From assembly GCA_002104905.1 (NCBI GenBank), contig MCFE01000014.1:62001-126000 (forward strand): DNA of 64,000 nucleotides. The letters are read 5' to 3'. Below are positions 1-64,000 of the stretch, one piece after another. The notes under the pieces are model-generated. The model was not told the DNA's origin, did not search any database, and saw only the letters and a program-made list of their open reading frames with translations. The stretch is from Basidiobolus meristosporus CBS 931.73. Lineage: Eukaryota > Fungi > Basidiobolomycota. The position numbers and the translations under genes are program-made. Positions within the stretch are counted from its first letter, which is position 1. Each line of letters begins with the position of its first letter.

Positions 1-12
1 TACGCTAAACAG

Positions 13-1976
13 GATGAAGCTCACGTAATCAAAGATTACTCTACTATTCAATCGAGAGCCGCGTGTAATCTATCAGCAGAAAGACGTTGGTGTCTGAGGC
101 AAGCATATATAACACAAGAGGCTGTAGGTAACATAGGAATAACGTGAGTTTTATACTTGTATAGCGGAACGCCCGTACAGAACAAGATTGATGATCTGTA
201 CAGCCTGGTTAAGTTTCTACAGATCTCACCATTGTGCGAGTTTCCACTATGGCAGCAGATTTTCTCCCGGCCATTGAAGAACAATGAAAACCTAGCAGTG
301 CTTCGACTACAAACCTTGATGAAGTGTATCACGTTGAGAAGAGTGAAAACCCAAGAGTGCGATGGAAAACCAATCCTTCAACTTCCACCTAAGCGAGATA
401 TCTTTGCATGGCTGGAGTTTTCCGAACCGGAGCAGAAGTTGTATGATATGGTGGCCAAAGAGGCCAAAGAGAAAGTGAACAAAATGCTAGATGCAGCAAA
501 TCCGGTTAGCAGCGAATACCTGTTTATTCCATATATTCTCCAATCTTAATGCCGTGGCACTTTACCAGTTAAAGCAATACATGAACGTCCTACAGTGGAT
601 CCTTAAGCTTCGACAGATTTGCGCCCATCATGGCCTATGTGACACTTCGGTATTGAATCTTGAGGTGAAAGGTATAGATGACGTCAAGTTGGATCCAAGG
701 AGCACTGTACTGAGCTCAGATCCCCTCCTGTTCTAGATGATACCCAGTTGAAAGATAAGGCCGGCCTGCTGTTATCGATTCTGCGGGATTCCGGTGATGA
801 TAAATGCCAATTTTGTTTCCAAGAGGCTGGCGATTTGCCATACCTGACCAAATGCGAGCATATGTAAGTATGGTATGATTGCTGAGCTCGAATGTCAATC
901 TTATGCTGTGCTTTGTATAATACTAGATTTTGCCAGTCCTGTGCTACAAATCTGATTTTGGAGGATTTTGCCAAAGGGAAAACATGTCGTTTTTGTCCTG
1001 CCTGCGGTCTTGCATTAGCTAAAGCCGATGTAGTCCAAGTCCGAGGAGAGGAGGTACCCATCGAGGTGAGTACTGTACCGAGTCACCGTTGATGTTGCTG
1101 TTCATTTATTGACTTGGCTGTCTTTCTGAAGTCGACTCAGCCATGCAAACTTCGCCCTGGACTTCCGGAGCAAAGTACTAAGATCCAAGCACTAATCCAA
1201 GCACTTCAAACGCCTTCTCTCAACGATGAGGCGAACAAGGAGCACAAACCGGGAAGCATCAAAAGTGTAGTCTTCTCACAGTGGACTGGGATGCTGGACT
1301 TGATTGAGGTAGAGATGTTGTTTGTCCCCCTATTTCATACTCCGTCACTGAAGGATGTGGAAACTTAGGTTGCCTTGAAGGAGAACAACATCCAATTTGC
1401 AAGACTAGATGGTAAAATGACCCGAGTTCAACGATCGCTCAATATCGAGAAGTTTCGTGATAGTTCTCACGTGTCTGTCATATTGGTTTCCCTCAAGGCC
1501 GGTGGTGTTGGGTAAGGCTGTTCCATGAACGCAATATGCTGTCGTACGTTTAACTCTGTCTCTAACTTCCGATCGTTCCTTTCAAGCCTAAACCTAACCT
1601 CGGCACAACGGGTGTTTTTGATGGATCCTTATTGGTAAGCCTAAAGCAAGACCACAGCGACCGAGATTCCTACTAACTTACTGCTTCATGCTAGGAACCC
1701 CGCTGTTGAGAATCAGGCTATCGACCGAGTACATCGTCTGGGCCAGAAGTTCCCGGTGGAGGCGGTTCGGTTTATGATGAAGGTAATACCACATGCGCCC
1801 TTATTTCTCCGCACGTTTCTTATGGCATTGCAATACCCCGATAGAATTCGATCGAAGAAAAGATCTACGCCCTCCAGATGAAGAAAATCCAGTTGACGCA
1901 AATGACATTCCGCGAGAAGCCCGAAAACACAACACCCCAACAACGTCTCGAAGATATTCGATACTTATTCCAGTGA
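13..1976 (+). CDS. SNF2-family ATPase/helicase with C3HC4 RING finger (Rad5/HLTF/Rad16/Uls1 type), multi-exon, 5' part outside the window
   Basis: Spliced translation gives DEAHVIK (motif II, from 13), WCLSGTPVQN (motif III), [79 protein letters not shown] (helicase C); final exon NSIEEKIYALQ...RYLFQ* with TGA at 1974-1976. Orthology within the subfamily cannot be resolved by eye. Confidence 0.92.
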
Positions 1977-2242
1977 GGGGCACCTGTCTAAACCCTGTTT
2001 TTTGTACATTATCACTTTCTATTTCCACGGGTCTCGGTTTACTCTGTAATCGAACCTCACCCTTCGTACATAGAGATCCATATAAAAAGATTGACTAGAG
2101 TCGAGCACGAACTAAATTTTAGTGGCTTTATTTCAATATCGTTAAATATCTATTTGGCGGGAATGGATGGAAATTGTTTCCCAGGTTGTTGTGTGAGCGA
2201 GGTTTGAGGGTTGGAATCGTATTTGTGGTGGTATTGAGGCGC

Positions 2243-4183
2243 TTAGAACTTGTAAGCTGACCCGCCGCCATTGCCACCATATTCGCCGCCTTCTCCACCT
2301 CCGTTACCACCGTACTCCCCTCCACCCCCTCCGCCACCACCGTATCCACCGCCAGAGCCTCCGCCATGACCGCCGTATTCACCACCACCACCACCGCTAC
2401 CACCATATCCACCAGAACCACCGCCGTTTCCACCATATTCGCCACCGCTACCACCGCCGTTTCCACCATATCCTCCACCGCTGCCACCACCGTTGCCGCC
2501 ATATTCCCCGCCACCGCCATTTCCACCGTATCCTCCCCCGGAGCCGCCTCCATTACCGCCATATCCTCCTCCTCCTCCGCTGCCACCGTATCCACCGCCA
2601 GAGCCTCCGCCATTGCCACTGTATCCACCACCTCCTCCACCGTTGCCTCCATATTCGCCGCCACCGCCACCGCCACCACCATTACCACCATATCCTCCTC
2701 CTCCGCTGCCACCTCCGTTGCCACCGTATCCACCGCCGGAACCTCCGCCGTTGCCTCCATATTCGCCGCTGCCGCCGCCACCATGACCACCGTATTCACC
2801 ACCACTACCTCCTCCGTTGCCTCCATATTCACCGCTGCCGCCGCCACCATGACCACCGTATTCACCACCACTACCTCCTCCGTTGCCTCCATATTCACCG
2901 CTGCCGCCGCTACCATTACCGCCGTATCCTCCTCCTCCTCCGTTACCACCGTATCCACCGCCGGAACCTCCACCGTTGCCTCCATATTCGCCGCCACCGC
3001 CACCACCATTACCACCATATCCTCCTCCTCCGCTGCCACCTCCGTTGCCTCCGTATCCACCGCCGGAACCTCCACCGTTGCCTCCATATTCACCGCTGCC
3101 GCCGCCACCATTACCGCCGTATCCTCCTCCTCCTCCGTTACCACCGTATCCACCGCCGGAACCTCCGCCGTTGCCTCCATATTCGCCGCCACCGCCACCA
3201 CCATTACCACCATATCCTCCTCCTCCGCTGCCACCTCCGTTGCCACCGTATCCACCGCCGGAACCTCCACCGTTGCCTCCATATTCACCGCTGCCGCCGC
3301 CACCATTACCGCCGTATCCTCCTCCTCCTCCATTACCACCGTATCCACCGCCGGAACCTCCGCCGTTGCCTCCATATTCGCCGCCACCGCCACCACCATT
3401 ACCACCATATCCTCCTCCTCCGCTGCCACCTCCGTTGCCTCCGTATTCGCCGCTACCACCGCCACCATTACCGCCGTATCCTCCTCCTCCTCCGCTACCA
3501 CCATATCCACTGCCAGAACCTCCGCCGTTGCCTCCATATTCGCCGTCACCACCACCATTACCGCCGTATCCTCCACCGCCGCCTCCGCCGTTACCTCCAT
3601 ATTCACCACCACCGCTACCACCGCCATTACCGCCGTATTCTCCTCCTCCTCCGCTACCACCATATCCGCCGCGGGAACCTCCGCCGTTGCCTCCGTATTC
3701 GCCGCCGCCACCACCGCCGCCACCACCGCCGCCATTACCGCCATATCCTCCACCTCCGCCTCCACCGTTACCTCCATATTCACCACTACCACCACCACCA
3801 TTACCGCCGTATCCTCCTCCTCCGCTGCCACCTCCGTTGCCACCGTATCCACTGCCGGAACCTCCGCCGTTGCCTCCGTATTCGCCGCCGCCACCACCGC
3901 CGCCATTACCGCCATATCCTCCACCTCCGCCTCCACCGTTACCTCCATATTCACCGCCACCACCACCACCAGAACCTCCGCCATGACCGCCATATTCACC
4001 GCCGCCGCCGCCACCACTGCCGCCATATTTTCCACCAGAACCACCTCCATGACCTCCATACGACACACCGCCACCACCATTACCGGCGTAATCTTTTGTG
4101 TCATATCCACGCTCCAAGACTGCGGCATTAACCAGCGCCACGGCAGAGGCAACAAACAGGATTTTAGCCGACGAGAACTTCAT
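2243..4183 (-). CDS. Secreted glycine/tyrosine-rich repetitive protein (646 aa), probable structural cell-wall/surface protein
   Basis: Single ORF from ATG; N-terminal signal-peptide-like MKFSSAKILFVASAVALVNA; remainder is repeats of GGEYGGNGGG / GGGYGGNGGG; TATA-like sequence (plus-strand tatttata, ~4238-4245) upstream. Confidence 0.85.
   Translation of the reverse strand: MKFSSAKILFVASAVALVNAAVLERGYDTKDYAGNGGGGVSYGGHGGGSGGKYGGSGGGGGGEYGGHGGGSGGGGGGEYGGNGGGGGGGYGGNGGGGGGGEYGGNGGGSGSGYGGNGGGSGGGGYGGNGGGGSGEYGGNGGGGGGGYGGNGGGGGGGGGGGEYGGNGGGSRGGYGGSGGGGEYGGNGGGSGGGEYGGNGGGGGGGYGGNGGGDGEYGGNGGGSGSGYGGSGGGGGYGGNGGGGSGEYGGNGGGSGGGGYGGNGGGGGGEYGGNGGGSGGGYGGNGGGGGYGGNGGGGSGEYGGNGGGSGGGYGGNGGGSGGGGYGGNGGGGGGEYGGNGGGSGGGYGGNGGGGGYGGNGGGGSGEYGGNGGGSGGGYGGNGGGSGGGGYGGNGGGGGGEYGGNGGGSGGGYGGNGGGGGYGGNGSGGSGEYGGNGGGSGGEYGGHGGGGSGEYGGNGGGSGGEYGGHGGGGSGEYGGNGGGSGGGYGGNGGGSGGGGYGGNGGGGGGGGEYGGNGGGGGGYSGNGGGSGGGYGGSGGGGGYGGNGGGSGGGYGGNGGGGEYGGNGGGSGGGYGGNGGGSGGEYGGNGGGSGGYGGSGGGGGEYGGHGGGSGGGYGGGGGGGGEYGGNGGGEGGEYGGNGGGSAYKF
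2924..3508 (-). repeat. Higher-order tandem repeat (~195 nt / 65 codons) inside the Gly-rich CDS
   Basis: The anchor gtatcctcctcctcctcc(g/a)ttaccaccgtatccaccgccggaacc recurs at 2924, 3119 and 3314 (195-nt period). Confidence 0.75.
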
Positions 4184-4568
4184 TCTTGTAGTACGAACTG
4201 AGAAACTTTAATAAGCAACACAAATTCTTGAGCGGGTATTTATACACAGGAGACATCTAATGAGGCAGGTTTGATGTTGATCTTGGGAGATAATCCAGGG
4301 GAGTAACGATTGTTCTGAGCCGGAAACAAAACTGACATGGTTGGTCACCGATCGTGCATGACCAATCTAATCCTGAGACTTGCATGGTTTATTGAGTGTT
4401 GATTGAGGTCTTATGTGCTTACTACACATTCAAGTGCAAAGGACAGATCGACACTCCTGGACAATGAACATCCGCATGACATGCATGCGAATAAGGAACG
4501 AATCAAGCGAATGGGATTCAGCGATGATTGATGACCAACATCACCCCTTACTCAACAAACAATCAACA

Positions 4569-6744
4569 CTACAGCAACGAAGTGTCGAATACTCGATACC
4601 TCTTTACCAAACTGCCATCCTCGGCGGTGACCGTGTACGACTTGATGCAGCAATCAAACCAAAGTCCGTTGTAGGGCGTCAAGCGAGGGCCGTCCCATAA
4701 TTTACGAAACCTCTGGTGAAGGGCGTTAAGGGTTTCCTGATCTGCATGCAAACTGGATTTGATCAGCAGAGAATCGATTTTTGTGACTGCAGGAGCTTAC
4801 TTGGTGGGGGGCAGGCCGTCGAAGAAATTCCTCTTAATGAGTTCAGGGTTGAGTTCGAAAAGGACTGGTGATGGAGATAGGATAGCAATCACATACCGCA
4901 TCTTTTCCGTACAGATACACCGGCAAAGTGGATCGAGCGCGATCCTCCACTAGTAGGGCAAACATGTAGATGAACGAATATTTGCTCATTGTAAACGAGC
5001 ACTCGGGGCATTGTGTGAGCTGGATGCGCGTAGGGGCGAGGCTGGTGAACATGTTAGATGCAGTGGTAAGCAAGGGAATCGCCAAAGCAAAACCTTTTGT
5101 TGCAATTGGTGCAATACGGTCTTGCGAAGTCCTCCATCTTTTCTGGCATGTAGTCCGTGAGACGTACTCGGATCCGGAACTTCGCATTAGCCTAGCAAAC
5201 ATCAGACAGATGAGATAAGCCGCACCCGACGCGCTGGTATAGATGGCGGACATGCCTGAGGGTGATTGAGCACATCGTCTATCGAGACTGGGATCTGCGT
5301 TATGTGCTTGATGGCTGAGGGTAGTGCGGTGAGCAGCTGCACACTGGGCATGCTAAATACCAGACGTACCGGTGATCTGTGGATTGTCGTGGCTCATCCC
5401 TTCGGCAAGATTTCGAGAAAATTCAGCATTGGCGTCTTCCAGAAACTCCTTCTTCTGTCTTGAGGCAGTTAAGTAACGACGCGGTGAGTCAAAAGAGACG
5501 CTCGATAACAATACCGGTTTAGGTCTGCGACCTGGGGATGCGACTTGTCCAGGATGACGACGTTCGGCTCGCTGTTCAGATACCCACGTTTGTCTCCGTG
5601 CAGCTTGAATTCCATATAGCCCATTGGGGATATCTTGGCATTGAGGTTTCGCATGAAGACATAGCTTCCAATTGGCAGCTGTTCTCCCACCTCCGCGTGC
5701 TCGTCCCAGAGTAGGCATTGCACCACTCGAGGGCCATAGACCGCGTACGGATCCTGGGGGTTTCTTGGGGTTACGCTAACGTTTGTGGGTGAGCGAATAC
5801 GTTCCGGGATTAGAGGATTCAATGATTCTTACGGTAAACTGTGGTTAGTGGTGTAGTCAGTCAACTGGAGCTCAACGCACGACGGAAGATTCCCCGAAGT
5901 CACTTTCACAACCTTTGAAGTGGGAAATGGGCGTGAGCGTTCGCGTCTAGACCAGTTTTCGAGAAAGGCATCCTACCTCACCCACAAAATCAAAGAAGGT
6001 GTAAGCTTTGACTTGGGAAAGTTTCAATGTCGACCGCTGAGATTTTGGCGGTACATATTCCTTCAAAACTGGCACAGAGATGGGTGCGTCTTTCGCCAGC
6101 CACCACTCCTTCATCCATTTGGCGATGCGAAAGTCACACTCGTGTGAAACGAAGTTACTCGATTTCGTACACGCGTCGGAGTCGCGACTTCCGTCAATCA
6201 CCATCCAACTGGAGGATTTGGTGGAAATTGCTTGGGTTTTGTTGCCGAAGGGCTGAATCTACTAGGTCGTTAGGGAATGCGGTCTACTCTATGGAATGCT
6301 TTCGCGTAGAGTAGCATGAGGAGGTCGCATACCTTGACTTCTTTGCAGAACAATATATCCCCAGTCTTGGCCACTTTCGGGAGAAGCCCCACAGAGGATT
6401 TGAAGTAATTGATGACAACGGCCGACCCACCAGCGGCATCGGACTTTGGGTCGGTGATCACAGTGGAGCCTACATAGTCTACAGAAATTTTCAGCTTGGG
6501 ACTGACACCAGCATGAGGTAGGTGGTTCAAGGCTAACCGGTTCCTCGGCTCTTCTTGGGCGCTTTGAAGCTAGTAACCACCCCCACCACATTCGCATAGT
6601 TCGACCGGGGCCGCAGGTCCAATATTGATACATAGCCTAATTCCCCTCTCTACAAACGATTCTTTATTAATTCCCAACTCGAGCTCTCTCGAAAGCAAAA
6701 AACCTAACCTCATACTCCTGTTGAGTCTCTGAGCAACTCATCAT
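4569..6744 (-). CDS. POT1: Protection of telomeres protein 1 (OB-fold telomere end-binding protein), multi-exon
   Basis: Spliced N-terminus MMSCSETQQEYERGELGYVSILDLRPRSNYANVVGVVTSFKAPKKSRGTDYVGSTVITDP; OB1 INYFKSSVGLLPKVAKTGDILFCKEVK; OB2 FFDFVGEV..ELQLTDYT..YGPRVVQCLLWDEH..IGSYVFMRNL; C-terminal OB CPEC..YSFIYMFALLVED..LPVYLYGKDA..WFDCCIKSY..RYRVFDTSLL*. These match the known POT1/TEBP-alpha architecture. Confidence 0.88.
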
Positions 6745-6962
6745 AGGGCGTGTGACCACCGGACTGATCAAGACGATTTATAAGCAGATGTTTTGGTGAG
6801 GAAAACGGGCAGATCATTGGACGATGCTTGAGGGATAAATATTTATTATTGGGAAAGCAGCACAAAAAGTACGGGCTATTTTATGATTACATTGGATGCT
6901 GACTGGGGGGATTTTTCTTGTTTACAATTCATTCAGTTGGAGGCCGCGTTCTGGACAGTAAC

Positions 6963-9188
6963 TTAATCCGATGTTCTGGACGCAACGCTTGGGCGAAACT
7001 CGACCGCACACGAAGCCCCGTCGCAGAATCTTTCCATCTCCGGGTCCTCGTTGTCCCCCTTGTGGAAGTCCACCTTCGAGATCCCGCTAGCCATCTCGAA
7101 GTACTCATCCTCAGTGATGGCCTCGTAGGGCATCTGGGGATAGACGCCAGCTGGGATGCGTGGAAGGAAAGAAATCCCCTTGAGTTGGTATTGGAAGTAA
7201 TCCAGGGCGTGCTTCATCTGGTCCCCTTCGGTTTCCGGATCAAATGTCACCGTGCAACTGACCTGATTGTCCGACCAATAGCGTTGAAGGAATGAGGTGA
7301 GGCTGAGCTGCTCCCACATCGACACCTCTTTCAACCCACGCAAGCCCTCGCCATGATCAATGGGGATCTCTACCACGTAAGTGCTGCTCTCCCACACGTC
7401 GTCTTCTATCTTGTAGCCGGCTTTGCGCAGAGGCTCGATCAGCTCCGAGCTTTTCGCGATACGTACTCGTCTGATGCAGTACCGGGACTCGGGGAAATGA
7501 AGCCCGGGGGTAGCGCCGGCGAGCAGTGAGACCGTTCCGGATGGCTTGACAGTGGTGGTTTTGATGGAGTGGGGGATGCAGAACAGTCTCGATAGCTTAT
7601 CGTCCACCGCCTGGACCTGAGCATATCCCTCTTCGCACCACTTCTTGAACTCATGGATGCCATGCTTGCTGATGAACTGTGCAATGCCACTCAAGCCGGT
7701 TCCGATGCGTCTGTTGCGTAGCATCACGCGGTTGGTCTCTGCCCAGTGGGTTTTGCCGAGGGTGACGGTCTTGGCGTACATGAAGGCCAGCTCGATGGTT
7801 TCAAGAAACTCCTCCATGGTCTCGTGGTTGTTGGGGAAGATCTCGACCAAGCAACAAAGCTCGAACGATTCCAAGGTCTGTTCCAGGCATGGGTTTCCTC
7901 CCAGCGCCAGACGGTCCTTCATGTTCTTGGGATCCTCCATGCGTCCGTAGTTCTGGGCATTTTCGAGCCAGGCAAACCCAGGCTCCCCGTTCTTGGCCGC
8001 GCGGGCGCAAACGCCGGAGTAGTCCATGCCCAACTCCGCAAATACCGAGTTATTACTGGTCCAGCCGTACTCGATCCGATGCGGGTTGACCTCGTAGTTC
8101 TTGAGGTCGATGTACTCCTCGTCGTTGGGATCCCCAAATGCGATTTCTGCTGTTCTACGGATCTGGACAAAAGGGGTTAGTTGACACTACCAACACATGG
8201 TTGCACAAAGGTGTTCTATTCTTACGTTGCCAGCGACCACGCACTTGCCAATCAGATTCATGATGTCGACGATGCTGGTGACGGAGATGGGCGCCCCCAC
8301 ATTCTTCTCCAGGATGTTGCGCACTTGAAGATGGAGGTCCTTGAGTGCGGCCGAGCCTGAGGAGACCCCGCCAAATCCCTTGATAGGGAGGCCAGCCGGC
8401 CGGATCTTCTCGTAATCGAATTCCTGGACTGGCATGCTTGGATCGAAGTACGACTCGATCAAGAGCTCCAAGGATTTGACCCAGCCCTCACGAGAATCTT
8501 CGATGACATAGGTCTCGGTGCGGCTCTTGTCTGGTCCCGTTATATTGATATGTTTCTCCTTTGCAGTGGCTGCCCCTCTGGTGTCAAAGCCGACGCCCAC
8601 TCCAAGCATGGAGGCGTCCATCAGGAAGGTGAAGGGGCGACTGCGTTGATGCCCCTCTTCAAACATGCATGTGGTGCTAACGAACGCGCAGTTGTTCAGG
8701 GCGGTGTAAATCCCGCGCTCCTCTGTCAATGGGGATCCCATCGCCCAGAGGCCTCTGCCGGGTGGAAGGAACTTCATGTGGAAGATACGGTCAAACATTT
8801 TCTGTGCGGTGACCTGAGCTGACTGAGGATTCCAGCCTAATTCGTTCAGCTCCATGTGGCGCTTTTGCATGTTAAATGTGCCATTCACCACTCGCTCCAC
8901 GGTCTCAAACCTAAATTCAGTGGTGTTAGAGGATTCCAGTGGCTTACAGCACTTCCTATCCGAGGCCTACCATTGCTCACGTTCGCCGTTCTCCTTTAGC
9001 CGAGAGTAAGTTCTCTGGTACACGATGTTGCCCAAGCCGTTGAACCCAAACGGCGCTCTTTGGTGTCTATATTTTTCAACAAACTCGGAGTCCAGCTGGA
9101 ATTGGTTGCTGCCCTTTTTGCTGCTGCTGCTGCTGCTACTGGCAGTGGCTGGTGAGCTGGTAGACTGAGCATTCTTTACGGCACCCAT
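6963..9188 (-). CDS. nrdJ: Class II adenosylcobalamin-dependent ribonucleoside-triphosphate reductase (monomeric NrdJ/RTPR type), 3 exons, ~700 aa
   Basis: Exons 9188-8971, 8910-8226, 8162-6963 joined by GT-AG introns (60 and 63 nt) give FLPPGRGLWAMG, ALNNCAFVS, GKCVVAGNIRRTAEIA, GGNPCLEQTLESFELCCLVE, TTVKPSGTVSLLAGATPG and a C-terminal CDGASC cysteine pair; no ATP cone. Confidence 0.93.
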
Positions 9189-9236
9189 ATTTTCAAATTC
9201 TTTACAAATGGAGATGGCTTTTTGTTACAGCAAACG

Positions 9237-9434
9237 AATATTGGTGGTCCACTCGTCCACACCAATATTTATACCAGTTGTCTGTGGGCTGGACCCTGCC
9301 ATTCCACCCTCATCACCAGGATGAACCCAGGGTGATCGCCAGCTGGATCCCCGGATCTGTTGCCGCAGCCGAGCCCAGTTTCATTTATTCAGCCGCCATT
9401 TTTGGGAACCAGCTAGGATCTGATCCGGCGCGTT
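9237..9434 (-). promoter_or_regulatory. Putative RNR promoter: TATA box and MCB/E2F-like element
   Basis: Minus-strand TATAAATA at 9272-9265, ~75 nt before the ATG; ACGCGC/GGCGCG at 9427-9434 resembles G1/S cell-cycle boxes (inference). Confidence 0.4.
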
Positions 9435-10848
9435 GACCTTCGTGTGATGGACGTGTTTTTACTCGATTTGGCTCCGACGGATAGACTTCACCAACCGCAG
9501 CCCGTGAATTCACCAACCTTCCTAGATCTCCTCCACCGCACCAAAGTGAGCATGGTCGAGCTGGTGGTGGTGTGATGCTGGGTTGGGTTAGGTATCAACG
9601 GTTCCCATAGTTGGGGAGATGGATCGATCACAATTCGCCCGGGAAACCAAAACAATGCGGGTTCTAGCTCGGATTCCTCGGACTAGAGCCTGTTCCGACC
9701 GCTGTCAGATATCCTAGCGAACTGGACCGTCACGCCTTCATCTAGAGCCCCTCTGTTGACCGGGTGGTCTTTGTTTTGATGTGGATGCCATGCCAAGTAC
9801 CTTCCCATTCTCTCGTTCGAGGTGACTTGATTTCCTCCCGGTCACGTGATATACATTGGCGGTCCCATTCATTGGCCGAGAGGAAGGTTTTACACAAACA
9901 AAGCAATCTTCACGAATCCACCAGCGAGATTACTTGGCTTCACTGCCACCCTCGCCTTCTGTCTAGGCCGAAAAAAAAATATCCTTCCAACTGGAACCTG
10001 GGGCTCAGTCCACTGTAAACAAGGTGGATTCCCTGGGTGGCAAGGTTCGCATTCATTGGGTCGAGTCGTGAATTATGCCATCCGCTTCAAGAGGTTCAGA
10101 CACCTTGGAGTGGATACCTTAGCAATCCCATTTTGAGGCCATGTCCTGTACCACCCTCATGCGGGGAGTTGTGGCTCGGTGCCTACTTGAGAAATTTTAG
10201 CTTCAAGCTTAATCCAGCCAGTTACGAGTTCTACGGTGGGGTGTAGGGCCATGCAAGTGCACTGTATATCAAGTACTGTTGGCGGTGTGCAATTGTGTGA
10301 TAGGGATGGTTGAGGTTAGGATACACGGGTTACTGTGATACTGTTGGGGATGATCCTGTCCGATGTTCTAAAGTGTACTCACAACTACCGGCTCACTGGG
10401 TTGAGCTTTTGGCTAATGAGTATTTGGCACGGGCTTTAACACACTGTTGCATATTTGGTTGGTTTGTAGGCTGTCGTATCTCAGGCAGCATCCAATCTTA
10501 TAACCCTGCGAGTTCAGATTTGGCGGCATTTGCTTATTTTTATTGAGATAGCCCAAATATCCTGCGGGATCGCAAGCAAAAGGGCGTAGACAGTCATTTT
10601 GGTGACTGCTATGTGGTCAAAGAGGTGACGAGTACATGGTGCAACATCATCAGGTAGCCACCAAAGAAAAGGAAAAAGGTTGCTGTGTAGTGAGCTACAA
10701 CAGAAATGCCAACATTCACATCAGTTTGGTATACCAAGGTATGTGCAGCTCTATACAAGTAAGCAAGAAGCCATGACTGATTCATCCAAGAAAATACTGC
10801 TGGAAAGGGCAATGCAGCCCATCCAGAGTATAAAAAAAATGTTAGAGG

Positions 10849-11480
10849 TGTTATAAAAGTTTGTAATTCCACCTAAATATTCACCTAACTTAGTCACTTG
10901 GATCATTGCCTACAAATCTTAGAGAATTCTGACCAGATTCCTTGTTGCAATTTACTTGGAATATTCCCACTAAAATATCAGGTACTCAGACCATGACATC
11001 ATTGTTAGGAGGGCATTCTTCTCCCATGACAATATCCCAAAGGCCTCTTTCTTGTAGCAGCATCTTCATCTTCACCTTCCACACTTGGTAGTTAGATCCA
11101 TCCAACTTTTTAGCAGAGGGAGAAATTCTAGTAATAGCAGTAGTAGACATTGCAGAGAGTGACAGCTTGGGGCTCATAACCTGTTGTAAGAGTCTTGGAG
11201 ATATTGGAAGTGACTAGGAGTACAAGTAGATTATGTGGCTTTCCCTTGATGATTTATTGAATGTAATAGTAATATTTATACTATTACCACATAATCTATT
11301 TGTCCTCCCAATCACTTCCAATATCTCCAAGACTCTTACAACACTGGGTACTTGGTATTTTCACCTACACATCAGGTACTCAGAACATGAAAATCAGTTG
11401 TGTTCCCCAAACAGACCCAAACTTTGCACCCATGTCCTCAGGACCTTTGTAATATATTCAACATGTTTGTTTTGCCAAGA
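10849..11480. mobile_element. Scrambled Ty1/copia (family C) LTR and gag fragments at the edge of the TE domain
   Basis: LTR pieces in both orientations (10849-~10990, 11182-~11280, 11287-11343) around a minus-strand gag start MSPKLSLSAMSTTAITRISPSAKKLDGSNYQVWKVKMKMLLQERGLWDIV with PBS GGTTATGAGCCC. Confidence 0.8.
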
Positions 11481-12773
11481 CCATGCCATATGAAAAGTAA
11501 TTGTGATGATGCTGTCCAAAGGCTACCAATTAAAATCCTGTGACTGAGAGGTATTGATTCTATCTGCACACTGTGCAGAGACCACTAAGAAAAATTGCTC
11601 CCCAGATTTCACAAAAAACTTGGACAAAATTTTTCATCATAGCAATACATAAGTGGCTTTTGATTGGTTCTCTGCCAATTCTCTCACTTTCTGATCCCAG
11701 ACACTCAATCACCTCCTACATTTGTGTACACCAATTGGTTATTGCATCTCTTTCACACATCTGACTTCCAAATTCAACCAATGCTCTTACTTTTTGTGCA
11801 TTCATATTAGTTTATTTCTGTTGAAACTTCAGTTGCAACCCAATTGCCAATTGTATTGATCTATACAAGTCCCTATACTCTATACTAACATTAAGCCCAA
11901 CCCCATACTCTGCAAGTAGCTCCATTAAAATTCACCATTTAATAAGTATTACTGCTGCAACACCCTTTTCCATGACTTGGCAGGAACCCTGCTGTATTGG
12001 CAATTATGCATTCACTGGTTCCCATACATCCTGGTCTTGAGCAGGCATTTCAAGGTCTAGCACTTTATCTGCCAGACTTTGCAATAAATCCTTGAAATAT
12101 TCAAGTGCATTTTCTTGAGCACTGCTATTGAAGAAGTGCTGCAGCCTCATGGTGTGCCTATTTATGTTTCAAATTCCACTGTAGGAAACATGATAGTCTT
12201 TTAAGTTCTGGACATTGTTGCTTTGTCTGTTAGTGAGATCTACACTCTGTCTACAATGGAGGATGTGCAGGGAGTGGTGGATGAATTGCCTTTCTCTGCA
12301 AGCTCCTACACCTCACTGGAGTGAAGTTGAACTGGCTGCACCTCCAACTCTGGTGAAAACAGCTGTTGTTTTGTTGGTAATTCTTGGCTAATATGGGATT
12401 CAGCTTGTTCTGGGCTGAGGGCATTGATTACTGAGAACTGCAGCTTTTTTTGTATGCTTCCCTGTCCCTGACTTCAGTAGATTTTTTCTCTTTACCATTA
12501 CCTTTCTCACTGCCAAGTCATTCACTGCAACTTTGACTGAGTACTTCATATACTGTACTCTGCTTTCTCTTGGCTAAATGCTGCACTGGTGCATTCTTTT
12601 CTGCCTGCTTGTCCCTTAACAGCACTCTGCTGGCAGCCTGGTGTTTCATTGCTGCTTGTTTCAAGCTTTTGGCTCAGCTTGTGACAGGATCCTGAGAAAG
12701 CCATGTGTTATTATCACTGTCATGTCCTCTACTGCCACTTTGACTGAGTGCTTCTTGTAATGAGCTATACATC

Positions 12774-14390
12774 TGTTGTAAGAGTCTTTGTGATATTAGA
12801 AGTGATTGGGAAAACAAGTAGATTATGTATGCTTAGGAAGGTCCCAAGAACATATGTGCAAAGTGTGGGGCTTTTTTGACAACTTTGAGAATCTTCATGT
12901 TCTAGGTATCTGATACTTTGTTGAAAATAATCTGAGCAATTCCCAACAAGGAACTTGGTCTTTATTCTCTATGATTTGCAGGTAATGGTCTGGGCAACTA
13001 TGCTAGGTGAATATTCAGGTGGAGCTGCAAATGCTTACAACACCCCCACTCAGCTATATGTTCATTTGTACTAGTCCTAATCTTGACCTAAGATAATCAC
13101 ATTTTCTCTAGCTAATGGCTTGGTGAGTATGTCTGCAATCATTTTATCTGTGGAGCAGTAAACTAAGTTAACCATGTGATTTCCTATAGTTTGGCATATG
13201 AAATGATGTCTAATATATATGTGCTTGGCTCAGGCATGAATAGGTTGATTTCTACATGATTGTATATATCATTGATTATTTTGAAATAGAGTAGTAAGTG
13301 TTTTTGACATAAGCCTAAATCTTTAAAAGGGTTTCTTAGCCACATTGCTTCTTTTGTTGCTTCACAGGCTGCCATATACTCTGTCTCTGTGGTAGAAAGT
13401 GCCACAGTTGGTTGCTTTCTTGAATTCTGTGAAATTGCTCCTTCAGAGCAAAGAAAGGTGTATCCTGCAGTGGATCTTTTGTCTTCTAAGTCTGTCCCCA
13501 ATCAGCATCAGAGTATCCCACAAGATCCTGTTCTGAATCCTTAATGGAGCACCTTAAGCAGGTATCAGCTGTTTCTCTTAGGTATCCAAAGTCTGCTCAA
13601 CTACTGCAATATGTTTAGATCCACAGTTTTGATTATGCTGGCAGATGGCTCCCACTGGATATGAGATATCAGGAGGTGTCCCAAGCATGATTTACATCAG
13701 ACTGTCAACTGTAGAGCAATATGGGAACTCTGAGCTTTCAGATAGCACCATGCTCTCTTGATTTGGTTGAGTTTTGACCAAGTAAAGGTTTGTCTGCATT
13801 TGGGCACCTACAGGCTTACAGTCTCCCATTTGATGCTTTATTGGGATATCTTGAATATACTTGGACTGGCTGAGGGTGATAGTGTGTATACTTCTGTCTA
13901 TGGAGAACTTTGTTCCTAAGCAGTAACTGAGTTCTCCTAGATCAGACATCTTGAACTCCTTAAATATGCTGGTTATAGTCTGATCCAAGGTTTTTTGGGT
14001 ATTAGTGGCTATAACAGTATCATCCACATATAGAGCAGATAGAGCTGGATTAGCTATATCTGGCTCATAACAGATACTATGGTCAGAAGTGCTCCTTTGG
14101 AAATGCAATGATTCCAAATAAGAATCTATCTTGCAATTCCAGGCTCTTGGTGATGGTCTCAGACCATATAGAGATTTTTAAGCTTGAGGACCAAATGGGG
14201 GTTATCTTGATTAACAAGCCCGTCAGGATGGTCCATGAACATGTCCTCATCAAGTTCTCCATTCAAAATGCAGTTCTTGCATCCATTTGATGAAAAAAAA
14301 CTTGTACTTTGCAGCAACACCTTATGAAAAATAAATTGGTCCTGTGGATAGATCCAATCCAGATCAGCTGTCAAGATCTTATAAGGAAAC
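12774..14390 (-). mobile_element. Ty1/copia family C remnant: RT/RNase H and 3' LTR (12774-13042)
   Basis: [55 protein letters not shown]; polypurine tract next to an internally deleted LTR. Confidence 0.88.
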
Positions 14391-14659
14391 CACTATAATA
14401 CCAGTAGCTTGACATTAATGACCATATATACTATTTTACAACAGGATCACAAAGGCATTTGGATAATTCTACAGCCAAATAAAAATAAAAAACATAACAG
14501 TGTTTGTATGGTGTTTTGACAAGAGTGGCATGGCATTGTTGTGGTCTTAGTGCACTCTATAGCTCTTTGAGTGGATCTAACCAGCCAGTACATCCAAATG
14601 ACAGCCTTGTTGCAGGCCTCCAATGGCATTATTTTGGCAGTATTTCAACCTACAGCTAG

Positions 14660-17600
14660 TTCTGTATAATGCTACTGGCTTAAGCAACTTATCATTGGTG
14701 ATGGAAACCTAACACCAGAGGAGATACTGTTATTCAAGGAGACCTTGAAAAGGTATGATAAGGTCTTCTCATATAATGACAAGGAGATGGGACTCTTAAA
14801 GACATTGGTTGAAAAACCCATCAAGATTCATACAGTGCCCCACACACCCTGGTCATTTAAGCCTTACCCACTGCCCAGAGGACTCCAAGCTGATGTGCAT
14901 GACCTACTAAAGAAGAAGATAGAAGCTGGCATCCTAGAACCTTGCTATGGACCCTGTGCTAACAGATGATTTGTGACCAAAAAGAAGAATGGAAAGCTCC
15001 AATTCATTCAAGACATACAACCTGCAAATGCTGTCACTATCAGAGATGCTGCTATACCTCCATCTATTGATGACTTTGCAGAAAGTTTAGTGGCCACTCC
15101 ATCTACTCAACATATGATCTCTACTCAGGATATGACCAGATCCCCCTTGATGAGACATCAAGAGATATGTTTGCACTACAGACACCATTTGGACTGTTAA
15201 GGATGACAAGACTCAGTCAAGGGGCTACAAACTCTGTGGCTCAGTTCCAGAGATGCATGGTAAATGTGCTGTGTCAGTTTATACCTGAGAAACTTGCTGT
15301 CTTTGTGGATGACATAGGCATCAAAGGATCAAAATTCTGGGACACCACTGAAGTTATGCCTGGAGTAAGAAAGTTTGTCTATGACCATATTGCAGACAAT
15401 GATGCCATATTAGGAGCCATTGAAGAAGCTGGACTCACCATCAGTGGTGAGAAAAGCAGCTTTGGTGTATCAGAGATATCCATTGTTGGACAAAAATGCA
15501 ACACCTTTGGTCATTCACCTGGAGACTCCAAGACACAAAAGATATGCAACTGGCCTACCCCCACAAATCTCACACAAGCTTGTGGCTTTGTGGCTGCTTG
15601 TGGGTTCTGTAGGATCTGGATCCCAAGATTTTCTGAGATAGCAGAACCAATTTACCAACTACAGAGAAAGAACACCCCATTTATCTGGGGAGAAGAACCA
15701 GAAGAAGCCATGCAATTACTGAAAGAGGCCTTAGTATCTCCACCAGTTCTAAGACCTCTTGACTATCAAAACACTGAATGCCCACCTATTTTGACAGTGG
15801 ATGCAAGCCCTATAGGAGCTGGAGCACTACTTGGACAAGATGATGAAGATGGCAACTGCTATGCCTGCAGATATGAGAGCTGCCTATTCTCTCCTAGAGA
15901 ACAAAGATACTCACAGATTAAGAGAGAACTACTAGGAGTTGTGAAGATGCTGAGGAAACTGAAGTCACAACTCTACATGACACATTTTATTCTGGAGACA
16001 GATGCCAAGCCACTTATAGGAATGATCAACAAGCCTGACCTACCTGATGATGCCACAAACCAATGGATGGCATGGCTGAAAATGTTTGACTTTGAGGTCA
16101 AACATATCCCTGGCAAGACAAATGTTGTGGCTGATGCACTCTCCAGGAAGGGACCACAATTATTTGAAGACTTGGACCCTCACTTTGATGATATTATTGA
16201 TGCAGGGATCTGACAGATTGCCATCAAAGACCAAGAGAGAGCTACTTGGAGTCTGATCAAGGAATATCTAAGGACACTTAAGAAACCTGGTTGGATGGAA
16301 ATTCAGGAGTTTAGAAAACTCAGGAAGAAGGCACATCACTACTATCTTAAAGATGCTCTTCTCTTTAAGCAAGTGAAGCCTAGACTTATGCCAAGAAGAG
16401 TAGTCACTACCCCTCAAGAGCAACTGAACATCATGACAAGTATCCACCAAGGAGAACCAGGAGGACATAGAGGACAAGAAGCCACCTACAATACCACAGC
16501 TCAGAGGTACTACTAGGAAAACATGTACTATGATATCCAGCACTTTGTTGAGTCATGTGTAGCCTGCCAGAAGAGATCCTCCAAGCGTTATGAAGAACCA
16601 CTGCATCCTACTTACACAATCTGTCTATGGCAAAAGGTTGGTATTGACCTTGTCCACATGCCAACAGCTGGATCAGAAAAGTACCTGATTGTTGCTAGAG
16701 ATGACCTTAGTGGATGGGCAGAGGCTCAAGCCTTGCCCAACAACAAGAGCCATACCATATGGAGATTTATACTTGAAGACATCATCTGCAGATTTGGCTG
16801 CATCCAACAGTTTGTTGCTGACAGAGGAGAGATGACATCCCAAATGATCCAGGAGTTGTGCTCAAAGTACAAGATACACATTGCTTTTACAACAGCTTAC
16901 CACCCTCAAGCCAATGGAATGATAGAGAGAGGAAATGGACCATTGGTCAACTCTCTTGTCAAGACCTGTGAGAATAACACAACACTATGGCCACAGCAAT
17001 TACATCTAGCACTCTGGGCAGATAGAATTACTACCAAGAGAACAACTGGATTATCTCCATTCAAGCTACTCTATGGACATGACTGCATACTACCAGTTGA
17101 GTTAAACATAGTCACTTGGAACTCATTGAATTGGAGATCCAATATGCAGACTGAAGACCTCCTTGCAACTTGCATTCAGCAACTTGATCACCATGACTTG
17201 AATATCAGCAGAGCTGCTGAACAACTTAAGGATACACAACTAAAGAACAAGGTGCCCTTTGACAAATCACACCCAATAAGACCAAAACCACTATCACTAG
17301 GAGACCCAGTACTACTCTATGATTCCACCTTGGACAAACAATGGAGTCGGAAGTTTGACAACAAATGGACTGGCCCCTACCTCATTTCCAAAGTGATTGG
17401 TAATGGAAGTTATTACATATCTGAGCTTGACAACACCCAGTTGAGAGCACCAGTTGCTGGAAACCAACTCAAGTTGTTCAAGCATGGGAATTTTGCACAT
17501 CAAGATTAGTTTGCTTTGACTCAAGTTCAAAGCTGAGAGGGGGTTGAACCCTCTGGCACCTACTTAGAACATTCTTAGGTCATTCTGATGTCATTCAGAT

Positions 17601-18257
17601 TTCTATTGATATCTGGAACCTTCTGGAACACCTTGATTTGTAATTACTCAGCCAGTAAGAAAAGTATATAAGGGAGGCTATCCCTCAACAATAAATCATC
17701 ATCCCTTTTATCAATATACCAACTTGTTGATTAGTGTGATCACTGCTACCTGCTGCTACCTGAACTTCCAACCCCAGACCACAGGACACTCCCAGGAAAC
17801 TGCGCTGACAGCCAACTGACCTTGGAGGCACTACTTGTGAGGAATACTCAGAGTAGGTATCTTTTATTATATTTGATTCTTTCCCAAGTTTGTTCTTGTA
17901 CAGGCAAAATACTTTTCTGTCTTTGTAACTATTGACCACAGCTGCATTCTTATCAAGTCCCTGCTGGTGGAGTTTACAGTTGTTTTGACTTTGGAAGCTT
18001 TAGTACATTGTCATCTCAAAGGACGCTGAACCCAGCACATACTTTTGTTAAGACGCCAACTAAGTTGGGGATTGTAGCTCAATAGTTTTCCCTTGACAAG
18101 CTTATGGCTTTATTCCCCTTCACATTAGATTAAAGACAGAACCCAAGTATTCCTAGCAAGCTTTTGCCAGAGGTTATTGCACCCAGTGAACACCCCACAC
18201 ACAAAACACTTGAGAAGTGTTGGACATATCTCTCCCTTGGACCTATGCACCACCACA
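14660..18257 (+). mobile_element. 5'-truncated non-chromoviral Ty3/gypsy (Ylt1-like lineage, inferred): degenerate RT-RNase H-integrase and 3' LTR (~17545-18257)
   Basis: RT QGATNSVAQF..VFVDDIGIKG, RNase H TVDASPIGAG..ETDAKPL..ADALSR, integrase H..H..C..C, VGIDLVHMP, ADRG, YHPQANGMIERGN, WTGPY; stops/frameshifts; PPT GAGAGGGGG at 17535-17543; LTR ends ...CACCACA like the solo LTR at 47535-48523. Confidence 0.85.
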
Positions 18258-19811
18258 GCACGGTTTGATCATTCTGGTACTCCATTTTTTGTGGGGAGTA
18301 TAGTACCACAGTATCTTGCTTTATTCCATGAGTCTTGAAGAAGTTCACAAAGAGTCTTGAGGTATATTCTCTACCATTGTCAGAGCATATTTTCATAAAT
18401 TTTCACTAGTTTCTTGTTCCAACATGACTTTAAGCTCCCTGAGCTTAGACAGAGCTTCCTACTTTCTTTTCATGAAGTAATCCCATATGTATCTTGAATA
18501 ATCATCAATAAAAGTGATTGAATACTTCATCCCACCTAAGTATAAATCTTGCCTAGGTCCAAGCAGATCTGACTGAGTTAGATCTAATTTCCTCTGAGTT
18601 TTGAGCAGCCCAGAGTTCTTGAGCAGCTGTTTGGCTTGTTCCCCATATATGCAGGCTTCACAGTGCTCCAAATTGGCTGGGGGATTAGTTTTTACTCCAG
18701 AAATTAGTTGATCTTTGATCATTTTTGCCCAAATAATCAAGTTACTTGTATTGGCTTCCAAATGTGCTAGAATACATGTCAACTTATATATATTCTGATC
18801 CCTGATACCCAATGCAATATGAGTACCATCTTGATTAGTAATCCCACCACCAGAACTGTCAAGACTGAAACTGAGTCCTTTTGTGGTGGCCTTGCTGACA
18901 TATAGTAAGTCCTTCTTGGTTATTACTGGTACATAGAGTACTTCTTTGAAGGTAAGTATGTGGCTTCCTTCACCACTTCTGAGGCTCACTTGAATAGATC
19001 CTTCTTGCACTGCATCAAGTGTTCTATTGTCACCCACAAGAACCTTCTTGTTTGGAATATCTTGATATAGGGTAAAAAGGTCTTTTTGGTGTTTAAAGTG
19101 TTGGCATACTCCAGAGTCAATATACCACATCTAATAATCCTGGTTTTTGGCTTTATTTTGTGCCAATATGATTAGTTTATTTTCAATTATTGCAGTATAT
19201 TTATATTCAGGCTTCCTTTACTGATTTTCTCTCTTCTTGAAGAACTGGTCTAATGTATGACCTTTCCTTTTGCAGTAGTTGCAAAACATGTTGCTGTTGT
19301 TGTAAAAATTTGTAATTCTACCTAAATGCTTACCTAGCTTAGTCACTTATATCATTACCTTTAAATCCTAGAAAATACCGTCCAAGTTCCTTGTTGGTAT
19401 TTACTTAGAATAATATCACCAAAATATCATGTACCCAAAACATGAAAATTCTCAAGGTTGTCCAAACAGCCACAAACTTTGCAAACATATTCTTGAGACC
19501 TTCCTAAATCTATTCTACATGTTTGTTATGCCAAGGCCATGTAAATGTATAAATACTACTTTTGCATTCAATAAATCATTAGGTGAAACCTCATAATCTA
19601 CTTGTCCTCCCAATCACTTCTAGTATCTCCAAGCTCTTAGAACAGGTTACAAACCCCAAGCTGTCACTCTCTGCAATATCAACTATTGCTATTACTGGAA
19701 TTTTCCCCTATGCCAAAAAGTTGGATGGGTCTAACTACCAAGTGTGGAAGGTGAAGATGAAGATGCTGCTACAAGAAAGAGGCCTTTGGAATATTGTCAT
19801 GGGAGAAGAGT

Positions 19812-21115
19812 TGTGGTAATGGAAAGTATTCCATTACTACAATATCTCTAAACCAATATTGCACTCATTTCTTTATTTTACTTTTTGCTATTATAACACA
19901 CAAGTGAAAGATCAAGAATTTCCAACTTTGAAGAATAAATGCTCCAGACCCTGACAAGCAATCCACCCAAGAATATTATGTCATACAGAACACGTAGTAG
20001 CCAACACATGTTTCAAATTACAGCTCATTTGAAGCAGTACTTAAGGAGTTATGACCAAAAGAGTCCAACTATTATATATACTATGCCTTATTGCTAGGAT
20101 TGCTATGATGACTTTGATCGCGTGTAACTTTTGAACCAGCAAATCAAATCACGTGAGATTCTCACAGGTGCTGCGCCTATGTCCAATCTGCGTCACTGCA
20201 AAATTTTAGCTTTGTATCACGTGTATTGCTTGCGCAATTGCCCAAAAACTTTAATCCTTCAAAATTTTCATATATATGACTTCCCCAGCTGAAAAATAAA
20301 GGGAGAGCCTCTCTTTCCAGAATCTCCACACTACAATTACAAGTTTAAAGGTTATAAACTTCCCCTGCATCACTTGCACTGTTGAGTATTCTGACTTTGA
20401 TCAGTACTACATCAGTAAAGAGACTGCAAAGCTCACAAGAATCCAATCTAAGTTCTATAAGAAACTACCACTTTTCTGTCGGAAAAGTCCCCTCTAAGAA
20501 ACCCCTTTACTCTAAAGACACCCCTTTAGACACCCCTTTAGTCTAAAGACACCCCTTTAGACACCCCTTTAGTCTCAAGACACCCCTTTAGACACCCCTT
20601 TAGTCTAAAGACCCCTTTAGAGACCCCTTTAAGAAACCCCTTTACTCTAAAGAAGCCCCTTTAGGCACCCCTTTAGTGTAAAGTCCACTTTAGAGACCAC
20701 TACAAGAAGCCCCTTTACTCTAAAGACACCCCTTTAGACACCCCTTTAGGTCTAAAGACCCCTTTAGAGACTTCTACAACACACCCCTTTAGGTTAAAGG
20801 GGAGTTCAGAATTTTCATATTAGGAAATATTTTCTCAGAAAGGAAAGTGACTTCCAAATAAGGAAAAGTTACTATAAAAGTAAATAAGCCCATTAGTCAA
20901 CAGAAGGTCAGAACACTGCTGTAGAAGTGATAAACACTGCCTACAGTATATTTTGAGCCCAAGATTGAGGAAATTAGTGAAAGTTATATCTTCTATTGGT
21001 ATATCAAACTCCCAATAAACTATTTCAGTATTAGCATACTGGAAGTTGTTGTATATTGTTGATTAGCCTCTACATTGTAGAACAAGCCCCAAACTAATCA
21101 TAATACAACACAACA
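19812..21115 (+). mobile_element. Solo LTR, 1304 bp, inserted in copia gag
   Basis: TGTGG...CAACA termini; 4-bp flanks GAGT/GAAT; copia gag resumes on both sides; TATA 20271-20277 and AATAAA 20295-20300; second copy at 52930-54172 in opposite orientation. Confidence 0.85.
20488..20802. repeat. Tandem CCCCTTTAG-type minisatellite within the solo LTR (31-nt higher-order unit)
   Basis: About 18 CCCC tracts in motif ACACCCCTTTAG; GTCT(A/C)AAG anchors at 20541, 20572, 20603 give a 31-nt period. Confidence 0.9.
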
Positions 21116-24100
21116 GAATGTGCTTTCAAAAACATGGGAGGGGAATCCTTAAAGTAACATAAGAAAGAACAAAGTGCCTTTAACTGTGTTTGTGTCAATG
21201 TCAAAGACAAATTGCTATTTCAATGCTCAAGAGCAAAAATGGCAAAGAATGTCTGCAAGGCTTCAGAAGAAGCCCATCAGTCATGTTCAGCTGCCAATAA
21301 AATGTACCTGAGACAAAAATTCCTGACTACTAAGAAGATGCCAGGAGTAGAAGTAAAAAATATAATTAACAGAATAACCCTGCTGGTGGATGAGATGGAA
21401 TATGTGGGCACACCAACTACTGATGAGTATGGGATAGTGACCATCCTGAATAGCTGGACAGACATGTTTCAGGGTGCTGTATCAGCCCTAGAGTCCAGAA
21501 CTGAAGATTTGACCCTAAATAATGAATATGAAAAGCTCCTGGATGAAGAATTACAAAAATCAAGTGCCAATAAGAAGGAGTAAGAAAATGCACTAATAAG
21601 CAATGATAACCAACAAAGAAGGTACCCAAGACACTACAAAGGCAACAGTAGCCTGCTTTGCAACTACTCCAAAAGGAAAGGACACACATCAGAGTGGTGT
21701 CTAAAAGAGTGAGATAATCAGCAAAAGAAGCCTCAATGTGGAAATGCTGCAAAAACAAAAGACAGACTATTCACATGTGCACTAAATATGACCACAGGCA
21801 AGGATTTTCAGATGTGGCACACTGACTATGGAGCATGTCAACACCTACACACCAAAAAGAACTTTTTACCCAATATCATGAAATTCCAATCAAGAAGGTT
21901 TTCATGGGTGACTTTGGTACACATTGATGCAGTGGGTGAAGGTACTATCCAAGTAAACCTTAAAAGCAGTGAAGGAAGCAGTACACTGACCTTCAAAGAT
22001 GTACTCTGTGTACCAAAATAGTCAAGAACCTACTATCTGTAAGCAAGGCCACTGCAGAAGAACTCAGTTTCAGCTTTGTCAATTCTGGATGCAGGATCAC
22101 TGATTAAAATGGTGCCCATGTTGCTTTGGGTATCTGACATCAGAGTTCATACAAGTTGACTTATATTCCATCATATCTGAAAGCCAATACAAGTAACTTA
22201 AATGAAGAAACACCAATGTTTTGGCACAGGATAATTGGAGATATCAATCTTGATTATGTGAGCCAAATGATCAAAGATCAGCTAATTTCCAAAGCAAAAA
22301 TTGATCCCCCAGCTGATTTGGAGCACTGTGAAGCCTGCATATATGGGAAACAGGCCAGATACTGCTCAAGAGCTCTGGGCTAATCAAAACTAGGAAAAAA
22401 CTAGATCTAATTCACTCAGATCTGTGTGGAATTATGAAAAATATTTTCTTAGGCAGGATGAAGTATTTAATCACCGTTATTGATGATTATACAAGATACA
22501 CATAGGTCTACATCATGGAGAGAAAGGGGGAAGCTCTGTCTAAGTTCAGGGAGCTTAAAGCCCTGGCAGAGGGAGAAACTGGTGAAATAATCAAGAAAAT
22601 GCACTCAGATAAGGGTGGAAAATATACCTCAAAGCTCTTCATGCACTTCTGCAAGATTCATGGAATGAAGCAAGAAACTACTGTTCCATACTCCCCACAG
22701 AATAATGGAGTAGCAGAATGTGCAAACAGATCAATAATTGATGTGACAAGATCAATGATCTGTGATCAAAAGATGTCCTATGATTTTTTGTCAGAGTCAG
22801 TTGCCACAGCTATATACCTTAAAAATAGGAGTTATAGCAGAATACTTTGTGATTAGACTCAGCTAGAAGCATAGTATGGATACAGACCAAGTGCAGAACT
22901 TCTAAGAATAGTTGGGTGTACAGCATTTGCCAAGAAACTGCATGGAAATCAGTCAAAACTTGAGCCAAAAAGTGTAAAATGCATATTATTGTGTCACTGC
23001 AATGAGAGTACAGCATAAAGACTCTACAATACCAAAGCAAAGAAGCTGATCAAGTACAGGGATGAGTTGTTTGATGAAAATTCAAGATATTTACAAAAAT
23101 TGACATCAGATGATGATGAAAATTTGATCACAAGTCCACCAATAGTCAGGATTGAATCAGAGCTAAACAATGAAAATTTTTTCACTCCAGAGATCTCTAC
23201 AACTGTGATTCAGCCAGAATCAGTGCAGTTCAGGGATCTGCAATGACTGAGCAATATCAGGTCCTAATGGAAAATCAAACTTGGGACTTAGCCATATTAC
23301 CAACCAATCAAAAATCAATTGTATGCAGATGGGTCTTTAGGACAAAGTATAAGGCTGATGGGACAATTGAAAGATACAAAACAAAAGGATAACTTGATGA
23401 GGTTATGTGTATGGACCAGCCTGATGGGCCTGTTAACCAAGATAATCTCCCGTTTGGTCTGCAAGCCTAAAAAACTTCCATATTGTCTCAAACAATCTCT
23501 AAGAGCCCAGAATTGCAAGATAGATTCTTATTTGGGATCTTTGAATTTCAATAGAAGTAATGCCAAATATGGTATATACTATAAGCCAGATAGAACAAAT
23601 CCAGTTCTATTAGCTCTATTTGTGGATGATCTTATTATAGCTGCCAATAACCTAGAGACATTGAAACAGACTAAATCCAGTCTATCTAAAGAGCTCAAGA
23701 TGTCCAATCTAGGACAACTCAGTTACTGCTTAGACATATAGTTCTCCATAGACAGAGGTACCCAGACTATTGCCCTAAGCCATTCCAAGTATATTCAAGA
23801 TAGGTTTGATGTATATTATGCTTGGAACATATCCAGATATCTCATATTCAGTGGGAGTTGTCAGCCAGTATAATGACAACTGGGACCTGATCATTTTGCA
23901 GCAGTTAAGGAGATTTGTAGATATATAAAAGGAACTGTTGATAACTGCTTAAGATACACTTATAAGGTTTCAAAACAGGATCTTGTTTGATACTTCAATG
24001 CTGATTGGGGACAAAACTTATACAACAGAAGATCCACCACAGGATATACCTTTCTTTATTGTCAAGGAGCAATTTCATGGAATTCAAGAATGCAACCAAC

Positions 24101-25128
24101 TGTAGTACTCTCCACTACAGAGGCAGAGTATATGACAACCTGTGAAGCAACAAAAGAAGCAATGTAGTCAAGAAAGCTTCTGATAGATTTCAACCTACAT
24201 CAAAAATTTCCATTAATTTATTTCAAGATAATTAAGGATGTATATAATTAAGTAGAAATCCAACTTTTCATGCCAGGACCAGCATGCAGATACTGGAGAT
24301 CATTTCATATGGGAAACTTAGACAATGACTTGTTTATCTCAGTTTACTGTCCTTCAGATGAAATGATTGCAGACATATTTACCCAACCATAAGCTAGAGA
24401 CAAGTTTGAATATCTTAGGTCAAAATTAGGACTAGTCAGTATGAACATTTAGCAGAGTGGGAGTGTTGTAAAAGTTTGTAATTCCGCCTAAATATTCACC
24501 TAACTTAGTCCCTCAGATCCTTACCTTCAATCCTGGAGAATACTGTCCAAATTCCTTGTTGGGACTTACTTTGAATAATTTTACCAAAATACCTTGTATC
24601 CAGGACATGAAAATTCACAAAGTTGTTCAAAGAGCTACAAGCTTTGCACACATGTTCTTGGTGTTGTAAGAGTCTTAGAGATATGGGAAGTAATTGGGAA
24701 TACAAGTAGATTATGTGGCTTTTACTTAATGACTTATTGAATGTAAAGCTAGCATTTATACTTTTACTGTCATGATCACATGACAACCATGAACACCCAT
24801 GCCAAGTTTCAGCTTCCTAGCTCAATTTCTAAGAGATTCCTTCTGGAACCTTCTACCACCTTCCAGAAAGTTCCTGAACATTTCAAACCATTGTTACACA
24901 ATGGAACATTCCATGGAAGCTTTCCATCATATTTTTTATAGTCCAGTACCATATATGGAAATACCAGGTCACATGACTTAGTCACATGATCAGGTGACCC
25001 AATCCATTTCCCCATTCTGTCTCAGTGCCGTGTCATCTATGTCATTACCCCCAGCACCATTGCTGTGCCTCACCCCACAACCCCATTAGTATTAGCTAAT
25101 ATCTCTTGGCATCAGTATAGCCAAAAAG

Positions 25129-25309
25129 TATATATAGTCCTATCCCCCCTTAAGTATTCCTCAGTCTGATAAACACGGGTCTTGAATAAACAGCCTTGCC
25201 TTGGAAATCCGCCTTGCCTTGTTGATCCACACCTAAGTCCTTTCCTGGTCCTGCCTTGCCTAGCTCTACTCTCCTGCCTTGTGTCTATTCATAACAGTTT
25301 TATCAGACT
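25129..25309 (+). promoter_or_regulatory. Chromovirus LTR promoter, inferred transcript 5' end and self-complementary PBS
   Basis: TATATA 25129-25136; AGTCTGATAAA 25163-25173 is the exact reverse complement of TTTATCAGACT 25299-25309 just after the LTR; AATAAA at ~25185. Confidence 0.8.
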
Positions 25310-25359
25310 CTCCTGACTTACCTGTGGATCCCTGCCTTCTGCCCAAAGTTTGAAGAAAA

Positions 25360-25679
25360 CTTGTAAAAGGAATACTCACCGTAAGTATCACCCATCATCT
25401 TTCCCTAGTCTTGTCCTATAAAGGCAAAGATACTTTATCTTTGTAAAACTATTGGTCAAAGCTACATTCACTTTATTACCCTGCTGGTGGAGTTTACAGT
25501 TGTTACAGTATTGGAAGCTTTAGTACAATACTCTATCAAAGGACGTTGAAACCAGTACCTTCTGAAGTGACGCTAACTTATTTAAGTTGGGGATTGTGGC
25601 TCAATAGTTGTATTCTTGACATACTAGTGGCTTTACAAACCCACAACCTAGTTTAGTATATTCTAGTATTCCTTGCAAG
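25360..25679 (+). ncRNA. Putative conserved structured RNA module in the retroelement 5' leader (also 17834-18160 + and 47634-47960 -)
   Basis: Conserved blocks and compensatory base changes between two gypsy lineages; GT splice-donor consensus at 25381; see findings. Confidence 0.6.
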
Positions 25680-25702
25680 TTCATCCGCCTTCCTCTGCTA
25701 CC

Positions 25703-26635
25703 ATGTCCAACCTAGAGCTGAACTTTGCCCAGCTCATGGCTGCCTTTACCCAACTGCAGCAAGACCATGCAGACCTCAGAAACACTCTTGCTCAGTTCCA
25801 GAACCAAAGTGTCCAGCAAACTAGCCATGTCCCAGTCTACCAAGAGCCCAAGTATACTCCTGCTACCAAGTTCAATGGCTCTCAGAATGAATTCCGTGGC
25901 TTCATCAATATGGTGAAGAACAATCTTGCACTCCAGCCCAACTGGTACCCCAATGACCAGGCCAAAGTTGGTTTCATCTCCAACCTGCTTACTGGTACAG
26001 CTCTCAAGTGGTTCTCCCCATTAGTGGAGACCAACTCTCCCCTCCTCAGAGACTACCAAGCTTTTCTCACTGAAATGGAGCTAGCATTTGGTAACCTTGA
26101 CCAAGCCAGAACTGCTGCCAACAAGATCAAGACCCTCAAGCAAGGGAACAAACCAGCATCAGTCTATGCCTCAGAATTCCGACAACTCTCCAGTGACCTC
26201 AGCTCCTGGGGTCAAGCAGCCTTGATTAGCCAATTCCAAGATGGCCTCAATGATGAAGTTTGTGATCTGCTACTCACACTCCCAGATCCGGATACATTGG
26301 TTGAAGCTATGCACCAAGCAATCCGGTGTGATAACAGACTATTCCAGAAGAAGCAAAAGAACCGTCAAAGACACATTCCTGTTGCAGTCCCAGCCCCTCC
26401 TGCTCCCCAAGTCACTCCAGATGATCCTATGCAGATTGATAGTGCCAAATACAAGAAACTATCAAAGAGTGAAAAGTCTAGACATCAACAAGCCAACCTC
26501 TGTCTATACTGTGGCCAATCAGGTCACTTTGCCAAATCCTGCCCCAACAAGAAGTCCAGCTTCAAGCTGATGCAGTCCTCCAGCAACCAACCTGATTCAG
26601 ATCTGTCGGGAAACTCCAATGTCCAGTTGCACTGA
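25703..26635 (+). CDS. gag: Chromovirus Gag (retrotransposon gag domain + CCHC zinc knuckle)
   Basis: ATG at 25703 in GCTACCATG context; [47 protein letters not shown]. Confidence 0.92.
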
Positions 26636-29600
26636 CAGGCTTGCAACTGGACCCACCCATGAAAATCCAGCATATCCAAGAATCTTCCTTTGCCACAAAA
26701 TCTATCCAGTCCTTGAGAATGCCTGTCAAAATCCAGGTCCCTGACTCCAGTCCTGTCCCAGCCCTAGCCCTGATTGATTCCGGTGCTTCATCCTGTTTCA
26801 TTGACCAAGCCTTTGTCCAGAAGCACTCTATTCCTGTTACCTTGAAATCCTGTCCAGTCCAAGTAGAAGTTATTGATGGAAGATCACTCTCCTCTGGTGC
26901 CGTTACCCATGAAACATGCTTACTCCAGCTGTCCAGTACTGCCCACCAAGAAAGAATTGCCTTCAACATCATCAACTCACCACACTATCCTATTGTGCTT
27001 GGAAGCTCATGGCTGAGCTATCACAATCCAAGTATTGATTGGAAATCCAAGATCCTGTCATTCACCAGATCCCACCAAGTCAACTCCATGAAATCTCCAG
27101 ACCCTGATAACCGTGAAAAGACTGTTGCCAACAGTTCAACAGCCCAAGATACCTTGCCAGCTGAAGGAGCCCCCTCAGCAAACATACCAGCCAAGTACCA
27201 AGAGTTTGCCCATGTCTTTGACAAGAAGAAAGCAGAACTCCTCCCTGACCATTGGCCTTATGACTGCCCTATTGACCTTGAAGATGGAAAAGTCCCTCCA
27301 TTTGGCCCAATATATAACCTCTCCCAGCCGGAGTTGAAAGAACTCCATGGTTATATTGAAGAAAACCTCCAGAAGGGTTTTATTCAGCACTCCATATCAC
27401 CTGCTGGAGCCCCAATCCTCTTTGTCAAGAAGAAGGATGGCACACTCAGAATGTGTGTGGACTACCGTGCTTTGAATAAGATCACAGTCAAGAACCGCTA
27501 CCCCCTGCCCCTGATCAACACACTGTTGGATCAGCTATCTGCTGCCCAAGTCTTCACCAAGATTGACTTGAGAGGAGCTTACAATCTTGTCAGAATCAAG
27601 CCCGATGATGAATGGAAAACTGCCTTTCGCACAAGATATGGTCACTTTGAGTACAAAGTAATGCCATTTGGCCTCACCAATGCCCCTGCTGTGTTTCAAC
27701 ACCTCATGAATGACATATTCCGTGAATACCTTGACCATTTTGTGGTAATCTACCTTGATGATATTCTCATATACTCCAAGAGCCAAGATGAACATGATGA
27801 ACATGTCAAGAAAGTATTGAGAAAACTAGACTCTGCCGGTCTCTATGCCAAGCTAGAGAAGTGTGAATTTGACCAGAGAGAAGTGGAATTTCTTGGTTAT
27901 CTCATCAGCCCTGAGGGAACAAGAATGGACCCAAAGAAAGCTGACTCAGTCCAATCCTGGAAAACTCCAAGCTCAGTCAAGGAAGTACAATCCTTCCTGG
28001 GATTTGCCAACTTCTATTGCAGGTTCATAGCCAACTACTCCAAGATAATCACCCCTCTGACAAAGCTTACCCAGAAGAACACACCTTTTGCCTGGAATGA
28101 GGAGCAATCCAGCTCATTCAACCAACTCAAGAAATCTTTCCTGAAGGCCCCCCTGCTTGCCCACCCTGACCTTGAGAAGCAATTCATAGTGGAGACTGAT
28201 GCTTCTGATTTTGCCCTTGGTGCCATACTCTCCCAGTATGATGAGGACAATATGTTGCACCCCATTGCATTCTACTCTTGGAAGTTTTCCCCTGCAGAGA
28301 TCAACTATGATATCTATGATAAGGAGTTGCTTGCTATCATTGTAGCCTTTGAGCAATGGAGACACTACCTGGACGGTGCAAAACACAAAATCAAAGTCTG
28401 CTGTGACCATAAGAACCTTGAGTACTTTGCAACTTCCAAGGTACTAAACCGGAGACAAGCCAGATGGTCACTCTTCCTGTCCAGCTTTGACTTTACTATC
28501 ACCTATAGACCTGGTGCAAAGCAAGGAAAGCCTGATGCCCTGTCCAGAAAAAAGGAATATGCCCTGGAAGAGGGAGATGATGCCTGTCGGCAAATGGAAC
28601 ACCCATTGCTGAGCAAGAAACATTTTGAGATTCTTGCCACCCAGTCCTCAAGTCTTGTCATCCCTTCATTCTTAGTAAGGATATCAGAATCCCAAGCCTC
28701 TGATATGACTTCCAGCACTATCAAGAAATATCTGGAATCCCCAGTTGGGCCCCCTCCCAAGTTCCCAAACATCCAGAACCTGCATTTGGTAAACAACCTC
28801 ATCTACCACAAGCAGCAGCTTTATGTCCCAGACCTTGCCACCCAGCTAGACATCATTAAGTCTCGGCATGATTCAATGGCTGCAGGCCACTTTGGTACTG
28901 CCAAAACCTTGAATGCTATCAAAAGAGATTTCTGGTGGCCTAGAATGATAACGCTTATCAAAGAGTACATTCTGACTTGTGATATTTGCAACCATGCAAA
29001 ACCAGCCAGACACCAGCCCTATGGACTTCTTCAACCCCTGCCTATCCCAGAACACCAATGGAGATCTATATCTATGGACTTCATTACTGACCTCCCTGAG
29101 TCATGTGGCTTCAATGCTATACTTGTAGTGGCTGACCGGCTGACCAAGATGGCTCACTTTATCCCTTGCTGTAAGAACACTAATGCAAAAGAAACTGCTG
29201 CTTTAGTCCTGAAGAATATTTTCCGCCTTCATGATATCCCCAGTGATATTGTGTCAGATAGAGGCCCACAGTTTGTGTCCAAGTTTTGGAAACACTTCAT
29301 GCAATACCTTGGTGTTCAAGTCAAGCTCTCTACTGCCTTCCATCCACAGTCTGATGGCCAGACTGAAAGAATCAACCAGATTCTAGAGCAATACCTCCGG
29401 TGCTATATCAATTACCAGCAAGACAATTGGGTTGATCTACTCCCTGTTGCTGAGTTTGCCTACAACAACTCAAGCCATAGTGCAACCGGTTTTACACCAT
29501 TCTATGCAAACTATGGATTCCACCCTCAGTTTGATATCCAGATTCCAACAGACCCAATGAGCCCACATGCGGCTGAACATGCCCAAGCAATCCAGGACAT

Positions 29601-30156
29601 CCAGAACACCCTCAAGGAAGAGCTATCCTTAGTTCAGGAAATCTACAAGAAAGTTGCCAATCTAAAACAGCATCCCAGCCCTGATCTTAATGAAGGAGAT
29701 TTTGTATGGTTGCTCAGAAGAAACATCAGCACCAACCGCCCTTGTGACAAGTTGGATTTCAAGAAACTTGGTCCCTTCAAAATCAAGAAGAAGCTTAGCC
29801 CTATAGTATATCAGCTACAGTTACCAGCAAGTATGAAAATCCATGATACTTTCCATGTGTCCCTCCTGGAGCCGTATTGTAGGAACACATTGCCAAACCG
29901 GCAAGAAGCAAAGCCCCAAGCCATCCAGGTTGACCAACATCAAGAATTTGAAGTTAAACAGATTCTGGACTCCAAGTATATCCGGTCAAAGCTGTACTAC
30001 TTAGTAGACTGGATTGGTTATGATCCAAGTGACCAAACATGGGAACCAGCTACCCATCTCACTAATTGTCAAGATCTAGTTACCCAGTTCCACCAACAAT
30101 ATCCTGCAAAACCTGCCCCAAAGGGAAACAGAGCTTTGCCTGGAAGAGGAGAATAG
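26596..30156 (+). CDS. pol: Chromovirus Pol (PR-RT-RH-IN-chromodomain), -1 frame relative to gag, no own ATG before the protease
   Basis: ALIDSGA; YLDDILIYS; [21 protein letters not shown]; HHCC zinc finger, [19 protein letters not shown]; GPFKI; chromodomain [27 protein letters not shown]. Frame open from 26596. Confidence 0.95.
26608..26652 (+). promoter_or_regulatory. -1 programmed ribosomal frameshift signal
   Basis: Slippery heptamer G GGA AAC (26608-26614) in gag phase, 6-nt spacer, perfect 11-bp stem GTCCAGTTGCA (26621-26631) / TGCAACTGGAC (26642-26652). Confidence 0.88.
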
Positions 30157-33100
30157 TGTCATGATCACATGACAACTATGAACACCCATGCCAAGTTTCA
30201 GCTTCCTAGCTCAATTTCTAAGAGATTCCTTCTGGAACCTTCTACCACCTTCCAGAAAGTTCCTGAACATCTCAAACCATTGTTACACAATGGAACATTC
30301 CATGGAAGCTTTCCATCATATTTTTTATAGTCCAGTACCATATATGGAAATACCAGGTCACATGACTTAGTCACATGATCAGGTGACCCAATCCATTTCC
30401 CCATCCTGTCTCAGTGCCGTGTCATCTATGTCATTACCCCCAGCACCATTGCTGTGCCTCACCCCACAACCCCATTAGTATTAGCTAATATCTCTCAGCA
30501 TCAGTATAGCCAAAAAGTATATATAGTCCTATCCCCCCTTAAGTATTCCTCAGTCTGATAAACACAGGTCTTGAATAAACAGCCTTGCCTTGGAAATCCG
30601 CCTTGCCTTGTTGATCCACACCTAAGTCCTTTCCTGGTCCTGCCTTGCCTAGCTCTACTCTCCTGCCTTGTGTCTATTCATAACATTTACATGGTATTGC
30701 ATTACAGACATGTAGAATAGGTTAAGGAAGCTCCCAAGAGCATGTGTGCAAAGTGTGGGGCTGATTGGACAACTTATCTAATTTCATGGTATGGGTACCT
30801 GGCATTTTGGTGAGAATAATCTAAGTAAATCCTGACAAGGAATTTGGTCAGTATTCTTTAGGATTTGAAGGTTATGATCTAAGTGACTTAATTAGGTGAA
30901 TATTTAGGTGGAATTAAAAATCTTTACAACACTCCCACTTAGCTAAATGCTCATACTAACTACTCTGCACTTTGACCTAAGATACTCAAACTTGTCTCTA
31001 GCAAATGGTTTTGTAAATATGTCTGCAATCATTTCATTTGCAGGACAGCAAACTAAGCTAACTAAGTTATTCTCTATAGCTTCACATATGAAATGATGTC
31101 TTATATCTATGTGCTGAGTTCTAGCATAAAAAGTTAGATTTCTACTTAATTGTATATATCCTTGATTATCTTGAAATAAAGTAATAGGTGTATTTTGACA
31201 TATGCCTAAATCTATAAAAAGCTTTCTTAACCACATTGCTTCTTTTGTAGCTTCACAGGCTGCCATGTACTCTGCCTCTGTGGAAGAAAGTGCTATGGTT
31301 GGTTGCCCTCTTGAGTTCCATGAAATTGCTCCTTGACAGTGAAGAAAGGTGTATCCTGTGGTGGATCTTCTGTCTTCTAAATTATGTCCTCAATCAGCAT
31401 CAGAGTATCCTGCAGGATCCTGATCTGAATCCTTATAAGTGTATCTTCAGCAGATATCAGTAGTTCTTTTTGGATATCTAAAAATCCGCTTAACTACTGC
31501 AGTATGATCTGATCCATAGTTCTGATTATGCTGGCTGACAACTCCCACTGAATATGAGATATCTGGATGTGTTCCAAGCATGACATATATCAGACTGCCA
31601 ACCATAGATTGATAAGGAAAGTCAGGGTTTGCAGAGGGCACCAAGCTCTCTTGATTTGGTTGACTTTTGACCAAATCAATGTTTCTCTCCAATGGGGTAG
31701 CTGCCGGTTTACAGTCTTCCATTTCATGTTTTCTTGGTATATCCTGAATATGCTTGGATGGCTTAGGGTGATAGTCTGGGTACTTCTGTCTATGGAGAAC
31801 TTTATACATAAGTAGTAACTGAGTTCTCCTAGATTGGACATCTTGAACTCTTTAGATAGGCTGGATTTAGTCTCTTCCAATGATGCTAGGTTATTGGTGG
31901 CTACAATAAGATCATCCACATATAGAGCTAATAGAACTGGATTTGTTCTATCTGGCTTATAGTATTTGCTATTGTCAGCCTTACTCCTTTTAAACTCAAA
32001 GATCCCAAATAAGAATGTATCTTGCAGTAGCAGGCTTTTGGTGATTGTTTGAAGCCCTATAGAGATTTTTAAGCTTGCAGACCAAATGGGGGCTATCTTG
32101 GTCAACAAACCTCTCTGACTGGCCAATACACACATCCTCATCAAGTTCTCCATTCAAAAATGCAGCTTTTACATCTATTTGATGAATAAATAACTTGTAT
32201 TTGGCTGCAATAGCTAACATCAATCTGATGGAGTTAAAGTTGGCTACCAGTGCTGAGGTCTCAGTATAGCCAAGTCCTTTTGTTTGAGAGTATCTTTTGG
32301 CCACAAGTCTTGCTTTGAATCTTTCAATTGAATCATCAACATTGTACTTTGTCTTAAAGACCCATCTGCATCCAATTGATTTTTGGTTGATTGGTAATTT
32401 GACTAAGTCCCAAGCTTGATTTTCCATCAGGGCCTGATATTCCTCTGGCATTGCAGATCTCCAAAACTTTGTCTGAGGGCTATTTGGGGCCTCTTTTACA
32501 GTCAGGTGCTCATCAATATGGACTGAATAGGCATAGGCTAAGTTTGTACCCTCATTGATGTAGTAACTTGGGCTATTTCTTGTGTGGTTGAAACTTCTGG
32601 CATTTGATACTGAAATGATCACTTCTGGGATATTCCTAAGTACTGATTCTGGCTGAACCACAGTTGTACAGATCTCTGGAGTGAAAAAACTTTCATTACT
32701 TAGCTCTGATTCAATCCTGGCTATTGGTGGACTTGAGATCAAATTTTCATCATCAACATCTGATGTCATTTCATGTAAATATCTTGAATTTTGATCAAAC
32801 AACTCATCCCTGGACTTGGTCAGCTTCTTTGCTTTAGTATTATAGAGTCAGTAAGCCTTACTCTCATTGCAGCAGCTCAAAAATATGCATTTTACACTAT
32901 TTCACTGAAATTTTGACTGATATCCAGGCAGTTTTTTGGCATATGCTGTACACCCAAATATTCTTAGATGTTCTGCACTTTATCTGTAGCCATACCATGC
33001 TTTAAATGGAGTAGAATCACAAAGTATTCTGTTATACTCCAATTGTTAAGGTATACAGCAGTGGCAACTGATTCCACCCAAAAATTATAGGATAATCTTT

Positions 33101-36100
33101 GATCATAGATCATAGATCTTGCCATATCAATTATTGATCTGTTTGCATATTCTGCTACTCCATTTTGTTGTGGGGTGTATGGTACAGCAGTTTCTTTCTT
33201 TATCCAATGAGTCTTGCAGAAGTGGATGAAGAGTTTTGAGGTATATTCTCCACTGATGTCAGAGCGTATTTTCTTGATTTTTTCTCCAGTTTCTCCATCC
33301 ACCATGGCTATAAACTCCATGAGCTTAGACAGAGCTTCTTCCTTTCTCTCCATGCAGTAGACCCATGTGTATCTTGTATAATCATTGGTAAAGGTGATTA
33401 AATACTTCATCCCTCCTAAGGATAAATTTTGCAAAGGTCCACACAGATCTGACTGAAATAGATCTAATTTCTTCTTACTTTTGATTAACCCAGAGCTCTT
33501 GAATGGTTGTCTGGCTTGTTTCCCATATATGCAGGCTTCACAGTGCTCTAAATCAGCTGGGGGATCAATTCTTACTCCAGAAGTTAGCTGATCTTTGATG
33601 ATTTTGTTCAAATATTCAAAATGGATGTGCCCAAATCTCCTGGGCCAGGGCATTGTTGTTTGTTCATTTAAGTTACTTATACTGGCTTCCAAATATGATG
33701 GAATATAAGTCAACTTGTACAGATTCTGATCTCTGATACCCACAGCAAAATGGGCACCATTTTGATCAGTGATCTTGCATCCAAAATTGTCAAAGCTGAA
33801 ACTGAGTCCTTCTGCAGTGGCCTTGCTTATGGATAGTAGGTTATTGACTATTTTTGGTACATAAAGTACTTGTTTGAAGGTCAGTATGTGGCTTCCTTTA
33901 CTGCTTCTAGGTTTATTTGGATAGTTCCTTCTCACACTACATCAAGTGTCCTATTGTCACCCATGAAAACCTTCTTAACTGGAATTTCCTGATATTGGGT
34001 AAAAGTTCTTTTTGGCTTGTAAGGTGTTGACATGCTCCAGAGTCAATGTACCACATGAGGGAAGCCTTGTTTGTGGTCATACTTAGTGCAGATATGAATA
34101 GTCTATCTTCAGTTGTTGCAGCATTTCCATATTCAGGCTTCTTTTGCTGATTATCTCTCTTTTTGCAACACCGGTCTGATATGTGTACTTTCCTTTTGCA
34201 GTAGTTGTAAAACAGATTGCAGTGGTCTTTGTAGGGCCTTGAGTACTTCTTTTGCTGGTTATTACTGCTTATTACAGAATTTTTGTCTTCCTTCTTATTG
34301 GTGCTTGATTTTTTTATTCTTTGTCCAGGAGCCTTCCATATATGTAATTTAAGGTCGCATCTTTAGTTCTAGACTCTAGGGCTGATACAAGGCCCTGAAA
34401 CATGTCTGTTGGGCTATTCAGGATGATAACTACCACATCTTTATCAGTAGTTGGTATGCCCACAGATTCCATTTCATCTGCCAGCAGGGTAATTCTGTTA
34501 ATTAGATTTTCATTTCATCTGCTGGCAGAGTCTTTGCAGTAAAGAATTTTTGTCGCAGACAAATTTCCTTAGTAGCTGAACATGACTGGTAGGTATTTTC
34601 TAATGCCCTCCAGGCATTCTTTGCTGTTTTTGCTGTTGAGCATTGAATTAGCAATTTGGCTTTAACATCAAGGCAAATGCAGTTAAAGGTACTTTGTTCT
34701 TTGTTCTGGTACTTTAAAGCTTCCTCTCCCACATTTTTAGGAGGGCATTCTTCTCCCATGACAATATTGCAAAGGCCTCTTTCTTGTAGCAGCATCTTCT
34801 TCTTCACCTTCCACACTTGGAAGTTAGATCCATCCAACTTTTCTGCAGAGGGAAAAGTTCCAGTAATGGCAGTAGTAGACATTGCAGAAAGTGACAGCTT
34901 GGGGCTCATACCCTGTTGTAAGAGTCTTGGAGATACTGGAGGTGATTGGGAGGACAAGTAGACTATGTGATATTCACATAATGATATATTGAATATAAAA
35001 GTAGTATTTATACTTTTACATGGTCTTGGCATAAAAAGCATGTAAAATAGATTTAGGAAGGTCCCAAGAACATGTTTGCAAAGTTTGGGGCTGTTTAGAC
35101 AACCTTGAGAATTTTCATGTTTTGGGTATCTGATATTTTGGTGAAAATATTCTAAGTAAATCCCAACAAGGGATTTGGTCAGTATTCTCTAGGATTTGAA
35201 GGTAATGTTCTAAGTGACTAAGTTAAGTGAATATTTGGGTGGAATTACAAATTTTTACAACACTTGGGACCTTCCTAAGCCTATTACACATATTTGCAAT
35301 GTCAAGACCATTTAAAGTATATATGCTACTTTTGCATTCAATAAATCATGAAGTGAAACCACATAATCTACTTGTCCTCCCAATTACTTTCAATATCTCC
35401 AAGACTCTTACAGCCACTGCTGCTGTTGAAGGGTGTTTGGTACATCCTTTGCTGGCTATTATTGCCTATTAATGCATTTTCTTTTTCCTTCTTATTGGCA
35501 CTTGATTTTCTTAATTCTTAATCCAGGAGCCTTTGATACTCATAGTTGAAGGTTATATCTACTGTGTGGAATCTAGTGCTGATTCAAGGGCCTGAAGCAT
35601 GCCGATCAGGCTATTCCAAATGCTAAACATCACATCTTCATCAGTAGCTGGCAAACCTACAGATTCTATCCCATTTACCAATAGAATGAGTATGCCAAAT
35701 AGACTTTTATTTCTTCCCCTGAACACTTCCTGTTAGTGAAGAACTTCCTTCTAGAATAAATTTTCTTAGCAGCAGAGCATAACTAGTAAGTGTCTTCTAA
35801 TGCCTTCCAGTCATTCTTTGCTGTTTTTGCCCTTGGAAGTTGAATTAACAATTTGTATTTAATATTTATCCCAGTGCAGTTAAAGGCACTTTAGGGCTCC
35901 CTCTCCATCAATTTTAGGTGGGCATCCTTCTCCCATGACAACATGCCAAGTGCCTCTTTCTTATAGCAGCATCTTTATGTTACAAGTCTTGGTATAGGAG
36001 TTGTAGAGGAATAGGGAGTTTAACTAGTATTGTATTCACTAAAACTTGAACTAGACATTATTGAGAATCCAGCAGCTTCTTATATACATTTTGCCAGATC

Positions 36101-36462
36101 AATTGCTGACTAATTGTATTTCCTAATGTAGGCTGTGGCCAATGACTCATTTGATTGCATCATCATCACCCAATAAGATCCTACCTAATATATCTATTTC
36201 TGTCTGATAAGGATCTGCTGATTCATTTGCTGACTAATGTTACTGATTTGATAAGTAATACTGATATACTGATAACTTAAACAAATAACTAATTGATTTG
36301 ACTAAAAACTGATCTAACTTAAACATTCAAGCGGCATATCATAACATTCTCCCCTGTTAAAGTTGAGAGGGTTCTCCTGAATCTCTTTTCTTGTGATACC
36401 AATACCTTGATGGTTCAGTATTATCAGCAAGTCTTGCAAGCTTGAGTCTGTCCCTATGCACT

Positions 36463-39400
36463 AGACTTGTTCCATTGTACCATGCCAGAGCGCGCGGTGC
36501 ACTCCACGGTTGTAAAGAACAATTGGGCGCAATATTATAGCTACCAGAAGGCAGGATTGTTCTTGGACAATTTTGCACTATGCAGGACAATCTCACACAC
36601 TATGGCACAATCTGACACAACAAGGTTGGCACAGATCATTGTGCCAACTTGTAATGTTTGCATCACGTTCGCAATTGGATACCGCTATGATGGCAGGTAA
36701 AATCTGGTATTTGGATATGTTTCTTTAATGTAAATGGAAATAAATGTGTATCACACTATAAACTACACTGATACTTACCATTTTGGTTACCCTCACTCCA
36801 ATTGGATGGTAACTCAATGGTTAATTGGTCCAAAAGTATCATGAAGCTGGCAGCCCCCAATTGGCTCATTGACTACTAAAAAAGCTACCTGATTTGCCAT
36901 CAAATATCCCATTTTGCCCATTGATCAAGTAAATCCCTGATCCTAGTGATTGGACATGTCATAGCTAGCACACAAGCAATTGTGTAGGTGCAAAACAGAT
37001 CCAATAGCTGCACTGGTATTACAGATGACATGTATATATGCAGGGTGTTTGTTTATAGGGGTTCTGTCTCAAACATGAGACAACCTTGATATTACTTATA
37101 TCAAAAATTTGATGATCACAGATTTGCAATGGCTCGATTTGGATTACAAAATAAATGGGTTGTTGGGATCATTACAAATATGAGCAATTCAAAGTGATTG
37201 CATCATCTTCTCCTGGGTTTTTTTCTCACAGGGATTACTACTGAAGCATTTGGTAGTAACTCACTTTGCACACCTATACTACTTCCTGGCTGACTATCAT
37301 CTTGGCTACTTGTGTATTTGTAGTCGGTATTTTGCCTCCTAGTTGATGAGTGCAATACCGCAGCTTGGCCGTGCTGAATTGCTCCAACTGAACCAACTGA
37401 ACCAGCCTATAGTGAAACGTGCTGATGTGTTCTTTTACTTGCCAAGGGCTCTGGTGGTTGAGGCACTTCAAGTTAGTCGTCATCAGTCAGTTCACCAGAA
37501 GTAACTCACTGATGGTCAGGCAAAACAGTATGTGCAGGTGCACCTTGACGCGCTGAGATGGCCCTTGGCTGAGTTTGATATGATGCTGCATGTTGACACA
37601 ACTTGGTCCGCTCCAATGGACTTGTGTCTAAATGAGCAGTTTGGCAAGTTCTTGTAGTTTTGCTCTGAAGCATGCAAGTTGACTTGGTGCAGGGCGTTCT
37701 GGTAAAGGGTGTTGGCATTGTCTAGACTGACATGCGCTGGCGTGCTGTGGTTGCAAGAAATGGTAGGGAATCCAGCAAGGCGTGCTGGCGCAATCTGAAC
37801 AATGTTGCTTGTGGTCTGTATTTTTCCTCCTGAAGCGCACCATCTGATTCCTGAAGGTATTCACTTACTTTCTGTTGGATACTTTGAAGCTGTTGCCTGG
37901 ATGAATCCTGTGTATATTGCTCTTGGAAGCCACTTAGCTCTACTAATACATCACAAAGTATATTAGTCATTTGAGGCAAAAACTCATTCAAAATCTCCTT
38001 GGTTCCCAAAGTTGAGGTACAAACAGACGTGTCTGGCCCAAACTATGCAAATTGCGCACAAAATTTTTCCCGCACGGCTTCTTTGTCAAATCCCCTCACT
38101 CTTAGCTCATTCTTGATTTCAGTACTTGTCTTGTTATATATCTTCTTACATACATTGGCTGGCATCTTGATGTAGAACTCATGCCACAGCTTTCTACTCA
38201 AATTCTTCCATCTTTGTCAACTCTCTGAGGTATCTAGTTCTGCTAGATTAATCAGTAGTGCCCAAATATCTGTATGAAGGCTCATCATAGACACTTGGGC
38301 CATACTAAAATCATTTGGCAAGAACTCAAACAGATTCAACATTGACTCTTCTGGTCCGGACCGCTCTTGTGAGCTGGGGGATGGGTTTTGTCTGGGTTGT
38401 ACTAAAGATGAGTGGAGGCTTGGTATGGGGACTATAGCAACGGATTTGGATACTTATACAGCAGTATATTGGCATCAACCTGGTCTTATATGAAGTATAT
38501 ATAAAAACTAATGTGATTGCTGAATTTTCCATATATTAGGCATGATGCATCTTGGATTACGTTGATATGGATCAGATCACATCAATCACAGATTTCCTAT
38601 TTGATTATAGACCTATGATTAAAGCATCAATAAAATACCAAGGCATTGTTTGCGGATGATTTTTGCAACATAATGATGGGATACATGGCAATTGATGGAG
38701 ATTTAACCATAAAGTACTAAAAATCAGATAAATAACGCAGATTGCGCCAAATCAATTCAAACCGCCTCCATACAATCATCCACCAATTTTAATATAGCTT
38801 ACTCATCTCAATGGTCTTTTCTCATCAATCCCATCACTACCACTGGATTTCCTTTTGACACACTAGAGGAGGCCTATTCCAAGTACTGCAGACCATCAAC
38901 CCCAATCTACTCAAGGAGATCCCTTGTTAAGCTTCTCTGCTATTACAAGAACTACTGCCCCACAAGGTTTCATCCCACCATCCATGGAAACAAAAGTCCT
39001 AGAAGCTTTCATTCCCAGCTGACAGCAATGGAGAGCCACCTTGCAGAGGGTATGAATGACTTAGAGCAAGCTTGGAATACTAGGATCAGAAGCTCCAATA
39101 GACTTCCATATCCCAGAGTGTTTAGCAACAGGTTCCATATCAGGAGTATTTTGGATACCTTCCCAGTGAGGATTAACAGACCTTCTAGAGGGCAGAGGCA
39201 CTTCTATTCTGGCAAGTACAAGGCACACTGTGTGAAGTTTCAAGCACTGTCTGACATTGAGGGTAACATCATCTGGTTTAGTGGGCCATTTGCTGGAAGT
39301 AGGCATGACAAAGCACTCTGGGTAGAGAATCATCCTGAATTCAATAGAGGGGAGAAATGTATGGCAGACTTAGCCTATATAGGAGAGGATTGTCAGAGAT

Positions 39401-39860
39401 TTGGATGTATCACAGCGTATAGGAAGCCAAGGAATGGTGTGCTTAGCAGGAAGCAGAAGCTCTACAATCAGATATTTAATCATTTCAGAGTGAGGGTAGA
39501 GCACACATTTGGATATCTGAAGAGATTCAGCATATTGGCAGGTAAATACAGAGGAAAGTCATATATAGGAGAAAACAGCAGAATAGGTAAAATAGTTAAG
39601 ATACTTATTAATGCACAGTATGTTCATACAAGAAGACATCCACTGAGAGAAATGTGTCTGGAGCATTATGAAGAGTAAATACAGCAAGGAAAGCACTATT
39701 CTGAGCAACATAAGTAAGATTGAGTAAAATTATCAGAAACTGTATCATACCACTGGCATCATGGTAGAAATTATAGTGCCAGATAGTGCTGTAGAGTGCC
39801 AGATCAATCCAGCACCATAAAAGGCTGGTACTATGTGACACTATCCAACAGAACAAGTCT
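36463..39860 (+). mobile_element. Complete PHIS-superfamily (IS5/ISL2EU/Harbinger-related) DNA transposon, 3398 bp
   Basis: TIRs AGACTTGTTCCATTG / CAACAGAACAAGTCT (differences explained by CpG decay); 3-bp TSD ACT (36460-36462 / 39861-39863); the empty site GCACTAAGTC is present in the intact gypsy at ~40880. Confidence 0.88.
38713..39678 (+). CDS. DDE_Tnp_4-type transposase (frame open from 38713; first surviving ATG 39028)
   Basis: ILDTFPVRI..YSGKYKAHCVKFQ..GSRHD..ADLAYIG..RKP..YNQ..RVRVEHTFGYLKRFSIL (DDE triad spacing of IS5/ISL2EU-like transposases). Confidence 0.88.
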   Translation, partial: STKNQINNADCAKSIQTASIQSSTNFNIAYSSQWSFLINPITTTGFPFDTLEEAYSKYCRPSTPIYSRRSLVKLLCYYKNYCPTRFHPTIHGNKSPRSFHSQLTAMESHLAEGMNDLEQAWNTRIRSSNRLPYPRVFSNRFHIRSILDTFPVRINRPSRGQRHFYSGKYKAHCVKFQALSDIEGNIIWFSGPFAGSRHDKALWVENHPEFNRGEKCMADLAYIGEDCQRFGCITAYRKPRNGVLSRKQKLYNQIFNHFRVRVEHTFGYLKRFSILAGKYRGKSYIGENSRIGKIVKILINAQYVHTRRHPLREMCLEHYEE

Positions 39861-40404
39861 ACTAAGTCTTCCCAGATATTGCCTTGTTTTTCCACTAGTT
39901 GGTAAGTGGCAAATGGACATTCACCGATGATCTTGAATGGTCCTGTTCATTGCGGCTCAAACTTCTTTGAAGTGTTGTTTCTTAGCAATACAAAGTTCCC
40001 AACTGTCATTGCTTCTGGTGCTATAGTCTTATCAAATCTCTGCTTATCATTTCTGCACTTTGAGATACTTTGGTCTGAGCCTCTTGATGTCTTTGTTCCA
40101 GTTGCTGGTGTTTACTTGGCTAACTAAGTTCATCTTCTAAGGTGTCTGTAAGCTTTGGTTGTGTGAGATCTCCTGGAATCCTTGGCTCACATCCATACAC
40201 TAAGTAAAATGGTGATTGCTGGGTGGTGTTGTGTACTCTGACTCTGCATGCAAAGAGTGCTTGGTCCATATACTCATCCCATCTACTGACAACTCCATTT
40301 GCATACTTAGTAAGCATTTTTCCAGTTAATCCATTAAACCGCGCAGTGACTCCATTAGTTCTGGGGTAATATGCCAAGGTTTTCAAGTGTCTGACCTGCT
40401 GCAT

Positions 40405-43400
40405 TGTTACAAGTCTTGGTATAAGAGTTGTAGAGGAATAGGGAGTTTAGCTAGTATTGTATTCACTAAAACTTGAACTGATTTTTATTGAGGTTCCAGC
40501 AGCTCCTTATATACATTTTGCCAGATCAATTGCTGACTAATTGTATTTCCTAATGTAGGTTGTGGCTGATGACTCATTTGATTGCATCATCATCACCCAA
40601 TAAGATCCTACTTAATATATCTATTTCTGTCTGATAAGGATCTGCTGATTCATTTGCTGACTAATGCTACTGATTTCATAGATAATACTGATGTACTGAT
40701 AACCTAAACATATACTAACTGATTTGACTAAAAACTGATCTAACTTAAACATTCAAGCGGCAGATCATAACATTCTCCCCTACTAAAGTTGAGAGGGTTC
40801 TCCTGAATCTCTTTTCTTGTGATACCAATATCTTGATGGTTCAGTATTATCAGCAAGTCTTGCAAGCTTGAGTCTGTCCCTATGCACTAAGTCTTCCCGG
40901 ATATTGCCTTGTTTGTCCACCAGTTGGTAAGTTGCAAATGGACATTCTCTGATGATCTTGAATGGTCCTGTCCATTGTGGCTCAAACTTCTTCCGAGTGT
41001 TGTTTCTTAGCAATACAAAGTTCCCAACTGTCAATGCTTCTGGTGCTATAGTCTTATCAAATCTCTGCTTCATCTTTTCTGCACTTTGAGATACTTTGGT
41101 CTGTGCCTCTTGACGTCTTTGTTCCAGTTGCTGGTGTCTACTTGGCTGACTGAGTTCATCTTCTAAGGTGTCTGTAAGCTTTGGTTGTGTGAGATCTCCT
41201 GGAATCCTTGGTTCACATCCATAAACTAAGTAAAATGGTGATTGCTGGGTGGTGTTGTGTACTCTGACTCTGCATGCAAAGAGTGCTTGGTCTATATACT
41301 CATCCCATCTACTGACAACTCCATTTGCATACTTGGTCAGCATTTTTCCAAATAATCCATTAAACCGCTCAGTGACTCCATTAGTTCTGGGGTGATATGC
41401 CGAGGTTTTCAAGTGTCTGATCTGCTGCATTTCCAGGTAAGCCTCTAATGTCTTTGCCATAAAGTTTGCACCTCTATCGGATAAGATCTCCACAGGGCAT
41501 CCAAACTTCATCAGGATCTCATGGTAAATGAAACTTGCAACTTCTTGTTCACTGGCTATTGGTACAGCTTTAGCAACTGGCCATTTAGTGGCATGGTCAA
41601 TTGCTACTAGGATCCAACGGTTGCATTTCCTGGTAGTTGGCAGTCTTCCAATAAAGTCAATTCCCCATCTCTCAAATGGTCTTACAGGCTCCAAGGAGAG
41701 TTCGGCAATTCTTTGTGGCTGGCCTTGATTGATTTGGCAGTTTGGGCATGTTTTTACTAGCTTCTCAATGTCTTGTTTCATTCTGGGCCACCATGCTCTG
41801 GCTTTACAAGGCTATAGGTTCCTTCAATCCAAGATGTCCATATCCATTGTGTAGCTTATGTATTAAATCCAGGCGAGCAACATAAGGACAATAGGCAATA
41901 GGGCTTCCATCAACAATTTGTAGAGTGTTTCATTCTGTACAACAAATTTGCTGGCCTCATCACGGATTATCTTCTTGATATCTTCATCCACCTCATTAGG
42001 AATGGCTTGGTCCTCCAAGTACTTTGGTAATAGGCTGGGCCAATCTGATTCATGCACCAAGTTGAGTTGTGCAACTTGATCTAATCTTGATAAGGCATCA
42101 GCAACCATGTTGTTTTTTCCAGGACAGTAGACAATCTCCAGGTCAAATTGCTGAATGTATTCACTCCATCTTGTCATTCTTCTAGAGAGTACCTTCTGAG
42201 TAAATATATACTTGAGGGAGGCATGATCAGTCTTCAACAGTGCATTTGACTCCTTCAATATAGCATCTCAACGTCTTCAAACAGTGTATTATAGCAAGCA
42301 TCTCCTTCTCATAGACTGAATAGTTTTGTTCTGCTGAGTTCAGTTTCTTGGATTCAAAGGCAACAGGGTAGTCCTTTCCCTCTGTGTTCTTGGCTCAGCA
42401 CTCCACCAATTGCATAATCTGAAGCATCTGTGCACAGAGTGAACTCTTTTCTGAAGTCTGGTATTCTTAAGCTTGGCAGCTTAGCAAGTTCATTCTTGAG
42501 CGTCTGGAAGGCAGTCTCACAAGCTATGTCCCACTTGTAGGTATTGTTTTTCTTGAGGATATCAGTTAAAGGGACTGCAATACTTGCAAACAACTTGACA
42601 AATCTCCAATAATAGGAAACCATTCCAAGGAATGATCCGAGCTCTGATGTGCTATGGGGCTGCTTCAGATTCTTGATTATTTCTACCTTCTTGGGGTCTA
42701 AGGTTACTCCTGTGCTAGTCACCATGTGTCCCAGATATTCAATGTGTTCCTTGAAGAATTCACACTTGGGTAGCTTGCCATAAAGCTTGTTCTCTCTTAG
42801 CTTCTTCAAGACCTTTCAATGTGCACCAAGTGATCCTCTTCTGTCTTGCTGTATATCAGTATATCATCTAGGTAGATTATGACAAACTTGTCAAATTACT
42901 CCTGGAAGACAGTCTGCATCACGGTCATGAAAGTTGCAGGGGCATTGGTGAGGCCAAAACTCATGACTAAGTACTTGTAATGTCCATATCTGGGCCTGAA
43001 TGCTGTCTTAGGGATATCTTCTGGCTTCACCCTAATCTGGTTGTATGCTGACATGAGGTCAATCTTGCTGAAAATAGTGGCTCCATTAAGTTGGTCCAAA
43101 AGCTCATCAATCCGGGGTATGGGGTACTTATTCTTGCCGGTAACTGAGTTCAGGGCTCTGTAGTCAATGCACATCCTAAGTGTTCCATCCTTCTTTTTCA
43201 CAAAAAGCACTGGTGCTCCCCAAGGTGACTTGCTGGGTCTGATGTATCCTTGCTCCAATAGCTGATCAATTTGTCTCTTCATTTCCTCCAATTCCAATGG
43301 ACTCATTCCGTAAGGTGTCTTGCTCACTGGAGGGCTATCTCCTGTGTCAATGGCATGATCCACGTCTCTGACTGGTGGTAGGCTACAAGCTCATCTGGAA

Positions 43401-45304
43401 ACATGTCTGAATATTTCTTCAAGAGGGTCTGAACCTGCTGGGGTGCTGGGGTAGTGGAATCCTCCTGTGATACTGCCATGAGGAACATCTGGGTACCTTT
43501 TCTAAGTGTTCTACAGAACTGGGTCTTGCTAAATTCACTTGTCTCACACATACTGGAATTGACCAAGTTGAAATCCAGCCTGGCAGGTAATTGCTCTTGG
43601 ATTTTGTTGTCTTTTTGGATCTGAGTAGCATGGGTTCTCCAGTTGATTGATGGATTACAACAAAATAGCCAGGTCTTTCCAAGTACAAGGTCAAACTTGC
43701 AGTTCTCAAATAAATAAGCTTGTAGGTCTTCTTCATAGTCATTGATCTTCATTCTTACTGGCTGAGTAATATGGTTGATTATGTGAGAGTTCCCATCAGC
43801 TGTTGTGACTGAAGTTGATTTGGTAGGTTCCAAGTTGATTCCAGCTTTCAGAGCAAATTGCTCTGACATGTACTCATGCAATGCTCCTGAGTCAATCATG
43901 ATCTTGGCAGGTACTCCATTGATTACTTCATTCAAGTATAATAGCTTTTCTGAGTTTGAGGTCATCTGGGATAGGTATTCTTCTGTTATGTGGAAGGTGT
44001 GTTCAGAGTCTTCTTCAAGTTCATCCTCCATGTTACTATGCTCCATGGCCTTAATACGGTTAAAGGTTCTTAATGGCTGGTGTCCATTTCTTCTCTGAGG
44101 GCAGTACTTTGCAATATGTCCTTGCTGGTGGCAATTGAAGCAAAGTCCTACTTCTTATATTCTTCTGAGGTAGGATTCTTCTGCATAGCATCTATTTCCA
44201 TTGGTACTGCTTCTGACTGTCTTCTCTCATAATGCTTGTAGCCTCTCTGATTAGTCACAGTAGGCTTCCCAACTCCAAACATAGCTGAGTCATAGTCAAT
44301 GGCAATCTTGATGGCTTCTTCAATAGTCTGAGGTCTTTGATAATTCACTTCCTTGCAAGTTCTTTCTTTCAACCCATCAATAAAGTATTCAACTTGATCC
44401 AGGGGGTCCATTCTTTCAATTTGGCCAAGTAGATATCTGTACTCATAGATGTATTCTTGAACCATTTCTTTTTGTCTGAGTGTCTTTAACTTCCTTCTTA
44501 GTAGTGTCTGCTGGTGTGGAGGTTCTAAAGAATCCTGAATTTCCAACACAAACTCATCCCAGGTAGAGATTGTAGAGCATCCCATTGTAGTGGTTGACCT
44601 GATCTAGTTGTGGTACCACTGTAAAGCTGCATCTGCCAGGTAAGAAGCTGCATAATGCAACTTGCTTTCTGGAGCAATTCCTTTAGCTTTAAAAGCTTCT
44701 TCAATCTGAAAGGGCCAAGTTCCCAGGTTTTCATTGACTCTGCCATGGTACTGGTTGACCTTCACACTAAAGTTGCACTTGACAGGGCTTTGCTGGCTCT
44801 GAGCCATGGTAGTTGCTCCTTGTTGCTGTTGGGCCAGGATTTGCTGCATGGCATTCTTCCATACTTGATTGTCCAATATCTTGAGGGTGGTTTCTTCTTT
44901 CTTTAGGAGAGGGGTTTCTTGTTATTGCTGCTACCAATGTTACAAGTCTTGGTATAAGAGTTGCAGAGGAATATGGAGTTTAGCTAGTATTGTATTCACT
45001 TTAACTTGAACTGATTTTTATTGAGGTTCAGCAGCTCCTTATATATATTTTGCCAGATCAATTGCTGACTAATTGTATTTCCTAATGTAGGTTGTGGTTG
45101 ATGACTCATTTGATTGCATCATCATCACCCAATATGATCCTACTTAATATATCTATTTCTGTCAGAAAAGGATCTGCTGATTTATTTGCTGACTAATGCT
45201 ACTGATTTGATAGATAATACTGATATACTGATAACCTAAACATATACTAACTGATTTGACTAAAAACTGATCTAACTCAACCATTCAAGTGGTAGATCAT
45301 AACA
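40405..45304 (-). mobile_element. Ty3/gypsy family B, 4.9 kb, both LTRs (40405-40772, 44938-45304), degenerate, no chromodomain
   Basis: PBS TGGTAGCAG (tRNA-iMet type); gag AALQWY, CFNCHQQGHIAKYC; IDSGA; YLDDILIYS; CTDASDYAIGG; integrase WGIDFIG, SDRG, NGVTER; PPT AGTAGGGGAGAA. No TSD. Confidence 0.92.
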
Positions 45305-46341
45305 CAATCAGCTTGATTTATCTGATTTTCCATGCAATATGATCATACCTCCATCAGTTGCCATATATCCCATCAGTATCTTGCAAAATTATCCTCAAAT
45401 ATTGACTTAGTGAATTTATAAATGATCAACTCACCAGTCTATAATCTAATAGGAAGTCCATAACTGATATGACCTGATCTGTGTCCATGTGATCCAAGAT
45501 GCATCATGCATAATATATGGAAAATTCAAAAATCACATCAGTTTTCATACATATTTCACCTAAGACAAGGTTGATGTCATTATACTACTGTAAATGTATA
45601 CTAATCCAACACTATGGTCCCTATACCAAATATCAATTCATCTTTAGTACAACCCTGACCAAACTCATTCCCCTGCCCACAAGCATGGTTCAGAGTGGAA
45701 AAGTTGATGTTCAATTCATTTGAGTACTTGCCAAATGATTATAGCATGGTCTAATTGTATATGGTGAGCCTTCATACAGATATTTGTGCACTACTCCAAA
45801 ACCTAGTAGAACTGGATACCTCAGGGAATCAACAGAGATGGAAGAATCTGAGTAGAAAGTTGTGACATCAGTACTGCATCAAGAAGCCAGCAGAGGTATG
45901 TAAGAAGATAGATAACTATACAAGTATTGAAGTTAAGAATGAACAGAGAGTGATGGGTTTTGATGAGAAAGTTAAGCATGAATGATTCTGCATACAACTT
46001 GCACAGTACAGGTTAGATGTGTCTGATTGTGACTCAACTTTGGGAACTGGAGAGATTTTCAATGAGTTTTTGCTTCAAATGACTATTGAACTATGTGATT
46101 TACTAGTAGAGCTAAGAGGTGTCCAAGTGCAATGTACACAGAACTCATCAAAGCAGCAGTTCCAATGTATCAGACAGAGGGTAAGTGAATTTCTTGACAA
46201 ATCAGCAGGTGGTCTTCAAGACAAGAATGCAGACCACAAGCAGGTGCATATAGATCAAGCCAGCACACCTTGCTTGACTCCTTACCATCCCCTGTAATAC
46301 CGGTATGTTAACTCATGTCAGTCCTAACTATACCAACACCC

Positions 46342-49300
46342 TACTGCAATTTAAGAAGTGATTTGGATATAAGGATCTTATCAAGAAATAGTGATAAAAG
46401 TTGAACTGTTGTTTATCAACAAAGAAGCTCAGTATTTATACCTTTGTAGAAGTAATACAGCTGTAACACCAAGTAAGGAGGGTTTCTGAATATTCAGGAG
46501 CATTCTGTAACAGCTTCAGGGTTAGTACATAATGTTTAGTAATAGTGCTAATTTAATCCTGACTATAAGGGATTAATCATAAGATCATAGATCTGAAGAA
46601 AATGGCAAAGTTAGAGCTCTAGATTAGTCCCACAGTGACCAATACTAGTCCAGAATTGCTGAGTAAATGCTTAGCTGCAGAATGATGCCAAATAGTCCAA
46701 TATTTCAACACTCCCCCTCAACTAAATAATTTCTTAATCCTAATTCCCCCCAAAGATTCTCAAATTGTGGCCTAGTTAGTGGTTTTGTTAATATATCTGC
46801 CACCATTTTGTTAGTTGGGCAGTACACTAACTCTACTAAGTTATTTTCCACAGCTTCCCTCACAAAGTGATGCTGTATATTGATGTATTTAGTTCTGGCA
46901 TAATTAGTAGGATTTCTAGCTAATGCAATACAACTTTGATTATCCTTCTAAACACATGTTGGTTTATCTCAATTAAAACCTCAGTCTTTGAATAATTTTG
47001 TAGCCATATAACCTCCTTATTTGCTTGATATGCAGCCATATATTCTGCTTCAGTTGTAGGTAGGGCCACAGTCAATTGTTTCTTGCAATTTGAAGTAATA
47101 GTGGCACCAGCATAAAGAAGTACATAGCCTGTGGTAGAGCATCTGTCAATCAGATCCCTACCCTAATCTAAATCACTATAACCATCAAGATCTTGCCTAT
47201 TAGCTGCTCCAGAGTATTCCAGTACCATATTCATTGTACCTTGTAGATATCTGAAAATCCGCTTAACTGCAGCAATTTAATTTTATCCATAATTCTGCAT
47301 GAATTGACTGACTATTCCAACTGTCACTGCAATATCTAGACGTGTAGACACCATGAAGTGCATTAGGCTACCAAGCATTGACTGATAGGGAAAGTTTTGG
47401 TCCATATTTGAGCCATTTTCATCTATAACTGGTTGAGATTTACTTAATTTCAGGTTATTGTTAATAGGGGTAACTGCAGGTTTGCAATTTTCCATTTTGA
47501 AGTGTCTAAGAATGTCCTGATGTATTTAGACCAATGTGGTGGTGTATAAGTCCAAAGGGCAAAATACAGCCAACACTTCTCAAGTGTGAATGTGTGTGGG
47601 GTGTTCACTGGGTGCAATAACCTCTGGCAAAAGCTTGCTAGGAATACTGGGTCTTTTGTCTAATCTAATGTGATGGGGGATAAAGCCTCAAGCTTGTCAA
47701 GGGAAAACTATTGAACTACAATCCCCAACTTAGTTGGTGTCTTAACAAAAGTATGTGCTGGGTTCAGCGTCCTTTGAGATGACAATGTACTAAAGCTTCC
47801 AAAGTCAAAACAACTGTAAACTCCACCAACAGGGACTTGATAAGAATGCAGCTTTGACCAATAGTTACACAGACTGAAAAGTATCTTTGCCTCTACAAGA
47901 ACAAACTTGGGAAAACAAACAATATAATAAAATATACCTACTCTGAGTATTCCTCACAAGTAGTGCCTCCAAGGTTAGTTGGCTGTCAGCATGGTTTCCT
48001 GGGAGTATTGTCAGGTCTGAGTCAGAAAATAGTGGTAATAGGCAGCGGTGATCTCACTAATCAATTAGTTGGAATATTGGAAGAGGGATGATTTATTTTA
48101 AAGGGTAGCCTCCCTTATATACTTTTTTTTGCTGCTCAATTTCTTGCTAGTAAATACTTTCCGGAAGTTTCCAGAAGGTAGTAGACAGCCAATCATGTCA
48201 TTGTGTACTAAAAATAGCGCAAATTCTTGGCGGATTGTTCTATGAGACATAGTAGCACCTAGCCAATCAGGTAGTGGTAATATGAAACCCCTGTGTCATG
48301 TGGTTGCCTCTTATGGTAGTAGGATAGATGGGTTATGGAACCAAGATGGTCACATGACATGGGCACTATTGGGAGTACCTGCCTTATATGGTAACTATCT
48401 TATCTTGGCATCTCAGCAAGGAATAGGAATAGCTTGTGCAATGGGTTAATAGTGACAAATAGTTTGTCAGGTTGCATAGTAATAATCACATCTGCCTGTG
48501 GGTGTCACTATGACCCCACTACACCGATTCAGAAACAACTTTCTGCGTAGGTATGTCAAGTTTGACTTCAACTCCAAGAATATAGCTCCATTTTCCAAAA
48601 TCTTTCATCTAAAGCTTGCTGAAGAGATCTGATTTTGTCTGTTTAAGTGCCTCTTGGTCACTTGTAGCTATAATTAGGTTGTCCACATAAAGAACTAGAA
48701 TGATCACACCCTTTTTGAGCTGTTTCACATATATACTGTGATCTGCTGTGCTACAAGAGAACCCAATTTCCTCTAGATATGTTTCAACCTTGTTATACTA
48801 TGATCTAGGTGCCTGCTTAAGCCCATAGAGCAATTTTCTAAGTTTACACACCTAATGGGGTCTTTTGGATTGGTAAAACCTTCTGTTTGCTCCATATATA
48901 TAGTTTCTTGCAAATCCCCATTTAGAAAGGCTGTTTTGACGTCCATTTAGTGTAGACCTAGACTGTGTACAGCTGCCAGGGCTAGAGCTGTCCTAATGGA
49001 GTTAAACTTGGCAACTGGAGCAAATGTTTCCTTAAAGTCTAGTCTCTGGATCTGAGAATAACCTTTAGCCACCAATCAAGCCTTATACTTATCAATGGCA
49101 CCATTTGAAGTTATCTTGATCTTGTAGACCCATTTACATCCTATTGGCTTTCTTCCACTTGGTAAATCTACCAGTTCCCATGTTTTTGCCTTGATCAGTA
49201 ATTGGCATTCCTCCTGCATGGCATGTTGCCACCTAGTAGAATCTGGACATTGTATTGCCTTTTCCAGATCCTGAGGTTTGACACATAAGGCAAGATAAGC

Positions 49301-51171
49301 TTCTTCATGATCATTGGATGTCTGCCACCAGGATCCAGGGGCATTGCTTATTCTGGTAGATATCCTAACTGGGATAATCTGCTCTGATCTGGAACTGGTA
49401 GAATTATCATCCGTATCTGGCTGTATTATGTAGGTATCTTCTTCATTAGTGTTGATTGTATCATCAGCTAGCTGCCCAATGATTTCAGTGGCTTTGTGAT
49501 CTGAATTAACCTCAAATACAACATCCCTGCTCTTGATCAGCTTCTGAATTTTGCCATCATACACTCAATACCCTTTAGTATCCTCACAATACCCAAAAAA
49601 GATCTCTTTCCTACTTTTTGATTCCAACTTTGAGCGTTTTTTGTCAGGTATGTGATAAAAAACATCACTGCCAAGCATCTTGAGGTGCTTGAGATCTGGT
49701 TTTTTGCCTGTATATGCCTCAAAGGGTGTAAAATCACATAGTGCTATTGTTGGGCATCTATTCTTGATGTAAACTGTGGTAGCAACAGATTCAGCCCAAA
49801 GCTTGTAGTCCATTCCCATATCATGTAGCATAGATCTTCCCATCACTACTATTGTTCAATTGACACGTTCTGCTGCTGCATTTTGCTGTGGAGTATGAGG
49901 AACTGTGATCTGTTGAAGTATACCAGTAGATGATCAGTATCTTGCAAACTCCTTTGAGCAGTATTCTTCTCCATTGTCACTTTGTAGTACCTTCAATTTA
50001 TACCCAGTTTGTGTTTCTGCCATGTTCTTGAAGTACTTAAATGTCTCTTAAGCTTCATCCTTTGTTTTGAGGAAGTACACCCATATATATCTTGTTTTGT
50101 CATCAATAAACGTAATAAAGAATCTCTTGAATCCAAAGGACAGTGTTTTCATGGGGCCACATATGTCTGAGTGTACAATAGCCAATATTCTGGTGGTATT
50201 GATGCCTTCTGAGCTCTTGAAATGCTGCCTAGCTTGTTCACCATATAAAAACCCCTTACAAACATTCAATTTGATTGGAATTGAGAATTTTAGGCCCAAA
50301 ACAAGCTGATTTTTCACCAAATGTCCCATTTTCTGTTCCCCAATATGTACTAGCCTCCTATGTCACGTCTCCCAGCTGGTATCATCAGTTTCAGTGATGT
50401 TAACATACTTGAGTACAATGATCTTGTATTGTAACTTGCATATATTGCTTGATGCCAACTTTGCTCTAAAGATCTTCTCTAAGGATTTCCATCCTGCTTT
50501 GGCAGTATTTGAGGCATGGATTTATCCAATGAAGGAATCTTGCACATTGATACATATAGCATTAAAGGCCTTTCTCTCCTTCTCCTGAAACTTCTCCACT
50601 TCTTCTGCTGTTCCTTTTGGCTCAACTTCTTTTCTTGTTACTGTATTCCAAAGCTTCCTTTCCTGAAGGTGGATCTACATCTTGATTCTTCAAAATCTGT
50701 AGTTCTTCCTATCAAACCTCTCCTTGTAGGAAAGATATTTGTGTTGTTCTCTTTGCTGGTAAAAGTCATCTTTGAATAGATTAGGCAATGGGGGCTCGTA
50801 ACCTGTTGCAATTTAAGAAGTGATTTGGATATAAGGAACTTATCAAGAAATATTGGTAATAGCTGAACTGTTGTTTAATAATTAAGAAGCTCAGTATTTA
50901 TACCTTTGTAGAAGTAATGCAGCTATAACATTAAGTAAGGAGGATTTCTTAATATTCAGGAGCATTCTGTAACAGTTTCATGGCTAGTACATATTGCTTA
51001 GTAATTATGCTACTTTGATCCTGACTATAAGGGAATAATCATCAGATTGTAGATCTGAAGAAAGTAGCAAAGTTAGAGCTGTATATTAGTCCCACAGTGA
51101 CCCAGACTAGCCAGAATTGTTAAGTAAATGTTTAGCTGCAGAATGATACCAAATAGTCCAATATTTCAACA
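46342..51171 (-). mobile_element. Ty1/copia family D element with both LTRs (46342-46710, 50804-51171), degenerate
   Basis: 5-bp TSD CACCC (46337-46341 / 51172-51176); PBS GGTTACGAGCCC; integrase HSDICGP..FIDDKTRY; RT WVYKIK..KYKARL; RNase H; PPT TTGAGGGGGAG. Confidence 0.9.
47535..48523 (-). mobile_element. Solo LTR (989 bp) related to the Ylt1-like gypsy, inserted in copia RT
   Basis: TG..CA termini; 4-bp TSD CCAA/CCGA (CpG decay); the part downstream of the TATA matches 17665-18257. Confidence 0.88.
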
Positions 51172-52065
51172 CACCCTACACAAGAGCACCCCCCATTGAG
51201 CTGATGCACATCAGATCACCAAATGTGCTTCAGTGCAAAACAACCAGAACTTGTCAAACTGTTCACTTAGACACAAGTCAACAGGAGCAGGCCAATCACA
51301 TCAACATGTTACATCACATCAGACTCAGCCAAGCTCCAGCATTGCACTCAACAACTAGGAGGCAAAATACTGACTACAAGTACACCAGTAGACTAAATGA
51401 TGCCCAACAAGAAAGTAGTCAAGGTGTGCAAAGTGAATGACTTTCATATGCTTCAGTAGCAATTGCAGTAAGAAAGAAACCTAGGAGAAGATGATGCATT
51501 TGCATTGAATTGCTTCCTTTTGTCTTGATCCAAACTACACATTTTTTTGCAATCCAAGTCAGGCTATTTTAAGTCAGTTATCACTAAATTTTTGAAATAA
51601 GTATAAATAAGGTTGTCTCACATTTGGGACAGAGCCCCTATATATAAACACCCTGCATATATATAAATCATCTTTATTGCTAGTGCAGCTAATTGATCTG
51701 ATTTGCAACTACACAGTTAGTTGTGTGCTTGCTTTGACACCTTGTCCAATCACTACAATCCGGGATCTGCTTACTTGATAGGTAAGATGGGATATTTTAC
51801 AGTCAATCAGGTAGCTGGTGTGTTGGTCAATTGACTAATTTGGGGCTAACAGCTTCAGGATACTTTTAGACTAATCAACCATTGACATACCATCTAATTG
51901 GAGTGATGGTAAACAAAACAATAAGTATTAGTTTAGTTTACAGTGTGATACGCACTTATATCTGCTTACAATAAAGAAACATATCCAGACACTGGATCTT
52001 ACCTGCCACAATAGTGGTATCCTATTGCGCACATGATGCAAACATCACAAGTTGGTGCAATAATC

Positions 52066-55000
52066 TCCCAGTTCATGAGTGCAATGTTACAGCTTGGCTG
52101 CGCTGAAATGCCCCAGATATTGGTACTGAACCTGCCTGAGGTGCCATGTGCTGATTTGTTCTTTTACTTGCCAAAGGCTCTGGTGGTGGAGGCACTTTAT
52201 GTGGGTCATCATCAGTGTGTCTACCAGTAATAACTTTCTGATGGTCAGGTGTAACAACATGCACAGGCGCAACTTGATGCTTTAGCATAGCTCTTGGTAG
52301 AGTTTGATGCAATATTACATGTTGATGCAACTTGGCCTGTTACAATGGACTTATGTCTAAATGAGCAGCTTGGTGACTTCTGGTAGTTTTGCTCTGAAGC
52401 ATGTGCATTGATCTAACATATATTGACTTGACTCAGGGTGCTCTTGTGAAAGGTGTTGGTGTTAATTGGACTGATGTGCATCCATCCACCAGCTTTACAA
52501 GGGATGGTAAGGAGTCCAAAAAGGTGTGCTGGCATGATCATGTTTCAGTTGCTAGCAGTCTATATTCTTCCTCTTGAAGCCCATCTTCTGATTCCTCAGA
52601 GTATGGGCTTACTCTCTGTCTGGCACCTTGAAACTGTTGCTTTGATGAATCCTGTGTATATTGCTCTTGGAAGCCTATTAGCTCTACTTATGGATTCTGT
52701 AGTACATTAGTCATTTGAGGCAAAAGCCCATTCATAATCTCTTTGGTTCCCAAAGTTGAGGCACAAATGGATGTTTCCAGCCTGTACTGTACAAATTGTG
52801 TGCAGGGTTGTGCACACACAGCTTCCTCACTCAATTGCAATTTCAATACCTGTCTTGTAATATATGTTCTTACATACATCTGCTGGCAGCTTGATGTAGA
52901 ACTCATGCCACAGCTCTCTACTCAGATTCTGTTGTGTTGTATTATGATTAGTTTGGGGCTTGTTCTACAATGTGGAGGCTAATCAACAATATACAACAAC
53001 TTCCAGTATGCTAATACTGAAATAGTTTATTGGGAGTTTGATATACCGATAGAAGATATAACTTTCACTAATTTCCTCAATCTTGGGCTCAAAATATACT
53101 GTAGGCAGTGTTTATCACTTCTACAGCAGTGTTCTGACCTTCTGTCAACTAATGGGCTTATTTACTTTTATAGTAACTTTTCCTTATTTGGAAGTCACTT
53201 TCCTTTCTGAGAAAATATTTCCTAATATGGAAATTCTGAACTCCCCTTTAACCTAAAGGGGTGTGTTGTAGAAGTCTCTAAAGGGGTCTTTAGACCTAAA
53301 GGGGTGTCTAAAGGGGTGTCTTTAGAGTAAAGGGGCTTCTTGTAGTGGTCTCTAAAGTGGACTTTACACTAAAGGGGTGCCTAAAGGGGCTTCTTTAGAG
53401 TAAAGGGGCTTCTTAAAGGGGTCTCTAAAGGGGTCTTTAGACTAAAGGGGTGTCTAAAGGGGTGTCTTTAGAGTAAAGGGGTTTCTTAGAGGGGACTTTT
53501 CCAACAGAAAAGTGGTAGTTTCTTGTAGAACTTAGATTGGATTCTTGTGAGCTTTGCAGTCTCATTACTGATGTAGTACTGATCAAAGTCAGAATACTCA
53601 ACAGTGCAAGTGATGCAGGGGAAGTCTTATAACCTTTAAACTTGTAATAGTAGTGTGGAGATTCTGGAAAGAGAGGCTCTCCCTTTATTTTTCAGCTGGG
53701 GAAGTCATATATATGAAAATTTTGAAGGATCAAAGTTTTTGGGCAATTGCGCAAGCAATACACGTGATACGAGGCTAAAATTTTGCAGTGGCGCAGATCG
53801 GACATAGGCGCAGCACCTGTGAGAATTTCACGTGATTTGATTGGCTGGTTCAAAAGATACACGCGATCAAAGTCACCATAGTAATCCTAGCAATAAGGCA
53901 TAGTATATATATTAGTTGGACTCTTTTGGTCATAACTCCTTAAGTACTGCTTCAAATGAGCTGTAATTTGAAACATGTGTTGGCTACTACGTGTTCTGTA
54001 TGACATAATATTCTTGGGTGGATTGCTTGTCAGGGTCTGGAGCATTTGCTCCTCAAAGTTGGAAATTCTTGATCTTTCTCTTGTGTGTTACAATAGCAAA
54101 AAGCAAAATAAAGAAATGAGTGCAATATTGGTTTAGAGATATTGTAGTAATGGAATACTTTCCATTACCACAATTCTTCCATCTCTGTTGACTCTCTGAG
54201 GTATCCAATTCTGCTAGATTAGTGAAAGTGCTCAAATATCTGTATGAAGGCTCACCATATATACTTAGGCCATACTATAATCATTTGGTAAGTTCTCAAA
54301 TGAAATGAACATCAACTTTTCCAGTCAAGACTGTGTTTGTGCGCCAGGGTATGGGTTTTGTCTGGATTATTCTAAAGATGAGTTGAGACTTGGCACAGGG
54401 ACCATAGTAGTAGTTTGTACACTTAGACAGTAGAATGTTGGAATCAACCTGGTCATACATGGAATATATTTGAAAACTAATGTGATTGTAGAATTTTCCA
54501 TATATTACTCATGATGCATCTTGGATTGCATTGATAAGAATAAGATTGCATCAATTGCAGATTTCCCATTTGATCATAGACTTGTGGGTATATCATCAAT
54601 AAAATTGGTGTCACCACTTGAAGATGACTTTTTCAACACAATGATGGGATACATGGCAATTGATGGAGATTTAACTATAATGCATGGAAATCATAAAAAT
54701 TAAGCCAATTTTGCCAAATCAATCCATATCACATCCACTTATTCTTGTACCAATTTAATATGACTTACTCCTGTGACTGGTTATTTCTAATCCATTATAT
54801 CACTACTGTGGGATTCTCTTTTACACATTAGAGGAGATCTGTACCATATACTGTTAAGCATCTACCTCAATCTACCCAAGGAGAGCCCCTGTTAAGCTTC
54901 TCTGCTATTATTAGAACTATTACCCTACAAGGTTTCATGCCACCATGCATGGCAACATAAGTCCCAAAATCTTTCAGTCCCAGTTGACAGTAATTGGAGA

Positions 55001-55824
55001 ACCACCTTGCAGAGGGTATGAATGACTTAGAGTTAGCTGGGAATACTGGGTTCACAAGCTCCAATAGACTTCCATATCCCAGAGTGTTTAGCAACAGGAT
55101 CCATATCAAGGGTATTTTGGATACCTTCTAATTCAGGATTAAAGACCTTCTAGAGGGCAGAGACACTTTTATTCTGGCAAGTACAAGGTACATTGTATGA
55201 AGTTTCAAGCACAGTCTGACATTGAGGGTAACATCATCAGGTTTAGTGGGCCATTTGCTGGATGTAGGCATGGCAAAACACTCTGGGTAGAGAATCATCT
55301 AAAACTCAGTAATGGGGAGAAATGTATGTCAGACTTAGCATATATAGATGAGGGTTGTCAGAGATTAGGGTGTACTACAGCTTATAGGAAGACAAGGAAA
55401 GGTGTAATTAGCAGGAAGCAGAGGCTCTACAGTGGGATATTTAATCATTTTAGTTTGAGAGTAGAGCATATATTTGCATATCTAAAGAAATTCAGCATAT
55501 TTGCAGGTAAATACATAGGAAAGTGATATATACAAGAAAACAGCCAAATAGGTAAATAGCAAAGATACTATCAATGCACAGTATATTCATACAAGAAGAC
55601 ATCCATTGTGAGAAATGTGTCTGAAGCATCATGAAGAGTAAGCATGGCACAAAACATACTGTTCTGAGCAATGTAAGTAAGATCAAATAGAATTACCAGT
55701 AACTGTATTCTATGACTGGCATTGTGGTAGAGGTTAACATTCCAGATGGTACTGTAGAGTGCCAGATTGATCTGACACCATAAATAGGCTAGCAATATGA
55801 GGCACTATCCAACAGAACAAGTCT
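52066..55824 (+). mobile_element. Third copy of the PHIS DNA transposon (left end missing, right TIR at 55810-55824), transposase pseudogenised
   Basis: Colinear with 37340-39860; transposase remnant MKFQAQSDIEGNII..RVEHIFAYLKKFSIF; ends CAACAGAACAAGTCT. Confidence 0.85.
52930..54172 (-). mobile_element. Solo LTR, 1243 bp, second copy of the 19812-21115 family
   Basis: Reverse complement of 19812-21115; perfect 4-bp TSD ATTC (52926-52929 / 54173-54176); the empty site is visible at ~38195-38215. Confidence 0.9.
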
Positions 55825-55899
55825 TTTAAGTAAAAACCATATAATCCACTTGCTCTGCCAACCACTTCCAGTATTGCAAAGACTCTTACAACCTGAGCA

Positions 55900-58242
55900 A
55901 TGATATAAAGCTGCTGGATTCCTGCCAAAATTATGGAAAAAATATTTGGGCCACTTGGTCTGTATCCATACCATGCTTGAAATGGAGTAGAATCACAAAG
56001 TATTCTGTTTTAACTCCTATTTTTAAGGTATACAGCAGTGGCAACTGATTCTGCCCAAAAATCATAGGATAATTTTTGATCATGGATCATAGATCTTGCC
56101 ATAGCAACTATTGATCTGTTAGCATGTTCTGCTACTCCATTTTGCTGTGGGGAGTATTGTACAGTAGTCTCTTGCTTTATCCCATAAATCCTGAAGAAGT
56201 GGATGAAGAGTTTTGAGGTATATTATCCACCATTGTAATAGCGTAATTTCTTGGTTTTTACACCAGTTTCTCTCTCCACCATGGCTTTAAACTCCCTGAG
56301 CTTAGACAGAGCTTCTTCCTTTCTCTCCATGAAGTAGACCCATGTGTATCTTGTATAATCATCAATAAAAGTGATCAAATACTTCATCCCGCCTAAGGAT
56401 AAATTTTGCATAGGTCCACACAGATCTGAGTGAATTAGAACTAATTTTTGCTTGGTTTTCATCTACCCAGTGCTCTTGTTTGCTGTCTGGCTTGTTTCCC
56501 ATATATGCCAGCTTTACAGTGCTCCAAATTAGCTGGGGGATCCAATTTTACTCTGGGAATTAGTTGATCTTTGATCATTTTACGCAAATAATCAAAATTG
56601 ATGTGTCCAAATCTCCTGTGCCAAAGCATTGGTGTTTCTTCATTTAAGTTACTTATATTGGCTTCCAAATATGATGAAATATAAGTCACCTTGCATAGGT
56701 TCTGATATCTGATACCCAAAGCAATATGGGCACCATTTTGATCAGTGATCTTGCATCCAGAATTATCAAAGCTGAAACTGAGTCCTTCTGCATTGGCTTT
56801 GCTTACAGATAGAAGGTTCTTGCCTATTTCTGGTGCATAGAGTGCTTCTTTAAAGGTCAGTGTATGGCTTCCTACAATGCTTCTTAGATTTACTTGGAAA
56901 GTTCCTTCTCCCACTTCATCAAGTGTGCTATTGTCACCCATGAAAACCTTCTTAATTGGAATTTCTTGATATTGGGCAAAAAGTTCTTTTTGGTGTGTAA
57001 AGTGTTGAGATGCTCCCAAGTCAATATACCACATCTGAGAATCCTTGTTTGTTGTCATATTTAGTGCAGATATGAATAGTCTATCTACAGCTGTTACAGC
57101 ATTTCCATATTCAGGCTTCTTTTGCTGATTATCTTTCTTTTTTAAGTCACCGGTCTGAAGTGTGTCCTTTCCTTTTGCAGTAGTTACAAAACAGGTTGCT
57201 GTTGTCTTTGTAGGGTCTTGGGTACCTCCTTTGTTGGTTATCATTGCTTATTAAAGCATATTCTTCTTCCTTCTTATTGGCCCTTGATTTTCTTAATTCT
57301 TCATCCAGGAGCCTTCCATATACATAATTTAAGGTCAAATCTTCTGTTCTGGACTCTAGGGCTGATACAAGGCCCTGAAACTAGTCTGTCAGCCTATTCA
57401 GGATGGTAACTATCACATCCTCATCAGTAGTTGGTATGCCCACATATTCCATCTCATCTGCCAGCAGGGTATTTCTGTTAATTAGATTTTTCATTTCTTC
57501 TCCTGGCAGCATCATGGTAGTAAAGAATTTTGGTCTTAGATACATTTTCTTAGCCGCTGAACATGACTGGTAGGTGTCTTCTAATGCCTCCCAGGCATTC
57601 TTTGACGTTTTTGCTCTTGAGCATTGAATTAGCAATTTGTCTTTAACATTAAGGCAAATGCAGTTAAAGGCACTTTGTCCTTTCTTCTGGTACTTTAAGG
57701 CTTCCTCTCCCACATTTTTAAGAGGGCATTCTTCTCCCATGGCAATATCCCAAAGGCCTCTTTCTTGTAGCAGCATCTTTATCTTCACCTTCCACACTTA
57801 GTAGTTAGATCCATCCAACTTTTCAGCAGAGGGAAAAATATCAGTAATAGCAGTAGTAGACATTGCAGAGAGTAACAGCTTGGGGTTCATAACCTGTTGT
57901 AAGAGTCTTGGAGATATTGGAAGTGATTGGAGAACAAGTAAATTATGTGGTTTTCACTTAATGATTTATTGAAGGTAAAAGCAGTATTTATACTTTTACA
58001 TGATCTTGGCATTAGAAACACAGAGAATTGGTTAAGGAAGGTTCCAAGAGCATGTGTGAAAAGCTTGTTGCTGTTTGGACAACTTTGCGAATTTTCATGT
58101 TCTGAGTACCTGGTATTTTGGTGAGAATATTCAAAGTAAATCCCAACAAGGAATTTGGTCAGTATTCTCTAGGATATGAAGGTAATGATCTAAGTGACTA
58201 AGTTAGGTGAATATTTAGGTGGAAATACAAATTTTTACAACA
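55900..58242 (-). mobile_element. 3'-truncated copia family C (5' LTR 57895-58242, gag, PR, part of integrase)
   Basis: WYIDLGASQH, WHRRFGHIN, HSDLCGP, FIDDYTRY; PBS variant GGTTATGAACCC. Confidence 0.88.
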
Positions 58243-58899
58243 GTTTGAACAGTGCTGTAGTAATAATTATGTGACATTGTTGCAGTCTTGATGCGCTCTA
58301 TAACTATTCTAGATGGATCTAACTAGCTAGTACAACCAGTTGCCTTATATTGCAAAAAACCTGACAGTGTTTTGATGGCCACATTGCAAGTCTTTATTGG
58401 CATTATTACAGCAATATTGAGTCCTACAGCTAGTTCTGTACAATGCTACTGTACCAATTTACCAAATGTTATTTTCTTTCTCTATCTCCCCTTGTGCAAC
58501 TCATATATTCTACTCTAGTATTACCCCTCATTATTTGCTTACCCACTACTACTTTAGGTATTCCACATATAGTTTGAATCAAAAAAATGCTATGGCCTCC
58601 TGCTTACTAACCTCTACAAAGTGCACACCTGCTTCAATTGACATACTTCTATCACCTCAGCCTTACAGAATTTTAGTGTGATACTTGTAAAGTTGTCATA
58701 TACCTTGTACTGCTGATAATAAATACATCTGACAAACATATGCTTGGTTGCTACCACTTTTGCTATGAAAACCTCATAATATCTGCAAAAAGCTTTTGGT
58801 ATTTAGTCAATATATTCCTTCACCCTCCTAGATTCTTGTCCCCCTTACAGGTGCACTCTGGCTCATGTTTGTGAGAATTTCATGTTAAATGATGAAGAA

Positions 58900-59476
58900 G
58901 TTGGCTTGTGACCAAGAGAAACCCAGTATACTTTGGTAGAGCTTTCCTAGTAAAAATTAGTTTCTTTTTGCTCCCAACCCAACTTTGCATTACTTAACTG
59001 ATTATCCACATATTGGGGCTGCTTAGCTTCTTAATTCCATAGGTATAGGTGTCTCCATGTGCCCATCTGTCCTCAGTATTTACCAACTCTTCCTGGCTGT
59101 CCTCCATTTATCAGCTCATCACATCCACCACAGACTTGAAGGTAATATTCTTGATGAAATTGGGATATAGTAGTAGCTGCAGCTTGACTTGTCTCCCTAT
59201 CTCTCCACACATCCACTCCATAGGAAACTCCCAAAAGGTGAAGCAAGGCTCAATATTCTCCACATACCAAGCAAGGTGGAGTAGAGAATGAATACAGTAG
59301 TAGCAGAGATCTACGCATTCAGCTTTATGTTTGTAGTATAGCCACCCTAATCCTGTCATAAACTCCTCACATAACAGCTGTAGATGCGTCAAGTTGGCAT
59401 TGGTGATCTGCTTCTGGATAAATATTCCTTCAATGTCCACATATGACTCCCAACACTGCCTATGTACTCTTGGTAG
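58900..59476 (-). pseudogene. CACTA/En-Spm-like transposase fragment
   Basis: LYYK..CIHSLLHLAWYVENIEP..WEFPMEWMCGEIGRQVK resembles the C-terminal H.L.H...GP...W.FPMER.G motif of fungal CMC/En-Spm transposases. Confidence 0.6.
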
Positions 59477-62400
59477 TGTTGCAAGATTCTGGGAGATATT
59501 GGAAGTGCTTGGGAGAACAAGTAGATTATGTGGTTTTCACTATATGATTTATTGAATGTAAAAGTAGTATTTATACTTTTATCTGGTCTTGGCATAAAAA
59601 GCACATAAAATAGGCTAAGGAAGGTCCCAAGAACATGTGTGCAAAGTTTGGGGCTGTTTGGACAACTTTGACAATTTTTCATGTTCTGGGTACCTGGTAT
59701 TTTGGTGAAAATATTCTAAGTAAATCCCAACAAGGAATTTGGTCAGTATTCTCTAGGATTTGAAGGTAATGATCTAAGTGACTAAGTTAGGTGAATATTT
59801 AGGTGGAAATACAAATTTTTACAACACTCCCACTCAGCTAAATGTTCATACTGACTAGTCCTAATTTTGACCTAAGATATTCAAACTTGTCTCTAGCTAA
59901 TGGTTTGGTAAATATGTCTGCAATCATTTCATATGAAGGACAGTAAACTAAGCTAAATAAGTTATTCTCTGTAGCTTCATGTATGAAATGATGTCTGATA
60001 TCTATGTGCTTAGTTCTAGCATGAAAAGTTGGATTTTACCTAATTATATACATCCCTGATTATCTTGAGATTAAGTAATAGGCGTTTTTGATATAGGCCT
60101 TAATCTGTAAAAAGCTTTCTTAACCACATTGCTGCTTTTGTAGCTTCACAGGCTGTCATATACCCTGCTTCTGTAGTAGAAAGTGCTATGGTTGGTTGCT
60201 TTCTTGAGTTCCATGAAATTACTCCTGGACTGTAATGAAAGGTATATCCTGTGGTGGATCTTCTGTCTTCCAAATATCTTCCCCAATCTGCATTGGAGTA
60301 TCCCACAAGGTCCTGTTCTGAATCCTTATAAGTGTATCTTAAGCAGATATTGGCAGCTCCTTTTAGATATCTAAAAATCCACTTAACTGCTGTAATATGA
60401 TCACATCCATAGTTCTGGTTATGTTGGCTGACAACTCCCACTGAATATGAGATATCTGGACATGTTCCAACCATGATGTACATCAGACTGCCAACCATAG
60501 ACTGATATGGAAAGTCATGGCTTTCAGATGGCACCAAGCTTTCTTGACCTGGTTGAGTTTTGAACATGTAAGAGTTTGTCACTATTGGGGTAGCTGCTGG
60601 TTTACAGTCTTCCATTTGGTACTTCTTTAGGATATCTTGAATATACTTGGATTGACTTAGGATGATAGTCTGGGTACTTCTGTCTATGGAGAACTTAATC
60701 CCTAAGTAGTAACTGAGTTCTCCTAGATCAGACATCTTGAACTCCTTAGATAGGCAGGATTTGGTCTCTTCCAATGTTGCCAGGTTGTTGGTGTCTATAA
60801 TAAGATCATCCACATATAGAGCTAATAGGACTGGATTTGCTCTATCTGGCTTAAAGAATATACTATAGTCAACACTACACCTTTGGAAACTCAAAGATAC
60901 CAAATGAGGGTTATCTTGGTCAGCAAACCCATCAGGCTGGTCCATATACATGTCCTCAACAAGCTCTCCATTCAGAAATGCAGTTTTTACATCCATTTGA
61001 TTAATAAAAAGCTTATATTTGGCAGCAATAGCCAATATTACTTTCATGGAATAAACTTGGCTATCAGTGCAAAGGTCTCAGTAGAGTCAAGTCCTTTTGT
61101 TTGAGAGTATCCTTTGACCACAAGTCTTGCTTTGTATCTTTCTCTCTCCACCATGGCTTTGAGCTCCCTGAACTTAGACAGAGCTTCTTCCTTTCTCTTT
61201 ATGAAGTAAACCCATATGCATCTTATAGAATTATCAATAAAAGTGATTAAATACTTCATCCCACCTAAGGATAAATTTTGCATAGGTCCACACAGATCTA
61301 AGTGAATTAGATCTATTTTTTCTCAGTTTTGAACAACCCAGAGCTCTTGAACAGTTGTCTGGCTTGTTTCCCAAATATGCAGGCTTCACAGTGGTCCAAA
61401 TTAGCTGGGGGATCCAATTTTACTCTGGAAATTAGTTGATCTTTGATCATTTTGCGCATATAATCAAAATTGATGTACCCAAATCTCCTGTTCCAAAGCA
61501 TTGGTGTCTATTCATTTGAGTTATTTATATTGGCTTCCAGATATGAGGAATATATGTTAACTTGTATAGATTCTGATCTCTGATACTCAAAGCAATATGG
61601 GCACCATTTTGATCAGTGATCCTGCATCTAGAAATGTCAAAGCTGAAACTGAGTCCTTCTGCTGCGGCCTTACTTAGAGATAGTAGGTTCTAGGTTATTT
61701 CTGGTACATAAAGTACTTCTTTAAAGGTCAGTGTACAGCTTCCTTTACTGCTTCTAAGGCTTACTTGAATAGTTCCTTCTCCTGCTGCATCAAGTGTTCT
61801 ATGGTCACCCATGAAAACCTTCTTAATTGGTATTTCTTGATATTGGGTAAAAAGTTCTTTTTGGTGTGTAAAGTGTTGAGAAGCTCCAGAGTCAATATAC
61901 CACGTCTGAGAATCCTTGTTTGTGGTCATATTTAGTGCAGATATGAATAGTCTATCTTCAGTTGTTGCAACATTTCCATATTCAGGCTTCTTTTGCTGAT
62001 AATCTCTCTTTTTGAAACACTGGTCTGATGTGTGTCCTTTCCTTTTGCAGTAGTTGCAAAATAGGTTGCTGTTGTCTTTGTAGGTTTTTGGGTACCTCCT
62101 TTGTTGGTTATCATTTCTTATAAAAGCATTTTCTTCTTCCTTATTCTGTTAATTGATTTTTTGTTTCTTCTCCTGGCTGCATCTTTGTAGAATAGAATTT
62201 TTGTCTCAGATACATTTTCTTGGCAGCTGAACATGACTGGTAGGTGTCTTCTTATGCCCTCCAGGCATTTTTTGCTGTTTTTGCTCTTGAACATTGAGTT
62301 AGCAATTGTCTTTAACATTAAGGCAAATGCAGTTAAAGGGACTTTATTCCTTCTTCTGTTACTTGAAGGCTTCCTCTCCCACATTTTTAGGGGGGCATTC

Positions 62401-62912
62401 TTCTCCCATGACAATATCCCAAAGGCCTCTTTCTTGTAGCAGCATCTTCATTGTCACCTTCCACACTTGGTGGTTAGATCCATCCAACTTTTCAGCAGAG
62501 CAAAAAATTCCAGTAATAGCAGTGGCAGACATTGCAGAGAGTGACACCTTGTGGTTCATAACCTGTTGTAAGAGTCTTGGAGATATTGGAAGTGAATGGG
62601 AGGACAAGTAGACTATGTGGTTTTCACTTAATGATTTATTGAATGTAAAAGTAGTATTTACACTTTACATGATCTTGGCATAACAAGCATGTATAATAGG
62701 CTAAGGAAGGTCCTAAAAGCATGTGTGCAAAGCTTGGGGCTGTTTGGACAACTTTGAGAATTTTCATGTGCTGGGTACCTAGTATTTTGGTGAGAATATT
62801 TCAAGTAAATCCCAACAAGGAATTTGGTCAGTATTCTATAGGACTTGAAGGTGATGATCTAAGTGACTAAGTTTGGTGAATATTTAGGTGGAATTACAAA
62901 TTCTTTACAACA
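59477..62912 (-). mobile_element. Internally deleted, probably chimeric copia family C (LTRs 59477-59826 and 62564-62912)
   Basis: Integrase N-terminus fused directly to RT at ~61140 (MVERERYKARLVVKGYSQ); unrelated flanks, no TSD. Confidence 0.85.
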
Positions 62913-63099
62913 ATAGTGACCATCCGGAATAGCCCAACAGGCAAGTTTCAGGGCCTTCTATTAGCACCAGAGTCCAGAATTTGACCTTGAATTTCATATA
63001 TGGAAGACTCCTGCACAAAGTATTAAGAAAATTAAGTGCAAATAAGAAGGAAACAGAAAACACTTTAATAAGCAATGACAACCAACAAAGGAGATACCC

Positions 63100-63310
63100 A
63101 AGACCTTTTATAGAATAGAAGCTTTACAAAGGATCTCCTTGGATAGACTGGGGAAGATAGTCCACAGTACTTGGTATAAATCCTCTTCAATATGACAAAA
63201 GGAAACTCAGTGATAGTGATGGGACTGATAAGATAAGACCATTCAAATGAATCAGTCATAATAAGATTGGTAGGTGATTGTGTAGAGGTGATTTGATTCA
63301 ATATGGCACA
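63100..63310 (-). pseudogene. Fragment of PHIS transposase N-terminus
   Basis: ITEFPFVILKRIYTKYCGLSSPVYPRRSFVKLLFY matches TGFPFDTLEEAYSKYCRPSTPIYSRRSLVKLLCY at ~38840-38940. Confidence 0.65.
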
Positions 63311-63336
63311 ATCAGCTTAATTTATCTGGTTTTCCT

Positions 63337-64000
63337 TGTTGTAGGAGTTTTGGAGATATTGGAAGTGATTGGGAGAACAAGTAGATTATGTGGTTTTCAC
63401 TATATGATTTATTGAATGTAAAAGTAGTATTTATACTTTTATCTGGTCTTGGCATAAAAAGCACATAAAATAGGCTAAGGAAGGTCCCAAGAACATGTGT
63501 GCAAAGTTTGGGGCTGTTTGGACAACTTTGACAATTTTTCATGTTCTGGGTACCTGGTATTTTGGTGAAAATATTCTAAGTAAATCCCAACAAGGAATTT
63601 GGTCAGTATTCTCTAGGATTTGAAGGTAATGATCTAAGTGACTAAGTTAGGTGAATATTTAGGTGGAAATACAAATTTTTACAACACTCCCACTCAGCTA
63701 AATGTTCATACTGACTAGTCCTAATTTTGACCTAAGATATTCAAACTTGTCTCTAGCTAATGGTTTGGTAAATATGTCTGCAATCATTTCATCTGTAGGA
63801 CAGTAAACTAAGCTAACTAAGTTATTCTCTATAGCTTCACGTATGAAATGATGTCTAATATCTATGTGCTTGGTTTTGCATAAAAAGTTGGATTTCTACC
63901 TAATTGTATACATCCTTGATTATCTTGAAATAAAGTAATAGGCATTTTTTGACATAGGCCTAAATCTGTAAACAGCTTTCTTAACCACATTGCTTCTTTT
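63337..64000 (-). mobile_element. Copia family C 3' LTR (63337-63686) and RNase H, continuing beyond the window
   Basis: LTR, PPT and IADIFTKP..KFEYLR..GLVSMNI* C-terminus. Confidence 0.9.

What the first reader, a model, noticed from the sequence alone, without database searches (positions are those of the whole stretch)
25360..25679. A ~320-nt covarying structured RNA module shared by two unrelated gypsy lineages, tied to a splice donor
Seen: the chromovirus leader (25360-25679, between PBS and gag) matches a segment inside the LTR of the Ylt1-like family (17834-18160 and solo LTR 47634-47960, minus), while the rest of the two elements shows no visible DNA similarity. Conserved blocks: ACTATTG, CCCTGCTGGTGGAGTTTACAGTTGTT, TTGGAAGCTTTAGTACA, CAAAGGACG.TGAA.CCAG.AC, GACGC.AACT, AAGTTGGGGATTGT.GCTCAATAGTT. 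Pairings are kept while sequence changes: an invariant 12-nt loop GAAGCUUUAGUA (25514-25525) closed by AGTATTG/CAATACT in one family and TGACTTTG/CATTGTCA in the other (three fully compensatory pairs); TGCTGG/CCAGYA stem; long-range AACTATTG (25447)/CAATAGTT (25602); a YAAC(T)/(A)GTTG hairpin; outer GGAATACT/AGTATTCC inverted repeat. A GTA(A/G)GT donor (25381, 17853) opens it and a conserved AG precedes TATTCC near the end. Two GACG CpGs survive in a CpG desert. In both families it lies ~140-200 nt downstream of the inferred transcript start, on the sense strand. Established: retroviral psi/DIS elements lie just after the splice donor, use palindromic loops (here AAGCUU) and, in MLV, GACG motifs; fungal TPP riboswitches sit in 5'-UTR introns. 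Inference: an undescribed portable cis-acting RNA (dimerisation/packaging or export element, splicing switch/riboswitch, or ribozyme) exchanged between retrotransposon clades. I recognise no known RNA family in it.
Basis: partly seen in the sequence, partly recalled or inferred. Interest (0 to 1): 0.88.

Follow-up and report, generated by a model that had tools for sequence, protein, structure and literature searches.

The report
Portable structured RNA in retrotransposon leaders
A stretch of about 330 bases shared by two otherwise unrelated jumping genes is a real, conserved RNA fold in the untranslated leader of their transcripts, apparently passed between elements as a cassette; its job is still unknown.

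Summary
Window 25345-25682 (+), the leader of an intact self-priming chromovirus, matches 17817-18167 (+) and 47627-47977 (-), which lie inside the ~710-nt LTR of a second, unrelated Ty3/gypsy family. Nothing else in the two elements is alike at the DNA level.

I found three more copies in public assemblies, all in chromovirus leaders (L001, L012, L021). Seven related chromovirus families lack the segment; three of them have only 31-40 nt between PBS and gag AUG.

Six sequences support a sense-strand RNA fold:
- 46 pairs in the ~170-nt core, 92% of cells paired, 15 pairs with compensatory double changes. Slid controls give 31-44% paired.
- The apical hairpin has four different stems under a loop whose last eight bases never vary.
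- Consensus folding energy z = -5.2 sense, -3.4 antisense.
- ATG is nearly absent (2 seen, 33 expected), while its complement CAT is at expectation.
- The segment is more conserved than gag.

There is no Rfam match.

Most likely this is a portable cis-acting leader RNA domain. Its role is inferred only, with genomic-RNA selection my first guess. The main rivals are a host-factor element, a facultative introner-like intron and a selfish cassette.

The parts
25345..25682 (+). Module copy 1: the whole shared cassette in the chromovirus leader, between PBS and gag AUG
   Evidence: nhmmer envelope; alignments A1-A4
25443..25613 (+). Core domain: nested helices H1-H6 plus side hairpin H7 (covariance model R1)
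   Evidence: RNAalifold, model R1, pair counts, column-shuffle z = -5.2
25507..25532 (+). Apical hairpin: 7-bp stem and 12-nt loop at 25514-25525. The stem differs in each of four lineages; the last 8 loop bases are invariant in all six copies
   Evidence: helix 6: 6 of 7 pairs changed on both sides
25425..25443 (+). Upstream hairpin H0 (8 bp). It is kept in the four chromovirus copies, with one A-U to G-C exchange in L021, and is weak in the LTR-family copies
25358..25376 (+). 5' arm of the terminal inverted repeat / closing helix. Homology with the other contexts begins here (ACTTGT)
   Evidence: I4 10/10 and I8 8/9 complementary
25665..25681 (+). 3' arm of the terminal inverted repeat.
25381..25386 (+). 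Donor-like hexamer GTAAGT (GTAGGT at 17853). It is kept in lineage A and the LTR family; L012 has T at its first position
25622..25634 (+). Tail segment complementary to the whole apical loop (12 pairs, one bulge): a pseudoknot or alternative-pairing candidate
   Evidence: duplex -9.9 kcal/mol, 1.5% of shuffled loops do as well; similar in L012 and the 47k copy; L012 I2
17817..18167 (+). Module copy 2, inside U5 of the 3' LTR of the second gypsy family (core 17923-18090)
47627..47977 (-). Module copy 3, inside a lone LTR of the same family (core 47703-47870)
24768..30685 (+). Intact chromovirus that carries copy 1. LTRs 24768-25296 and 30157-30685 differ at 6 of 529 positions. TSD is TTTAC. 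gag 25703-26635, pol 26641-30156 (protease, RT, RNase H, integrase, chromodomain), purine tract 30142-30153
25299..25309 (+). Self-priming PBS: an 11-nt perfect complement of 25163-25173, which lies about 30 nt after the TATA box. This places the transcript start near 25163
   Evidence: compensatory versions of the same pairing in L014, L143 and L002
17545..18257 (+). 713-nt LTR of the second gypsy family: TATA near 17663, AATAAA at 17701, module in U5
47535..48242 (-). Second copy of that LTR, lone, with no matching target-site duplication seen
15167..17509 (+). pol remnant of the second gypsy element: end of RT, RNase H, integrase, no chromodomain detected. It is broken: the 5' part of the element (gag, protease, start of RT) is missing, and the rest lies in at least two reading-frame pieces (at least one break, kind not resolved)

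Best explanation
The segment is a discrete, portable leader cassette. It is transcribed in sense as part of the 5' untranslated leader of the full-length retrotransposon RNA. There it folds into a conserved multi-helix domain: a closing inverted repeat, a small hairpin, a rod of nested helices about 170 nt long capped by a hairpin with an invariant loop, and a side hairpin. It stays in the RNA that ribosomes scan to reach the gag AUG.

I think it acts in cis on this unspliced RNA as a recognition platform. The invariant single-stranded parts would be the contact sites: the purine-rich 11 x 11 internal loop and the last eight bases of the hairpin loop. The stems would only be scaffold. The most likely role is marking the RNA as genome, meaning Gag binding and packaging, perhaps together with dimerisation or a loop-tail conformational switch.

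Shown here: the homology and its boundaries, the covarying structure, the strand, the avoidance of AUG, conservation above that of gag, and the patchy distribution. Inferred only: what binds it and what it does. I put about 0.7 on 'functional cis-acting sense RNA structure' and about 0.35 on the packaging or genome-selection role specifically; the confidence given here is for the whole statement, role included.
For: Structure:
- 46 pairs in 7 helices, 92% of cells paired, 15 pairs with double changes. 0-1 of 500 shuffles reach this. Slid controls give 31-44% paired and 0-5 such pairs.
- On an alignment not fitted to the structure, the consensus energy is -26.7 against -10.6 +/- 3.1 for column shuffles.
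- The apical hairpin has four different stems under a loop with an invariant 3' part.
- One inner helix is rebuilt on both arms in the window copy alone, and still pairs at 8 of 8 positions.
- Unpaired columns are invariant more often than paired ones (42/71 against 40/91).

Strand:
- 21 G-U cells against 5 A-C cells. The antisense consensus energy is weaker.
- 2 ATG against 32.7 expected in the six copies, while CAT is 37 against 37.7.
- The intact element has 10 ATG in its 395-nt U3 and none in the 540 nt from the inferred start to the gag AUG.

Constraint: the core is 87.6% identical between L012 and L021 while gag DNA is 67.8%. Between lineages A and B the figures are 75.9% and 65.4%. Between the two LTR copies the module is 92.9% identical and the LTR 5' part 69.6%.

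Place: the segment lies downstream of the PBS in the chromoviruses but inside U5, upstream of any PBS, in the other family. The common factor is therefore the 5' UTR of the full-length RNA, not a step of strong-stop synthesis.

Analogy: in retroviruses, Gag-binding packaging signals are leader stem-loops with single-stranded purine stretches and long-range pairings (abstracts of PMC8096270, PMC7674771, PMC2987497). Another chromovirus family (L002) has a different, repeated hairpin array at the same place. That fits lineage-specific leader signals.
Against: - There are only six sequences from three or four lineages. The structure was derived from those same sequences, and the pair counts were made on a model-fitted alignment.
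- Single-sequence folding is not remarkable (z = -2.1, -2.4, +0.36). The minimum-energy folds of L001, L012 and L021 do not reproduce the consensus.
- Helix 4 has an A-C mismatch in both lineage-B copies. The small upstream hairpin is not kept in the LTR family.
- Related chromoviruses with 31-40-nt leaders manage without the cassette, so it cannot be the only way to select the genome.
- A Gag-specific signal is not an obvious gain for an unrelated family with a different Gag.
- The loop palindrome expected of a kissing-loop dimer site is not conserved.
- There are no expression, binding or particle data, and the source genome could not be searched.
Confidence: 0.35

Rival explanations
1. Host-factor element. 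The fold recruits a cellular protein (nuclear export, stability, or translation under stress) and so benefits any element that acquires it, whatever that element's own proteins are.
For: The cassette moved between families whose pol proteins are only 28-38% identical. By gag identity, lineages A and B are no closer to each other than to families that lack it. The cassette works in two positions relative to the PBS. Both carrier families have perfect heat-shock-element arrays in U3, so a leader that helps expression under stress would fit. The lack of AUG shows that the leader is scanned.
Against: If a universal host factor gave a general benefit, one would expect the cassette in more than a few lineages. 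Seven related families lack it, and one of them also has the heat-shock elements. No known export or translation element in Rfam matches. A stable structure of -45 to -76 kcal/mol in a scanned leader should hinder translation rather than help it.
Confidence: 0.2
2. Facultative leader intron of the introner-like kind. The cassette is a transposed spliceosomal intron about 286 nt long (25381-25666), and its structure brings the splice sites together. Spliced RNA would be the better gag-pol messenger and unspliced RNA the genome.
For: GTAAGT or GTAGGT and an AG are kept in lineage A and in the LTR family. The closing helix pairs the last exon bases with the acceptor region. Fungal introner-like elements are described as longer than normal introns, with stable predicted structures under selection shown by compensatory mutations, and as occurring in unrelated genes (PMC3609843). 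The one host intron I could infer here is only 63 nt.
Against: ATG is depleted 16-fold inside the putative intron, so the unspliced form must be translated. L012 has T at the first donor position, and both lineage-B copies lack the acceptor part yet keep the core at 82-88% identity. No branch-point motif like the host's (CTAAC 13 nt before the AG) lies at a suitable distance from 25666. Homology runs 23 nt upstream of the donor and at least 13 nt past the acceptor, so it does not stop at intron borders.
Confidence: 0.15
3. Selfish cassette. This would be a small mobile element (MITE-like or of unknown mechanism) that inserts into transcribed DNA. Its structure serves its own spread, and only copies without ATG, in sense orientation and in leaders are tolerated by active retrotransposons.
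For: The terminal inverted repeats are 10/10 plus 8/9 bases. In three different contexts the homology starts at the same ACTTGT, 49 nt after the PBS in A, 12 nt after it in B, and inside an LTR. Distribution is patchy. The cassette is more alike between carriers than the carriers are themselves.
Against: No target-site duplication flanks any of the three window copies. There is no free-standing copy in the 64-kb window or in any fetched locus. Lineage B lacks the 3' terminal repeat. All six copies are in sense orientation in 5' leaders. A filter on insertions does not by itself explain helices that keep pairing while both arms change within one carrier lineage.
Confidence: 0.12
4. No RNA function. 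The segment is a neutral relic of one recombination between elements, or a DNA-level regulatory block downstream of the promoter, and the apparent covariation comes from a small, related sample.
For: There are few sequences. The shuffle control ignores relatedness. The structure and the tests use the same data (see the notes).
Against: The slid controls, which keep relatedness, fall to 31-44% paired and 0-5 double changes. The signal is stronger on the sense strand. ATG avoidance is strand-specific. The segment evolves more slowly than gag in every comparison. The hairpin has four different stems.
Confidence: 0.08

Closest known systems
Retroviral 5' leader packaging / dimerisation domains (psi, DIS)
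   Same: Same place in the genome RNA: the untranslated leader next to the PBS and before the gag AUG. Both consist of several stem-loops with covarying stems, invariant single-stranded purine-rich parts and long-range pairings (PMC8096270, PMC7674771 and PMC2987497 describe these features).
   Different: No sequence or Rfam-level relation. The host is an LTR retrotransposon, not a retrovirus. The self-complementary loop is not conserved. The domain is optional within the clade and sits on either side of the PBS. Binding and packaging are untested.
Fungal introner-like elements (ILEs; van der Burgt et al. 2012, reviewed in PMC3609843)
   Same: A cassette longer than host introns, with a stable structure kept by compensatory changes, found in unrelated transcription units in sense orientation, with donor-like and acceptor-like ends in two of the three lineages.
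   Different: Only six copies are known, all in retrotransposon leaders. Homology overruns the putative intron borders. ATG avoidance shows that the unspliced form is read by ribosomes. The one lineage-B copy that covers the donor site lacks a GT there, and both B copies lack the acceptor part. Splicing has not been shown.
Tf1/sushi-type self-priming chromoviruses
   Same: The carrier element has a chromodomain integrase and an 11-nt complement between the transcript start and the sequence just after the 5' LTR, which is the known self-priming arrangement (PMC2864245 describes the mechanism). Relatives show compensatory versions of this pairing.
   Different: The module is a separate block about 40 nt downstream of that pairing. 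Relatives that self-prime lack it, so it is not part of the priming structure.
Portable export or packaging elements shared between retroelements (for example constitutive transport elements, or non-coding elements packaged by a helper virus). This comparison is recalled from general knowledge and was not tested here.
   Same: A cis-acting RNA block that works when moved between otherwise unrelated retroelements.
   Different: No match to any such family in Rfam. No evidence here for export or for cross-packaging.
MITEs
   Same: About 330 nt, non-coding, with terminal inverted repeats and a strong fold.
   Different: No target-site duplication. No free-standing copy seen. Always in sense orientation in 5' leaders. 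Structure is maintained by compensatory change.

Membership tests
Any Rfam 15 family (including ribozymes, riboswitches, snRNA/snoRNA, viral cis-elements) | Covariance-model score at or above the family's gathering threshold | tested here: not met
   0 matches in the whole window at gathering thresholds. Permissive scans of all module copies give only chance-level hits, E > 1 and 5-18 bits against thresholds of 40-60.
Retroviral-type packaging/dimerisation leader domain | Lies in the 5' leader of the full-length RNA, near the PBS, before the gag AUG | tested here: met
   25345-25682 lies between the PBS (25299-25309) and the AUG (25703). In the other family it lies in U5.
Retroviral-type packaging/dimerisation leader domain | Conserved stem-loops supported by covariation, with conserved unpaired contact sites | tested here: met
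Retroviral-type packaging/dimerisation leader domain | Self-complementary (palindromic) apical loop conserved among members | tested here: not met
   The 6-nt palindrome is present in lineage A and the LTR family only. The loops of L012 and L021 differ there.
Retroviral-type packaging/dimerisation leader domain | Specific binding by the element's Gag and enrichment of the RNA in particles | not testable with these tools
   Needs RNA-protein and fractionation data from the organism.
Introner-like element / spliceosomal intron | Canonical donor, branch point and acceptor in all members | tested here: inconclusive
   Donor and AG are kept in 4 of 4 copies of lineage A and the LTR family. L012 has T at donor position 1. 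Lineage B lacks the acceptor part. There is no host-like branch motif at the usual distance.
Introner-like element / spliceosomal intron | Longer than host introns, stable structure, compensatory mutations | tested here: met
   286 nt against a 63-nt host intron; structure and covariation; the features are as listed in PMC3609843.
Introner-like element / spliceosomal intron | Homology between copies ends at the intron borders | tested here: not met
   Homology begins 23 nt before the donor and runs at least 13 nt past the AG.
Introner-like element / spliceosomal intron | Removed from the mature mRNA; many copies in unrelated genes | not testable with these tools
   No transcript data and no access to the source genome. 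ATG avoidance argues that the unspliced form is translated.
MITE | Terminal inverted repeats | tested here: met
   10/10 and 8/9 complementary arms at 25358-25376 / 25665-25681; 13 of 15 in the LTR copy.
MITE | Target-site duplication flanking each copy; free-standing copies at unrelated loci | tested here: not met
   No direct repeat flanks any of the three window copies. No other copy was found in the window, in 21 fungal-type loci or in two JGI metagenome scans. The source genome itself could not be searched.
Self-priming (Tf1/sushi-type) chromovirus: the carrier element, not the module | Chromodomain at the integrase C-terminus, and complementarity between the transcript start and the sequence just after the 5' LTR | tested here: met
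   Pfam Chromo 9.5e-14. The 11-nt perfect complement is 25163-25173 / 25299-25309, with compensatory versions in L014, L143 and L002.
'Ylt1-like' label for the second family | Phylogenetic placement of RT/integrase with Ylt1 | not tested
   No comparator could be fetched. The nearest integrases found are at most 47% identical, and the named ones come from a rust fungus. I only show that it is a Ty3/gypsy element with no detected chromodomain and a 713-nt LTR.

The most novel reading that the evidence does not exclude
The cassette is a new kind of horizontally mobile RNA module, a 'leader domain' that moves between unrelated LTR retrotransposons. Either it is a stolen genome-selection signal that lets one family ride in another family's particles, or it is a parasite of parasites whose conserved fold serves its own spread through retrotransposon RNAs.
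Probability: 0.25. Interest if true: 0.85.

Novelty: new variant of a known kind. Interest (0 to 1): 0.62.

Why it matters
Structured cis-acting leader RNAs are well studied in retroviruses. They are almost undescribed in fungal-type LTR retrotransposons, and none is known to be shared as a cassette by unrelated families.

If the fold is functional, it would:
- give a new RNA family to curate;
- provide a natural marker of RNA-level or DNA-level exchange between retrotransposon lineages;
- offer a concrete way to ask how such elements choose their genome RNA, or balance translation against packaging.

The analysis also gives a practical annotation tool. The sharp edge between ATG-rich U3 and the ATG-free leader, together with the self-priming complement, locates the transcript start without any RNA data.

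Tried and rejected
- Rfam, at gathering and permissive thresholds, on every copy: nothing. This drops known ribozymes, riboswitches, snRNA/snoRNA and viral elements.
- Two JGI metagenome scans with invariant blocks: no hit, then one chance hit in a bacterial gene, L022.
- IMG/VR scans by DNA word and by gag profile: only chance 15-mer hits, and no relative.
- Relatives of the second family by integrase: the nearest are at most 47% identical, and the one fetched (L144) has no module.
- Kissing-loop palindrome as a conserved feature: rejected, because lineage B lacks it.
- Mosaic or recombinant origin of L001: rejected. The window copy alone carries the derived form of one helix, changed on both arms, while the other five copies share the other form.
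- Role in strong-stop synthesis or strand transfer: rejected, because the module lies on opposite sides of the PBS in the two contexts.
- Link between the module and the heat-shock elements: the module-less L002 family has them too.
- Reading the invariant 21-nt block as a second tRNA primer site: not pursued. The block lies inside an LTR in one family, and no tRNA was available for comparison.
- Single-sequence thermodynamic stability as evidence: weak, and equal on both strands.
- Organism identity: not resolved. Named gag relatives come from Glomeromycotina, named integrase relatives from a rust fungus, and the host gene next door is a B12-type reductase.

Full report
**What is there.** The window is a nest of LTR retrotransposons next to two host genes. 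One element is intact. It is a chromovirus at 24768-30685 with 529-nt LTRs that differ at 6 positions, a TTTAC target-site duplication, open gag (25703-26635) and pol (26641-30156) frames, and a purine tract that abuts the 3' LTR. The 11 bases just after its 5' LTR (25299-25309) are the exact complement of 25163-25173, about 30 nt after the TATA box. That is the known self-priming arrangement (PMC2864245). Relatives carry compensatory versions of the same pairing (L014, L143, L002). The transcript therefore starts near 25163, and the leader to the gag AUG is 540 nt long.

**The observation.** BLASTN and nhmmer of the window against itself find the leader segment 25345-25682 again only at 17817-18167 (+) and 47627-47977 (-). 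Those two copies lie in a discrete LTR of about 710 nt (17545-18257 and 47535-48242). This LTR follows the integrase of a second Ty3/gypsy element, which is truncated at its 5' end and has a broken pol. Beyond the segment the two families share no DNA similarity, and their pol products are only 28-38% identical.

**More copies, and where it is absent.** Using gag as a handle, I fetched leaders of related chromoviruses from public assemblies. Three carry the segment:
- L001:239-575 (gag 78% identical to the window's; lineage A);
- L012:60-396 (gag 50%; lineage B);
- L021:1-249 (gag 62% to L012; cut at its 5' end by the contig).

Seven other families with 44-57% gag identity lack it by nhmmer, and a covariance-model search of representative loci of each family finds nothing either. 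Three of these families have only 31-40 nt between PBS and AUG. By gag, lineage B is nearer to module-less families (54-55%) than to lineage A (49-51%). The segment is therefore a cassette with a patchy distribution that does not follow the gag tree, and it also sits in an unrelated LTR. In all three contexts homology begins at the same ACTTGT: 49 nt after the PBS in A, 12 nt after it in B, and inside U5 in the other family. Two scans of JGI metagenomes and two of IMG/VR found no further copy.

**Is it a structure?**
- RNAalifold on a plain MAFFT alignment of the ~170-nt core of the six copies gives nested helices H1-H6 and a side hairpin H7, 46 pairs in all.
- Its consensus energy is -26.7 kcal/mol, against -10.6 +/- 3.1 for column-shuffled alignments (z = -5.2, 0 of 200). 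The antisense strand gives -16.3 against -7.3 +/- 2.6.
- On the model-fitted alignment, 92% of cells pair and 15 pairs show changes on both sides that keep the pair. 0-1 of 500 shuffles reach these values. Sliding the partners by 1-3 columns drops pairing to 31-44% and the double changes to 0-5.
- The clearest case is the apical hairpin. It has four different stem sequences in four lineages, under a loop whose last eight bases never change.
- A second case is helix 3. In the window copy both arms, 95 nt apart, differ from the form shared by the other five copies, yet they pair at 8 of 8 positions. This also explains why L001 looked mosaic.
- A small hairpin upstream of the core is kept in the four chromovirus copies, with one A-U to G-C exchange, but is weak in the LTR family.
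- Unpaired columns are invariant more often than paired ones.

Caveats: there are six sequences from three or four lineages. The structure and the tests use the same data. Single-sequence stability is unremarkable (z = -2.1, -2.4, +0.36). The minimum-energy folds of three copies differ from the consensus.

**Strand and state of the RNA.** G-U cells outnumber A-C cells 21 to 5. ATG is the most depleted trinucleotide that lacks CpG: 2 seen against 32.7 expected over the six copies. Its complement CAT is at expectation, 37 against 37.7. In the intact element there are 10 ATG in the 395 nt of U3 and none in the 540 nt from the inferred start to the gag AUG. The segment is thus part of a sense 5' UTR that ribosomes scan. 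That argues against an intron that is always removed and against a purely DNA-level role.

**Constraint.** In every comparison the segment is more alike than its surroundings:
- core 87.6% against gag DNA 67.8% (L012 against L021);
- 75.9% against 65.4% (A against B);
- 92.9% against 69.6% for the LTR 5' part (the two LTR copies).

The LTR-family core is as close to L001 (83-85%) as the window copy is (86%). Transfer between lineage A and that family was therefore late relative to the A/B split.

**What it is not.** No Rfam family comes near threshold on any copy. The loop palindrome is confined to lineage A and the LTR family. The donor hexamer is kept in those two, but L012, the only lineage-B copy that covers it, has T at its first position (L021 is cut before the site). 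Both B copies lack the acceptor part. No branch motif like that of the one host intron I could infer (63 nt) sits at a suitable distance. Terminal inverted repeats are present, but no target-site duplication and no free-standing copy.

**How it most likely works.** The position differs relative to the PBS but is the same relative to the cap and the AUG. A role in priming or strand transfer is therefore unlikely, and a role on the full-length RNA is likely. The pattern of covarying stems carrying invariant single-stranded purine-rich segments is that of a protein-recognition platform. It matches the description of retroviral Gag-binding leader signals (PMC8096270, PMC7674771, PMC2987497, from their abstracts). 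I rank the readings as follows:
- genome selection (packaging, perhaps with dimerisation or a loop-tail switch), about 0.35;
- a host-factor element, 0.2;
- a facultative introner-like intron, 0.15 (PMC3609843 lists very similar features for fungal introner-like elements);
- a selfish cassette, 0.12;
- no RNA function, 0.08.

None of these roles is shown.

**Verdict.** This is a real, probably functional, previously uncatalogued leader RNA domain that has moved between retrotransposon lineages.

- Only the generic heat-shock-element pattern was typed into a tool.
- No retroviral letters were used in any call or in this report, and I made no test of the retrovirus motif that the finding quotes.
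- I built profile models (nhmmer HMMs and one covariance model) of the non-coding segment.

Noticed in passing
window 24841-24878, 30230-30267, 17616-17628, 48159-48176; L002:2358-2515: Perfect three-unit heat-shock-element arrays (alternating GAA/TTC blocks). There are 10 in the window against 0.8 expected, and 9 of them lie in U3 of the chromovirus LTRs and of the second family's LTRs. The module-less L002 family has six. This suggests stress-inducible LTR promoters in unrelated families.
   Followed up: partly
window 25163-25173 with 25299-25309; L014, L143, L002:2560-2716: Self-priming complement between the transcript start and the sequence just after the 5' LTR. Both sides change together in four chromovirus families, which is a clean covariation series for this mechanism.
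   Followed up: partly
L002:2745-2945: A different leader module in another chromovirus family: a duplicated 113-nt unit, each copy holding two hairpins with near-identical loops. The 442 nt from the inferred start to the AUG again contain no ATG. The eight bases that are invariant in the module's loop also occur directly before the gag AUG of L002, which may be chance.
   Followed up: partly
window 25514-25525 with 25622-25634: The whole 12-nt apical loop is complementary to a conserved tail segment 95 nt downstream (12 pairs, one bulge). Similar complementarity exists in L012 and the 47k LTR copy. This could be a pseudoknot or an alternative conformer. The same tail could instead pair with the AAGGC block just upstream of the small hairpin H0.
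   Followed up: partly
window 6963-8900 (-): The host gene is most like the adenosylcobalamin-dependent ribonucleoside-triphosphate reductase (NCBIfam TIGR02505, 8e-49 and 3e-37 for two exons), split by an inferred 63-nt intron (8225 to 8163). This is an unusual enzyme for a eukaryote and a clue to the source organism, perhaps an early-diverging fungus.
   Followed up: partly
window 2128-4201 (both strands open): A 2-kb array with 33-nt periodicity, 60% G+C and strong C skew. The minus strand reads as a glycine/tyrosine-rich repeat protein of about 650 aa. No family match in NCBIfam.
   Followed up: no
window 10900-14400, 18263-24760, 30690-35300, 56000-64000: Several diverged Ty1/copia copies and fragments on both strands (Pol_BBD, gag_pre-integrase, rve, RVT_2). 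The chromovirus and the second gypsy element are nested in them. A third gypsy remnant lies at about 40100-42200 (-).
   Followed up: no
window 25544-25545 and 25571-25572: The leader has 6 CpG against 22 expected. Two of them lie in invariant unpaired blocks of the module. They are kept in the intact copy and in most others but lost in L001, which has no CpG at all in its leader and looks like a decayed copy.
   Followed up: partly
L022:10767-10827: The only JGI metagenome hit to the two-block pattern is a chance match at the start of a bacterial gene. It has no relation to the module (15.5 bits, E 0.26 with the model).
   Followed up: yes
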